Positions 1-64,000 of a stretch of DNA of 64,000 bases are shown here, piece after piece. The notes under the pieces are model-generated. The model saw only the letters and a list, made by a program, of their open reading frames with translations, was not told the origin of the DNA and did no database searches. Position 1 is the first letter of the stretch; every line of letters begins with the position of its first letter. A program made the translations under genes and the position numbers. Source of the DNA: a virus; the IMG/VR virus record IMGVR_UViG_3300045941_000233, positions 40,286 through 104,285 of that record; one strand, written 5' to 3'.

Positions 1-8908: not shown

Positions 8909-9561
8909 GTTTTTGGTATCTGGCGACTCCGTATTCCAAGTACAAGGGCGGAATCGTGGCGGCATTCAATGAGGCCGCCAGGCAAGCGGCCGTCTTGTTG
9001 CGTGCCGGAGTGCCGGTCTTTTGTCCAATCACGCATTCGCATCCGATTGCCATCTACGGCGAAATAGATCCGTTAGATCACTCGATTTGGCTTGAGTCCG
9101 ATGGATATTTCATGGAAGCGGCCCGCGGGCTAATCGTTTGCGAGCTCGACGGCTGGAAAGAGAGCTACGGCGTCAATCACGAAATCAAGTGCTTTGAAAA
9201 GCAAGGCAAGCCGATAGTCCAGATGACGCCGGGCGTTGTGCCAGACTTTTTCAATCTGAAATCGCCTGCCGCCAACATATTGAAAATCGCCGACTCGCTG
9301 GTTCATGGCGATCGTGGCGTCAGCTACGGACATCCCGAAGACGATTTTTCGTGTGTTGCGGCTATCGCCACGGCCATGCTCCGCCGTCAGGGCAAGCTTG
9401 CCGGCAACGAAGTGATATCGGCCGAAGATTGGGCGCTGTTCATGGTGGCGTGCAAGATCACGCGCGAGTGCTATCAGCACAAGATCGATAACCTTGTGGA
9501 CGGCGCCGGCTACTTCGAAACTCTACAGATGATCCACGAACGACGCGCCGGGAGAAGTTAA
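8905..9561 (+). CDS. DUF1937-like (nucleoside deoxyribosyltransferase fold) fused to DUF6378-like domain
   Basis: YLATPYS...FCPITHSHPI...GWKESYGV..E; then GDRGVSYGHPEDDF...KITRE...DNLVDGAGY. Confidence 0.7.
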   Translation: MSFWYLATPYSKYKGGIVAAFNEAARQAAVLLRAGVPVFCPITHSHPIAIYGEIDPLDHSIWLESDGYFMEAARGLIVCELDGWKESYGVNHEIKCFEKQGKPIVQMTPGVVPDFFNLKSPAANILKIADSLVHGDRGVSYGHPEDDFSCVAAIATAMLRRQGKLAGNEVISAEDWALFMVACKITRECYQHKIDNLVDGAGYFETLQMIHERRAGRS

Positions 9562-9642
9562 GTGGCGAATTGGTTCTACCTGGCCGGCAGCGTGATGTTT
9601 TTAATCGGCACGATTATCAACATGCTCTCCGCGAGGCATTGA

Positions 9643-9999
9643 ATGGATTTGCCGGTTTGCGGCCATCGCACAAGCGCCACCGATTCGTCCGGCCGCAATC
9701 AATACACTTGCGACCATCCGCAAGTCGCCCGCCCGCACGCTTCCGCTGTCGTGTCCGAACAGTTTTGCAGAGAGTGCGGACTTGTTGAATTCGGGCCGGC
9801 GGCTGTCGCGTATCAACCATCTTGCCCAGAGCAGCCGACGTTGATCGAGTATTATTCTCGCGCCATGACTTGCATGTCCTGCCGCTCGCGCGACGGCAAC
9901 CATTGCGTATTGTCTGGCGGCTCATGTAGTCTCGCGCAGAAGCTGGCGCGGCCGGACTTCGCCTGTCCGCTAGGCAATTTCGGGACAATCAAAAGATGA
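9643..9999 (+). CDS. Cys-rich hypothetical protein
   Basis: About 10 Cys including CxxC pairs and terminal CPLG. Confidence 0.55.
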   Translation: MDLPVCGHRTSATDSSGRNQYTCDHPQVARPHASAVVSEQFCRECGLVEFGPAAVAYQPSCPEQPTLIEYYSRAMTCMSCRSRDGNHCVLSGGSCSLAQKLARPDFACPLGNFGTIKR

Positions 10000-10214
10000 T
10001 CTATGTCTTACTGTTTGTGACCGGGGTTTTTTGCGGCGTTTCAATCGGATTCATTGCCGGAACTTTGTTCGGCGCCGCGCTGTGGAGGTCAGCCTGGAAC
10101 GGGTACGGCGATTCGGTCGATTACACAGTGACGATGGAGTCGGCCAAAACCGAAGAGCAGGAAGAATCCGACTGGTGGAAAAAGGGGGCAAGCGACAGGA
10201 ATGAGCGAGACTGA
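9996..10214 (+). CDS. small membrane protein
   Basis: N-terminal hydrophobic helix; ATGA overlap. Confidence 0.5.
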   Translation: MIYVLLFVTGVFCGVSIGFIAGTLFGAALWRSAWNGYGDSVDYTVTMESAKTEEQEESDWWKKGASDRNERD

Positions 10215-10536
10215 GCAGGCCAATCGGCTGAAGGACTTCGAACGAGTCTCGGAATTGCTTTGGCCGGCGGTTCGTTTCTTTGGTCTATGCGGCGCCGACC
10301 CGCGGTACGTTGCCGCGGTCGCGGAGCTCGGGGTGCTGCTTGGCAAGGCGAAGTCGCTTGGCGAAGCGGAAGGTCCGACCGGCGATACGATCGCGAAGGC
10401 CCGCGCCGAACAGCGCCGGGCGGATTTTGCGGAAATCGCCAATTACATCGAGCAGACCGGAGAGATACGGTCGCGAATTGGCCGCGGTAATTCCGCGGAT
10501 ATCGCTGAAATAGTTAGGGGGCTGGCAAGCAAGTGA
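10201..10536 (+). CDS. hypothetical protein
   Basis: Coupled ORF. Confidence 0.5.
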   Translation: MSETEQANRLKDFERVSELLWPAVRFFGLCGADPRYVAAVAELGVLLGKAKSLGEAEGPTGDTIAKARAEQRRADFAEIANYIEQTGEIRSRIGRGNSADIAEIVRGLASK

Positions 10537-10841
10537 TACGCCGATTTTTTCGCTGGTTGATCGATCACTGGCACGCCCGCCGCGCTTACGAAGCCAATCG
10601 CCGCGACATCATCGGCCGATACGTCGTCCGGGAAGAAGAAATCACGGAGCGACACCGCCGGGAAATCGAGTCGAAGGATTCGACCATTGCGCTGCAGCAG
10701 CTTGAGCAAAAAGTGCTGCTTTCGATGATCGAAACACTGCAAGCCAAGCTATCCAGCGTCCAGGCCGCACTTGCACTACAGCAGGCCCAGTCTGAAAATG
10801 CAGTGAGACGACCGCCACAAGCCGGGGGCACGGCGAATTAG
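10533..10841 (+). CDS. hypothetical coiled-coil protein
   Basis: GTGA overlap with the upstream stop. Confidence 0.5.
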   Translation: MIRRFFRWLIDHWHARRAYEANRRDIIGRYVVREEEITERHRREIESKDSTIALQQLEQKVLLSMIETLQAKLSSVQAALALQQAQSENAVRRPPQAGGTAN

Positions 10842-10851
10842 GTGAGCGTCC

Positions 10852-12351
10852 ATGTCGATCCAGGACTTGATTACAGAGGCAAAAGACCGTCGCGTCGGAT
10901 TTTATAAGGCGGCGACGGCATCTCTATCACGCGGCCCGTCCGGAGGCAGCGCGGCCGGCGGCCCGTACATGCAAGGCGAAGCGAGCATTGCGTCCGCTTT
11001 CGGCGACCAAGTGACGGCCGGCGCCGAACGGCAATATCGCGCGGCCCGCGGGGGCTGGCAGTGGGCGGCCATGCGGCCGGTTGCCGTCCGGGTAGCCGAT
11101 CAACCGTTCCGGTGCGGCAACAAGCAGATCCGCAAAGACTCCGGCCAAAACGCCCCCAGCAAGTTTCGCCGCAAGGTTTTCGAGTGCGCGCCGCTGTTCG
11201 TTCAGAAGCAGATGAGCGAGGGGATGGATCAGGACGACAGCCATCCGCTGCTTGAACTGTTCGAGTCCCCGAATCCGTTTATGACTGGCTGGGCGAACGT
11301 GTATTGCACGGCCCTGTCGATGCAGATCACCGGCAAAGCGTTTTGGTGGCTGGAAAATTTACAGTCGGATCCGAACAGTCCATCCAGCGCTCAACAAATG
11401 CGGCTGTGGTATTTGCCCGTGTCTTGGGTCCGAGAAATCAGCACCGAAACAGAGCCATTGGCCCAATTCAAGGTTATTCCGCCGGGTGTCACGGAAGACC
11501 GGGCGGTAATAGTCCCTGGCGCGGACATGTTGCGGTTTACCTATCCCGACCCGGCCGACCCTCTCGGGCAATTGAGCCCGATGCAGACCCAAGCCCGGGC
11601 GATCAATACCGACGACGAAATTCAAAAGTCCCAGTTTGCGTCGATGATGAACGGCGCGCGGCCCGGAATGATTCTCACCGCCGGCCGACTGGAAATGCCG
11701 GCTGGAATGGGCGGCGGACTGGGACCGCGGCCCATTTTGACGCCCGAGCAGCGAGCGCAGCTTACATCCGCTTGCCGGCTGGCTTACGCGGGCGCCATGC
11801 ATCACATGGAGCCGTTTATCATCGACGGCATGATCGAAAACGTGCAGCCGTGGACCCTCAACCCGGTCGATCTGGACTTTCCCAACGGTTCGAGCCTGAC
11901 CAAAGAGCGGATTTTCCAGGGCTTCGGCATGAATCCGATCGTGGCCGGACAGATCGAGGGAGCCAACCGCGCTTCGGCCTACGTGGCGCAGGCGAACGTC
12001 GATGCGAATGTCGTTAATCCCCTGATTACACAGATTTCGCAGACCATGACGATGAAGCTGAGTCCGCGATTTTCAGGCGACGGCGCCGGTCGCAAGTTGT
12101 ATGTCTGGATTGACCGGGCTGTCGCGCACGACGAAGAGATTGAAATCCAGAAAACGGCCCAGCTTTTAGAGGGACACGCCATCACAAAGAACGAGCTCCG
12201 CGAGCGAAACGGAATGGCGCCCATGGAAACCGGCGGCGACGAAATAGCCGCCCCGCCAGAGCCGCCGCTGGCCCCGCCAGGATCCACCGGCCCACAGCGC
12301 CCCGGTAGTGGTGGCCAGCGTCCGCCGGCCCGCGGCAAGCCCAAGCGCTGA
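10852..12351 (+). CDS. phage portal protein (HK97 family)
   Basis: HPLLELFESPNPFMTG, GKAFW, G.LSP, NGARPG, I.QGFG..P, ITKNELRERNGMAP..GGDE. Confidence 0.92.
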   Translation: MSIQDLITEAKDRRVGFYKAATASLSRGPSGGSAAGGPYMQGEASIASAFGDQVTAGAERQYRAARGGWQWAAMRPVAVRVADQPFRCGNKQIRKDSGQNAPSKFRRKVFECAPLFVQKQMSEGMDQDDSHPLLELFESPNPFMTGWANVYCTALSMQITGKAFWWLENLQSDPNSPSSAQQMRLWYLPVSWVREISTETEPLAQFKVIPPGVTEDRAVIVPGADMLRFTYPDPADPLGQLSPMQTQARAINTDDEIQKSQFASMMNGARPGMILTAGRLEMPAGMGGGLGPRPILTPEQRAQLTSACRLAYAGAMHHMEPFIIDGMIENVQPWTLNPVDLDFPNGSSLTKERIFQGFGMNPIVAGQIEGANRASAYVAQANVDANVVNPLITQISQTMTMKLSPRFSGDGAGRKLYVWIDRAVAHDEEIEIQKTAQLLEGHAITKNELRERNGMAPMETGGDEIAAPPEPPLAPPGSTGPQRPGSGGQRPPARGKPKR

Positions 12352-13016
12352 TGGTCAGCGCCAGCGACTTAACCGTGATGGTCGTAATGGTTGGCGGGAC
12401 GGATTATTGGCCAAAAACACGGCCGTTTATTGAAGAATACTGTCAGCGGCACGGCTATCAATTTCGAGTCTTCACCGAAGACTGCCTGCCGGCTGAAGCG
12501 CATCCGTCCTGGAACAAGCTGGCGATAGCATCGTTTGCAAAAACGCCGCACGTCGTCACCTGGGACGCCGACTTAGTTCCATTGCCGCAAGCCGGCCCGA
12601 TCCATGTCGAGCTCGACCCCGATCGTCTTGGCATGGTCAAAATCCCTCCGTCACACGGCGGCTATTCGAAGCTGAGATATCGCTACGGCCGCCGGGCTGC
12701 GCCGCACATGCAATTCAACTGTGGCCTGATTTCCATTCCGGACGCCTGGAAGCCGTTCCTGCGCGACTTGTTTTTCGCTTCCGACTATGGGCGGTCGATC
12801 TTTTGGGAGCAGGGCGCGCTAAATTACGCGATCTATCGCCAGTCGATCGATGTCTGCGAGCTCGACAGCCGCTGGAATTACTGGGTTTCTGGCGTCCTGC
12901 GCCGCCGGCATCTGGTCGAAGCCAACTGCCTGCACTTTGCCAGTCGATCGTGGCTCCGGCGCCGCAACGTCGATCTGCTGTACCGGCTACTTCGCCGGCC
13001 ACTCCCGGCAGCCTGA
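12351..13016 (+). CDS. GT-A glycosyltransferase (GT34/GT8-like)
   Basis: HPSWNKL, WDADL (DxD), FNCGL, WEQGALN, LDSRWN, LHFA. Confidence 0.78.
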   Translation: MVSASDLTVMVVMVGGTDYWPKTRPFIEEYCQRHGYQFRVFTEDCLPAEAHPSWNKLAIASFAKTPHVVTWDADLVPLPQAGPIHVELDPDRLGMVKIPPSHGGYSKLRYRYGRRAAPHMQFNCGLISIPDAWKPFLRDLFFASDYGRSIFWEQGALNYAIYRQSIDVCELDSRWNYWVSGVLRRRHLVEANCLHFASRSWLRRRNVDLLYRLLRRPLPAA

Positions 13017-13036
13017 AATATTTTCGTTTTTGCCTG

Positions 13037-13066
13037 TTGACGTTTTCCGCGGTTTGTTTCTAAGTT
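13037..13066 (+). promoter_or_regulatory. putative sigma70-like promoter
   Basis: TTGACG, 18 bp, TAAGTT in a T-rich intergenic region, 6 nt before ATG 13073. Confidence 0.4.
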
Positions 13067-13072
13067 CGGGCT

Positions 13073-13270
13073 ATGGCGGCTGACGAAGTGGATTTGGAGT
13101 CACCGCAAGAGAAGTCAGCGAGGCTTGAAAGGTCGATCTATTCGCTGGTTGCTGAAGCCGTAAGGCACAAAGCCGCCTCGAAGTCCTTCGGTCACTTTCA
13201 AATCAAGCTGGTCTTCAAGCACGGCCTAATCGACATGATTGAGGCCGGCGACAACGTAACGCACAAGTAA
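13073..13270 (+). CDS. small hypothetical protein (DUF2292-like pattern)
   Basis: 65 aa, FGHFQIKLVFKHGLIDMIE. Confidence 0.55.
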   Translation: MAADEVDLESPQEKSARLERSIYSLVAEAVRHKAASKSFGHFQIKLVFKHGLIDMIEAGDNVTHK

Positions 13271-13293
13271 TTTTTTAGTCAGAGCACCAAAGA

Positions 13294-13342
13294 AGGGCCT
13301 GGCAAGCGAGTCCGCTCGCTTTCCAGGCCCTTTTTCGTTTTT
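13294..13342 (+). terminator. intrinsic terminator/attenuator
   Basis: AGGGCCTGGcAAGCGAG-tccg-CTCGCTTtCCAGGCCCT followed by TTTTCGTTTTT. Confidence 0.75.
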
Positions 13343-13361
13343 ACACACAAAGGCCATCGAA

Positions 13362-13892
13362 ATGAACGCTCAAGGTTTTGGCGGTTTGTATGTCACTGGC
13401 AATACAACGAACGTCCATGCCTTGAGCACGGGCACGGAGCTTTCCGGCGTGTTGCTTACGTGGGTGGCGCTTTCCGGCGTCACTGCCGCGCATGGCGATG
13501 TTTCCGTTACTCCCAGCACTTCAACGGGCCGGCTGACCCTGAAGCCGGGCGCTTACGAAGTCGTTTTCGAGTGCAGCGTCGAAAACAACATCGTTTCCGG
13601 CCTGTCGTCTGAAGACGTGACAGTCCAAGACATCCTGCAAGCGGACATCCGCCAGGGCAATTCGTCCGGCACGATGACCGCCATCACCGGCACCAAGAGC
13701 AAGGTGGCCTTGCTGGAAGGCTTGCCGACCATGCTCCGCATCACGGCGCTGGTGGAAATCGCGCACGCCGCGGCCGCTGCGACCACGCCCTACAACTACA
13801 TCTCCGTTTGGCTCACGACGGCGATCACTGGCGGAACACTGAGCGACGTGCTCATCAGCGAAGCCCGGTTCTACGCAAAGCGGCTGTACTAA
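13362..13892 (+). CDS. putative structural/decoration protein
   Basis: T/S/V-rich beta-type composition, directly before the protease. Confidence 0.55.
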   Translation: MNAQGFGGLYVTGNTTNVHALSTGTELSGVLLTWVALSGVTAAHGDVSVTPSTSTGRLTLKPGAYEVVFECSVENNIVSGLSSEDVTVQDILQADIRQGNSSGTMTAITGTKSKVALLEGLPTMLRITALVEIAHAAAAATTPYNYISVWLTTAITGGTLSDVLISEARFYAKRLY

Positions 13893-13944
13893 TTCCGCCG
13901 CTCGACCCGCGCCCGCTGTCCGCTGGATCGAAAGGTTTTGGCTG

Positions 13945-15489
13945 ATGACGCTTGAACAACTCATTGAGTCGATCAACTCCCGAAAGGCATTTTCGCCTTT
14001 CGGCATCAGCACGGCCGCGGCTTACGTCGGCGGCATCGCTCCATGTCTGACCGGTGGCGATCTATGCCCGGTCAAGATTTTCAAGTTGGCGTCGGCCGAC
14101 TTGTGGGAAAAGGAAATCAAGGAGGCGGCCAACCGCCTGACGTATTGCGATAACGCCATGGCGGACCCCGACTTGCTTTCCAAGTCGATTCGCGACGGCG
14201 CCGGCATCACCAAGGATGCTGTGCTCGAATACGACTGCGTTTTGTCGTCGTGCATGAAGGACCGCGACGGCGATATCGTCCGGCAAAAGGGCGGCCTGGA
14301 AGTCGATCTGAAAATGCCGCTGCTGTGGCAGCATATTCAGGTGAGCCCCATCGGCAAGCATGTCGCCCTGCTTGAACAGGACGACACGATCACCAAGTCG
14401 CGTTTCGCCATCGCTGACACCGAGCTTGGCCGCGATGCGGCCGTGCTGGTGAAATTCGGCGCTCTCCGCAAGTCCATTGGCTTCAAGCCTTTCGAGTTTT
14501 CGCCCATCGAAATCGTCAAAGGTTCCGACGGCAAGGATCATGTCCGCGGCTGGGACGTGAAGAAATCGGCCTGCATGGAAGGTTCGCTGGTTTCGATTCC
14601 CGCCAATCCGGCCGCCGGCATCCTGTCCTACTACGAAAAGGAATTCGACGGGCTGTGCACGGCCCACGGCCGCGGGCTGCTGAAGCACCCGATGGTAAAG
14701 CATTGGTCGAAGGGCATTTACGATTTGCGGCCGGTCCAAGTCCCGGGTGTCGATCTGAGCACCAAAGCGGCCGAATCCGAGACGACCGCCAAGCTGACGA
14801 TTGGCGGCGCGGTTGTCGAGCTCTCCACCAAATCAACGGCCGCCGCAGAGAAATCCGGCCAAGCGCAGGGCCAAGAGAAGCGGAAATGCCCGAAGTGCGG
14901 CGTCGGCCGCCTGGCGTCCAACGGCGAATGCCCGAATTGCTTCCACATCGAAGTGGATAACAAACCCGGCAGCGCCCCCAAGTCCACGGAGCCGACCGCC
15001 GACAAAGCCGTCACCGATGACCTGTCAACGAAAATGATGGGCAATGAGTACATCGACGGCAGCTACGAAAAAGTCCAGTCGATGCTCCGCGCCACCGCGC
15101 GAAGCTACTTGCGCGGCAAGGGCCTGACGGCCAACGAAAACGGCTATACGGATCTGGTTGCGACGTTCGGCGATTCGGCCGTCGTTTGCCTGTACTCCTA
15201 CGGCGATGTTAAGTCGCCTTGCTACCGAATCGATTACTCGGTGGACAAGAGCGGCGCCGCCACCTGGACCGGCGAACCGAAGTCGGTCGAAGTCAAGCAG
15301 CAAATCATCGACAAGCGCTTCGCGGCCGAGTCGATCGACGCACTCTCCCGCAAGCTGGCCGCCAAGATGCTCAACGCTGACGGCGCCAACGAGCAAGTGC
15401 GAGCCGCGCACGACACGATTTCCAAGGCTTTCGCGACCCTCAAACAGTCCAGCGAGAGCTTTGATTTTGAGGAATTGTTCAGTAACTAA
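13945..15489 (+). CDS. HK97-type prohead protease with Zn-ribbon-containing C-terminal extension
   Basis: DRDGDIV, LLWQH, PIGK, SIGFKP, EGSLVSIPANP; CPKC...CPNC. Confidence 0.88.
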   Translation: MTLEQLIESINSRKAFSPFGISTAAAYVGGIAPCLTGGDLCPVKIFKLASADLWEKEIKEAANRLTYCDNAMADPDLLSKSIRDGAGITKDAVLEYDCVLSSCMKDRDGDIVRQKGGLEVDLKMPLLWQHIQVSPIGKHVALLEQDDTITKSRFAIADTELGRDAAVLVKFGALRKSIGFKPFEFSPIEIVKGSDGKDHVRGWDVKKSACMEGSLVSIPANPAAGILSYYEKEFDGLCTAHGRGLLKHPMVKHWSKGIYDLRPVQVPGVDLSTKAAESETTAKLTIGGAVVELSTKSTAAAEKSGQAQGQEKRKCPKCGVGRLASNGECPNCFHIEVDNKPGSAPKSTEPTADKAVTDDLSTKMMGNEYIDGSYEKVQSMLRATARSYLRGKGLTANENGYTDLVATFGDSAVVCLYSYGDVKSPCYRIDYSVDKSGAATWTGEPKSVEVKQQIIDKRFAAESIDALSRKLAAKMLNADGANEQVRAAHDTISKAFATLKQSSESFDFEELFSN

Positions 15490-15526
15490 CGCCGGCGCAA
15501 GCCGGAATTTGTAAAGGGCCGACCCA

Positions 15527-17197
15527 ATGTGGAAGATCACCACCGAACTGAAGAAGCACCTTCAGGAGAAATTCAGCCTCGCGGCCGATGCGACGGATGA
15601 AGTTGTTCGCAAGATGGTTGGCGAGAAAATCGCCAGCGGCGAACTGTCGATGGACGACTTCGCCCGCCTCACGACTGCAAAGGCCACCGAGGCCGAGCAG
15701 AAAGTCCAGGCGATGATCGACAAGTCCATCGCCCCCGTGCTCGACGCCATCAAGGCGCTCAAGCCCGAGACGCCGGCCCCCGCGGCTCCCGCGGCCCCCG
15801 CCGAATCGAAGGCCCTCAACCTGACCGCCCCGCCGGCCGCGCCGGCAACTCCGCCCGCGTCGGAAGGCCAGAAGCTTTACGCTTTGGCCGGTTCGGCTGT
15901 GGCGAGCGACCTGGACGAACCCACCCGTATTCGCGTGAAGTCGGCCATTGAACGGTTCGACGACACCCGCACGGCCGCGACCTGGGACAAGTGCACAAGC
16001 ACTATGGTCAAGGCGCTTGGCAGCGGTAACGTCGGATCGCACACCAGCGGCCACTATTCGCCCAGTTATGACATGCCGACGGAGCGCAGCAAGGCCATCT
16101 CCGGCGTGTGGCTGAAGAACATGGCCATCAAGCGCATGCGTTCGCGCGGCGTGCATGTCGCCGACCACATCCAACTGAAGGAGTGGGAGCGCGACATCCT
16201 CATGTATGCCGCCCACAACTGCAAATTTGTTGGTCCGATTGGCTGGACCGGCAGCGGCGACAGCAATGAAGGCGACGCGCTGCACTGGTACACGGGCGAG
16301 AAGCTGATGAGCGACTTGCACCGCAAGGCCGTGTTGGACGATTCGACGTCGGGCGGCCTGGAAGCCGTGCCTATCGAATTCGACGCCAACGTCATCCTGA
16401 CTCCGCTTCTCAATGGCGAACTGTTCCCGTTTGTGAACATCGTCAACGTCGGACGCCGACGGATCGAGGCCACGAAAATCAGCAATCCCACCATGGCGTG
16501 GGGTGTTGCTGAAGGCACCGCGATTTCGCTGTTCAATACGGACAGCTTCATTTCGGCTTTCGACAATTCGATCTATCCGATCACCGGCGCCATGGAGCTC
16601 GGCCTGGACTTCCTGGCCGACTCGCCGCTGGCCGTCACCCAGACGGTTGTGCAGCGGTACGGCGAGCGGTTCCGGACGGAAATGGACAACGTGATTGCGA
16701 CCGGCAACGGCACCGACCGGCCCGAGGGCGTGTTTACCACGTCCGGCGTGACTTCGGTCACTCCTTCCGGTGGCGCTGGCGCCGCCCAGACCGTCGGCGA
16801 TTACGAAGGCTTGCGGTTCGGCGTGGCGAAGGAATTCCGCCAGGAAGCCGGCCTGCGTGCCATGTACGTCGGGACCGACACTTCCTACAGCCGCGCCCGC
16901 GGCATTGCGGTTGGCGCGTCGGATCAACGCCGAGTGTTCGGCATCGACGACCAGGAGAGCTACACGCTGTTCCAGCGGCGTTATGCGGTCAACGGTTCGC
17001 TGACGAATGCCCAAATCGGGTATTTCTGCTTCAACCGATACCGCATGTATCGCCGGCTTGGCTTGGAAGTCCGGATGGTCACTGAAGACTGGACCTTGGC
17101 CCGCCAGAGCAAGGAAGGCATCATCGTCCGCGCCCGCTTCGGTGGTGCGCTCGAACTGGCCGCGGCCGGAACAAAGATCACTAACGGCCAAGCCTAA
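15527..17197 (+). CDS. major capsid protein (HK97 fold)
   Basis: N-terminal scaffold-like region, GGLEAVP.EF, WGVAEG, GNGTDRPEGV, RARFGG; strong codon bias. Confidence 0.9.
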   Translation: MWKITTELKKHLQEKFSLAADATDEVVRKMVGEKIASGELSMDDFARLTTAKATEAEQKVQAMIDKSIAPVLDAIKALKPETPAPAAPAAPAESKALNLTAPPAAPATPPASEGQKLYALAGSAVASDLDEPTRIRVKSAIERFDDTRTAATWDKCTSTMVKALGSGNVGSHTSGHYSPSYDMPTERSKAISGVWLKNMAIKRMRSRGVHVADHIQLKEWERDILMYAAHNCKFVGPIGWTGSGDSNEGDALHWYTGEKLMSDLHRKAVLDDSTSGGLEAVPIEFDANVILTPLLNGELFPFVNIVNVGRRRIEATKISNPTMAWGVAEGTAISLFNTDSFISAFDNSIYPITGAMELGLDFLADSPLAVTQTVVQRYGERFRTEMDNVIATGNGTDRPEGVFTTSGVTSVTPSGGAGAAQTVGDYEGLRFGVAKEFRQEAGLRAMYVGTDTSYSRARGIAVGASDQRRVFGIDDQESYTLFQRRYAVNGSLTNAQIGYFCFNRYRMYRRLGLEVRMVTEDWTLARQSKEGIIVRARFGGALELAAAGTKITNGQA

Positions 17198-17218
17198 CCT
17201 GGCTTGACTGACTGAACT

Positions 17219-17263
17219 CCCGGCGGCTGCAACATCGCCCGCGGCCGCCGGGTTGATTTTTTT
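17219..17263 (+). terminator. intrinsic terminator after capsid gene
   Basis: CCCGGCGGCTGC...GCGGCCGCCGGG followed by TTGATTTTTTT. Confidence 0.7.
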
Positions 17264-17286
17264 CCGAAGGGCGAGCCGGGGGTTAC

Positions 17287-17952
17287 ATGCCACGCTACAC
17301 GATCGAGATAGCGGGACCGCGCAACGAAGGCGCGATTTTCCCGCCGATTGGAAATGAACGGCTGAGAGGCCGTTGGTCGAATGCGAAAGTTGCTCACCGC
17401 AACAAAACCAATGATGAGTCCGGGCTGGCGCTCAAGCAGTTGTCGCTCGCCGTCGAGACGATTCCTGGGTTGTTTATTTCGCTCGACACGACTGCCGGCG
17501 GTCGCGGAGAGGGGTCAATTGTTGACCCGCTCGGTGAGTCGCCGGCGGGACGCGAGATTCAGGCGAAGATCAAGGATGTCCTGAGCCGTTTTTCGCCGAA
17601 CGCTCTTGATTGCGGTTCGGATCCACGGCCGCGATCGACTTTCCCGAATTTGGGCGCCGACGGCATCAAGGAATGGGCGTTTTTCATGCGAACGATGCTT
17701 GACTCCGGTCAGGCGGCGGAAGTTGGCACCGAAAAACTGCCGGATATCGAAACGATTCGAAAGATGCCAGGCAAGCGGCGCCGCGATCCGCTCAACACCG
17801 GCCGCCAGGACGCCGAGAGCGAAGCCGAAGCCCGCAAGGGCCACGGAGTTTACCGATACGCCGACGAAGTGCCAGAGAATGCCGAGCTCGTCGGCGCCGG
17901 CCCCTCGACTGGCAATGGACCCAAGGGCGGCAGTAAGCCGCCGACACCGTAA
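17287..17952 (+). CDS. hypothetical protein
   Basis: 221-aa ORF between two terminators. Confidence 0.65.
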   Translation: MPRYTIEIAGPRNEGAIFPPIGNERLRGRWSNAKVAHRNKTNDESGLALKQLSLAVETIPGLFISLDTTAGGRGEGSIVDPLGESPAGREIQAKIKDVLSRFSPNALDCGSDPRPRSTFPNLGADGIKEWAFFMRTMLDSGQAAEVGTEKLPDIETIRKMPGKRRRDPLNTGRQDAESEAEARKGHGVYRYADEVPENAELVGAGPSTGNGPKGGSKPPTP

Positions 17953-17976
17953 AACAGCGCTGGCCCCCGGCGCGTT

Positions 17977-18019
17977 CCACTCCCGGCATAGGTCGTCCCT
18001 ATGCCGGGCAGTGGTTTTT
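17977..18019 (+). terminator. intrinsic terminator
   Basis: CCACT-CCCGGCATAGG loop CCTATGCCGGG-c-AGTGG followed by TTTTT. Confidence 0.75.
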
Positions 18020-18034
18020 ATCTGGCCCGTCACA

Positions 18035-18310
18035 ATGGCGAATCGTGTTACTGGATTCGAGCAGATCACCGGACTAAATGTCGTCAAGCAATTGACGGTT
18101 CCGGCCGGATCCAGCTTCGCCTCGATTCGCGCTGTGACCCAAAACGTCCGCTACCGGCTTGATGGGACCGACCCAGAGGCCGGCATCGGCGAACAGATCA
18201 AGGCCGGCGCCGACCAGCCGACCATTTTGGTTATCCAAAACGGAATGATTGCCGCCAAATTCATTCAAGAGGCATCGTCTGCCGTCCTGAATGTCCATTA
18301 CTTCGCATAG
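18035..18310 (+). CDS. small virion-type protein, paralog 1
   Basis: GFEQIT..LTVPAG..FASIR..QNVRYRLDG..P..LNVHYF; paralogous to the next gene. Confidence 0.75.
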   Translation: MANRVTGFEQITGLNVVKQLTVPAGSSFASIRAVTQNVRYRLDGTDPEAGIGEQIKAGADQPTILVIQNGMIAAKFIQEASSAVLNVHYFA

Positions 18311-18313
18311 ACC

Positions 18314-18580
18314 ATGGTACTCGGATTTCAACAGATCACGTCGCTATCGACGGCCATCGGCCTAACGGTCCCGGCCGGAACTCGATTCGCCTCGATTCGG
18401 GTTGAGTCCCAGAACGTGCGTTACAGGCTGGACGGATCAAACCCGACAGCATCCGTCGGCGAGCAGCTAAAGGCCGCCGCGGACCAGCCGATCCAATTGT
18501 CGATCGACGAAGGCTTGCACGTCGTCAAATTCATCGAAGAAACGACGTCCGCAAAGCTTAACGTCCACTATTTCAGCTAG
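18314..18580 (+). CDS. small virion-type protein, paralog 2
   Basis: Same motifs as 18035-18310. Confidence 0.75.
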   Translation: MVLGFQQITSLSTAIGLTVPAGTRFASIRVESQNVRYRLDGSNPTASVGEQLKAAADQPIQLSIDEGLHVVKFIEETTSAKLNVHYFS

Positions 18581-18752
18581 TGCGCGAGCTCATCACCAAA
18601 CCGATCGACTCACGGCCACGCGCCTCTTGCGTTTTTTGCGCGGACGCGGGGACAGTGACAGTCGAGAAAGACGGCCGGCAGACGAAAGTCGCCTGCCCGC
18701 ACTGCACCAAAAAACCAGACACTTCAAATCTTGTCACTAAGGGGGTTTAGTC

Positions 18753-19058
18753 ATGGCCGAAAGCACAATCAGGATCGCACTGAAGAAAGTCCGCGACTTC
18801 CTTTCCTACGTCGCGCCGATCACTCCCATCAAGACCGACGATGCGCTGGTGGTCGTAATCGATGCGCTCCTGGCCGACGTTTTGCTTTTCGGGTGGTTCA
18901 CCGTGAAGGTTGCCGAAGATCAAGCCGGCAAGCTGTCACTGGAAGCGGCCGAACCGCCGCAAGAGCTCCGCGGCCCGCTGGCCGATCGCCGGATCGAATG
19001 GAAGAAACTCATCGAAATGGCGCCGACGATTATTAGCCTTGTGAAGCTGTTTCTGTAG
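18753..19058 (+). CDS. hypothetical protein
   Basis: 101 aa, AAGGGG SD. Confidence 0.6.
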   Translation: MAESTIRIALKKVRDFLSYVAPITPIKTDDALVVVIDALLADVLLFGWFTVKVAEDQAGKLSLEAAEPPQELRGPLADRRIEWKKLIEMAPTIISLVKLFL

Positions 19059-19103
19059 TCCAGCGTCGATCGACGCTATCTCTGCAGATCGAAAGAGGGG
19101 CCA

Positions 19104-19772
19104 ATGCCTGGCGAGTTACAACCGGTCGAAGAGCAGATCCTTTTCTGTCGCAATCCCGAGCAGTTTGGCGACGGGACGGCCCTGAACATCCTTCGAACCA
19201 ATCGTCCCAAATGGTGGATCGTCAGAACTCCATCCTGGCTGACAGTCGATCAACTGAATCAGATTTTCGAAGCTGGCGTGAATCGTTGGTCGAAGGTGGC
19301 GAACGTCTATGCCACCCGCGCGGACTCCATGGAGCTCGCGGACTGGATCATCGACGCGCAGAGCATCGACGGCCCGGGAAAGATTTTGGCCGACGCCGAG
19401 CTACCCGGCTTTTCCCGCCAGCAGAAAGTCCGGATCGACATTGCCGAGTCGGCGCTGCGCGATCGAATGTCTGACATTTTGGGCCATGAGGGCGGCCACC
19501 TATACGGCCTGCATCACTTTTCGTCGGCGCCGCCGCCGGAGTGGATGGAACCGACGCTGGGCGTTGTGAACACGCCACAGCAGGCGGAAGCATCGCTGAT
19601 GGCGCAGCTTTATGGCCTGCCGCAGTCAACTCCGCCGGGCTCCGGACCGAGCATTCCGCCGGTCGTCAGCACTTGCCGGATCGAGGTTGTTGACGGCATC
19701 GCGAAAGCGTCAATCAGTGTTCAGCAAGCCAACAAAAAGGCGATGCTGGACGGCAACAAGCAAATGGTTTAA
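19104..19772 (+). CDS. matrixin-like (M10) zinc metallopeptidase
   Basis: DGPGKILADAELP, HEGGHLYGLHH (HEXXHXXGXXH), Met-turn WMEP, LYG. Confidence 0.82.
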   Translation: MPGELQPVEEQILFCRNPEQFGDGTALNILRTNRPKWWIVRTPSWLTVDQLNQIFEAGVNRWSKVANVYATRADSMELADWIIDAQSIDGPGKILADAELPGFSRQQKVRIDIAESALRDRMSDILGHEGGHLYGLHHFSSAPPPEWMEPTLGVVNTPQQAEASLMAQLYGLPQSTPPGSGPSIPPVVSTCRIEVVDGIAKASISVQQANKKAMLDGNKQMV

Positions 19773-19791
19773 CGAAAACCCCGGGGGCGGG

Positions 19792-21498
19792 ATGTTTGGA
19801 GTTCTGTTTGTGCTGGCCACTATGGGCCAGATCGATATTCCACCGCTGCCCGGCTACTTGCCGGCGGCCGTCGCTCCTGCGCCGCAGCAAGTCGCGCCAA
19901 TTGTCGAAGCGGTTCGCGTTCCGGACACCACGGATTATGTGGCATGGGCTGTGCAGGATCTAATGCTCCGCCAGCCGACGGACCGGCCATTCATGCGATA
20001 CCTGGCCGTTCCCGCGTGGGGCGACATTAGCTGGCATCACGTCAATTCGTACATGGTCAATTCGGCCATCAGCCAGTCGAGCGTTACCGTGCGTCCGGAA
20101 GGAACCGCCGGCGGCTGGATGATCGTTTGGGATTTGCGGCGACTGGCGCCGAAAGAACATGATCTAAAGCGATTGCTGGCCGTCTGGGACGCTTTAGCGC
20201 ACGGAGAGCCCTATTTCCATGTCGAGCTACCGCAAGGAAAACAAGTCGCCTGTCGGCAATACACCCATCTCGACGGCAAAATCTACACCCAGCGGCGATT
20301 TGTCCCCGCTCCGCATGTTGCCGAAGGTTATGGCATCTTGGAGCGCGAGACTGCGGCTTTCGCGCCGCTTCTCCGGGCGGACTATTTTCTGAGGCGAGTC
20401 GCCAGCACGGTTGATGGCGGTCTGTATTACCACTTCATCGGCTTCATCAGTGGCGGTAAGCGGCTGACCGAAACCGAGATTTTCAAGCTGGTTGGCCTGG
20501 ACGTGGCACTTTCCCGCGGGGTCGAAGGCGACGACCGGGCGGCCGTGTTCCAGTCGGCAGTGACTGGCAAGCCGCGCACGGTCGAACAAGTCCAGGGCGC
20601 CATTGGTAAAGCGCGGATTACCTACGATCTATTCGACGAAGACGTCGAAGCCGGCCGGCATCCGATTTACGAATTGCTCGACTTTGTGAAGCGAGCTCGC
20701 GGCAAGGAATTGATTTACGAGCGGCAGAACGGGACTCTCGGCTATTTCCTGGCTGACGGCGAAGGGAAATTGGTCGATGTTGCCCCGCCAAATCTCGCCA
20801 GCGACCACAACACTCCGGCGCCGGTGACGAAGCAGCTTTTCCCGCCGCTTAGCTGCATTCGCTGCCACGGCCCGCATAGTGGCGTCCAGATCGTCCGAAA
20901 CGACGTGCAGACGCTGTTAAGCGGCGGCAGCGGCGAAGTCGATTTGTTCGATGACCTGACCAGCAAGGACAACCGCTTCGCTACCGTCGATCGACTGGCT
21001 GGCCTGTATGCCGCGGCCGACGCTTTCAATTTCGACGCTGAACTGTCCCGCTCGCGGCATGCCGACGCCATTTTTCGGGCAACCCGCGGGATGGGTGTTC
21101 GCGAGCGCGAAAACGTAGCCTCCAAAGCCGCGGCCAAGCTGTCCGAGCAATTCGCCGACTATTGGTATCCCCGATCGCCGACCGAAGCGAACGTGAACGC
21201 CGACCGGGCTTGTCTGGAACTTGGCTGGCGAGTGCCGCCGGGAGATGGCTCCGCATTCTTGAATCAGACACTGCGGCCGCATCGCGTGGACTTTTCGGTC
21301 CAGGGCGTGCCTGTCGAGTCGGCCGATCCGGCCCTGGCTGCATTGCGGCGACTGAAAACGAACCCCGATGGGACGCTGTTCCTCCAAAACGGAAAGCCGG
21401 TTAGCGCCGGCCTGACGATCCGGCGACAGGACTTGGATCGAATCTATCCATACGCCGCCGGCCAGATGATCGAAGCTCGAAAGAACCCAAAACCTTAA
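19792..21498 (+). CDS. large exported hypothetical protein with one CxxCH motif
   Basis: Short hydrophobic N-terminus; LSCIRCH at 20854-20868. Confidence 0.65.
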   Translation: MFGVLFVLATMGQIDIPPLPGYLPAAVAPAPQQVAPIVEAVRVPDTTDYVAWAVQDLMLRQPTDRPFMRYLAVPAWGDISWHHVNSYMVNSAISQSSVTVRPEGTAGGWMIVWDLRRLAPKEHDLKRLLAVWDALAHGEPYFHVELPQGKQVACRQYTHLDGKIYTQRRFVPAPHVAEGYGILERETAAFAPLLRADYFLRRVASTVDGGLYYHFIGFISGGKRLTETEIFKLVGLDVALSRGVEGDDRAAVFQSAVTGKPRTVEQVQGAIGKARITYDLFDEDVEAGRHPIYELLDFVKRARGKELIYERQNGTLGYFLADGEGKLVDVAPPNLASDHNTPAPVTKQLFPPLSCIRCHGPHSGVQIVRNDVQTLLSGGSGEVDLFDDLTSKDNRFATVDRLAGLYAAADAFNFDAELSRSRHADAIFRATRGMGVRERENVASKAAAKLSEQFADYWYPRSPTEANVNADRACLELGWRVPPGDGSAFLNQTLRPHRVDFSVQGVPVESADPALAALRRLKTNPDGTLFLQNGKPVSAGLTIRRQDLDRIYPYAAGQMIEARKNPKP

Positions 21499-21515
21499 TC
21501 CGAAAGGATCAAAAA

Positions 21516-22376
21516 ATGAAACGGTTACTGGCTTTGCTTGTATTGCTTGCTGTCTGGCTTACTGCAACTCCGGCCGATGCCTGCCACCGGTGCGGGATTT
21601 TCGGCCGTGGCTGCCGGTTTAATCACGTTCCGGCGGTCATTCACGCGGCGCCTTACGTCGCTCCGGCCTACGGCAACCAGACTTTTAATTTCATCAACAG
21701 CTACCCCCTGAACCTTATTCCTGGCGGCAATTCGGTGTACGGCTACAACCTAGCCGCCCAGCCGCTGGCTCTCGACGTTCCGCTGGTGCTCGATCGCTCC
21801 GCCCGACTGGCCGAAGCGTTTTCCGTCGGCGCCGTGCAGGCCCTGAACGGCCACAATGCCAACGTCCAAGGCGCTTTATCGCTGGTGGACGGCATCGATC
21901 GCCGATCGAAAAACATTCAGGCATTTACGGCGACACTGCAGGCCAACAATGGAGCTCAGCCGGTCCAGTCCCCGCCGTCGCTGTCTTTTCGCGTGACTGT
22001 CGGCGCCGACGGCCAGCCGAAAGTTGAGCGATTGGAAGCCGGCAAACCATGCCCCGACGGCAATTGTCCAGATCCGGCAATCCCGCCGCCGTCGCCCATC
22101 CAGGCCCCCGAGCAGCCGCTGACGCCCAAGCAAACCGGATTGCAGTACCGCGGCCAGTCGCTGGGAGTGCTTTCGGCCGTTTGCGGTAAATGCCACGACG
22201 GGCTTGGCACAAAAGACACTCCGCTTGGATTGGTCATTGACGATCGCGCCGTACTTACGCCAGATCAAAGGAAGCTGGCCTTGAAAAAAGTCGAGGCAGG
22301 AAAAATGCCGCCCCCGGGCTCGATAGCCGTCAGCATCGACGTCTTGAATAGCGTCCGGGCGGCCCTGGCAAACTGA
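21516..22376 (+). CDS. secreted protein with C-terminal planctomycete-type cytochrome c domain
   Basis: Sec signal MKRLLALLVLLAVWLTATPADA; CGKCH at 22182-22196 and distal GKMPP. Confidence 0.72.
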   Translation: MKRLLALLVLLAVWLTATPADACHRCGIFGRGCRFNHVPAVIHAAPYVAPAYGNQTFNFINSYPLNLIPGGNSVYGYNLAAQPLALDVPLVLDRSARLAEAFSVGAVQALNGHNANVQGALSLVDGIDRRSKNIQAFTATLQANNGAQPVQSPPSLSFRVTVGADGQPKVERLEAGKPCPDGNCPDPAIPPPSPIQAPEQPLTPKQTGLQYRGQSLGVLSAVCGKCHDGLGTKDTPLGLVIDDRAVLTPDQRKLALKKVEAGKMPPPGSIAVSIDVLNSVRAALAN

Positions 22377-22423
22377 ATCGTTCCGTTTGATTAACCAAAA
22401 ACCTTAACCGAAAGGAAAGTTTT

Positions 22424-22672
22424 ATGAAGTTCGTTCTCTCCGTCGCCGCGGCCGTCGCCTTGCTGGCTGCTACCGCCGGCACCGCGAATGCGTTCCACGG
22501 TCCCGCCGCTCAGGCATTTCGGAATGCCGGCAATCGGCAAGCCTTCCGTCAGGCGCAGCGGCTGAACAACCACCACCACGGCCGCCAGGCAATTTTACTT
22601 GTCCCGGTGGCTCCGCCAGTGCAGACATTTGTCGCCCCCAGCGGCGCCATTCTGCAGTTTCGGTCGTACTAG
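22424..22672 (+). CDS. small secreted protein
   Basis: Signal peptide ending ANA; AAGGA SD. Confidence 0.6.
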   Translation: MKFVLSVAAAVALLAATAGTANAFHGPAAQAFRNAGNRQAFRQAQRLNNHHHGRQAILLVPVAPPVQTFVAPSGAILQFRSY

Positions 22673-22686
22673 GCCCGTATCGTCCA

Positions 22687-23022
22687 ATGCGTTTCGACAT
22701 TTACCACCATCACGAACACGATTCAGCGCTTCGAAAGTCACTTTCTGACATTTCGATGGCGATGGCATCGATACTTGGAAAGGTACTTCGCATGTCCGCA
22801 TCCCTTGATCGCCTCACCCGCGAGGTAGGCGAGATGAAAGAGCAGGTCAATTCCGCCGCGGAGAAGTTTGGAAAACTGGCAGAGCAAATCCGCCAGTTGA
22901 AAGACGACCCCGCGAAATTGGAGGCATTGGCCGACGACCTTGATGCCCAGCAGGCCACCTTGAAGTCGGCCGGCGATGCAGCTAGTCCGCCGGACGAACC
23001 GCCGGCAGAGCCGCCCGCATAG
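22687..23022 (+). CDS. coiled-coil hypothetical protein
   Basis: Heptad pattern, Pro-rich tail. Confidence 0.6.
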   Translation: MRFDIYHHHEHDSALRKSLSDISMAMASILGKVLRMSASLDRLTREVGEMKEQVNSAAEKFGKLAEQIRQLKDDPAKLEALADDLDAQQATLKSAGDAASPPDEPPAEPPA

Positions 23023-23051
23023 TTTTGCGCGTCTCCGCACCGCAAACCCTT

Positions 23052-23089
23052 ACAGCCGACGGCTTAACTGCCGCCGGCTGTTTTCGTTT
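23052..23089 (+). terminator. intrinsic terminator
   Basis: ACAGCCGaCGGC loop GCCGcCGGCTGT followed by TTTCGTTT. Confidence 0.6.
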
Positions 23090-23195
23090 GCCAGTCCAAG
23101 CTATTGCCGGTTTTTGCGCCTTTCCAGCAATATCTAGCTAGGCTCCGGGGGCGTGGCCGAGGCTTTCGTATTGTCCTCGTTGGTCGTCCAAAACC

Positions 23196-23579
23196 ATGCC
23201 CCAAGATCAAATCGAATGGTTGCTGAAGACCGGCAGCATTTACGGGCTCGGATTTGCGGCCCTTGCTGTCGGCGTGTCGATGGCCTTTTATTTTTTGTGG
23301 CGGATTGGTCTGGGAGTGGCCAACTTCGTTGACGACGTGCGGACGAAATGGTTTCCGAATGTCGTCACCGGGCATTTGGCGTTTCTGTCGCGAACACAGG
23401 AGTCAAATGACGCCACCCTGGCCGCGGTCGAAAAGATGACAGCCGGCCATGCCGTTTCCAGCGACAGCCACGAAAAAACTCACCGCGCTTTGGAATACAT
23501 CGCCAGAGCACAGGCCGAGGGAGACGTTTGCGAAGACGCGCGAGCGTTTCTGGTCGAAGCCGTGAAGATTTTGAAGTAA
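23196..23579 (+). CDS. membrane protein (holin-like candidate)
   Basis: Single N-terminal TM helix plus soluble tail. Confidence 0.5.
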   Translation: MPQDQIEWLLKTGSIYGLGFAALAVGVSMAFYFLWRIGLGVANFVDDVRTKWFPNVVTGHLAFLSRTQESNDATLAAVEKMTAGHAVSSDSHEKTHRALEYIARAQAEGDVCEDARAFLVEAVKILK

Positions 23580-23604
23580 CCGCCATCAAGGAGAGCCATA
23601 AAGC

Positions 23605-24144
23605 ATGTCATTGACGCTTGCCCAAAAACAGGCCCTGAAAACTCATGCTCTGAATAATCAAACCCAACTGGCATTTCCGGCCGGGCAGGCAACTATTGCC
23701 AGCAAGTTTGCTGCGGCATCGCTGCAGTCAGCGGACGCGCTGCTAATTGCCAACTGGTATAACTTACTCACTTCGCCGGCGGCGTATGCTTGGCATTTTT
23801 CTCGGTCGCGCATGGACAATCGGCGCGCGGTGATGAATACGGCCGGGTCAGCGAATCAACTTGACGCGCTAACTGGCGCCAAGCGCGATGCTCTTCTGTG
23901 GTGCATTGACGACACGATCGATTGCAGACTGGCGGCCGTCCGGACAAGCATCGACGATCTTTGCGGCAGCCAGAACACGCTAAAGGCGGCCATCCTTGAC
24001 AGCTTCAAGAGGCAGCTTCGCAATCTTGAGCGCGTGTTTTCTACCGGCGGCGACGGCTCGCTATCAACTCCGCACGACTACGTGTTTGAGGGCACTGTGA
24101 CCGGCGACGAAATCTCTGACGTGCACGGCGTAACGCTGCCCTAA
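23605..24144 (+). CDS. hypothetical protein, likely structural
   Basis: AAGGAG SD; 179 aa. Confidence 0.6.
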   Translation: MSLTLAQKQALKTHALNNQTQLAFPAGQATIASKFAAASLQSADALLIANWYNLLTSPAAYAWHFSRSRMDNRRAVMNTAGSANQLDALTGAKRDALLWCIDDTIDCRLAAVRTSIDDLCGSQNTLKAAILDSFKRQLRNLERVFSTGGDGSLSTPHDYVFEGTVTGDEISDVHGVTLP

Positions 24145-24159
24145 TTGGACTAATGCGAA

Positions 24160-24729
24160 ATGCCTAACGAAATCAAGCAAAAGGTTGGCACGCAGCTTCG
24201 GTTCTGCGTTAGCGGCTCGTTCTCTCCGGCCGATTCGGCCACTAACTGGACGATTGGCTCGCCGACTAACGTAACACTGACGCAAAGCGGTCTGGCCAAC
24301 GGCGCAGGCCGGCAGTCCGCCAAGTTCGATTTTGGCTCCACCCGGGCAGCAGCCTTCGAATGCCTCGCCGCGGCGGATTTTACCGACGAAACTCCGACGG
24401 CGGGCGGCACTATCGATTATTACTTCGCGCCATCGACCAGCACCACGCAGGCAGACGGCAACGTCGCCGGAAACTCGGGGGCGGACGGCGCCGCGCCGGA
24501 CGGCGCTTTGGGCTCGATCACGCTGGCCGAGTTCCTGAAGCAGTGCATTTTTATTGGGTCGCTTGTGACGCATGACGGGGCCGTCGTGCAGAACGGTTTT
24601 GTTGGAATTCTGCGGCCCACCAGTCGCTACGGACAGTTGATCGTCGTGAACAACAGCGGCGATGCGCTTGAAGCAGACGACGTGGAAAATCATGTAGTCC
24701 TGAACCCAATCGTCGATGAGTTTCAATAA
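24160..24729 (+). CDS. hypothetical beta-rich protein, likely structural
   Basis: 189 aa, G/A/T-rich. Confidence 0.6.
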   Translation: MPNEIKQKVGTQLRFCVSGSFSPADSATNWTIGSPTNVTLTQSGLANGAGRQSAKFDFGSTRAAAFECLAAADFTDETPTAGGTIDYYFAPSTSTTQADGNVAGNSGADGAAPDGALGSITLAEFLKQCIFIGSLVTHDGAVVQNGFVGILRPTSRYGQLIVVNNSGDALEADDVENHVVLNPIVDEFQ

Positions 24730-25555
24730 ACACGGCTGGCTTGACAGTGCTACTCCTGTCAATTGGTTCCACCCCCTCAATCGCGGCCTTGTGGCCGAGT
24801 GGGCGGTAGTACAGCCAGGCTACGGGGGGACTGCTTTTCGTAATCTGGTTACTCGCGGTCTGGTTAAAAACGGCGCCAACAACGCCAATATCACATGGCT
24901 GCGCCGGAATCTGGTTTTCAATGGGACCAATACCAGAGTCAGCCTGGACGACTCGTCTGCGCTCATTGCCTCCGGTGATTTTTCCATCGTCAGCATCTAC
25001 ACTCCCACCGATGCCGTGTCGGGGGGCATGATCTACCGGATGGGCGACAACCCATCGGACAACGACGCCAACTTACAGCAAGGCAATCTATTCAATGGTG
25101 GCACCGCCAGCCGCATTTCTCTCATCCACTACAGCGCTGGGTGGCAGGTCTGCACTGGCGCTACGGATCTTGTGAATGGCCGTCGATACTGGGCGGCTGG
25201 GACTTTCAGCGGAACTAATGGCAGTGTCGTGTACTTGAACGGAGTGGCGGACGGCACAGATGGCAACACTACCCGCGGCGGAGTGCCTTCCACGCATGCC
25301 GCCATTGGGGCTAATGCCGTCACCGACCAGTATTACCTAAACGGATCCATAGAGAGCGTATTACTCTACAACCGGGCGCTCACCGCCGGCGAATGCTTGT
25401 CCTTGTATAAGGAAATGATGCAGGACAATCCCTTCCGATGGAATTGGATCAACAACAGCTTAGTCAGGAATGTAGGCGCGGCATTAAAATCGAGGGGACT
25501 GCTTAGCGGCGGTAATCTGCTAGGCCAGGGGATGCTTTCCGGCGGAAGGCTTTAG
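24716..25555 (+). CDS. LamG/concanavalin A-like domain protein
   Basis: LVFNGTN, FSIV, GRRYWAAGTF, VYLNGV, AIGA, LNGSIESVLLYNRALT. Confidence 0.85.
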   Translation: MSFNKHGWLDSATPVNWFHPLNRGLVAEWAVVQPGYGGTAFRNLVTRGLVKNGANNANITWLRRNLVFNGTNTRVSLDDSSALIASGDFSIVSIYTPTDAVSGGMIYRMGDNPSDNDANLQQGNLFNGGTASRISLIHYSAGWQVCTGATDLVNGRRYWAAGTFSGTNGSVVYLNGVADGTDGNTTRGGVPSTHAAIGANAVTDQYYLNGSIESVLLYNRALTAGECLSLYKEMMQDNPFRWNWINNSLVRNVGAALKSRGLLSGGNLLGQGMLSGGRL

Positions 25556-25559
25556 TCCA

Positions 25560-26264
25560 ATGGGATTCAAAGGCATTGACGTTCGAGAAACCGGCGACAG
25601 GATCGTCGTACGCGCGTTTTTGCTGGATTCTTCCGGCGCAAAGGTGACGTCCGGGGAAGCCTCGCTGTATCTCTATGAACTTCAGTCCGACGGGTCTTTG
25701 AAGTCGTTTGATTTTCGCGACCTGACTTTCAAGACCACCAATCTGCACTCGGAAACACTGGCGCTCACCCACCAGACCGGCAACAACGGCCAGACCAATA
25801 CGGGGATCTGGACCGGCGCTTTTGAAGTCGATCGCACGCTCGAATCTTCATCGTCGCAGTGGTCTAGCCAGTCTGGCGATTCATTTTCGTCCGAGTCCAG
25901 CATCAATGAAGAAACGGAATTCACGAAGGGCAATATTTACATCGCGCTCGTAAACCACTCTTCCGCAAGCCCGCCCTGGCAGGGCCGCGAGTTCCAATAT
26001 GGCGAGGCGGAAGGCGACGGACTGGCGGCAATTGCTGACGCGACCCTCTTCCGCAACTGGATTACGGCCGTGGCCGAGCTCGAAGCCGATGGCGACTCCG
26101 TGCCGGCCCGTTCCTTGATTCAGGCGGCCCGCTTCATTCGCAATAAGTTCAGCACGACCGACAATCCTGGCTTTGTGACGGTTTATGAAGAGGACGACGC
26201 GACAGAAGCCTATCAAAAGGCCCTGACTACAGATCCGGCCGCAGAGCCGATTGTCGAAGGCTAA
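25560..26264 (+). CDS. putative structural protein with internal Ser patch
   Basis: ESSSSQWSSQSGDSFSSESS insert. Confidence 0.65.
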   Translation: MGFKGIDVRETGDRIVVRAFLLDSSGAKVTSGEASLYLYELQSDGSLKSFDFRDLTFKTTNLHSETLALTHQTGNNGQTNTGIWTGAFEVDRTLESSSSQWSSQSGDSFSSESSINEETEFTKGNIYIALVNHSSASPPWQGREFQYGEAEGDGLAAIADATLFRNWITAVAELEADGDSVPARSLIQAARFIRNKFSTTDNPGFVTVYEEDDATEAYQKALTTDPAAEPIVEG

Positions 26265-26276
26265 CGGGGGTGTCCG

Positions 26277-26549
26277 TTGGCAGAAATAGTTGCCCAGCGC
26301 GTATCCAAGGACGAAATATACATTCGTGCCGGCGACGGCAAGGACGTCACGATCACGCGCACGCAGATACAGGGTTTTTACGCGGCCCAAACCGGCAACG
26401 CCGCTGCGCGCAAGTCCGCCACCGTCGCCGAGTTCAAGCAGCGCATAGCAACTGCCCTTGGTGTCGCGCAGATCGCGATTGGCAATATCGTCCTGGACTT
26501 CAACCCCAGCGACACCAATGCGACCCTGACGTCAGAGGTCGTTAGCTAA
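26277..26549 (+). CDS. hypothetical protein
   Basis: TTG start after GGGGG; stop abuts next ATG. Confidence 0.55.
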   Translation: MAEIVAQRVSKDEIYIRAGDGKDVTITRTQIQGFYAAQTGNAAARKSATVAEFKQRIATALGVAQIAIGNIVLDFNPSDTNATLTSEVVS

Positions 26550-28868
26550 ATGACGACCATAAACTTTGGCGGACATGAGAGAGGAACGGCGGCGGAAACC
26601 GCCATCACTGGCGGTACGTTTTCTATTCAGTCCACCACGAAGCGCACCGGCACTTACGCCTTGCAATGCAATCCGGCAAGCGGAGTAGCTGGCTACAACG
26701 GCTTTCACAACATCTTGGCGAACGGTGGCGGCACATCTCTGGCCAGGACCGCCGAAACTTTTTACACGACTTACTTTCGATTTGTCAGCATTCCGTCAGG
26801 CACCACTAAGTTTGTGCAGGTCGTATCGAATACGCCGTCCGATGTTGTGGTAGTGCAGATCGACTCATCGGGGAACGTCAAGCTTGTAGGCACCACAACA
26901 TCGGCGACGATTGCCACGGTAACTTCTGGGACATGGTACAGGCTTGACTTGCGAGTGACCAGCAACGGCACCAGCGGCGCAAGTATCGACGGCGGAGCCG
27001 AGCAAACAGTAACAGCCAACAACATCACGCAAGACAGGTTTGTGCAGGGACGGATTAGCACCGAAGCAGTCGCGATGGACGTGATCTTCGACGATTGGCA
27101 TATCGACGACGCCGGGTTTCCTGGCGCGGGCGAATGCCGAATGTGTTCGACCACGGGAGACGGGACATACACGGGATGGGTGACTGGCACTGGCACAACC
27201 GAAGCGGAAGTCGATGACACTCCGAGCGATGCTGACACCACCTATATCGCCGTGCCGGCCACCGGAGACAACACCGCTCGGACGTTCGCGATGGAGGATT
27301 GCACGACGGTTGGCATCGAGGGAACGATCCGGGCCGTCAAATGCATCTGCTCCGTTAGAACCGAATCAACCACTGGCTCATCTACGGTTGGATTGCGGGT
27401 ACGGTCCGGATCGACTGACAGCGATACAACCGGTGTGGAATGGACGACGACCTACGCTAATCATCAAAAGCTGCTAACGACCGACCCTAATGGCGGCGGC
27501 TCGTGGACAAGCAGCGGCGTCGATGGCGTCGAGTGCGGTGTATTTGCCGGGTCTATCGCCCAGATTCAGCGCTGCACGACGGTTTCGCTGATGGTGTGGA
27601 GTAGCGGCGTAGATGAGTCCTCAAGTTCCGATTCCAGCGCTTCGTCGGCGAGCTCCGCGTCCTCAATCAGCAGTCTTTCGTCGCTCTCTTCGCCGTCGTC
27701 TGCCTCTAGCGCAAGCTCGATTTCTTCCCTTAGCAGCCTGTCGTCTCTGTCCAGCCAGTCATCGGCTTCCAGCGCCAGCAGTATTAGCAGTGTCAGTGAT
27801 GCAAGCAGCGGAAGCAGCGCAAGTAGCGCAAGCAGCCTTTCGTCTCCAAGCAGCGGATCGTCGGCAAGTTCCGCTTCGTCTTTTGGTCCCACGGCCGGCT
27901 ATCGATCGTTCACGGCGTTCTGGTTGGGTGGCGCATCGGCGCCAGGAGAGGAAGATTCGTCGTCATCGTCGGTCTCTTCCGCAAGCAGCCAGTCCTCACT
28001 CAGCAGCCAGAGCAGCCTATCGTCGGCGAGCAGCGCGTCGAGCCTGTCGAGCCCTTCCAGCGCGTCATCGCTTTCGTCGCCAAGCTCCGCAAGCTCTCTC
28101 AGCAGTCTTTCGTCGGTGAGCTCGCTGTCGTCGGCGAGCAGCGCATCGTCGGTATCCTCGTTGTCGTCTATTTCCTCACTGTCCCGGCCGTCAAGTTCCA
28201 GCAGCCCGACTTCGGCCAGTTCCGCAAGCAGCCAGTCTAGCGCGTCGTCCGCCTCTTCGCTTAGTTCGGTATCGTCTCAAAGCTCCGGATCGTCGGCGAG
28301 TTCTCTTTCTTCTTCAAGCAGTCTTTCGTCGGCATCATCGGCATCGTCGGCCAGTTCGGCAAGCAGTTTGTCGTCGGTTTCATCTCTTAGCAGCCAGTCA
28401 TCAGCCAGTTCGGCGAGCTCTGCGAGCTCGTCAAGCTCCCTGTCATCCCAAAGCAGCCAGTCGTCGGCATCTTCCGCATCCAGCGCGAGCAGTATTTCTT
28501 CGCTCAGCAGCCAGAGCTCGGCGAGCAGCGCATCGTCTGCGAGCTCATTGTCCAGCAGTTTTTCGTCGGCGAGCAGCGATTCTTCCGTCAGCAGCTTGTC
28601 GTCACTCAGCAGCCAATCGCAGAGTTTTTCTAGCGAGTCATCGTCAACGTCCAGCATGGTCGAGCGGCCGATCTACCCCGGCGACACGGCTTGGTCGCAG
28701 CTTGGCCCTGGCGATGCAGCTTGGAACCAGCGCGGCCCCGGTAGCGCGTCCTGGACCCAGCGAGGGCCGGCCGGCACAGCCTGGACCCAGCGAGGCCCTG
28801 GCGGCGCCGACTTGTCGCCGCGCGGTCCTGGCGGCATTTCGATTCGACCAAAACGCACTAATCCGTGA
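26550..28868 (+). CDS. serine-rich repeat protein 1 (beta-rich N-terminal domains + (SSX)n tract)
   Basis: About 355 aa of T/G-rich lectin-like domains, then about 345 aa of SSX repeats and C-terminal GPG decapeptide repeats. Confidence 0.8.
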   Translation: MTTINFGGHERGTAAETAITGGTFSIQSTTKRTGTYALQCNPASGVAGYNGFHNILANGGGTSLARTAETFYTTYFRFVSIPSGTTKFVQVVSNTPSDVVVVQIDSSGNVKLVGTTTSATIATVTSGTWYRLDLRVTSNGTSGASIDGGAEQTVTANNITQDRFVQGRISTEAVAMDVIFDDWHIDDAGFPGAGECRMCSTTGDGTYTGWVTGTGTTEAEVDDTPSDADTTYIAVPATGDNTARTFAMEDCTTVGIEGTIRAVKCICSVRTESTTGSSTVGLRVRSGSTDSDTTGVEWTTTYANHQKLLTTDPNGGGSWTSSGVDGVECGVFAGSIAQIQRCTTVSLMVWSSGVDESSSSDSSASSASSASSISSLSSLSSPSSASSASSISSLSSLSSLSSQSSASSASSISSVSDASSGSSASSASSLSSPSSGSSASSASSFGPTAGYRSFTAFWLGGASAPGEEDSSSSSVSSASSQSSLSSQSSLSSASSASSLSSPSSASSLSSPSSASSLSSLSSVSSLSSASSASSVSSLSSISSLSRPSSSSSPTSASSASSQSSASSASSLSSVSSQSSGSSASSLSSSSSLSSASSASSASSASSLSSVSSLSSQSSASSASSASSSSSLSSQSSQSSASSASSASSISSLSSQSSASSASSASSLSSSFSSASSDSSVSSLSSLSSQSQSFSSESSSTSSMVERPIYPGDTAWSQLGPGDAAWNQRGPGSASWTQRGPAGTAWTQRGPGGADLSPRGPGGISIRPKRTNP
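27613..28655 (+). repeat. (Ser-Ser-X)n coding tract, 9-bp period
   Basis: SSASSASSISSLSSLSSPSS...; mixed TCN/AGY codons. Confidence 0.9.
28677..28835 (+). repeat. 30-bp / 10-aa tandem repeat (about 5 copies)
   Basis: PGDTAWSQL GPGDAAWNQR GPGSASWTQR GPAGTAWTQR GPGGADLSPR GPGG. Confidence 0.85.
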
Positions 28869-28880
28869 TAATTAACCGCT

Positions 28881-29318
28881 ATGCCGTTCCTTGTTTCAGC
28901 CCGAAACCGCCGCGACCGTGAATGGGACATGACCATTTATGAAGACGACGGCACGACTGAGGTTGTGCTGGCGTCTGACGACGTGGTGCGGCTGAAAATC
29001 GGAACCAACGATGAAGAGCCGCCACTGGACCTATCCAGCCTCGATCCGGACGAAATCACGTTTACCGTCGGCACCGGCGATTGCGTTGTTTATTTGACGG
29101 CCGCCCAGGTTGCCGTCCTTGGCGCCGGCGTCTTCGACTGTGAAGTGAACGTGTACGACGAATCAGAAAACAAGTTCAAGCAGGCAGAATACGGCGCTTT
29201 CACCGTTCACCCGACGCAGCTTGGCGAGACCGGCGGCGAGCAGTCCAGCAGCAGCGGCGGGAGCTCGGAATCAAGTAGTTCTGGGGGTAGCTCTGAATCT
29301 AGTTCGTCGTCGTTCTAG
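28881..29318 (+). CDS. small acidic beta-domain protein with Ser tail; paralog of the C-terminus of 29328-32600
   Basis: RNRRDRE.D, DVVR.K, LDLSSLDP..ITFT.GTG.CVV.LTA.Q, GAG..D.E, VHPTQ shared. Confidence 0.8.
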   Translation: MPFLVSARNRRDREWDMTIYEDDGTTEVVLASDDVVRLKIGTNDEEPPLDLSSLDPDEITFTVGTGDCVVYLTAAQVAVLGAGVFDCEVNVYDESENKFKQAEYGAFTVHPTQLGETGGEQSSSSGGSSESSSSGGSSESSSSSF

Positions 29319-29327
29319 CGCCTGCGG

Positions 29328-32300
29328 GTGCGGCGCATGTATTACTACGGACTTCAACAATACGCCTGGCATGAGCTAGGAAATTCCGGCAAGGGGTATT
29401 GGAAGCTGCCGGCGGGCGTTGTCGGCGCGGTCGATCTGCGGACCATTCCCGCCCAATCTCAACGCGGCGGCACTCCGCAAGGCTTTGCGTTTGTTGCGTC
29501 AAAAGATCCTGTTGACGTGCTGATTTCCAGGGCCGAACACCTTGGAATCGAATTGGCCACAACGGAGATGCGTGACGCTTGGGAAGCCGAACTAGGCTAC
29601 CGCCCCAACGGCAACACGGTTGCCGATCTGCTTTGGGACATGCTTACCGCCGGCGCGGATCCGACCGGCGATTCAGCCTGCAAGCCGCTCATGCCGGCCA
29701 GGGATAACTTTTACGAATTGTTTTTGGGCGTCCACGGGCTTGTGAAGGATGAAGAGTTTTCTGCGGTGAGCGCGGCCGGCCTGAAATCGCTCGACTTGCT
29801 GCGACTCGAATATCGCCAGCACCGCCAGGATTCTTTAGACGGCTTGCATCGGGACACAAGGGGCCGGGTGGCACCACAGCATTACCGCAAGATTCTCGGC
29901 TTTTGGGTGCAAAAGTATGGCCTGGACTATCGGGCGTTTATTCCAAGCGACATGCCCGACGAGCGGCCGCTGCAGCCGGAAACGACCATTGTTGACGACT
30001 TTGATCGCGCCGACCAAAGCGGTCTCGGAACAGCGTCCGGCGGATTTACGTGGTCGAATCCTATCGGTAGCGTCCGCTGGGATATCGTCAGCAATCAGGC
30101 AAAGTACGGCGACGGAAGCGAGACCGGCGAGGATATCGAGCGGGCGGATGCTGACCTGTCGGGTACAGACCATTACGTCCAGATGAAGGTTGTCGAGGTT
30201 TTCGATGGCGGCGGCCCGGGCTTCTACAACTCGGCAGACACGATTTCGCGGAAAGATAACACGTCCACCGCGACGTACTATCTTGGCCAATGCTTCATCG
30301 AAAGCGCAATCAGTTACCACCGTCTATACAAAAATGTAAACGGCTCATTTTCGCAGCTTGGGAGCACTGCGGAGACTATCAATGCCAATGAAATTCAGAG
30401 GGTAGAGTGCGTCGGAACGACAATCCGGCTTTTGATCGATTCGGTGATAGTCCATGAAGTCACCGACTCATCGATTTCGACCGGCACGCGCACCGGCATC
30501 CGAAACGATTCAAGCCACGCCGATAATTACACGATTATCGACGATTTTGAGGCCGGCGACCTGGACGCCGACGAATCGTCTGCGAGCTCGGCATCTTCGG
30601 CTTCGTCGGTTTCGTCGCAATCGTCACTATCCAGCCCGTCTTCGCTATCGTCTGCGAGCTCGGCGTCGTCGGCTTCCAGCCAATCGTCGGTGTCCAGCCT
30701 GTCTTCCCCAAGCAGCGCTTCGTCGCTATCGTCCGCGAGCAGCCTGTCCAGCGCGTCGAGCCCTTCGTCGGCTTCCAGCCAGTCGTCAGCTTCAAGTCCG
30801 TCTTCCGCGAGCAGCCAGTCGAGCCAATCGTCGGCGAGCTCGCCGTCTTCCGTCAGCAGCCTTTCGTCGGCGTCGTCAGCGTCCAGCCAGTCTTCGGTAT
30901 CATCTCTAAGCAGCGCTTCGTCGCCGTCGTCGGCGAGCTCAGTTTCTTCCCAGAGCGCTAACGTCACGGCCGGCTATCGGTCGATGGCGGCCTTTTGGTT
31001 AGGTGGTGCCGCGGCAACCCCGGAGAGCGCGGCCAGTTCACAATCGAGCGCGTCGTCTCTTTCGTCGGCATCGTCCCTGTCGTCGGCATCGTCTTTGTCG
31101 TCGGCCAGCAGCGCCAGCAGCCAATCGAGCCAAAGCAGCCTATCGAGCGAATCGAGCTCTTCAAGCCTGTCCAGCGCCAGCAGCCAATCGTCAGCGAGCA
31201 GTCAGTCGAGCGCCAGCAGCCTTAGCTCCCAGAGCTCGCTTAGTTCGCCGTCGAGCGCATCAAGCCAGTCCAGCCAATCTTCGGCGTCGTCTGAGTCTTC
31301 GGCATCGTCATTGAGCAGCCCAAGCAGCGAATCGTCGGCCAGCAGCGTCAATAGTTCGTCGTCGTCCAGCAGCATCAGCCAGGTCAGCAGTTCATCTAGC
31401 AGCGTCAATAGTTCGTCGTCGTCCAGTAGTCTCAGCAGCCTTTCGTCGGCATCGAGCCAGTCATCCGCGAGCAGCCTTTCGTCGGAAAGCAGCCCGTCGT
31501 CCGCGAGCAGCTTATCATCGGCCAGCAGCGCTTCATCGGCCAGCAGCCAATCTTCCGCAAGCAGTCCGTCATCTGCCAGCAGCGCGTCGTCGGAATCGTC
31601 GGCTTCGTCGTCGTCGTCTCTCAGCAGTCAGAGCTCGGCATCGTCTCAAAGCTCGGCAAGCTCACTGTCCAGCGGTTCGAGCGCGTCCAGCGCGTCGAGC
31701 GCTTCAAGTGCTTCCAGCTTGTCGAGCGCTTCGAGCTCTTCCAGTGCGTCGAGTGCTTCGAGCGCGTCAAGCCTGTCGAGCGGGTCCAGCCAGTCGAGCG
31801 CGTCAAGTGCTTCCAGCCAGTCTTCCGCTTCGTCGCTGTCGTCCGGATCGTCGTCGTCCAGCGCGTCATCGGCCAGCAGTGCCAGCAGCCTTTCATCTCT
31901 CAGCAGTGCCAGCAGCGCATCGTCCGCGAGCTCTTCGAGCAGCGCATCGTCGCTGTCGTCTCAGTCGTCGCTTAGTTCCGCGAGCTCGGCCAGTTCCGCA
32001 AGTTCGGCAAGCTCCCTTAGCTCGGGCAGTAGTTCGTCATCGTCTTTTAGTAGTTCGTCGTCTTCGTCCTTTAGTAGCTCATCGTCTTCGTCTCTCTCTT
32101 CGCTTTCGTCATCGTCGCTTTCGTCATCGTCCAGCAGCCATTCGAGCTCTAGCGTCATTGAGGGCTTGGCAACCGCCCGGATGGGCATTGCCAGCTTTAT
32201 GCTTCACGTCCGCAACCGCCGGGACCGCGAATTTGATCTGATAATTTTCGAAAGCAACCGGCCAGTCGAAATTGTGCTGACGGAAAACGATGTCGTCCGG

Positions 32301-32600
32301 TTCAAGGTTTTCGAAAACGAAAAAACGCCAATCCTGGATCTGTCGAGCCTCGATCCGGGCCAGATTACATTTACCGCCGGGACCGGCGAATGCGTCGTCA
32401 ACCTGACCGCCAGCCAGATAGAAAGCCTCGGCGCCGGCGCATGGGATGCTGAAATCAGCGTTTGGGTGGAGTCCGAAGACAAACTGAAGAACACCGGCAG
32501 CGGCGTTATTTTTGTGCATCCTACGCAAACCGGGCAACATGCGGGCGAAGAGTCCAGCAGTTCCGGCAGCAGCGAGAATTCCTCAGTTTCCTCGTTCTAG
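29328..32600 (+). CDS. serine-rich repeat protein 2 (N-terminal domains + (SSX)n tract + C-terminal beta domain)
   Basis: About 410-aa N-region with a lectin-like DDFDRAD...IIDDFEAG domain, about 525-aa SSX tract, 140-aa C-domain; start GTG 29328 or ATG 29337. Confidence 0.8.
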   Translation: MRRMYYYGLQQYAWHELGNSGKGYWKLPAGVVGAVDLRTIPAQSQRGGTPQGFAFVASKDPVDVLISRAEHLGIELATTEMRDAWEAELGYRPNGNTVADLLWDMLTAGADPTGDSACKPLMPARDNFYELFLGVHGLVKDEEFSAVSAAGLKSLDLLRLEYRQHRQDSLDGLHRDTRGRVAPQHYRKILGFWVQKYGLDYRAFIPSDMPDERPLQPETTIVDDFDRADQSGLGTASGGFTWSNPIGSVRWDIVSNQAKYGDGSETGEDIERADADLSGTDHYVQMKVVEVFDGGGPGFYNSADTISRKDNTSTATYYLGQCFIESAISYHRLYKNVNGSFSQLGSTAETINANEIQRVECVGTTIRLLIDSVIVHEVTDSSISTGTRTGIRNDSSHADNYTIIDDFEAGDLDADESSASSASSASSVSSQSSLSSPSSLSSASSASSASSQSSVSSLSSPSSASSLSSASSLSSASSPSSASSQSSASSPSSASSQSSQSSASSPSSVSSLSSASSASSQSSVSSLSSASSPSSASSVSSQSANVTAGYRSMAAFWLGGAAATPESAASSQSSASSLSSASSLSSASSLSSASSASSQSSQSSLSSESSSSSLSSASSQSSASSQSSASSLSSQSSLSSPSSASSQSSQSSASSESSASSLSSPSSESSASSVNSSSSSSSISQVSSSSSSVNSSSSSSSLSSLSSASSQSSASSLSSESSPSSASSLSSASSASSASSQSSASSPSSASSASSESSASSSSSLSSQSSASSQSSASSLSSGSSASSASSASSASSLSSASSSSSASSASSASSLSSGSSQSSASSASSQSSASSLSSGSSSSSASSASSASSLSSLSSASSASSASSSSSASSLSSQSSLSSASSASSASSASSLSSGSSSSSSFSSSSSSSFSSSSSSSLSSLSSSSLSSSSSSHSSSSVIEGLATARMGIASFMLHVRNRRDREFDLIIFESNRPVEIVLTENDVVRFKVFENEKTPILDLSSLDPGQITFTAGTGECVVNLTASQIESLGAGAWDAEISVWVESEDKLKNTGSGVIFVHPTQTGQHAGEESSSSGSSENSSVSSF
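30570..32155 (+). repeat. (Ser-Ser-X)n coding tract
   Basis: SSASSASSVSSQSSLSSPSS... Confidence 0.9.
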
Positions 32601-32658
32601 TGTAAAATCCTGACATGCAGGCACGGCACGCCGGGGGCGGCGCACCGGGCAATGTGCC

Positions 32659-33447
32659 ATGATTTGCAAAAAGGCCGAATGCCTCGTTTTTATGAAGCTC
32701 GCGACCTCCCTCTCGCAAGAGGATGAGGCGCTATTCGATCTGATTCACCCGCTGGCTGAGTCGAGTCTCTTGAATTGGATTGGCCAGGAGCTTCAGCACC
32801 AGCAATTCGTCGAATTCCTGCCGATTGGCCAGTCGTTTTCTAATCGGGCGCCGCTACTCCAAACCAATTATGCCGTGGGCGGCGGCACGCAAGACGTCGA
32901 ATGGCGATCGTCATCGACCGCGATCATCACGGCCGGCAATGGGACCGAGTTTTTGCAACTCGAAAATACGCCCGTTTCGCTCACCGGTCTGCAGGTGAAG
33001 GAAAACCCTGGCGGGTATGCCGGACAGGCCGAAGGAAGTTTTGGCGATGATACGGTTTTGGCTTTGGGGGTCGATTACTACCTGGACGTTGACAATCCGG
33101 CCAGCGATATCAGCAAAAGCGGCATTCTGTACCGGAATGGCTCTTGGCCGACGGAGCCGCGGAGCATCAAGGTAAGCTATTTCGGCGGCTACACTGCCCA
33201 GCAACTAAGCGGAAACATGGCCGGGGTCGTGAAGCTGGCGGCGATGCAGTGCATTGCGGCCGCGTTTTGGAAGGCCAAGGTTTTAGCCAAAACTAACGGG
33301 CTTGGACCGTACACGTCCGAGTCGATCGGCAAATACAGCTATGCCATCTCTTCCATGGCTTCCGCCGGCCATCTGACGTTCGACGTTCCGGCCGACGCCC
33401 GCCGGCAATTGTTCAGTTTGAAGAGCCTTGGTCGAATCTTCGGCTAG
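32659..33447 (+). CDS. head-tail connector/adaptor-like protein
   Basis: GILYRNGSWP..RSIKVSYFGGY, SESIGKYSY; first gene of joining module. Confidence 0.7.
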   Translation: MICKKAECLVFMKLATSLSQEDEALFDLIHPLAESSLLNWIGQELQHQQFVEFLPIGQSFSNRAPLLQTNYAVGGGTQDVEWRSSSTAIITAGNGTEFLQLENTPVSLTGLQVKENPGGYAGQAEGSFGDDTVLALGVDYYLDVDNPASDISKSGILYRNGSWPTEPRSIKVSYFGGYTAQQLSGNMAGVVKLAAMQCIAAAFWKAKVLAKTNGLGPYTSESIGKYSYAISSMASAGHLTFDVPADARRQLFSLKSLGRIFG

Positions 33448-33458
33448 GAGGGCCAGCT

Positions 33459-33842
33459 ATGTCAGCCATCGCGGCCGATTGGAGCGACCGGATTCTCGAC
33501 TATTACGACGACGTGAGCCACGTCGGCCCGCTGGCCGGTTGCACGCACAGCGGCGAGCTCACAAACGCTTCATGCGGCGATCGGGTGGCCATGGAGATGA
33601 TTATTTCGGCCGGCCACAAGATCGTTGCGGCGGCCTTTACGGCCCGCGGCTGTTGTCTTAGCCGGGCGGCGGCCGCGATGCTGGCGGAGAAGATCCAGGG
33701 CCTGCCGCTTGGCCTGGCGTCACAGATTCACGATGACGGCATGATCGAGCTCGTTGGCGTCGGAATCTCGCCCGCCCGCCGGGGCTGCGTCCTATTGCCA
33801 TTGCGTGCTTTCAGGCTGGCGATTGCGGAGTACATCGTATGA
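33459..33842 (+). CDS. IscU/SufU-like Fe-S cluster scaffold
   Basis: ILDYY...NASCGD, FTARGCCLSRAAAAML, GISPARRGCVLLP: three conserved Cys plus Asp. Confidence 0.88.
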   Translation: MSAIAADWSDRILDYYDDVSHVGPLAGCTHSGELTNASCGDRVAMEMIISAGHKIVAAAFTARGCCLSRAAAAMLAEKIQGLPLGLASQIHDDGMIELVGVGISPARRGCVLLPLRAFRLAIAEYIV

Positions 33843-34213
33843 GCGTCGAAGCGCTTTGCACTGGCGATAAAGTCGTCAAACAGGAAGCGGCCATCACTAA
33901 AGGCGGCATGGGCGGGCAAGCCCGTTCGTTTTCGGACGTCGGCGCCGCGATCGACTGCCTCGTCCAAGACGTCGGCCGCGGACAGTCTGTCATGTTCGAG
34001 GCCCGCGGACAGCGGCACAGCCACGAAGTTTTCTTTTCGTCGGACGTGCAATTAACCACAAATAACCGCCTAAAACAGACGGTCTCCGGCAATCGAGCGC
34101 TCTCAGTGCCCGTTTATCTGCGCGTGCTGGCGTATTATTCGGAAGGCCGTCCTGGCGAGAATTATTTGTGGATTGCCGCCTGCGAGCAGGAAACGACGCG
34201 GCCGGAAAGTTAG
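33839..34213 (+). CDS. head-closure (stopper)-like protein
   Basis: GGMGG loop, size and synteny. Confidence 0.6.
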   Translation: MSVEALCTGDKVVKQEAAITKGGMGGQARSFSDVGAAIDCLVQDVGRGQSVMFEARGQRHSHEVFFSSDVQLTTNNRLKQTVSGNRALSVPVYLRVLAYYSEGRPGENYLWIAACEQETTRPES

Positions 34214-34216
34214 CCA

Positions 34217-34561
34217 ATGTCACCAGTCACAATAGCTTGGTTTGGCGCCAAGATTCTCCAAGAATTCAAAATGGAGATGAAGCGGCGGGCGATGCGCGCG
34301 GCCCGCACTCTGGCTAATCAACTCGCCGACAACATCGACACGCCTGGACCGCAAGCCAGTGCACCGGGCGAGTTTCCGCATGCCCAGACTCGCGAATTGT
34401 TGTATTCGATCAACGTCCATGACGACGGCGAAATGGGCGCCTCAGTGTCGGTTGACGCCGAGCATGCGAGATTTGTCGAGAAATCGCGGCCGTTTTTCGA
34501 TCGCACAATACGAGATTGCGAACGTAGAATCGAAAAAATTCTGTCCGCACCAATGGACTAG
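34217..34561 (+). CDS. HK97 gp10-like neck protein
   Basis: SAPGEFP..TRELLYSI, HARFVE, RPFF. Confidence 0.7.
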   Translation: MSPVTIAWFGAKILQEFKMEMKRRAMRAARTLANQLADNIDTPGPQASAPGEFPHAQTRELLYSINVHDDGEMGASVSVDAEHARFVEKSRPFFDRTIRDCERRIEKILSAPMD

Positions 34562-34567
34562 CCGACA

Positions 34568-35020
34568 ATGGCAGACGCCCTAGCTACCCTAATTACCGGC
34601 ATTGTGACTAAATGGGACGCCACCGCCACGCTTACAAACGGCATTCCGGGCGGGTTGCATTTTGCTGAGCGCCCGGCCGACGATCAAGCCAACCCGGTCA
34701 TTGGCAGCGATTTCCAGCCTTACGCGATACTTCCCAGCCGCGAGCAGCAGTCTAGGCTTTTGGCAATGTCTTGCGGGTCAGAGCTTTGGGAGCATGAGAT
34801 ACTTTTTAGGGTCTATGGCGCCACCCCGGAGCTCTGTCAGACCTATGCCGGACTGGTCAGAGCCATTTACGATTCAGACTCGCTTGCATTAATCTTGGCA
34901 GAGGGGTCGATGGTCAAACATCGGCCCACCGGCGACGTTCGATACGTCCAGGCAGACAAGAGTGTTTTTTATGTCGATTTGCCGTATGAGTTCGTAACCC
35001 AAAAGGACCGCACGGCATAG
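34568..35020 (+). CDS. tail terminator-like protein
   Basis: PYAI, FRVYG; synteny before tube gene. Confidence 0.55.
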   Translation: MADALATLITGIVTKWDATATLTNGIPGGLHFAERPADDQANPVIGSDFQPYAILPSREQQSRLLAMSCGSELWEHEILFRVYGATPELCQTYAGLVRAIYDSDSLALILAEGSMVKHRPTGDVRYVQADKSVFYVDLPYEFVTQKDRTA

Positions 35021-35064
35021 ACCGTACACGCCGGGGGCTAAGCGACTGTCTCGGGAGATAACCG

Positions 35065-35442
35065 ATGGCAGCCGTTTCTGGTCAGTACGGAAAAATTACG
35101 ATCGCGACTTCGAACGTCACCGAATGCAGCTATTGGAGCTTCGATCGGACGGCCGCCGAACACGCTTACGCATCATGCGCGACCAACGGCTACAAAAAGC
35201 GCGTGGCCGGCACGAAGGACGGCAGCGGGAACCTGAAGGGATGGCAGGATCCGTCGGCGATGATCGAAACCTATTTCGTGGAAGGCGATTTGCCGACGCT
35301 GCGTTTGTATATTTCGGCGGCCAAGTATTACTCTGTGCCGTGCATGATTACCCGTCTGCACACTGAATGCGATATCGACGACGGCGCCATCATTCCATGG
35401 GAGGCTGATTTCGGCGTCAACGGCGCCTGGTCGATCGTGTAA
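35065..35442 (+). CDS. tail tube protein
   Basis: SGQYGKI..WSFD..GYKKRVAGTKDGSG..F..NG, typical of short tube proteins. Confidence 0.7.
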   Translation: MAAVSGQYGKITIATSNVTECSYWSFDRTAAEHAYASCATNGYKKRVAGTKDGSGNLKGWQDPSAMIETYFVEGDLPTLRLYISAAKYYSVPCMITRLHTECDIDDGAIIPWEADFGVNGAWSIV

Positions 35443-35468
35443 TCTTTTTTAGGAGAATCGGGGGCCAG

Positions 35469-35939
35469 ATGCAGGATATTAGTCGTGTGACCGGCGATGG
35501 AGTCATCGTCGAGTCCAATGTGAAGGGCCGCACATTTGTTTTGAGCGGCATGACGTTTGAGGATCTTGGCGCTGTCCAAAAAAGGTTTCTGAGAGACAAA
35601 CGCGAGCGGCTACTTGAGGCCGCCAAGATTCGCGCAGACCTTGAAGACACTCCGGAAGCCCGCCAGGAAGTGATGGACAAGGCGCAGGCGGCAGCGACCC
35701 AGATAGCCTACCTGTCGGACGAAGAATTCAACAGCATCGTTAAATCGCCGTTCGGGGCCACAGAGCTTTTGTGGGTGCTGTTCCAAAGACAGTTTCCTAA
35801 TCAAGTGACCAGGACAGAAATTATCAGGATGGCAAACGCTGGCGAGTTTCCAGCGGATAGCATGACGCAGCTTATTTCTGAGTTACTTGGCGGGAGTCCA
35901 GGGGGAAACTCGACTGGCCAGAGCAACGATTCCAAGTAA
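35469..35939 (+). CDS. tail assembly chaperone (G)
   Basis: Between tube and tape measure genes; slippery site near 3' end. Confidence 0.7.
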   Translation: MQDISRVTGDGVIVESNVKGRTFVLSGMTFEDLGAVQKRFLRDKRERLLEAAKIRADLEDTPEARQEVMDKAQAAATQIAYLSDEEFNSIVKSPFGATELLWVLFQRQFPNQVTRTEIIRMANAGEFPADSMTQLISELLGGSPGGNSTGQSNDSK

Positions 35940-36286
35940 GTTTCGATCCGACTAGCCCGGCCGGCTGGCGGTATTTGCTCTGGCTGCTTGTCCGGCCACC
36001 CGAAGCTGGCGGGTTGGGGATGGACCCTATCTCTGCCAAGCGACTTACACTGGGAGAAGCGCACCTATACTTGTCGGGCGAGGACTCGATCAAATCTGCC
36101 TGCCGCAAAATGAATCAGGCATCGCACTTTGGCCGCAAAGCGACACCGGAAGATATACGCGAGGCTCACCGCCGGAGCATGACCGAGCGCCGCAAGTATT
36201 TCACTGGCAGCGAAGATATTGGTCTAACAGAGGCAGAACAAAAAGACGTCGGCAAGGAAGAGCCGCTGGGGGCTTTTTGGGGATAG
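35903..36286 (+). CDS. tail assembly chaperone -1 frameshift extension (GT)
   Basis: G GGA AAC at 35903-35909 in phase; -1 frame open to 36286. Confidence 0.7.
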   Translation, partial: GKLDWPEQRFQVSFDPTSPAGWRYLLWLLVRPPEAGGLGMDPISAKRLTLGEAHLYLSGEDSIKSACRKMNQASHFGRKATPEDIREAHRRSMTERRKYFTGSEDIGLTEAEQKDVGKEEPLGAFWG

Positions 36287-36290
36287 TGTT

Positions 36291-38054
36291 ATGTCGAGAA
36301 TCCTGGCGAATCTGGTTGTTAATATCGGCGCCAACCTGGCACCGCTGAAGAGCATCTTGGGGCAGGCGCAGGGCATGGCCCTTGGCATGCAACTCAGCAA
36401 AGGAATTGATCTTGCGCTCTCCGGAATGCGCGGCCTGTTTGCCGCTGGCATCGGAGTAAACGCCGAATTGGAGCAGATGACGGCCGGATTTGAGGTCATG
36501 CTTGGATCGCAAGAAAAGGCGGTCAAGTTAATGGGCGATATTCGGAAATTCGCCGCGGAGACTCCATTCGAGTCCCCCGCCGTAGCGCAGCTTGCCACGC
36601 AACTTCTGGCAACCAAAAAAATCGCCGAAGATAAAGTCATGCCGGCAATTCGGAAGCTTGGCGATGCGGCCGCTGGCTCCGCGAAAGGATTCGAAGCTCT
36701 GCCGCGGATTGGGCTGGCTATCTCTCAAATGCTCGGAAAGGGAAAGATTACAGCGCAGGACATGAATCAAATCGCCGAAGCCGGCATACCAGCCTGGTCG
36801 GCGCTTGCGGAAGCAACTGGTAAATCGGAAGCGCAGCTTCGCGAAATGTCCGAGTCCGGAAAGCTCGGTATGAATTCGGTTTTGATGCTGATCGATGCAC
36901 TCGGCAAGCGATTTGATGGTATGGCGGTTAAGCAGTCCAGAACTTACAAGGGTCTCTTCAGCACGATCAAAGACAATTTTTCGATGGGACTAGGGCGTGT
37001 TTTCGAGCCCATTTTCAATCGGCTAAAGAAAGTGCTGGAATGGGTTGCCGATTTCACGAAGAGCCCCGACTTCACTGCCTGGACGGATCGGCTTGCCGCC
37101 GGCATGGAATGGTTTGGAAAGATGGCTGAAGCCGGGGTCAAGGGGCTGCTTAGCGGTATTGAGCTCGCGATTAAAGCCGTGACATTTTTCGGCGAGCACT
37201 GGAAGACGATCTGGGATTTTGTTGTTGCGCAGGGCATCGCCAGCGTTTCCTTGCTTTGGGACAGGTTCAAGTATCTCCTGAATGAGCAGGTTCCGTTTGC
37301 GATCGTCGCCATGTGGGAAGGCGCTTTGGCTGGCGGCAGAAAATGGCTGGAACATCTCGGCACCGAAATGAAAGCGTGGATGGATTTCTTTAAGGACTTG
37401 TTTATCGCTGTCTTTGACTCAATTTCTGTGAGATTTCAGGGGCTGATGAAGGCATGGGAACAGGTCAAGGCCGGCAAGCTCGGGAATGCTTTTGAAGAGC
37501 TCGTCAAGGGAAACGCGGCCGGAGATGCAGCGCTGGCCGGCGGAGCGGTGAACGCCGCAAGCAACTTTGCTGCCACGATGGGCGGCATGGCCGTTGATAT
37601 CGGCGCGGCCGTTGCTGACGCTGTTGGTGAGGTTATGTCAGCAATGCCAGGTTTCGAGCCGTCTGACAGAACAAAGGGACTTCAGGGCGTTGCCGACGAA
37701 ATCGGCAAAAGATTAGGCGAAGCATGGAACGCGGCCGGAATGCCGAATTTATTCAAGGCTCCGGAAAAACCAGCCGGCGCCCCTGGTGGCAATGTTGCTG
37801 GTGCAGGCGGTCTTGAGGACACCGGCAAGGGTAAGGTCAAATCCGAATTCCTGGCGCTCGACGAGCTCAACAAAAAGATCCAGTCGTCGATCACCGACAA
37901 GGAGGCCAAGGACCGCAAAAAGGCGATTGCCGCGGCCGAACGCGGCGCCGACGCCGGCGAAAGGGTTGCCGTATCCACCAATCACATTAACGAGTCCATG
38001 CGGACGCTTCCGCAGAGAATCGCCACCGAAGTCAATCTGGGCTACGTGGCCTAA
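36291..38054 (+). CDS. tape measure protein
   Basis: FEVMLGSQEKA, FAAETPF, LGDAAAG, KGKITAQDMNQIAEAGIP, QSRTYKGLFSTIKD. Confidence 0.92.
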   Translation: MSRILANLVVNIGANLAPLKSILGQAQGMALGMQLSKGIDLALSGMRGLFAAGIGVNAELEQMTAGFEVMLGSQEKAVKLMGDIRKFAAETPFESPAVAQLATQLLATKKIAEDKVMPAIRKLGDAAAGSAKGFEALPRIGLAISQMLGKGKITAQDMNQIAEAGIPAWSALAEATGKSEAQLREMSESGKLGMNSVLMLIDALGKRFDGMAVKQSRTYKGLFSTIKDNFSMGLGRVFEPIFNRLKKVLEWVADFTKSPDFTAWTDRLAAGMEWFGKMAEAGVKGLLSGIELAIKAVTFFGEHWKTIWDFVVAQGIASVSLLWDRFKYLLNEQVPFAIVAMWEGALAGGRKWLEHLGTEMKAWMDFFKDLFIAVFDSISVRFQGLMKAWEQVKAGKLGNAFEELVKGNAAGDAALAGGAVNAASNFAATMGGMAVDIGAAVADAVGEVMSAMPGFEPSDRTKGLQGVADEIGKRLGEAWNAAGMPNLFKAPEKPAGAPGGNVAGAGGLEDTGKGKVKSEFLALDELNKKIQSSITDKEAKDRKKAIAAAERGADAGERVAVSTNHINESMRTLPQRIATEVNLGYVA

Positions 38055-38155
38055 GTCCGGCGCGATTGCCAAACATTGCCGCCCGCTGGCACACTAACCA
38101 ATTGAGCCGGGGGCCAGCGATTGCACTACTACCGCAACCGCTGGGACGGCAATAA

Positions 38156-38992
38156 GTGGCGCAGGTATTGATTCAAGGCGGTTCAGTCGCCTTTGAAGAG
38201 CTAAACGACTCGCCGAAATTCACCGTCGGCCGCGATTCCCGCGAGGCATCTCGGCACGGCAAAATTGCGTGGACCGACATTCAGTCCGCGATCAATGAGC
38301 TATTCCCGGCTGCGCCGGCGCTGCCCGGCATCTATCCTGGAGTTTCGTATCTGTACGCCGAATCGGCCGAAATTGAGCCGTGGCACCCGGAGGCCATTCC
38401 AACCGACGGAACGATAGCGACCTACGCCACGCCGGCCAGAATCCGAATCAAGTATTCGACGAAGCTATACGATCCGTCGGACTTGATCGTCAGAAAATAT
38501 GGTTTCTCGGGTGAGTTTCTGACACTGACCGGCGCCGGTCTCTACTGGGAATCCGGCCCGCAGGTCGAGCAGGAAGATGTTTCGGCCGCCAAGATCGTCC
38601 CGATGGTCGAGCATTCCCTGACTCGGCACCGGGCGACGTTCATTCCGTGGACTGCTATCCAGGCCAATATCGGCAGGGTCAACAAGAACACAATCAATAA
38701 CAGCTATTTCACGAATATTCCGCGCGAATGCCTGCTTTACATGGGCGCGGAAGTGAACTTCACGCTTTCGACGAACGGAACCACTGTCTGGACGCTTGAG
38801 CATCGGTTTCAAGAGCGGCGCGTCGATCTTTACGAAGACACCAGCAGCACCGGCGGCGCGACCGGCATCGGCGGCTGGAATCACTTCTACCGCCAGACCG
38901 GCGCCAGTCCTGGATTCGATCGAATTTTCACGGCCGACGGCGATCCAATTTACTCCTATTCGCAAAACGATTTCGCCGGCCTGTTTGTGTAA
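38156..38992 (+). CDS. putative distal tail protein
   Basis: Follows tape measure gene; GWNHF motif. Confidence 0.55.
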   Translation: MAQVLIQGGSVAFEELNDSPKFTVGRDSREASRHGKIAWTDIQSAINELFPAAPALPGIYPGVSYLYAESAEIEPWHPEAIPTDGTIATYATPARIRIKYSTKLYDPSDLIVRKYGFSGEFLTLTGAGLYWESGPQVEQEDVSAAKIVPMVEHSLTRHRATFIPWTAIQANIGRVNKNTINNSYFTNIPRECLLYMGAEVNFTLSTNGTTVWTLEHRFQERRVDLYEDTSSTGGATGIGGWNHFYRQTGASPGFDRIFTADGDPIYSYSQNDFAGLFV

Positions 38993-40017
38993 TGTCGAAG
39001 CCCAGCACCAACAACAAGAGTTTTTTCAAGCTGGTTGCGGCCGGGGACCGCCCCAGCGCGACCGAGCAGAATAAAATCACGTCTGCCCTGTCGTCGCTGA
39101 TGGGGAGCCCCAACGTCCACGACTTGGGCGGCAACAAGGTTCGCATTGTCAGGCTTGGCGAACCGTCCGGCACGTTTTCGACGGCCGACAACCGGCACGA
39201 CGTCACCGCGCAGGTGATGCACTACAACAACGAAGACGTCTCGGACGCTTCCAGTCAGTCGCAAGACATTGGCGCCGGCTTCAAGGTCTCATCGCGCGAC
39301 CCGCTGGATAACTTCTGCGACCCTCACAATCTGATTTTCGACCGCCACGAAATCGCGGTGGCCGTGTATTGCAAGCAGTCCGCCAAGTGGATTCCGGTTA
39401 CTTTCCGGTCTGTTCGGCACGCCATGACATGCCGGGCTTCCGACGGCACATATCCGGCGCGAAGCGTCAACCCGGACACCTACCCGATTCAGTGGATCCG
39501 CTTGCGCTACCATGAAGCCATCGGCCGCCAGCGGCACGACGTCAGTTTCCTCGCGAACAATGTCCTGGATACCAACCTGGCCAATGAATCGAGCCTGTTC
39601 AGCGAGTCGAGCAACCAGCGGCCGCTAGGCCCGGACGCCTACGTCCACAACATCGTGCCAAATGCCTACATCAAGCCCAGCACGATCATTCAGGTTTACA
39701 ACGTCACCGGGCAGTGGTTTACGGAATATCGCGCCGAGCCGGCGCTTGTAGTCCAGCCGGTCCGTAGCATTACCGCCGGCCAGTCGGACGATTGCCGAAT
39801 TTACAGCGGCGGGGTCTATACCAAGAAAGTCGTTCGCTGCACGGCCCTTGCCGCGGCCGTCCAGGCTAATCGCTGGTGCGTTGCCTGGCAGGAAGAGTCG
39901 AGCGGCGTTTATTACGTCGGCCCGTGGGAATGCGCCGACGCCACGCAGAGCGAAAGCAGCATCAGCCGGTCCATCAGCAGCGAGAGCAGTCCATCGTTTG
40001 TGTCTGGCGAAATCTAA
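38992..40017 (+). CDS. putative tail-tip protein with Ser patches
   Basis: Synteny; SESSISRSISSESS tail. Confidence 0.55.
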   Translation: MSKPSTNNKSFFKLVAAGDRPSATEQNKITSALSSLMGSPNVHDLGGNKVRIVRLGEPSGTFSTADNRHDVTAQVMHYNNEDVSDASSQSQDIGAGFKVSSRDPLDNFCDPHNLIFDRHEIAVAVYCKQSAKWIPVTFRSVRHAMTCRASDGTYPARSVNPDTYPIQWIRLRYHEAIGRQRHDVSFLANNVLDTNLANESSLFSESSNQRPLGPDAYVHNIVPNAYIKPSTIIQVYNVTGQWFTEYRAEPALVVQPVRSITAGQSDDCRIYSGGVYTKKVVRCTALAAAVQANRWCVAWQEESSGVYYVGPWECADATQSESSISRSISSESSPSFVSGEI

Positions 40018-40763
40018 TGCGGAAAATTGCTTGTTATCTGCGCTACGCGGCGGCCGTTGTGCTGCTTTGTGCCGTCCTGGCGATCATCGACCCGGCCCAA
40101 ATCACAAACGCCCTTTGGCCGCTGGGCCTAATTCCAAATGCGTGTTGCTGCGATACGGAGGAATTGAGCAGCGGCAGCAGCAGTACGTCGTACCCGGGTT
40201 GCTCTTGCTGCATCGGCGATTACGACGGGCAGTTTGACGTTGAGATTTTCGGTGTCGCGGATCAAATCTGCATCGAGTGCGAGAGCCTTAACGGACTTTA
40301 CACGCTCAGCTTCATGGGCGGTTATCTGGATGGAGTCAACGACGAACAGGTCATTTCCAGCCAGAGCGGCTTCCCTCCCGGCACTTCCTGCGCAAGCCTC
40401 CCATTCACCACTTGCTGCCGTGCTTGGGGTCACTGGTTTCGGTGGGGTTGCGGCGGCTCCCAGCCGATAGCCGATATCCATATCGGTCTCAACATTTACA
40501 AATTCAACACGGACAACAGCAGCAGTAGCAGCGGATCAGTTGGCAGCGATATTGGCGATTGCACTATTCAGGTATTTTTCTCTGTCCCAAGCCGTCCATT
40601 GTTCGGCACTTTCATTTTCAGTAAAAGGCTAAATGCCGACGAAGTTGATTGCGCGCTAATCCACGGCCTGGAACTTTCACTCCAAACAGAGACCGGAACG
40701 GACTGCAACGGATCGGCTGCCCGCGCTGTTGTTTCGGCTGTCGTTAGCTCCCAATCGTCCTAG
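40017..40763 (+). CDS. Cys- and Ser-rich protein with N-terminal hydrophobic segment
   Basis: ACCCD, CSCC, EELSSGSSSTS, DNSSSSSGS. Confidence 0.55.
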   Translation: MRKIACYLRYAAAVVLLCAVLAIIDPAQITNALWPLGLIPNACCCDTEELSSGSSSTSYPGCSCCIGDYDGQFDVEIFGVADQICIECESLNGLYTLSFMGGYLDGVNDEQVISSQSGFPPGTSCASLPFTTCCRAWGHWFRWGCGGSQPIADIHIGLNIYKFNTDNSSSSSGSVGSDIGDCTIQVFFSVPSRPLFGTFIFSKRLNADEVDCALIHGLELSLQTETGTDCNGSAARAVVSAVVSSQSS

Positions 40764-40773
40764 CCGCGCCCAA

Positions 40774-41253
40774 ATGCTCGAATATCGCAGCGAGCCAGAC
40801 AGCAGCGGCCGGCGGCTAGTCGTCTGCACAACCGCAAACTGCGGATACAGGCGGACGACGACCTGGCCGATTGAGAAGATTCGTCACAGTTGCGGCCACG
40901 AAAGAATTCCGGAACCACTGGAAGACCCGCCGCCGGCAGTCGGACCCGGTACGGAGTTGGTGCAACTTTTGAAGCAGCTTGGGGCGTCGGCCAAAGCGTG
41001 CGCCAGATGTTCTGAAAATGCTGGCCTAATGAATCGATGGGGTCCGGACGGCTGCCGCTCGCGCAGGAATACCATCGCCGACTGGCTGAAGAGGGCCTAC
41101 GGGGAGCAGTCGGTTATCGGAAAAATCAAAAACCGGATGGCCGGCGCCGTCTCGGGAGTAGCCTGGAAAATCGACTGGAACGACCCTTTTTTGTGGTTGG
41201 TCGATGAGGCGATCCGGCGCGCGGAATCCGTCGAGAACGATGGCGGAAATTGA
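40774..41253 (+). CDS. Cys-containing hypothetical protein
   Basis: GPGTEL..C..C...MNRWGPDGC. Confidence 0.6.
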   Translation: MLEYRSEPDSSGRRLVVCTTANCGYRRTTTWPIEKIRHSCGHERIPEPLEDPPPAVGPGTELVQLLKQLGASAKACARCSENAGLMNRWGPDGCRSRRNTIADWLKRAYGEQSVIGKIKNRMAGAVSGVAWKIDWNDPFLWLVDEAIRRAESVENDGGN

Positions 41254-41288
41254 CGATTCAGGACATTTCCATACAAAACCGATAGGGA

Positions 41289-42311
41289 ATGGACGATGAG
41301 AACACGATTTCGCGACTTGAGCCGCGGCCGAACCTGACCCCGGACCAATGGGCGGCCCTGCCGCGGCATGAACGCATTCGCCTTCGGCAATTGAAGTTAG
41401 CCCACCGCCGGGCTGAAGCAATCGCGGCCAGCCAGGACGGCGAGACGCCGGTAGAAGAGCCATCGGCATCGCGCCCACCGCCGGCCGATACGCCATTCCG
41501 AGACTCCCACAACCGGCCGCTGTACCTGGAAAATCTCTATTTCGGCGCTAGTTGCTTTTTGATGCTCTCGGGACCGTCGGCACTGAGTAACGACCTGACA
41601 GAGCTAAGACGGCGCGGCATCTACACAATCGCCGTCAACAATGCGGCCACGATCATTCGCCCGAATTCCTGGATTTTCGTGGACCCGCCGGAGAAGTTTC
41701 ATTCGGCAATCTGGCTGGATCCGGCGGTGACGAAGTTCGTTCACAACCGGTTCCTGGAATATCGACTGCGCGAGAAAATCGGCGACGAATTCCGCAAGCT
41801 GGACCGGCCGGACGGCAAGCCGGCCCACGTTCGGGATATGCCTGGCGTGGTGTCGATTATTCGCAACGCCGACTTTCGGCCCAATCGCTGGCTGAGAGAG
41901 TCGTCGATCAACTGGGGAAACTCCAAACGGTCGGCCCGCCGGAACAATCAACCGCGCGATCTGAATGTGATGCTGGCGGCCCTGAAGCTGGCCTACGTGC
42001 TCGGCTTCCGGGCGGTTTACTTGCTGGGCTGTGATTTCCTGATGACGGACGATCAGCCGTATTCGTTCACCGAAAACAAGCACGCTTCGGCCGTCGGCAG
42101 CAACAACAACAAATATCGCCGCATTACGGAGATGCTTCAGATTCTGAAGCCGTACTTCGAGGGCGCCGGGTTTCACGTTCGCAACTGCAACCCGCGAAGC
42201 GGATTGACGCTTTTCCCGTTCGTCTCTTACACGGAGGCTATCCAGGCCGCCAGCGGCCACGTCCCGCAAGACCCGCTCGACACGATGAATTGGTACAGGA
42301 AAGGAAACTAG
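41289..42311 (+). CDS. Maf/DUF115-like (GT42-fold-like) putative glycosyltransferase
   Basis: CFLMLSGPS, IAVNN, WIFVD, ALKLAYVLGFRAVYLLGCDF, VRNCN..S.L..FP. Confidence 0.72.
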   Translation: MDDENTISRLEPRPNLTPDQWAALPRHERIRLRQLKLAHRRAEAIAASQDGETPVEEPSASRPPPADTPFRDSHNRPLYLENLYFGASCFLMLSGPSALSNDLTELRRRGIYTIAVNNAATIIRPNSWIFVDPPEKFHSAIWLDPAVTKFVHNRFLEYRLREKIGDEFRKLDRPDGKPAHVRDMPGVVSIIRNADFRPNRWLRESSINWGNSKRSARRNNQPRDLNVMLAALKLAYVLGFRAVYLLGCDFLMTDDQPYSFTENKHASAVGSNNNKYRRITEMLQILKPYFEGAGFHVRNCNPRSGLTLFPFVSYTEAIQAASGHVPQDPLDTMNWYRKGN

Positions 42312-42318
42312 GGGGGAT

Positions 42319-42678
42319 ATGACCGAAAATCAAGCCATCCCGTTCGGCAATGTGCCGGCCGGCAATGAAATGGATTCTCTGTCTGGCATTCCGGACTCCC
42401 TCTTCAATGCCTTGCGGCACGCCATGAAGAACAGCGGCGGCCGATACGGAATCGCCGTCTTCACCCACGACGAAAACTGCAACGAAGTTCTTTTGAATTT
42501 CAATTACGGTCCGGCGTGGAGCGGCAAGTGTTTTCTGACCGCCTACGGTCTTTTCGTCGGCGAGTTTTTGAAGGTCACGCCAGGACTGATTAACGCGATC
42601 AACCGGACGACGGAAGCCGCGCAGTCGCCGCAGGCCAGCTTCGGACCGGCCCCGCCAGCGGAGATTCCGCCGCTATGA
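42319..42678 (+). CDS. hypothetical protein
   Basis: Coupled ORF with G-rich SD. Confidence 0.55.
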   Translation: MTENQAIPFGNVPAGNEMDSLSGIPDSLFNALRHAMKNSGGRYGIAVFTHDENCNEVLLNFNYGPAWSGKCFLTAYGLFVGEFLKVTPGLINAINRTTEAAQSPQASFGPAPPAEIPPL

Positions 42679-43079
42679 CAGGGCCGGCCGCCAGACCAAT
42701 CGAAGTCGGATTAGGCACATGGATTGAAAAATCTTGGGGCTGGTTCCGGACACTGTTCCGCGACGATCAAGTCGAAATTGTCGAGGCCGAGATTGTCGCC
42801 GGCGGCTATAGCAGTCAGCACAAGCACCTATACAAGAGCAACACGTTCCAAGTGATAACCGGCGAGCTCGAAGTCCAGACCTATCCGGCGTCACTGAAGC
42901 CGACGAAGTACGTTCTGACGCCAACGGCCGATTCGATCACCATCCCGGCATTTGTTCCGCATAAGTTTTTCGCTCCGCAAGCCACGCGACTAATTGAAAC
43001 ATACGTCGCTTCGCAGCGCGGCCGCGCCATCGAGCCAGACGATATAGTCCGGTTCAGTGACGGGGGAATTAGGAAGTGA
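42675..43079 (+). CDS. cupin (mannose-6-phosphate isomerase type II-like)
   Basis: EKSWG, SSQHKHLYK, IPAFVPHKF, DIVRF. Confidence 0.75.
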   Translation: MTGPAARPIEVGLGTWIEKSWGWFRTLFRDDQVEIVEAEIVAGGYSSQHKHLYKSNTFQVITGELEVQTYPASLKPTKYVLTPTADSITIPAFVPHKFFAPQATRLIETYVASQRGRAIEPDDIVRFSDGGIRK

Positions 43080-43864
43080 TTCCCGATTTTACTATTGTCG
43101 TCGCGATCGACCCGGCTCACCTTGCCGAGTTGCGCCTGTCCTATCCGACCTGGATCCGACACCATCCGGAACTGGCCGATAGGCCGATGGTCGTGATTTG
43201 CGACGGCGACAGACATCCAGACGGCGCGCCGGCCAGGCCCGGGGCAACGGTCGCATGGTGGGGAGCCATCGAGGATATTGTTTATCCGTTTCACCGCGGG
43301 AAAATCCACCCAATATTCGCGAGCAGCAGCGATCCGCAAATCAGCCAGCGGGAGAAGATGCTTTCGGCGTTTGTGTTGAAGGCGCCGCTCCGCGTCGATA
43401 CGCCGTGGTATCTGAAAATCGACACGGACTGCATCGCCACCGTCGGCGGCGACTGGGTTTATCCGGAATGGTTCGAACGCGAACCGGTTCTGATTGCCCC
43501 CGCGTGGGGCTACACAAAGCCGGGCAGCATGCTCGACAAGCTCGACGATTGGGCCGACTGCAATCCGGAGCTCGTTCTACGGCCCCCGCCGGCCCGCCGC
43601 GCCGTCGGCCAAATCGCCAAGCATCGCCGCATCATTTCCTATTGCATGTTTGGCCGGACGGACTGGACCCGGAATATTGCAAAACTGTGCGGCGATCGAC
43701 TGCCGGTCCCGAGCCAGGACACGTTTTTGTGGTACTGCGCCGAGCGGCTTGGCCATCTTTGGATGCCGGCAAAAATGAACGGCTGGCGGCATGTTGGCGG
43801 CGGCGGCCAGCGACTGAGAATCGCGGCGCAAGAGGCGATGAAGACCGAGGGGGTGACTGCATGA
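43076..43864 (+). CDS. putative GT-A glycosyltransferase
   Basis: TPWYLKIDTD (DxD), SQDT. Confidence 0.55.
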   Translation: MIPDFTIVVAIDPAHLAELRLSYPTWIRHHPELADRPMVVICDGDRHPDGAPARPGATVAWWGAIEDIVYPFHRGKIHPIFASSSDPQISQREKMLSAFVLKAPLRVDTPWYLKIDTDCIATVGGDWVYPEWFEREPVLIAPAWGYTKPGSMLDKLDDWADCNPELVLRPPPARRAVGQIAKHRRIISYCMFGRTDWTRNIAKLCGDRLPVPSQDTFLWYCAERLGHLWMPAKMNGWRHVGGGGQRLRIAAQEAMKTEGVTA

Positions 43865-44526
43865 GCATGGGAGACAGCGGTCGTTTTGTCGAAATCCTGG
43901 AAGCCCATTTCGGCCCCGGCGGCGGACGAATGCATACGGGCGTCGAAATCGGAACGCACCGCGGGGGACTGTCGGAAAGGCTCCTGCGCAAATTTCCTGC
44001 GCTGATGCTGTTCATGGTCGATTCTTATTGCGAACACGACAAAGAATCCGACTACCGCAAGACGGGCGACAAGTGCTCCCGTCTCAGCTACGACCAACAG
44101 CAAGAGCATTACAAGGTGGCCCTGCGGGTTACGTCATTTGCCGGACACCGCCGGACGATCTTGAAAATTCCGAGTTCTGAAGCAGCCTTTCGCATTCCAT
44201 GCCCGCGGCTGTCGTTCGCTTTCCTGGATGGATCCCACTCACTCCCAGACGTTCGGCACGACTGCTTGATCTGGTGGCCGCGAGTCGAAGCCGGCGGCAT
44301 TATGGGCGGCCACGATTACGGCCATCCGCGCTATGGCGGCGTCGAAGTTGCCGTGAAGGAATTTGCGGCCCGCGAGCAAGTGGAAATCAGGACGGCGGGA
44401 AGTTGCTGGTGGGCGGTGAAGCCTGACACGCTTGTTGCGGCCGCCGATTCCGGCAGCCTGCCATCTTTGGACATGGGAGTGCAGACGATTAACGTCGATT
44501 CTGGCGACGTTGACGATTTCGATTAA
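43861..44526 (+). CDS. class I SAM methyltransferase (Methyltransf_24-like)
   Basis: GVEIGTHRG, VDSY, FAFLDGSH, GGIMGGHDY, GVEVAV. Confidence 0.88.
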   Translation: MSMGDSGRFVEILEAHFGPGGGRMHTGVEIGTHRGGLSERLLRKFPALMLFMVDSYCEHDKESDYRKTGDKCSRLSYDQQQEHYKVALRVTSFAGHRRTILKIPSSEAAFRIPCPRLSFAFLDGSHSLPDVRHDCLIWWPRVEAGGIMGGHDYGHPRYGGVEVAVKEFAAREQVEIRTAGSCWWAVKPDTLVAAADSGSLPSLDMGVQTINVDSGDVDDFD

Positions 44527-44539
44527 AGGAGTTTTTGAG

Positions 44540-44959
44540 ATGAAAAATCAAAAAAAGGAAGCGCTTCGCAACGAGTCTATACACGATATCGACGAAGTGC
44601 TTTTTGAGGTTGGACGGTATGAGGCGATGAATCGCCGGCCGAATGAAACAGGCTACGACGTTTTCCCCATCATGCCGCAAGGGTGGTTTGGTCGATCGGT
44701 CGAAATGCTGCGCGAAAGCATCGGAGCCAGGAAAAGGCTTCCGGACTGCGGCGAAGCTATCTGGAAGTCGATCACCGACATTGCTTTTTCTGGCAACGAG
44801 GGCGATATCGATCGACTGATGCATGAGTTTCGGCTGTGGCTGATTTTTCAGCGCGGAAAAGTCACGTTCGGCAGTGGCCGCCGGCCGGAAACTTTCCCGG
44901 GAGAGGAATCGACATCGACAAGCGAAAGCAGTAGCAGCCTGACCATCAGCGAGGATTGA
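44540..44959 (+). CDS. hypothetical protein with Ser-rich tail
   Basis: AAGGAG SD; EESTSTSESSSS. Confidence 0.6.
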   Translation: MKNQKKEALRNESIHDIDEVLFEVGRYEAMNRRPNETGYDVFPIMPQGWFGRSVEMLRESIGARKRLPDCGEAIWKSITDIAFSGNEGDIDRLMHEFRLWLIFQRGKVTFGSGRRPETFPGEESTSTSESSSSLTISED

Positions 44960-44960
44960 T

Positions 44961-45722
44961 TTGCCGGAGACCGTTTTAGCTTCGATCATTAACTGGCGGC
45001 GGCCAGAAAACATCCACGCGCTGTTGACCCGCTACCGCGAGCAAACGGTTCCGCTGCATATCGTCCTGGTCGAGTGTTCGCCGGATTCGGAATTCGCGGC
45101 CCCGCCGGAAGCCGTCGCACTGGCCGACGTCGTAATCACAATCAACCGCAACCTGACGGCATGCTCCCGGTTCATTCCGCCGCTAATGATGCCGCAGTTT
45201 CGGTACACGTTCTTTGGCGTTGACGATCATCTCCCCGGCCGCCGGCACGTCGAATGCCTGCTGCGCTGTGCCGAGTCTCTTGGCGGAAGGTTTGCCACAA
45301 TCGGCCAGGACGGAAGATGCTTCCGGAATGGCGCTATCCACAAGCGGCGAGCCAGGCCCTATCCATCGACACCGCGGCCGATCGACGTCGTAACGAGCTC
45401 TGAATTGATGGAGACAAGGAACATCGCCGACGCGATCATTTTTCGCCAGCGATTGCGCGAGTACGAGGGCAGCGACGAATTCATCACGGAAGACGATTTG
45501 ATCCTTTGCATGGCCCTGCAAACGAAGCTGGCGGCGCCGTGCTACGTGACTCCGCAGCCAGGCGAAGACGAATGGTGGGCCGAAAAGCGACTGCCATCCG
45601 ACCACGCGCTGTCGGGACGGCCGAATCACATCGACAGACGGAATCAGATGATCCAGAAAATGACGGATCTTGGCTGGCGGTCGATGGTTCCGAAGAGCGA
45701 ATCAGGAGACGAAGGCGAATGA
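44961..45722 (+). CDS. putative GT2-like glycosyltransferase
   Basis: NWRRPEN, RF, VDDHLPG, EDDL. Confidence 0.6.
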   Translation: MPETVLASIINWRRPENIHALLTRYREQTVPLHIVLVECSPDSEFAAPPEAVALADVVITINRNLTACSRFIPPLMMPQFRYTFFGVDDHLPGRRHVECLLRCAESLGGRFATIGQDGRCFRNGAIHKRRARPYPSTPRPIDVVTSSELMETRNIADAIIFRQRLREYEGSDEFITEDDLILCMALQTKLAAPCYVTPQPGEDEWWAEKRLPSDHALSGRPNHIDRRNQMIQKMTDLGWRSMVPKSESGDEGE

Positions 45723-46825
45723 GCGAGCCAGTGCTGGTCAAAGACCGCAGATTCATTCCAGTTGCCAAGCCCTGGATTACGGACTGTGAGATAGAGGCGG
45801 CAAGCAAGGTCGTTCGATCTGGCTGGATTTCGGCCGGCCAGCAAGTCGAGGAATTCGAGCATGAATTCGCGGCGGCCCACGGCAAAAGATACGGGGTCGC
45901 GTGCAACAGCGGGACTACAGCGCTGCAGTTGGCCATCACGGCCGCCGGAGTTGAGGCCGGCGATCGTGTCGCATGCCCAACAATGACGATGGTGGCCTGC
46001 CCAAACGCCATCATTTCCGCCGGCGGCAATCCATTTTTGCTTGACTCCGTGCCGGGCTCCGGATGCATGGACCTGGACGAAATTCCAGCCCGTCGATATC
46101 GGCCGAAGGCCATTTTGTATGTTCACCTTTACGGGGTGCCGGTCGAGTTTGACGCTGACACTTGGATTGCGAAGGCGATCGAGGACTGCGCAGAAGCACA
46201 CTACGGCAGTTTCGAAAACGGCTCACCGGTTGGCAGCCGCGGCGACTTTGCTTGTTTTTCGTTTTTCGCCAACAAGATCATTGCATGCGGCGAAGGCGGC
46301 ATGGTCCTGACGAACAGCGCCGAAGATGCCGAACGAATGCGAGGGCTCCGCGCCCATGCATTCACCAAAGGCGAGCACTTCCACCACCGCGAGCACGCCT
46401 TGGGTGTTCGCATGACCGACATGCAAGCGGCAATCGGACTTTCCCAGCACCGACGGCGGGAACAGATAATCCAGCGGCGGCGCCGGATTTTCAGGCAGTA
46501 CATGGCCGGCCCTTGGCCGGATTGGGTCCGGTTTCAGTGGCGAACTCCCGGCTCTGCCGATTGGGTTTTCCCTATTTTGGTTCGCGAAGGCTTCGGACTG
46601 ACTCGCGACATGGTTCGCCAGCATCTCGGTTCGGCTGGAATAGAAACGCGATCATGGTTTAAGCCGATGCATCGGCAGCCGCACCTAAAGCGGTTCGCAG
46701 ACGGAGAGCTCTTTCCAGTTGCCGACGATCTTGCACGGCGCGGCTTGTATTTGCCTATTTATCCGGAAATGACGGACGATGACGTTTCCTATGTCATCGA
46801 AACCGTTGCAGCCATTCGCGCGTAG
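45719..46825 (+). CDS. DegT/DnrJ-family sugar aminotransferase (perosamine synthase-like)
   Basis: NSGTTAL, VHLYG, IEDCAEAH, FSFFANKII..GEGG, RMTDMQAAIG, GLYLP. Confidence 0.92.
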   Translation: MSEPVLVKDRRFIPVAKPWITDCEIEAASKVVRSGWISAGQQVEEFEHEFAAAHGKRYGVACNSGTTALQLAITAAGVEAGDRVACPTMTMVACPNAIISAGGNPFLLDSVPGSGCMDLDEIPARRYRPKAILYVHLYGVPVEFDADTWIAKAIEDCAEAHYGSFENGSPVGSRGDFACFSFFANKIIACGEGGMVLTNSAEDAERMRGLRAHAFTKGEHFHHREHALGVRMTDMQAAIGLSQHRRREQIIQRRRRIFRQYMAGPWPDWVRFQWRTPGSADWVFPILVREGFGLTRDMVRQHLGSAGIETRSWFKPMHRQPHLKRFADGELFPVADDLARRGLYLPIYPEMTDDDVSYVIETVAAIRA

Positions 46826-47558
46826 CGCGCAGTATTACGACCAAATCTATTCCGGCGGACGGAAGCGGAACTACTCGCGCGAAGTTGACGTCATCGCGTC
46901 GTTTTTTGGTGAACTGCAGACCAACGGCCGACAGATAGTCGATTGGGGGTGCGGGACCGGTGAGCATCTTTCCCGCTGGCCGGCAGCGGCCCCCGGCTGG
47001 CAGGCTTCCGGCTTCGATCCATCCGACGGCATGGTTCAAATCTGCCAGCGAAAGGGCCTGGACGTTTATCACGGCGACATTTGCTCGACGCTGCCATGTC
47101 ACGGGCTGGCGCCGGCGGCCGTGCAGACGTGCTTGTTTGGCGCTTTTGGTTATGCTGCCGCCGGCCCGGACTCCCGCGGCATGAACGCGGCCCTCGATAA
47201 CGTGAAATGGTGGGCGGCTTCCGGCGGGCTGTTCATTCTCGACGTCGTGAATTATTTGGCCGCCGCTTGTCATCTTCGATCGCAAGATTGTTATCAGTGT
47301 CCGGAACTGCGCCGCACGTTCCGCAAGCGGTTCGATCTGGAAGAATCTCTGCTGCATTATGAAATCGAGTACGAGCCGGCCAATGCGGCTTCTTTCGTGG
47401 AATCGCACGTCATGCGCGCCTTCACTCCGCGCGAGCTCCGCCAGGCCCTGCGGCTGAATGGGTTTGACGTTTTGCATTGCTTCGATCCAGAATCCGCGCA
47501 GATGTCGAAGCCGGGGCCGGAGAGCTTCTATTTCATGCTGGTAGCGCGGAAGCGATGA
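46791..47558 (+). CDS. SAM methyltransferase (sugar N-methyltransferase-like)
   Basis: YYDQIY..NYSREV, DWGCGTGEH, D.S..M, GGLFILD, ESHVMRAFT. Confidence 0.82.
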   Translation: MSSKPLQPFARSAQYYDQIYSGGRKRNYSREVDVIASFFGELQTNGRQIVDWGCGTGEHLSRWPAAAPGWQASGFDPSDGMVQICQRKGLDVYHGDICSTLPCHGLAPAAVQTCLFGAFGYAAAGPDSRGMNAALDNVKWWAASGGLFILDVVNYLAAACHLRSQDCYQCPELRRTFRKRFDLEESLLHYEIEYEPANAASFVESHVMRAFTPRELRQALRLNGFDVLHCFDPESAQMSKPGPESFYFMLVARKR

Positions 47559-47755
47559 CCGATTTCGATATTCAGGCGACGATCAAGCGCATCATTGCCC
47601 TATACCGCGAGCGCGGCTTGGAGCGGACGCGCGACGATATCGTCAAATACTCAAAGTCAATCGCCAAAAAGAACAAGATTTCCGAGACAAAGGCGCTGTT
47701 GGCGATCGAAAGGGATTTACTCGACGACAACCCGAAGCCGGAGAAGTGGGACTAG
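47555..47755 (+). CDS. small hypothetical protein
   Basis: ATGA overlap. Confidence 0.5.
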   Translation: MTDFDIQATIKRIIALYRERGLERTRDDIVKYSKSIAKKNKISETKALLAIERDLLDDNPKPEKWD

Positions 47756-48652
47756 ATGGACGAAGCTGTTAAGACAGTGACCGCCGACGATCTGACGCCA
47801 GAGATGCGAAAGGTGATGAGAATCCTTCATGGCGGACAGCGAACGATAGTATCCATCGCCCGCGAGCTCGGCTGCCAATATCGAATCTCTGACGCCAGCG
47901 TTCGCCGGTTGAGAGATATCGGGCTTATCGAAATCGGCGAGCGGGAGATTGTTTCGCTGACTGAAGCCGGCCGCGGATTTGACCTTCAAACTTCAACCAG
48001 CAAAAAGCTTCAGAATCTGACATTCAACGCCGGAATGATGCCGAAGCAGATTGAGGCGGCCGAAAAGAAACTGGAAAGAAAGATCAACAGGGAGATAGCC
48101 CGGGCTCACAGGCGAAAAGTCGGCTTAATAGAAGAACTGGACAGGGGATTCGTCACGTCCCCGTCGATGCCTGAACTTCCTGACGATTTCGTTCAGACGG
48201 CGGCCGAAGAGTGCCGGATTGCCATCCGCCGCGGGAATTTCGATTCGCTGCACGAACTGGCCGAGGATTTCCGCGAGCGATGGGACCGGATTCGGCTGGC
48301 CATGTCGCCGCTGGCGAAGAAGCCGATTGGACTCAGGCTGGCGACTTATCTCAGCGAGTGCCAGCACCCCGACACCGGGAAATTGATCGACGTGCGGATT
48401 GTTAATGCCGTCGAAAAGGTATGTCCGGCCACGCTTGGTTCGGTTCTGGAAAATTGGCCGAATGCGTTCGCCGGCCAGGCCAACGTCGGCCAGCTAATGA
48501 TCGAATTGCTTGGCAAAGTCCTGTTGAGTGCCGGGCTCATCGACAGCGAAGAACACGACCGGCGCATGACCGATTCCGGCCTGAAGGACATACTTCGCCG
48601 CAAGAAACACCGCAAGCAGTGCGAGGAAGAATTGCGCTATGCCGTTGCTTAG
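47756..48652 (+). CDS. putative regulator: winged HTH N-terminus + RNA polymerase alpha-CTD-like domain
   Basis: SIARELG...VRRLRDIGLIE...LTEAG; IDVRIVNAVE...TLGSVL...NVGQLMIELL. Confidence 0.5.
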   Translation: MDEAVKTVTADDLTPEMRKVMRILHGGQRTIVSIARELGCQYRISDASVRRLRDIGLIEIGEREIVSLTEAGRGFDLQTSTSKKLQNLTFNAGMMPKQIEAAEKKLERKINREIARAHRRKVGLIEELDRGFVTSPSMPELPDDFVQTAAEECRIAIRRGNFDSLHELAEDFRERWDRIRLAMSPLAKKPIGLRLATYLSECQHPDTGKLIDVRIVNAVEKVCPATLGSVLENWPNAFAGQANVGQLMIELLGKVLLSAGLIDSEEHDRRMTDSGLKDILRRKKHRKQCEEELRYAVA

Positions 48653-49454
48653 CCAGGACTTTGACGCCGACCTGACGGCTATCACGGTTGGCCTGTCGCG
48701 CGACTACAAAGGGCCGCCCTACGCTTTTTCGCGGTGGGCCGACGGCGAATGGGCTGTGGCGTTTGGGAAGTACCATTACGCCCAGTCCGACGGCTGGCAA
48801 TGGAAAGACGGGCACCGCAATTTGCTTTCCGATTGCCTACTGGACTCGCTGGCTTATTGCGACCCTGGATGGTATGTCGGCATTACGTGCGAGCCACATC
48901 ACCCGCAGATTCACGCCGATCTTTTGAAGTACGTCAACGTGCCGCCGGAGCAACTGACGTTCGCCGAAGTCTTTATTTTTGCCAATTATTGGCGGTGGGC
49001 GCAGATTGATATCGCCGGCTGCCTGACCGTCGGCCCGGGCGGCGACTTCAATGTCCCAGACAATGGCGTCGAAACCGGCTGGCTGTGGCACGATCTGGCC
49101 GAAGAGATGATCGAGGAAGCCGGCGGACCGATCCTGGTTGCCGCCGGACCGCTGTCGAATGCCATTATTTACGAGTATTGGCGCCGCAGTGCTCACCGGC
49201 CGGCCTGTCGGCAAGTGATTCTGGACGTCGGCAGTGCCTTGCGGCTTACCAAGCGATCGAGGGCCGCCCCTGGCCCATACCGGGTCGTCGGCGACAGGCT
49301 GGTTCGCGTCCGCGGCCGCCGTAGCAGCATCACGCGCGAATATCAGCGGATGGAGCGGCCGGCGGCCAAGTGGCGCCCCGGCTGGAAATTGAAGCCCGGC
49401 GAGCAGCCCGGCATTCCCGGGTATGAATTGACGGATTCCGAGGGCGAGCCGTAG
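48639..49454 (+). CDS. GT-D fold (DUF1792-like) glycosyltransferase
   Basis: AFSRWADGE, ILVAAGPLSN, ILDVGSAL. Confidence 0.7.
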   Translation: MPLLSQDFDADLTAITVGLSRDYKGPPYAFSRWADGEWAVAFGKYHYAQSDGWQWKDGHRNLLSDCLLDSLAYCDPGWYVGITCEPHHPQIHADLLKYVNVPPEQLTFAEVFIFANYWRWAQIDIAGCLTVGPGGDFNVPDNGVETGWLWHDLAEEMIEEAGGPILVAAGPLSNAIIYEYWRRSAHRPACRQVILDVGSALRLTKRSRAAPGPYRVVGDRLVRVRGRRSSITREYQRMERPAAKWRPGWKLKPGEQPGIPGYELTDSEGEP

Positions 49455-49463
49455 CGTTCGGAC

Positions 49464-50588
49464 ATGGAAGTCGGCGGCCCTTATTCTGCTTTGAAGGTTT
49501 TCCACCACAGAGACCGGCTGGAACAGCTAAAGCGCGGCGAGCAGATCGTCCCGACGCAGCTTCAGATAATTCTCAGCGACCTTTGCAACCACGATTGCAG
49601 CTTTTGTTCGTATCGATGGTCCGGATACACGTCGAACGAGCTTTTTACCGCCGGCGCCGAGCTCGCCGCGTTTGGGACCAATAACCCAAACCGGATGCTG
49701 CCTTACGAGAAAGTGATCGAAGTTCTGGACGACTGCCAGGAGATGGGCGTTCAGGCGATCCAGTACACCGGCGGCGGCGAGCCGACGGTTCACCCCAAAC
49801 ACCGCGAGCTATTCCAGGCGACGATCGACCGCGGCCTGCAGTTTGCGCTAGTGTCCAACGGCGCCATTTTCCGGAAGGCGTCCGCCGACGTTCGATCGAC
49901 CGTCGATTTGCTGCTGGAAGCGGCTTGGGTGCGGTTTTCGATCGACGCCGGCAATTCGAACACCTACTCCGCCATCCGCCGCATACCGAAAACAATATTC
50001 AGGCAGGTAATCGACAACATTCAATCACTCGTTGACGCCAAGGCTGCCGCCGGCCGCGGTCCGATCATCGGAATCGGGTTTGTCGTCACAAAGGAAAACT
50101 GGCGCGAAGCGGCTCAGGCGGCCGAGCTCGCGAAGACGATTGGCGCCGACAATATTCGCATCAGCGCCGTTTTTCAGCCGGACGACGACGCCTATTTTCG
50201 GGACTTTCATCTCAATGCGGCCGCCGCGTGCCGTGAGGCCACAAAATTCGCCGACGCGAGCTTTGCTGTCTTCAATCGATTCTCGGACCGGCTAGAGGAT
50301 CTTCACGACAAGCACCCCGACTACTCGTTTTGCGGCTATCAGCAATTCAATTGCTACCTGGGCGGAGACATGTCCGTGTACCGGTGTTGCAACACGGCCT
50401 ATTCGCTGCACGGTCTCATCGGTTCGATCAAGGATCAACGATTCAAGGATTTGTGGGCGTCCGAAGTGAAGCGGCGAAAGATTGGCGACTTTGACGCCAG
50501 CGGCTGTCCGAGATGTATGTTCAATCGCGTCAATAAGACGATCAACTACGCGCTTGGCGAAAAGGCTGAGCATACGGCTTTCGTATGA
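49464..50588 (+). CDS. radical SAM protein with SPASM/twitch domain
   Basis: CNHDCSFC, TGGGEP, SNG, RFSID, C...VYRCC..IG....FKDLW...CPRC. Confidence 0.92.
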   Translation: MEVGGPYSALKVFHHRDRLEQLKRGEQIVPTQLQIILSDLCNHDCSFCSYRWSGYTSNELFTAGAELAAFGTNNPNRMLPYEKVIEVLDDCQEMGVQAIQYTGGGEPTVHPKHRELFQATIDRGLQFALVSNGAIFRKASADVRSTVDLLLEAAWVRFSIDAGNSNTYSAIRRIPKTIFRQVIDNIQSLVDAKAAAGRGPIIGIGFVVTKENWREAAQAAELAKTIGADNIRISAVFQPDDDAYFRDFHLNAAAACREATKFADASFAVFNRFSDRLEDLHDKHPDYSFCGYQQFNCYLGGDMSVYRCCNTAYSLHGLIGSIKDQRFKDLWASEVKRRKIGDFDASGCPRCMFNRVNKTINYALGEKAEHTAFV

Positions 50589-51430
50589 CGATTTACCTGA
50601 ATCCAGAAATACGATCCGGCTTGGGCGAAGATACGTTCTGGACTTGGGCCGCGAGGGAATTCCCCGGGGCGACATTCGATAGTCCGCCGGGCCGCCCGCT
50701 TAACGCCGACGAAGTTGTGCTGCAATACAGCACGCTTGGACATCCACAAAACGCCGACGACAACACGGTCGCGCTGCTTTGGGAACTTCACCCCGAGATG
50801 CGATTGCAACTCGACAGTCAGGAGTGGAACGAAGTTATCGAGCGGACCGAGCTATGTGCCGCCGGCTGCCATCGTCGCGCCGTCTCCACCCGTTTCGCTG
50901 TGCCTTTTTATGAGCGATTCGGCAAGGTCGATATCCTGCCGATTGGCGTGGACTGCGATCTATTCCAGCCACAACCGGAAAACGTCAGGCAGGCAACACG
51001 GCTCTTGTCTTGTGTTCCGAACGACGCCCGCGTCGGCTTCTGGATGGGCACCAATCACCGCATGAAGGGCAGCGATCGGCTAGTCCAGTATGCCCGCGAC
51101 AATCCGGACATTTTCTGGATCGTCGTTTGGAAGTCGAAGCGCGAGCGCGGCGAGGCGCCGGTCAATTCAAAGGAATACGTTCATGTCACCCAGGACGTGC
51201 TTGCTGGGCTGATGGCCTGCTCTGATTTCCTGCTGGCCACTGGCCGTCTGCGGCCCTGGTTCATGGTCGAGTGGGAGGCGATGGCCGCCGGCTTGCCGGT
51301 TGTCGATCTGAGCGGCCTGGAACGCGAATTCGCGCCGTCGGCAAATCCGCGACAGCAAGTGATTGAGCTTGGCTGGGACCGGAAGACGGCAAGGGAAACC
51401 TGGCTGAAATATTTGGGAATTCAAGGATGA
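50585..51430 (+). CDS. GT-B glycosyltransferase (GT4-like)
   Basis: PIGVDCDLF, MKG, EAMAAGLPVV. Confidence 0.8.
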   Translation: MTIYLNPEIRSGLGEDTFWTWAAREFPGATFDSPPGRPLNADEVVLQYSTLGHPQNADDNTVALLWELHPEMRLQLDSQEWNEVIERTELCAAGCHRRAVSTRFAVPFYERFGKVDILPIGVDCDLFQPQPENVRQATRLLSCVPNDARVGFWMGTNHRMKGSDRLVQYARDNPDIFWIVVWKSKRERGEAPVNSKEYVHVTQDVLAGLMACSDFLLATGRLRPWFMVEWEAMAAGLPVVDLSGLEREFAPSANPRQQVIELGWDRKTARETWLKYLGIQG

Positions 51431-52191
51431 CATACCGCCCGCGCATCTCCATTGCCGCCCTGATTTACCGCTCGACACGGTTCGCCGATTCGGTTTACGC
51501 ATCGCTTCAGGAATTCACGCCATGGCTTCAGGATCCAGAGGCGCGTACCCGGTTTTTCTTTGTCCTGAACGATCCAGAAAAGGGCCTGCTTGGCCACATC
51601 ATGCAAAAGGGCTATCCGTGGGTTATGCACCACGTCCCGAAGCCCTGGCTGACTGAGGATGAGCTCTTCGCGCAGGGCTACGGCACCCCCGAGTACATTT
51701 CGCGCGTTTATCGGGCGTGGAATCACGCCATCATGCACGGCGACGAAATTTGCGTCCTGGTGAATAGCGACCACATTTTTTCGCCGAACTGGCTAGAAAA
51801 CCTGATTCGGCCGCTGCTTGAAAACCCGCGGCAGTTGGTTTGCTCTCAGGCGATCGAGCTCCCGGGCTTCAACGGCGCCTGGCCGGTCGATTTCGGCCGA
51901 AAACTCGACACGTTCCGCAAGGATGAATTCCTGGAATTCGTCGAAGCAAACAAGCAGCCGGGAGTCGTGCGGCCGAGCGGGGTCTATATGCCGGTGGCGT
52001 TCTATCGCCACTTTGCCATCGGCGCCGGCCTGTACCCGGAAGGCAACCTGCACGGCGGACGGTACGACAAGATTGCCAAATTCGGCGATGCCGCGTTTTT
52101 TGAAAGAATGGAAGAAAAATACAATATCCAGCACGTTACAGCGATGGACTCCATAGTCTATCACTTTCGAGAGGCTGAGAGGCTGGAATGA
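51427..52191 (+). CDS. GT2-like glycosyltransferase
   Basis: RAWN, VLVNSDHIFSPNWLE, GD..F, VYHF. Confidence 0.7.
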   Translation: MTYRPRISIAALIYRSTRFADSVYASLQEFTPWLQDPEARTRFFFVLNDPEKGLLGHIMQKGYPWVMHHVPKPWLTEDELFAQGYGTPEYISRVYRAWNHAIMHGDEICVLVNSDHIFSPNWLENLIRPLLENPRQLVCSQAIELPGFNGAWPVDFGRKLDTFRKDEFLEFVEANKQPGVVRPSGVYMPVAFYRHFAIGAGLYPEGNLHGGRYDKIAKFGDAAFFERMEEKYNIQHVTAMDSIVYHFREAERLE

Positions 52192-52988
52192 ACACCGAAG
52201 ATACGCAGGGAATCAGAAGTAGTGTTTTACCGTCGAAGGGCAGAGTGGTTTACGAGTTCTCTGCGGACCCGAACGCAGAGTACCGTCCTGTCTTAAATTT
52301 CCCCAATTATGCTGTCGGATCGGACGGGACAGTATGGACTGCTCATGGCGGCTGGATTAAGCAGATGAAGGTCAATTCTTTCAACAAGAAATATAACGGA
52401 TGTAATCTTGTATGCGGCAGCCGAAGGAGACGGGTTTGCATTCATACGCTTGTCTTGGAGGCTTTTGTTGGCCAGCGCCCAAAAGGCATGAGTTGCCGAC
52501 ATTTAGACGGAAACGGATTTAATAATCGACTCGACAATCTAAAGTGGGGGACTCCGCTAGAGCAGTCTGGGGACCAAAAAAGACACGGGACGAATCTGAT
52601 CGGATCAAGACAAAACAAGTCCAAGCTATCTGAAGTGGACATTGCGGCAATCAAAAAAATGCTAATCGGCAATGTGCCAACAAAGGAGATTGCATTTTAT
52701 TTTGGAGTTTCCTCGAACACGATAACGAGAATCGCAAGCAACAAAACATGGAAGCACGTAAAAACGGCTCCGGTCCCTCTAAAAGACAGGGCTGGCCAGA
52801 AAGGAAGCGACCATTACGCAGCAAAAATCAGCGAAGACATTGCCAGGGAAATATTTGCCAGGTCGAGGGCCGGCGAGAGCGGCCGTTCACTTGCCATGGA
52901 GTTTGACGTTTCAAGCCAACTTGTCAGCAATATCATTCGCGGCAAAGCATGGAAACATGCAACTCGACAACTCCAAATTTCAGCATGA
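52188..52988 (+). mobile_element. free-standing HNH homing endonuclease (NUMOD4-like + HNH + two HTH repeats)
   Basis: YAVGSDGTV, HTLVLEAFVG.RP, RHLDGN..NNRLDNLKWGT; visibly more AT-rich than flanks. Confidence 0.88.
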
Positions 52989-53653
52989 GCCACCACCCGT
53001 CAGCAATTGCGATCTACGATGCCGTTCCGCGGTCTGTCCTGGCTGCCGCGAGGGAGTTCATTGAATCGCTTGGCCCTGAAAGCTTCGACGTCTATTCGCA
53101 CCCTTTCGAGCCGAAAATCCAGGTCAAAAAACAGCTTTACAACAACTTGGCGCTATGGCGGGTCGTCCTTGCGATCAATGAGCGGTTTGGCCATCTGTTC
53201 GCGCAAATGTTTGGCGATCTGCCGGCCCTGCAGCCATCCTCCAACTACTTCCGGGCGTTTTACATCTACCGCACCGGCGACTATCTGCAGAACCACATCG
53301 ACGCCGCATTCCACGACAACGAGCGGAAAGTCGTCACGGCCAATCTGTATCTGACCGACTGCGAGGGCGGGGAGTTGTTTGTTGGCGATCAAGCCATCCC
53401 GCCGGCCGCCGGCTGCCTGGTGGTCTTCGCCAATCGCGACAATGCCTATCATCGCGTCAGTCCGGTTCGATCTGGCCGCCGGATCATGCTCACCACTGGA
53501 TTTTGCATGCCGGCCGACATGTTTCCGCGGCCGGACTTCACCTGGAACAACAAAAAAGCTTGGTTCGCGCCGGCGCCAGGCGAGGAATGGACCGAAGAGC
53601 AATTCAAGATGCGAAACGAGCGAGCGGACCCGAATTGGAGGCCCGTGAAGTGA
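52985..53653 (+). CDS. 2OG-Fe(II) oxygenase
   Basis: HID, LYL, EGGEL, LVVF, YHRV, R. Confidence 0.85.
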   Translation: MSHHPSAIAIYDAVPRSVLAAAREFIESLGPESFDVYSHPFEPKIQVKKQLYNNLALWRVVLAINERFGHLFAQMFGDLPALQPSSNYFRAFYIYRTGDYLQNHIDAAFHDNERKVVTANLYLTDCEGGELFVGDQAIPPAAGCLVVFANRDNAYHRVSPVRSGRRIMLTTGFCMPADMFPRPDFTWNNKKAWFAPAPGEEWTEEQFKMRNERADPNWRPVK

Positions 53654-54108
53654 GTCGCGAGTATCGCAGCGTCAACCTTGGCGCTGGCCCCTACAAAACC
53701 CCGGGCTGGACGAATATCGACATCAATCCGGCACACAAGCCGGATATCGTGCGCGACGTCCGCCGCGGCCTGCCGTTCGACGATTCAAGCTGCGAGCACG
53801 TTCGAACGAGCCATTTTTTGGAACATCTGGCAAATGACGACATGATTTGGCTGATGGGAGAGATTTACCGGGTTTTGAAGCCCGGCGGCCACTGGCAGAT
53901 CGTCGTTCCGCTGGGCTGCACCGGCGAGCTCGACCACAAAATGCAATTCACGGAAGGGAGCTTCGATATCCTGACGCGGCCCGAGACGTCCGACTATTTT
54001 CAGCAGCCGATGCGATGGGAAGAGGTCGAAGGCATGCGCCGAGTTGAGGAAGAGCCGACGCGCAAGGGAGTCTTTTCGCTGCATTTGAGGTTGCGGGCGA
54101 TCAAATGA
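53650..54108 (+). CDS. SAM methyltransferase (Methyltransf_11-like)
   Basis: VNLGAG, NIDI, LPFDD, SHFLEH, RVLKPGG. Confidence 0.85.
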   Translation: MSREYRSVNLGAGPYKTPGWTNIDINPAHKPDIVRDVRRGLPFDDSSCEHVRTSHFLEHLANDDMIWLMGEIYRVLKPGGHWQIVVPLGCTGELDHKMQFTEGSFDILTRPETSDYFQQPMRWEEVEGMRRVEEEPTRKGVFSLHLRLRAIK

Positions 54109-54827
54109 AATGCTCGATCGTCATGGCGACACATGAGCGGCCGGAGCTCTTGGCCCGCACGCTCGACAGCATCGCCCGCCAGCGGCCGCCGTTCGAATTC
54201 GAAGTGATTGTCGTCGATGACGGTTCCGAGTCGCCGGAGATACAGCGGATTGTTACGGCGCGAGGATACGGGTATTTCCGGATCGACCGCGAGCCAGGCT
54301 ATCGCAATCCCGGTCCGGCCAGGAATTTCGGATATCGGGTTGCCCGCGGGGAAGTGGTCATCTGCCAGAGCGACGATGTAGTGCACCGGTCGGCGGACTG
54401 CATCGCAAAGCTGGTGAAACTTGTCGCAAACGACAATTTCGTCATTGCGACGGTGTTCAACGGCGACATAGACGACTGCGAGCTCCCGAACGACGTTTAC
54501 ACGTCGCCGCAAAAGCCATCGCCGCTGTTTTTCCTGGGTGCCATTCAGCGCCGGCACATCTACGCCATCGGCGGCAATGACGAAGATTTCACAGAGCCGG
54601 GCTACGACGACAACTATTTCGCGGACTGTCTCATCCAGGGCCTGGGGCTGACGCCGCTGTTCACCGACGAAGTTGTCGGAATCCACCAAAAGCATGAGCG
54701 TCCGCGACTGGTTGGCGCCTATCGCCACATGCGAGCCATTTACGAGCGGAAATTCGCCTACTCCAAAGCCAAAGGGGTATGGGTGGCGATCGGTGGCGCG
54801 TGGCCGATGGATAGGCCGACGGTTTGA
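54105..54827 (+). CDS. GT2 glycosyltransferase
   Basis: SIVMATHER, EVIVVDDGS, ARNFG, SDD, IGGNDEDF..GYDD. Confidence 0.9.
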   Translation: MKCSIVMATHERPELLARTLDSIARQRPPFEFEVIVVDDGSESPEIQRIVTARGYGYFRIDREPGYRNPGPARNFGYRVARGEVVICQSDDVVHRSADCIAKLVKLVANDNFVIATVFNGDIDDCELPNDVYTSPQKPSPLFFLGAIQRRHIYAIGGNDEDFTEPGYDDNYFADCLIQGLGLTPLFTDEVVGIHQKHERPRLVGAYRHMRAIYERKFAYSKAKGVWVAIGGAWPMDRPTV

Positions 54828-54859
54828 CGATTTGCGGGCGGCTTTTCTAGTCTCGCCCG

Positions 54860-55951
54860 ATGGACTCCGCCCCAACTGTCTCCCAGCGCATCGATCTACT
54901 ACGCGCCGCGAACCTGCTTCCCGCCGGCGGGCCGCTTCCGACGCCGCGATTTACGCCAACTGACCGATGGACTGGCCGAGTTTTCTGCGGCATTGCAAGC
55001 TTTGAGCGGCATACCAGCGACGAAGGCTGGCAGCTTCAGATTGGACTACAGCACGCCGGATATTTGCTGGCCGGAAAGAATCTTCCATTCGACGAAACCG
55101 ATATCGACGAAATAACGCTTTACGCCAAAGCCGGCACGCTGATCCTTCAGGACAAGCGCGAATGGGATCCGTCAAACGACGCTTGCATCGACAAAAGTGA
55201 GGCTTTCGAGTGCTACGAATACATGAAGGACGATTACGACGATGTTTTCAAGCTGACGATCTGTAAAGACGCGCACGCCCGGCCGGACTATCACCGCCAG
55301 GCCAGCGACGAAATCGGCTGCCACGCCTGGATTTGCTACTACCACCCCGACATTGTTTGTGCGCTGGCGCCGTGGATCCGGCGGGAGCACGTCATCCGGA
55401 CTTGGCATTCGGTCGATTCGGCCGCCGTGCCGCCGTACAACGCCGACGATCATGTCGCCGGCTGCCTGATTTCCGGGGCCGTGACTCGCGAACTGTATCC
55501 GTTCCGGACTCGAATCCGAGACGCCCATAAGGCCGGCCGTCTCAAAAGCACGGCCATCATGCACCACCCGGGCTATCACGCCCGCGGGAGCCATACGCCG
55601 CTATTCCTGAAGATGCTCAGCCGGCACAAGGTTGCCATCTGCACGGCCAGCATTTTCGGCTATGCCCTTCGCAAGATTATCGAGGCGACGGCTTGCGGGT
55701 GCCGCGTCATCACCGATTTGCCGCCGGACGAAATTCTCCCGGGCAGTATCGACGGCAATCTAGTCCGGGTTTCTCCCGACATTTCGATCGATGAGCTCGA
55801 CGCGATCGTCCAGCAAGAGATTGCGGATTATTCGCCCCATCGACAACAAAGCTATTCAGTGGCTGCCATCAATTGGTTTGACTGGCGGCGGCGCGGGGCC
55901 GAACTGGCAGAGGCTATCGAAAGGATGCGAAAGGAGTATCCAACATGCTGA
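54860..55951 (+). CDS. GT-B glycosyltransferase (CgeB/Glyco_trans_1_2-like)
   Basis: YPFR, HPGY, KVAIC, RKIIEATACG..ITD. Confidence 0.72.
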   Translation: MDSAPTVSQRIDLLRAANLLPAGGPLPTPRFTPTDRWTGRVFCGIASFERHTSDEGWQLQIGLQHAGYLLAGKNLPFDETDIDEITLYAKAGTLILQDKREWDPSNDACIDKSEAFECYEYMKDDYDDVFKLTICKDAHARPDYHRQASDEIGCHAWICYYHPDIVCALAPWIRREHVIRTWHSVDSAAVPPYNADDHVAGCLISGAVTRELYPFRTRIRDAHKAGRLKSTAIMHHPGYHARGSHTPLFLKMLSRHKVAICTASIFGYALRKIIEATACGCRVITDLPPDEILPGSIDGNLVRVSPDISIDELDAIVQQEIADYSPHRQQSYSVAAINWFDWRRRGAELAEAIERMRKEYPTC

Positions 55952-56319
55952 CGGAAGAGCAACGAAAGGCACGGATTGCGAAGCGGCGAGCCAAGCGGCA
56001 GTGGTCGATCAAGGACCGGATGGACTTCGCCCGCAAGCGACTAGGAATCACGCCGAAACTAAAAGACCAAAAACTTTCCGGCCGCCTGGCCTGCAAGCCG
56101 AAAATCGTCAGTGTTCGCCGCAAGGTTTTCGGGTTGTTCAAAGTTGGAAAGAGAGGCGAGCCGGAGCTTGTTGAGAAAGTCGCCGCGCCGACGATGGCCG
56201 CGGCCGTTCCGATACTCGCCGACGGTTACGGAATAAATATAAATCCACACAAGATTCGCCGGCACATACACCGAACGGAGGGCGGATATTTCTGCCTGCA
56301 AATCCTATGGAAAAGCTAA
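55945..56319 (+). CDS. basic hypothetical protein
   Basis: AAGGAG SD; K/R-rich. Confidence 0.55.
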   Translation: MLTEEQRKARIAKRRAKRQWSIKDRMDFARKRLGITPKLKDQKLSGRLACKPKIVSVRRKVFGLFKVGKRGEPELVEKVAAPTMAAAVPILADGYGININPHKIRRHIHRTEGGYFCLQILWKS

Positions 56320-56590
56320 CCGAAATGGATTTGGCGGAAATTTTCACGACCACGCGGCAGGACCATCCTGGCCGCCGGTCCGCTGGCGTGCGCTCCGCAA
56401 AAAAAGGAATCCGGGCTGCAAGGCAGCGTCCGCCCAAGCCGCCGGACGAAAGCCTGAGTAAGTGGCACCGTCGGATGGTAGCCGCGGGGCTGAAAAAATG
56501 AGCCGCAAAAAAGCCCGAGCCAGAAAGCCACCCAAATCACAGGTTCCGCCGAATCCAGGTCCGATTTTTCTAATACAGGGGATTAGTTCC

Positions 56591-56878
56591 ATGGACTTCA
56601 AGATCGAAATTCCGCCAACAACATCGGGCAAAGTCGCCAACGGTGAATTGACCGTAACAGTTGCCGGCGGGCAGTCGCATGTCTTCATCACCGCCAAAAC
56701 GCAATCGGAAGTCATCGCTCCGGTGTTTGTCGGCGAGGATGGCCAGTTTGTTGATGCGTCGTTCGTCTATGTGAGCACTCGCGGAGTCAAATCCGAAGTG
56801 CCGGCGACGATCCACCATGAACTGGTTGACATGTCACCGCCGCCGAACCCCGGTCCGATCCGTTTGGTTTTGGTCTAG
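56591..56878 (+). CDS. small beta-domain protein, paralog of the C-terminus of the next gene
   Basis: NGEL.....AG, ASF.Y.S.RG.KS..P.T shared. Confidence 0.6.
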   Translation: MDFKIEIPPTTSGKVANGELTVTVAGGQSHVFITAKTQSEVIAPVFVGEDGQFVDASFVYVSTRGVKSEVPATIHHELVDMSPPPNPGPIRLVLV

Positions 56879-56887
56879 CCAGTCGCA

Positions 56888-58171
56888 ATGTTCATTCCCA
56901 AGCCTTGCCGATGTCTCTTGCCGCGCGGCATTGAAGCGATGCCGCCGGCGCGTGTTCCGTTGTCTGCCGACAACATCCCGGCCCTCAGTAGCTTGCCAGG
57001 GGCCAGGTACAAGCTTTTTTTGAGCATGGAGGGGCTGTCACTGCCGGCCTGGGGATTCTATACGGACGTGAACACCCCGCCGTTTGATTTGGCCGGAGAT
57101 TCGTCGGTCGTTCAGCAGATTTGGGAAAGGGTGGCAGAGGATTACGCGCCTTTCAATCTGGACGTGACGACGATCAACCCCGGGCCAAGCCTGGACGTCG
57201 CCGTAATCTCGATTGGCGGATCGTGGTCTGATTGGTATGGGAGCTCCGCCGGCGGAGTGGCGTTTACTGGCGGGTACAGACAAAACTCGCTCAGCATGAA
57301 AACCGGCTTTGTCTTTTCCCGCAATCTCGGCAGCGATGCGAAATATATTGCCGAAGCTGCCGCGCATGAGGCTGGCCATTTATTCGGACTGCAGCATCAA
57401 GCCCTTTGGAATGGGACAACGCTGGCGGCCGCATATCACCCTGGCAATGGCGAATGGGCGCCGCTGATGGGTGTCGGATACTACGCGGTCCGCACGACAT
57501 GGCACAACGGCGCCACGTCAGCGGGTCCGTTTGTGCTCCAAGACGATCTTTCCATCCTGTCGAAAAACGTATTCGGACTGCGGACAGACGACGCGGGAGA
57601 TTCGATCAACAAGGCCGTCGATTTGCCGGTATCCGGAAATCGGCTGTCGGCTTCCGGCCGGCTGAATACTTCAGACGACCGCGACTTGTGGCGATTCGCC
57701 TGCGGCTATGGGCCGTGCGACATAACGCTCGCCGGATCGTTCGGGACCAATACCGATTTGGTGTTAGAGATTCGCGACCCAGACTGGAACTTGATTTCTG
57801 TCGCCTCGCCTGCCGAATCGTACAGCGCCAGAATCGCCACCGATCTTCTGCCCGGCGTTTATTTCCTGGTCGCGTCCAGCACAGGGGGCTACGGAAACCT
57901 CGGCCAGTACACACTCAGCGGCACGATACCGCCCGAGTCCGCGGAGAGAGTTAATTTCGGAATTGAATGGCCAGACGATGGGGTGCTCTTGAACGGAGAA
58001 TTAGCAATCAATATCGCCGGCCAGCAGTCGGTTATTGCTACATTCCCCGGCCAGCGCGGAGTTACCGGCCTATCCGGACAGAAATTCAGCCCCCTTGGGG
58101 CGTCGTTTGCGTATCTCAGCAAGCGCGGCACAAAATCGCCAAACCCGAGCACGTTGAGCGCAATTCTTTAG
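56888..58171 (+). CDS. zinc metalloprotease with PPC-like domain
   Basis: LSSLPGA, QIWERVAEDYAPFNLDVTT, HEAGHLFGLQH, PLMG, DDAGD, DRDLWRF, GQYTL. Confidence 0.85.
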   Translation: MFIPKPCRCLLPRGIEAMPPARVPLSADNIPALSSLPGARYKLFLSMEGLSLPAWGFYTDVNTPPFDLAGDSSVVQQIWERVAEDYAPFNLDVTTINPGPSLDVAVISIGGSWSDWYGSSAGGVAFTGGYRQNSLSMKTGFVFSRNLGSDAKYIAEAAAHEAGHLFGLQHQALWNGTTLAAAYHPGNGEWAPLMGVGYYAVRTTWHNGATSAGPFVLQDDLSILSKNVFGLRTDDAGDSINKAVDLPVSGNRLSASGRLNTSDDRDLWRFACGYGPCDITLAGSFGTNTDLVLEIRDPDWNLISVASPAESYSARIATDLLPGVYFLVASSTGGYGNLGQYTLSGTIPPESAERVNFGIEWPDDGVLLNGELAINIAGQQSVIATFPGQRGVTGLSGQKFSPLGASFAYLSKRGTKSPNPSTLSAIL

Positions 58172-58175
58172 AGGC

Positions 58176-64000: not shown

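What the first reader, a model, noticed from the sequence alone, without database searches (positions are those of the whole stretch)
26550..32600. Two giant (Ser-Ser-X)n proteins with tripeptide periodicity
Seen: tracts of about 345 and 525 aa of mostly SSX (X = A, L, Q, P, V, I, E, G), encoded by mixed TCN/AGY codons rather than an exact DNA repeat, so they are maintained at protein level. Known: bacterial serine-rich repeat adhesins use (S-X)n dipeptides, and a period of 3 matches polyproline-II or collagen-like geometry. Inference: an extended, probably glycosylated stalk presenting N-terminal lectin-like domains as a flexible fibre on the capsid or neck.
Basis: partly seen in the sequence, partly recalled or inferred. 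Interest (0 to 1): 0.8.

Follow-up and report, generated by a model that had tools for sequence, protein, structure and literature searches.

The report
Phage fibre proteins with Ser-Ser-X stalks
An uncultured 104-kb phage encodes two large fibre-like proteins whose middles are 350 and 526 residues of a strict Ser-Ser-X repeat kept by selection on the protein; the repeat most likely acts as a long, probably sugar-coated spacer between a carbohydrate-binding-type head and small attachment elements.

Summary
ORFs 26550-28868 (772 aa, P1) and 29328-32600 (1090 aa, P2) carry tracts of 350 and 526 aa that are 63-66% Ser. Period 3 is strict: lag-3 autocorrelation is 0.78 and 0.83, z = 14-19 against shuffles. 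All six Ser codons are used, and no exact DNA repeat exceeds 29 bp.

The window is the structural half of an IMG/VR virus record. P1's first 355 aa fold confidently (pLDDT 96) into a ConA-like jelly roll plus a second beta domain. This module belongs to a phage family of more than 2,000 proteins. Its other members carry different repetitive spacers, or none, and often end in short basic Gly-rich tails. Only one of the 150 best relatives has a Ser tract.

P2 has an unrelated head. Its C-terminal beta-sandwich is also encoded separately as P3 (28881-29318). Both tracts are split once by a conserved 15-aa island. That island sits at the N-termini of unrelated proteins on two metagenome contigs, so it is a portable peptide tag.

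The phage also carries a large cluster of soluble sugar-pathway enzymes and glycosyltransferases, so O-glycosylation of the tracts is plausible but unproven. Head, neck or tail placement is unresolved. This scan has noted poly-Ser fibres next to glycan clusters before on other DNA (at least 44 genomes). What is new here is the tripeptide register and the island.

The parts
26550..28868 (+). P1, 772-aa fibre-like protein: head, SSX, island, SSX, basic Trp/Gly/Arg tail
   Evidence: ORF; no Pfam or PHROG hit; ends in a double stop TGA TAA
26550..27614 (+). P1 head, aa 1-355: ConA-like jelly roll (aa 1-195) plus a second beta domain
   Evidence: AF2 with 55 homologues gives pLDDT 96 and pTM 0.92. 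VIA Z 18.8 to PL20 lyase 2zzj and Cip1 3zyp, Z 15-18 to sialidase lectin domains. BFVD whole-module TM 0.67-0.79 to phage proteins. 2292 relatives at E<=1e-3.
27615..27884 (+). P1 SSX tract, first part (aa 356-445)
27891..27935 (+). Conserved 15-aa island TAGYRSFTAFWLGGA in P1
   Evidence: 13 of 15 residues identical to the P2 copy, with synonymous codon differences. 14 of 14 identical to aa 15-28 of a 472-aa protein on L018.
27957..28664 (+). P1 SSX tract, second part (aa 470-705)
28665..28865 (+). P1 C-terminal tail: 10-aa GPGxxAWxQR repeats, then RGPGG..RGPGGISIRPKR
   Evidence: TRF period 30 at 28717-28798. The same kind of basic Gly/Pro tail ends many family members.
28881..29318 (+). P3, 145 aa: small beta-sandwich-like protein with an acidic Ser tail ending SSSSSF
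   Evidence: 54% identical to P2 aa 957-1073. Two homologues at 72-73% keep the tail. Atlas lead to BppU_N / LtfC-like beta-sandwiches, TM 0.54-0.57.
29328..32600 (+). P2, 1090-aa fibre-like protein: head, SSX, island, SSX, P3-like domain, acidic Ser tail
   Evidence: ORF; no Pfam or PHROG hit
29328..30572 (+). P2 head, aa 1-415; unrelated in sequence to the P1 head
   Evidence: Homologues P0001 (49%) and P0002 (31%) have quite different C-terminal parts and no Ser tract. hhalign against the P1 family gives probability 0.1%.
30573..30956 (+). P2 SSX tract, first part (aa 416-543)
30966..31010 (+). Conserved 15-aa island TAGYRSMAAFWLGGA in P2
31035..32147 (+). P2 SSX tract, second part (aa 570-940), including a run of 70 units with no register break
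32196..32597 (+). P2 C-terminal P3-like domain plus acidic Ser tail ending SSF
24716..25555 (+). Neighbouring LamG-type protein that ends in a Gly-rich basic tail (RGLLSGGNLLGQGMLSGGRL)
   Evidence: Pfam Laminin_G_3 at 6.6e-12; phrog_8510 virion structural protein; tail sequence read and found again by pattern
25560..26264 (+). 234-aa protein with an internal acidic Ser patch; its C-terminus is conserved on L019 just upstream of a motif-bearing gene
41289..62100 (+). Glycan synthesis and transfer cluster, the candidate modifier of the Ser tracts
   Evidence: DegT aminotransferase at 2.4e-82, GT2 at 8.3e-21, two radical SAM enzymes, 2OG oxygenase and methyltransferases. A cupin, 4-5 further glycosyltransferases and an MptE/CST-I-like match fall below the curated cut-offs. 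No polytopic membrane protein among 28 ORFs.
5666..6454 (+). Cytidylyltransferase (CTP_transf_3, KdsB/NeuA type)
   Evidence: E 2.3e-24
1..528 (+). 3' part of a GDP-mannose 4,6-dehydratase gene that starts upstream of the window
   Evidence: E 4.9e-117 at genome 39764-40783

Best explanation
P1 and P2 are modular fibre-type surface proteins of the phage particle. Each has a globular head. P1's head is a ConA-like carbohydrate-binding or glycan-cleaving type jelly roll plus a second beta domain; P2's head is unrelated. Each head is joined by a very long (Ser-Ser-X)n spacer to small C-terminal elements. In P1 this is a basic Gly/Pro/Trp/Arg tail of the kind that ends many relatives. In P2 it is a BppU_N-like beta-sandwich, which is also made separately as P3.

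The spacer is split once by a conserved 15-aa hydrophobic island. I read the island as a portable docking tag. The SSX tract is kept by selection on the protein, including its register. It serves as a long hydrophilic tether, roughly 100-160 nm if fully extended.

The tract is probably O-glycosylated in the cytoplasm by the phage's own soluble glycan machinery. That would stiffen it into a mucin-like or AFGP-like brush and shield the particle.

Shown: the tracts, their codon make-up, the domain layout, the fold of the P1 head, the family's variable-spacer design, the spread of the island, and the enzyme cluster. Inferred: presence in the virion, which end is attached, glycosylation, and conformation.
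For: The genes lie in a single-strand structural operon: portal 10852, protease 13945, capsid 15527, head-tail adaptor 32659, tape measure 36291.

The P1 head model has pLDDT 96. Its first domain matches lectin and glucanase folds at Z 15-19. The whole module matches phage proteins at TM 0.67-0.79. One of these is AchV4_0026, which LC-MS/MS detected in virions (hhalign probability 73%).

Of the 150 best relatives of the head, about half are head-only. The rest carry unrelated repetitive spacers with 18-24-aa Ala/Thr/Gly/Val-rich units. Many end in basic Gly-rich tails like P1's. The spacer is therefore the exchangeable part.

Selection on the protein is indicated by six interleaved Ser codons with 38-40% AGY, exact DNA repeats of 29 bp or less, and a 70-unit run with no register slip despite saturated synonymous divergence.

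The island is 13/15 identical between the paralogues with synonymous changes. It recurs at the N-terminus of a 472-aa protein (L018) and twice in tandem in a 93-aa protein (L019).

Sugar genes: GMD, DegT aminotransferase, cytidylyltransferase, one strong GT2 and 4-5 weaker glycosyltransferases, methyltransferases and radical SAM enzymes. None is a polytopic membrane protein.

Short acidic Ser tags occur on at least four other ORFs in and just downstream of the structural module (25560, 38992, 39876, 44432), and are conserved in P3's relatives. A related contig whose P1-like protein has no Ser tract has no GT2 or DegT (n = 1).

Precedent: glycans at the C-termini of mycobacteriophage capsid and tail-tube subunits (Freeman 2023, as summarised in PMC12619734).
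Against: There are no proteomic, imaging or glycan data. No enzyme of the cluster could be tied to protein O-glycosylation: the MptE-like/CST-I match of 41289-42311 is far below cut-off. The cluster could instead serve DNA or host-surface modification.

The tracts are nearly uncharged and about 25-30% of X is Leu/Val/Ile, so an unmodified chain might collapse rather than extend (my estimate from composition).

Placement is ambiguous. Gene order says head or neck, while relatives and neighbours elsewhere say tail.

No relative with an SSX tract was found, so conservation of the register across lineages could not be tested.
Confidence: 0.5

Rival explanations
1. The tract is a plain polyserine-type flexible linker. 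It is an unglycosylated, hydrophilic, protease-tolerant tether like the polyserine linkers of bacterial carbohydrate-active enzymes. The glycan cluster serves another target, such as DNA or the host envelope.
For: Polyserine linkers separate catalytic and carbohydrate-binding modules in more than a quarter of the Saccharophagus degradans depolymerases (PMC2386152). P1's head has the same fold class as such modules. No protein O-glycosyltransferase signature was established.
Against: The tracts are 5-10 times longer than the linkers listed in that paper (25-58 residues). The strict SSX register and the frequent Leu/Val/Ile are not expected of a mere linker. Ser tags occur on several other ORFs in and near the structural module, alongside a cluster of some 28 ORFs that is all soluble.
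Confidence: 0.25
2. The tract is an ordered period-3 structure. (SSX)n forms a defined rod, for example a bundle of polyproline-II-type helices with X residues lined up on one face, perhaps as a trimer, rather than a flexible chain.
For: The register is kept for up to 70 units. In a three-residue-per-turn helix all X residues fall on one edge. AFGPs, (Ala-Ala-Thr)n, adopt a PPII-like helix (PMC5274654).
Against: There is no Gly at a fixed position, so a collagen triple helix is excluded. X is heterogeneous (A, L, Q, P, V, E, G).
Confidence: 0.08
3. The tract is a substrate or scaffold for some other chemistry, or the proteins are not virion components. The Ser tracts could be phosphorylated, or modified by the radical SAM/SPASM or 2OG enzymes. 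Alternatively the proteins act inside the cell or in the lysate, for example by binding host polysaccharide.
For: Two radical SAM enzymes (one with a weak SPASM match), a 2OG oxygenase and two metalloproteases are encoded by the phage. Nothing shows that P1 and P2 are in the particle.
Against: The genes sit inside the structural operon. A relative of the head is a proven virion protein. The radical SAM and 2OG enzymes sit among sugar-pathway genes and are more simply read as sugar tailoring.
Confidence: 0.1
4. The feature is an artefact: a mis-assembly, a wrong reading frame or non-coding low-complexity DNA.
For: The record is a metagenome assembly. All three forward frames are open across the tracts.
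Against: Homologous globular domains flank the P2 tract in one frame. Exact repeats are 29 bp or less. The island is conserved with synonymous changes and is found on independent contigs.
Confidence: 0.02

Closest known systems
Mycobacteriophage virion glycosylation (Che8, Corndog, Myrna; Freeman et al. 2023, known here only through PMC12619734)
   Same: Phage-encoded glycosyltransferases are thought to decorate the phage's own structural proteins in the cytoplasm. Short terminal tags on structural proteins are the acceptors, and the glycans shield the particle.
   Different: There the acceptors are short C-terminal ends of capsid and tail-tube subunits and the enzyme set is small. Here the candidate acceptors are 350-526-aa internal tracts in separate fibre proteins and the cluster spans about 20 kb. 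No glycan has been observed here.
Serine-rich repeat glycoproteins of Gram-positive bacteria (Fap1, GspB, PsrP; my own knowledge)
   Same: Very long Ser-rich repeat stalks present a binding domain. They are heavily O-glycosylated in the cytoplasm before assembly.
   Different: SRRPs use Ser-X dipeptides, a special signal peptide, the accessory Sec system and an LPXTG anchor. None of these is present here. The repeat here is a tripeptide and the protein is viral.
Polyserine linkers of carbohydrate-active enzymes (Saccharophagus, Cellvibrio; PMC2386152)
   Same: Ser-dominated spacers join jelly-roll carbohydrate-binding or catalytic modules to other modules.
   Different: Those linkers are tens of residues long, near-pure Ser, without a tripeptide register, in secreted bacterial enzymes.
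Antifreeze glycoproteins, (Ala-Ala-Thr)n (PMC5274654)
   Same: A tripeptide repeat with a hydroxy amino acid in fixed register. It is O-glycosylated and adopts a three-residue-per-turn PPII-like helix with glycans on one face.
   Different: One Thr per three residues rather than two Ser. AFGPs have 4-55 units, are eukaryotic and secreted, and the function is unrelated.
AchV4_0026-type virion structural proteins of Casjensviridae and other phages (PMC7996906; BFVD hits)
   Same: The same two-domain beta module as the P1 head (TM 0.72; hhalign probability 73%). The protein is present in virions.
   Different: About 350 aa, head only, no spacer, encoded after the tail-fibre gene.
Poly-Ser fibre plus glycan cluster loci noted earlier by this scan (e.g. 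e1-5751804, e1-5340045, e1-1054201)
   Same: Uncultured phages with long Ser tracts in fibre-like proteins and large glycosylation gene sets.
   Different: Those notes describe near-pure poly-Ser or Ser/Val/Pro/Thr tracts. Here the tract has a strict SSX register and a conserved peptide island. They are AI notes that I did not check.

Membership tests
Collagen-like triple-helix proteins | Gly at every third residue (Gly-X-Y) | tested here: not met
   The fixed positions are Ser-Ser. Gly is 3 of 97 and 4 of 151 X residues.
Serine-rich repeat glycoproteins (SRRP) | Ser-X dipeptide repeat regions | tested here: not met
   The period is 3, not 2: autocorrelation is negative at lags 1 and 2 and 0.78-0.83 at lag 3.
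Serine-rich repeat glycoproteins (SRRP) | Long N-terminal signal peptide and C-terminal LPXTG anchor | tested here: not met
   P1 and P2 start directly with globular domains that are homologous from residue 1. Their C-termini read RPKRTNP and SSVSSF.
Serine-rich repeat glycoproteins (SRRP) | Linked GtfA/GtfB and accessory Sec genes | tested here: inconclusive
   Pfam scans of the cluster gave GT2, weak GT1, GT8 and GT32-type matches and no Sec components. No dedicated GtfA/B model was searched.
P1-head family (ConA-like plus second beta domain; more than 2,000 phage proteins, unnamed) | Full-length sequence similarity to the 355-aa module | tested here: met
   phmmer found 2292 hits at E<=1e-3 and 253 at E<=1e-30. 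The top hits cover aa 1-355 at 50-59% identity.
P1-head family | Two-domain all-beta fold shared with phage virion proteins | tested here: met
   AF2 pLDDT 96. BFVD TM 0.67-0.79 over the whole module. AchV4_0026 was detected by MS.
ConA-like lectin/glucanase superfamily | Jelly-roll beta-sandwich fold | tested here: met
   Z 18.8, rmsd 2.4 over 180 residues to 2zzj; Z 18.8 to 3zyp; Z 15-18 to sialidase lectin domains. Pfam itself gave no hit for P1.
ConA-like lectin/glucanase superfamily | Sugar binding or lyase/hydrolase activity | not testable with these tools
   Fold alone shows no function. No catalytic residues were mapped.
BppU_N / LtfC-like beta-sandwich (P3 and the P2 C-terminus) | Match to PF10651 or PF23926, or a confident structural match | tested here: inconclusive
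   No Pfam hit. Atlas leads only: feature score 0.87-0.90 and TM 0.54-0.57 on a model with pLDDT 0.56.
Phage virion glycosylation systems (Che8 type) | Phage-encoded glycosyltransferases together with Ser/Thr acceptor tags on structural proteins | tested here: met
   GT2 at 8.3e-21 and weaker glycosyltransferases. Ser tags are on P1, P2, P3 and four more ORFs.
Phage virion glycosylation systems (Che8 type) | Glycan demonstrably attached to virion proteins | not testable with these tools
   This needs mass spectrometry or glycan staining of particles.
Polyserine linkers (PSL) | Short, near-pure Ser run between modules of a secreted carbohydrate-active enzyme | tested here: not met
   The tracts are 350 and 526 aa, only two-thirds Ser, in strict tripeptide register, and in a phage structural operon.

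The most novel reading that the evidence does not exclude
(Ser-Ser-X)n is a previously undescribed glyco-rod element. It would be a register-selected, AFGP-like polyproline-II stalk whose two Ser edges carry phage-made sugars and whose X edge stays bare. It would be clamped to the particle, or to a partner such as P3, through the portable 15-aa island AGYRSxxAFWLGGA. Each protein would then form a two-armed fibre. The island would be a new kind of plug-in docking tag shared among unrelated phage proteins.
Probability: 0.15. Interest if true: 0.8.

Novelty: new variant of a known kind. Interest (0 to 1): 0.55.

Why it matters
If the tracts are glycosylated, this phage would carry hundreds of sugar sites per fibre. 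That is far beyond the short tags known from mycobacteriophages, and it would be a bacterial-virus counterpart of mucins. Such coats could affect adsorption to polysaccharide layers, particle stability, and recognition by host defences or by animal immune systems.

The P1-head family offers a natural experiment: one head combined with dozens of different spacers shows how phage fibres swap stalks. The 15-aa island, found at N-termini of unrelated proteins, may be a simple transferable attachment peptide useful for phage display or engineering. The strict tripeptide register is a testable clue to either enzyme specificity or stalk geometry.

Tried and rejected
Searches with no result:
- Pfam and PHROGs on P1, P2 and P3 gave no family.
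- IMG/VR scans with the single proteins P1 head, P2 head, P3 and the capsid protein found no relatives.
- tblastn of the capsid protein and the P1 head against 50,697 phage records found no match. A central family member hit only a Streptomyces phage minor tail protein weakly.
- The first metagenome scan, with the P3 alignment, found nothing.
- A word-index search with the island plus flanking SSX found nothing at E<=0.1, probably because of composition filtering.
- PDB sequence searches with the P2 head, the P3 alignment and ORF 19612 gave nothing meaningful.
- Pfam and PHROGs on seven long relatives were essentially empty.

Steps that failed or could not be run:
- The single-sequence AF2 run of the P1 head failed (pLDDT 32). 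That used one of the two fold jobs, so P2's head, P3 and the tract itself were not folded.
- A degenerate codon pattern to find SSX tracts across IMG/VR could not be run. The spread of SSX tracts in other phage proteomes therefore remains untested.
- The Freeman 2023 and Howard 2004 papers are not held.

Readings rejected:
- Stop-codon read-through joining P1 to P3: the two are in frame but separated by TGA TAA.
- A collagen-like helix: there is no Gly register.
- Homology between the P1 and P2 heads, or between the P1 head and the neighbouring LamG protein.

Full report
**Setting.** The window is the last 64 kb of a single 104,285-bp contig that the tools treat as an IMG/VR virus record, 93% complete by CheckV. 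All sizeable genes are on the + strand and there are no tRNA genes. PHROG matches lay out a siphovirus-type structural operon:
- portal, 10852-12351
- head maturation protease, 13945-15489
- major head protein, 15527-17197
- head-tail adaptor, 32659-33447
- a Neck1-like protein, 34217-34561
- tape measure, 36291-38054

The finding lies in an unusual 15-kb block of about 15 ORFs between the capsid and adaptor genes. Only about 3 kb of genes follow the tape measure before a sugar-enzyme cluster begins. No classical large tail fibre gene is therefore visible downstream.

**Observation.** ORF 26550-28868 (P1, 772 aa) and ORF 29328-32600 (P2, 1090 aa) are as described.
- Uninterrupted (SSX)n runs reach 38 units in P1 and 70 units in P2.
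- Over aa 356-705 of P1 and aa 415-940 of P2, Ser is 63% and 66%.
- The lag-3 autocorrelation of non-Ser positions is 0.78 and 0.83. No value among 2000 shuffles exceeded 0.17 (z = 14.5 and 19.3).
- X is mostly Ala, Leu and Gln, then Val, Pro, Ile, Gly and Glu.
- All six Ser codons occur at both Ser positions, and AGY is 38-40%.
- Most 9-bp units are unique: 78 of 97 and 108 of 151.
- The longest exact DNA repeats are 20 bp, 29 bp and, between the genes, 17 bp.
- TRF reports only degenerate arrays with periods that are multiples of 9.

The tracts therefore probably grew by old duplications of 9-54-bp units and have since diverged at synonymous sites while staying Ser-Ser-X. Switching between TCN and AGY needs two base changes, so their interleaving argues for long-standing selection for Ser.

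A one- or two-codon indel would break the register without breaking the frame. A 210-residue run with no register slip, in DNA this diverged, suggests the register itself matters. That last step is inference.

The frame is certain. In P2 the N-terminal head (homologous to P0001 and P0002) and the C-terminal domain (homologous to P3) are in one frame across the tract. Collapse-type mis-assembly is unlikely with such short exact repeats. Read mapping was not possible.

**Anatomy of P1.** Residues 1-355 found 2292 relatives at E<=1e-3 among 1.84 billion representatives, 253 of them below 1e-30. With 55 of these as an alignment, AlphaFold gave pLDDT 96 and pTM 0.92: two all-beta domains.
- Domain 1 (aa 1-195) is a ConA-like jelly roll. 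It scores Z 18.8 to the PL20 glucuronan lyase 2zzj and to Cip1 3zyp, Z 15-18 to the lectin domains of sialidases and trans-sialidases, and Z 13-15 to PL7, PL14 and PL18 alginate lyases.
Whether the domain binds or cleaves a glycan cannot be told.
- The whole two-domain module matches predicted structures of uncharacterised phage proteins of 320-365 aa at TM 0.67-0.79. These include a 'virion structural protein' of Achromobacter phage vB_AchrS_AchV4.
- That protein is AchV4_0026 (352 aa). It is encoded after the putative tail fibre gene at the end of the tail cluster and was detected in particles by LC-MS/MS (PMC7996906). A profile comparison supports distant homology of the second domain (probability 73%, E 3e-5).

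**The family shows what the Ser tract replaces.** About half of the 150 best relatives are the head alone plus a short tail. The others carry C-terminal extensions of up to 1,800 residues. These are repetitive but all different: 18-24-aa units rich in Ala, Thr, Gly and Val. Only one, P0130, has a Ser tract, and it is a near-pure poly-Ser with periodic Arg or Lys.

Many members, long or short, end in a short basic Gly-rich peptide such as RRxLLGVG, RxxIPGG or PPGGxR. P1 ends in four GPGxxAWxQR repeats followed by RGPGG..RGPGGISIRPKR, which is the same style. The neighbouring LamG protein (24716-25555) ends in RGLLSGGNLLGQGMLSGGRL.

The constant parts are thus the head and a small C-terminal tail, and the exchangeable part is the spacer. 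This supports the reading that SSX is a stalk or tether.

**Anatomy of P2 and P3.**
- P2's first 415 residues are unrelated in sequence to P1's head.
- They have two homologues, P0001 (49% identity) and P0002 (31%). Neither has a Ser tract. One continues into about 22-aa VPxGLxxFxG-type repeats, the same kind of repeat as in the P1-family member P0011. The other continues into about 1,000 residues of other sequence.
- P2's last 130 residues are 54% identical to P3, a separate 145-aa gene that follows P1.
- P1 and P3 are in the same frame, but TGA TAA separates them, so read-through is not the design.
- P3 has two homologues at 72-73% identity. Both keep an acidic Ser tail that ends in SSSSSF. 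P2 ends in SSVSSF.
- The ESM Atlas places P3 near BppU_N and LtfC-like beta-sandwiches of phage tail and fibre proteins. This is a lead only.

**The island.** Each tract is interrupted once by TAGYRS[FM][TA]AFWLGGA, at 27891-27935 and 30966-31010. The two copies are 13 of 15 identical. Across the 28 aligned codons around the island there are 8 identical, 8 synonymous and 12 non-synonymous pairs. These are the only two copies in the genome.

A back-translated scan of JGI metagenomes found the island on two more contigs.
- On L018 it forms residues 15-28 (14 of 14 identical to P1) of a 472-aa protein. A Pro/Glu/Val linker and a globular part follow.
- On L019 it occurs twice in tandem at the start of a 93-aa protein, which then runs into a Gly/Arg-rich and acidic-hydrophobic tail.
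- On L019 the gene just upstream is homologous at its C-terminus to window ORF 25560-26264 (45% identity, E 4e-10), so the neighbourhood is partly syntenic. The gene before that matches 'minor tail protein' PHROGs.

A short hydrophobic peptide that keeps its sequence while moving between unrelated proteins and positions looks like a docking or assembly tag. Its partner is unknown. Because it is N-terminal elsewhere, P1 and P2 may have arisen by fusing a head-plus-spacer gene to an island-led gene. That is speculation.

**Glycosylation context.**
- Above the curated cut-offs: a DegT/DnrJ aminotransferase (45506-46825, 2.4e-82), a GT2 (54105-54827, 8.3e-21), a radical SAM enzyme (49464-50588) with a further weak SPASM match, a second radical SAM enzyme (58176-59120) that scores exactly at its cut-off, a 2OG-Fe(II) oxygenase and three or four methyltransferases.
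- Below cut-off: a mannose-6-P-isomerase-type cupin, GT2-like, GT1-like, GT8-like and DXD sugar-binding (GT32-type) ORFs, and an ORF with faint MptE-like/CST-I similarity.
- Elsewhere in the genome: a GDP-mannose 4,6-dehydratase (4.9e-117) and a KdsB/NeuA-type cytidylyltransferase (2.3e-24).
- GMD plus a DegT aminotransferase is the classical route to GDP-perosamine-type sugars (my own knowledge).
- None of the 28 ORFs checked (the cluster ORFs and the cytidylyltransferase) has more than one borderline hydrophobic segment. There is thus no flippase, polymerase or ligase as expected for lipid-linked surface polysaccharide. A soluble cytoplasmic acceptor fits better.
- Ser-rich patches or tails also occur on ORFs 25560-26264, 38992-40017, 39876-40763 and 44432-44959.
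- The one related viral contig found (L001, P1-like protein at 54% identity, no Ser tract) has neither GT2 nor DegT. That is a single comparison.
- Glycans on C-terminal ends of mycobacteriophage capsid and tail-tube proteins are the published precedent (Freeman 2023, as summarised in PMC12619734).

All of this makes O-glycosylation of the tracts the most economical reading. No enzyme here is tied to protein glycosylation and no glycan has been seen.

**Conformation.** Collagen is excluded because there is no Gly register. A three-residue-per-turn PPII helix would place all X residues on one edge and the Ser hydroxyls on the other two. AFGPs, (Ala-Ala-Thr)n with a glycan on every Thr, adopt such a helix (PMC5274654), so a glycosylated SSX rod is conceivable. 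Without glycans, the near absence of charge and the 25-30% Leu/Val/Ile at X would favour a compact or sticky chain. That in turn argues that some modification keeps it soluble and extended.

**Placement on the particle.** Gene order, between the capsid and adaptor genes, favours head or neck fibres. The relatives point the other way: AchV4_0026 lies at the end of a tail cluster, L019 sits beside a minor-tail-like gene, and L001 sits beside a beta-helix-like ORF and lysis-like genes. I leave this open.

**Novelty.** The literature held here has nothing on Ser-Ser-X stalks or poly-Ser phage fibres. This scan itself has already flagged poly-Ser fibres next to glycan clusters in at least 44 other genomes (AI notes, unchecked by me). 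The particular points here are:
- the strict tripeptide register;
- the demonstration that the tract is one of many interchangeable spacers behind a widespread ConA-like head;
- the duplicated C-terminal domain, present both as P3 and as the P2 C-terminus;
- the portable 15-aa island.

I class the finding as a new variant of a known kind.

**Verdict.** The best explanation is virion fibre proteins with a selected, probably glycosylated SSX tether, at confidence 0.5.

Noticed in passing
window 27891-27935 and 30966-31010; L018:1060-2478; L019:2863-3144: The 15-aa island AGYRSxxAFWLGGA is not confined to the Ser proteins. It sits at the N-terminus of a 472-aa protein on one metagenome contig and twice in tandem in a 93-aa protein on another. 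It behaves as a portable peptide module with an unknown partner.
   Followed up: partly
C-termini of P0008, P0015, P0042, P0061, P0079, P0084, P0088, P0116, P0117 and others; window 25496-25555 and 28800-28865: Relatives of the P1 head, and the neighbouring LamG protein, often end in short basic Gly-rich peptides (RRxLLGVG, RxxIPGG, GLLxGG repeats). A second tail type, basic then acidic then hydrophobic (RRR..EEDEE..LLL), ends P0012, P0045, P0080, P0143 and the L019 93-aa protein. These may be attachment peptides.
   Followed up: partly
window 29250-29318, 32547-32597, 39960-40017, 44900-44959, 25860-25940: Short acidic Ser tags (for example EQSSSSGGSSESSSSGGSSESSSSSF) occur on P3, P2 and several other ORFs. 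The terminal SSF is conserved in P3's homologues at 72-73% identity.
   Followed up: partly
window 52188-52988: An HNH endonuclease with an HTH domain is inserted in the middle of the sugar-enzyme cluster. It looks like a homing-type insertion.
   Followed up: no
window 33459-33842: A NifU-like Fe-S cluster assembly protein (phrog_8429, 1.3e-16) is encoded between the head-tail adaptor and the neck genes. It may serve the two radical SAM enzymes.
   Followed up: no
window 19104-19772 and 56888-58171: Two metalloprotease-like ORFs: Peptidase_M10 at 1.4e-6 inside the block between capsid and adaptor genes, and a reprolysin-like ORF at 3.5e-5 in the sugar cluster.
   Followed up: no
window 3007-4945: Other notes of this scan describe a hairpin repeat array joined to an IS110/Nop-like ORF just after the terminase gene. 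I did not examine it.
   Followed up: no
window 38156-41253: Only four small ORFs (174-341 aa, no family matches) follow the tape measure gene before the sugar cluster. The phage has no obvious large tail-tip or fibre gene there, so receptor binding may fall to the block between the capsid and adaptor genes.
   Followed up: partly
L001:10001-12944: In the related viral contig the P1-like gene (846 aa, VPxGLxxFxG-type repeats instead of SSX) is also followed at once by a small 133-aa ORF. BLASTP finds no similarity between that ORF and P3.
   Followed up: partly
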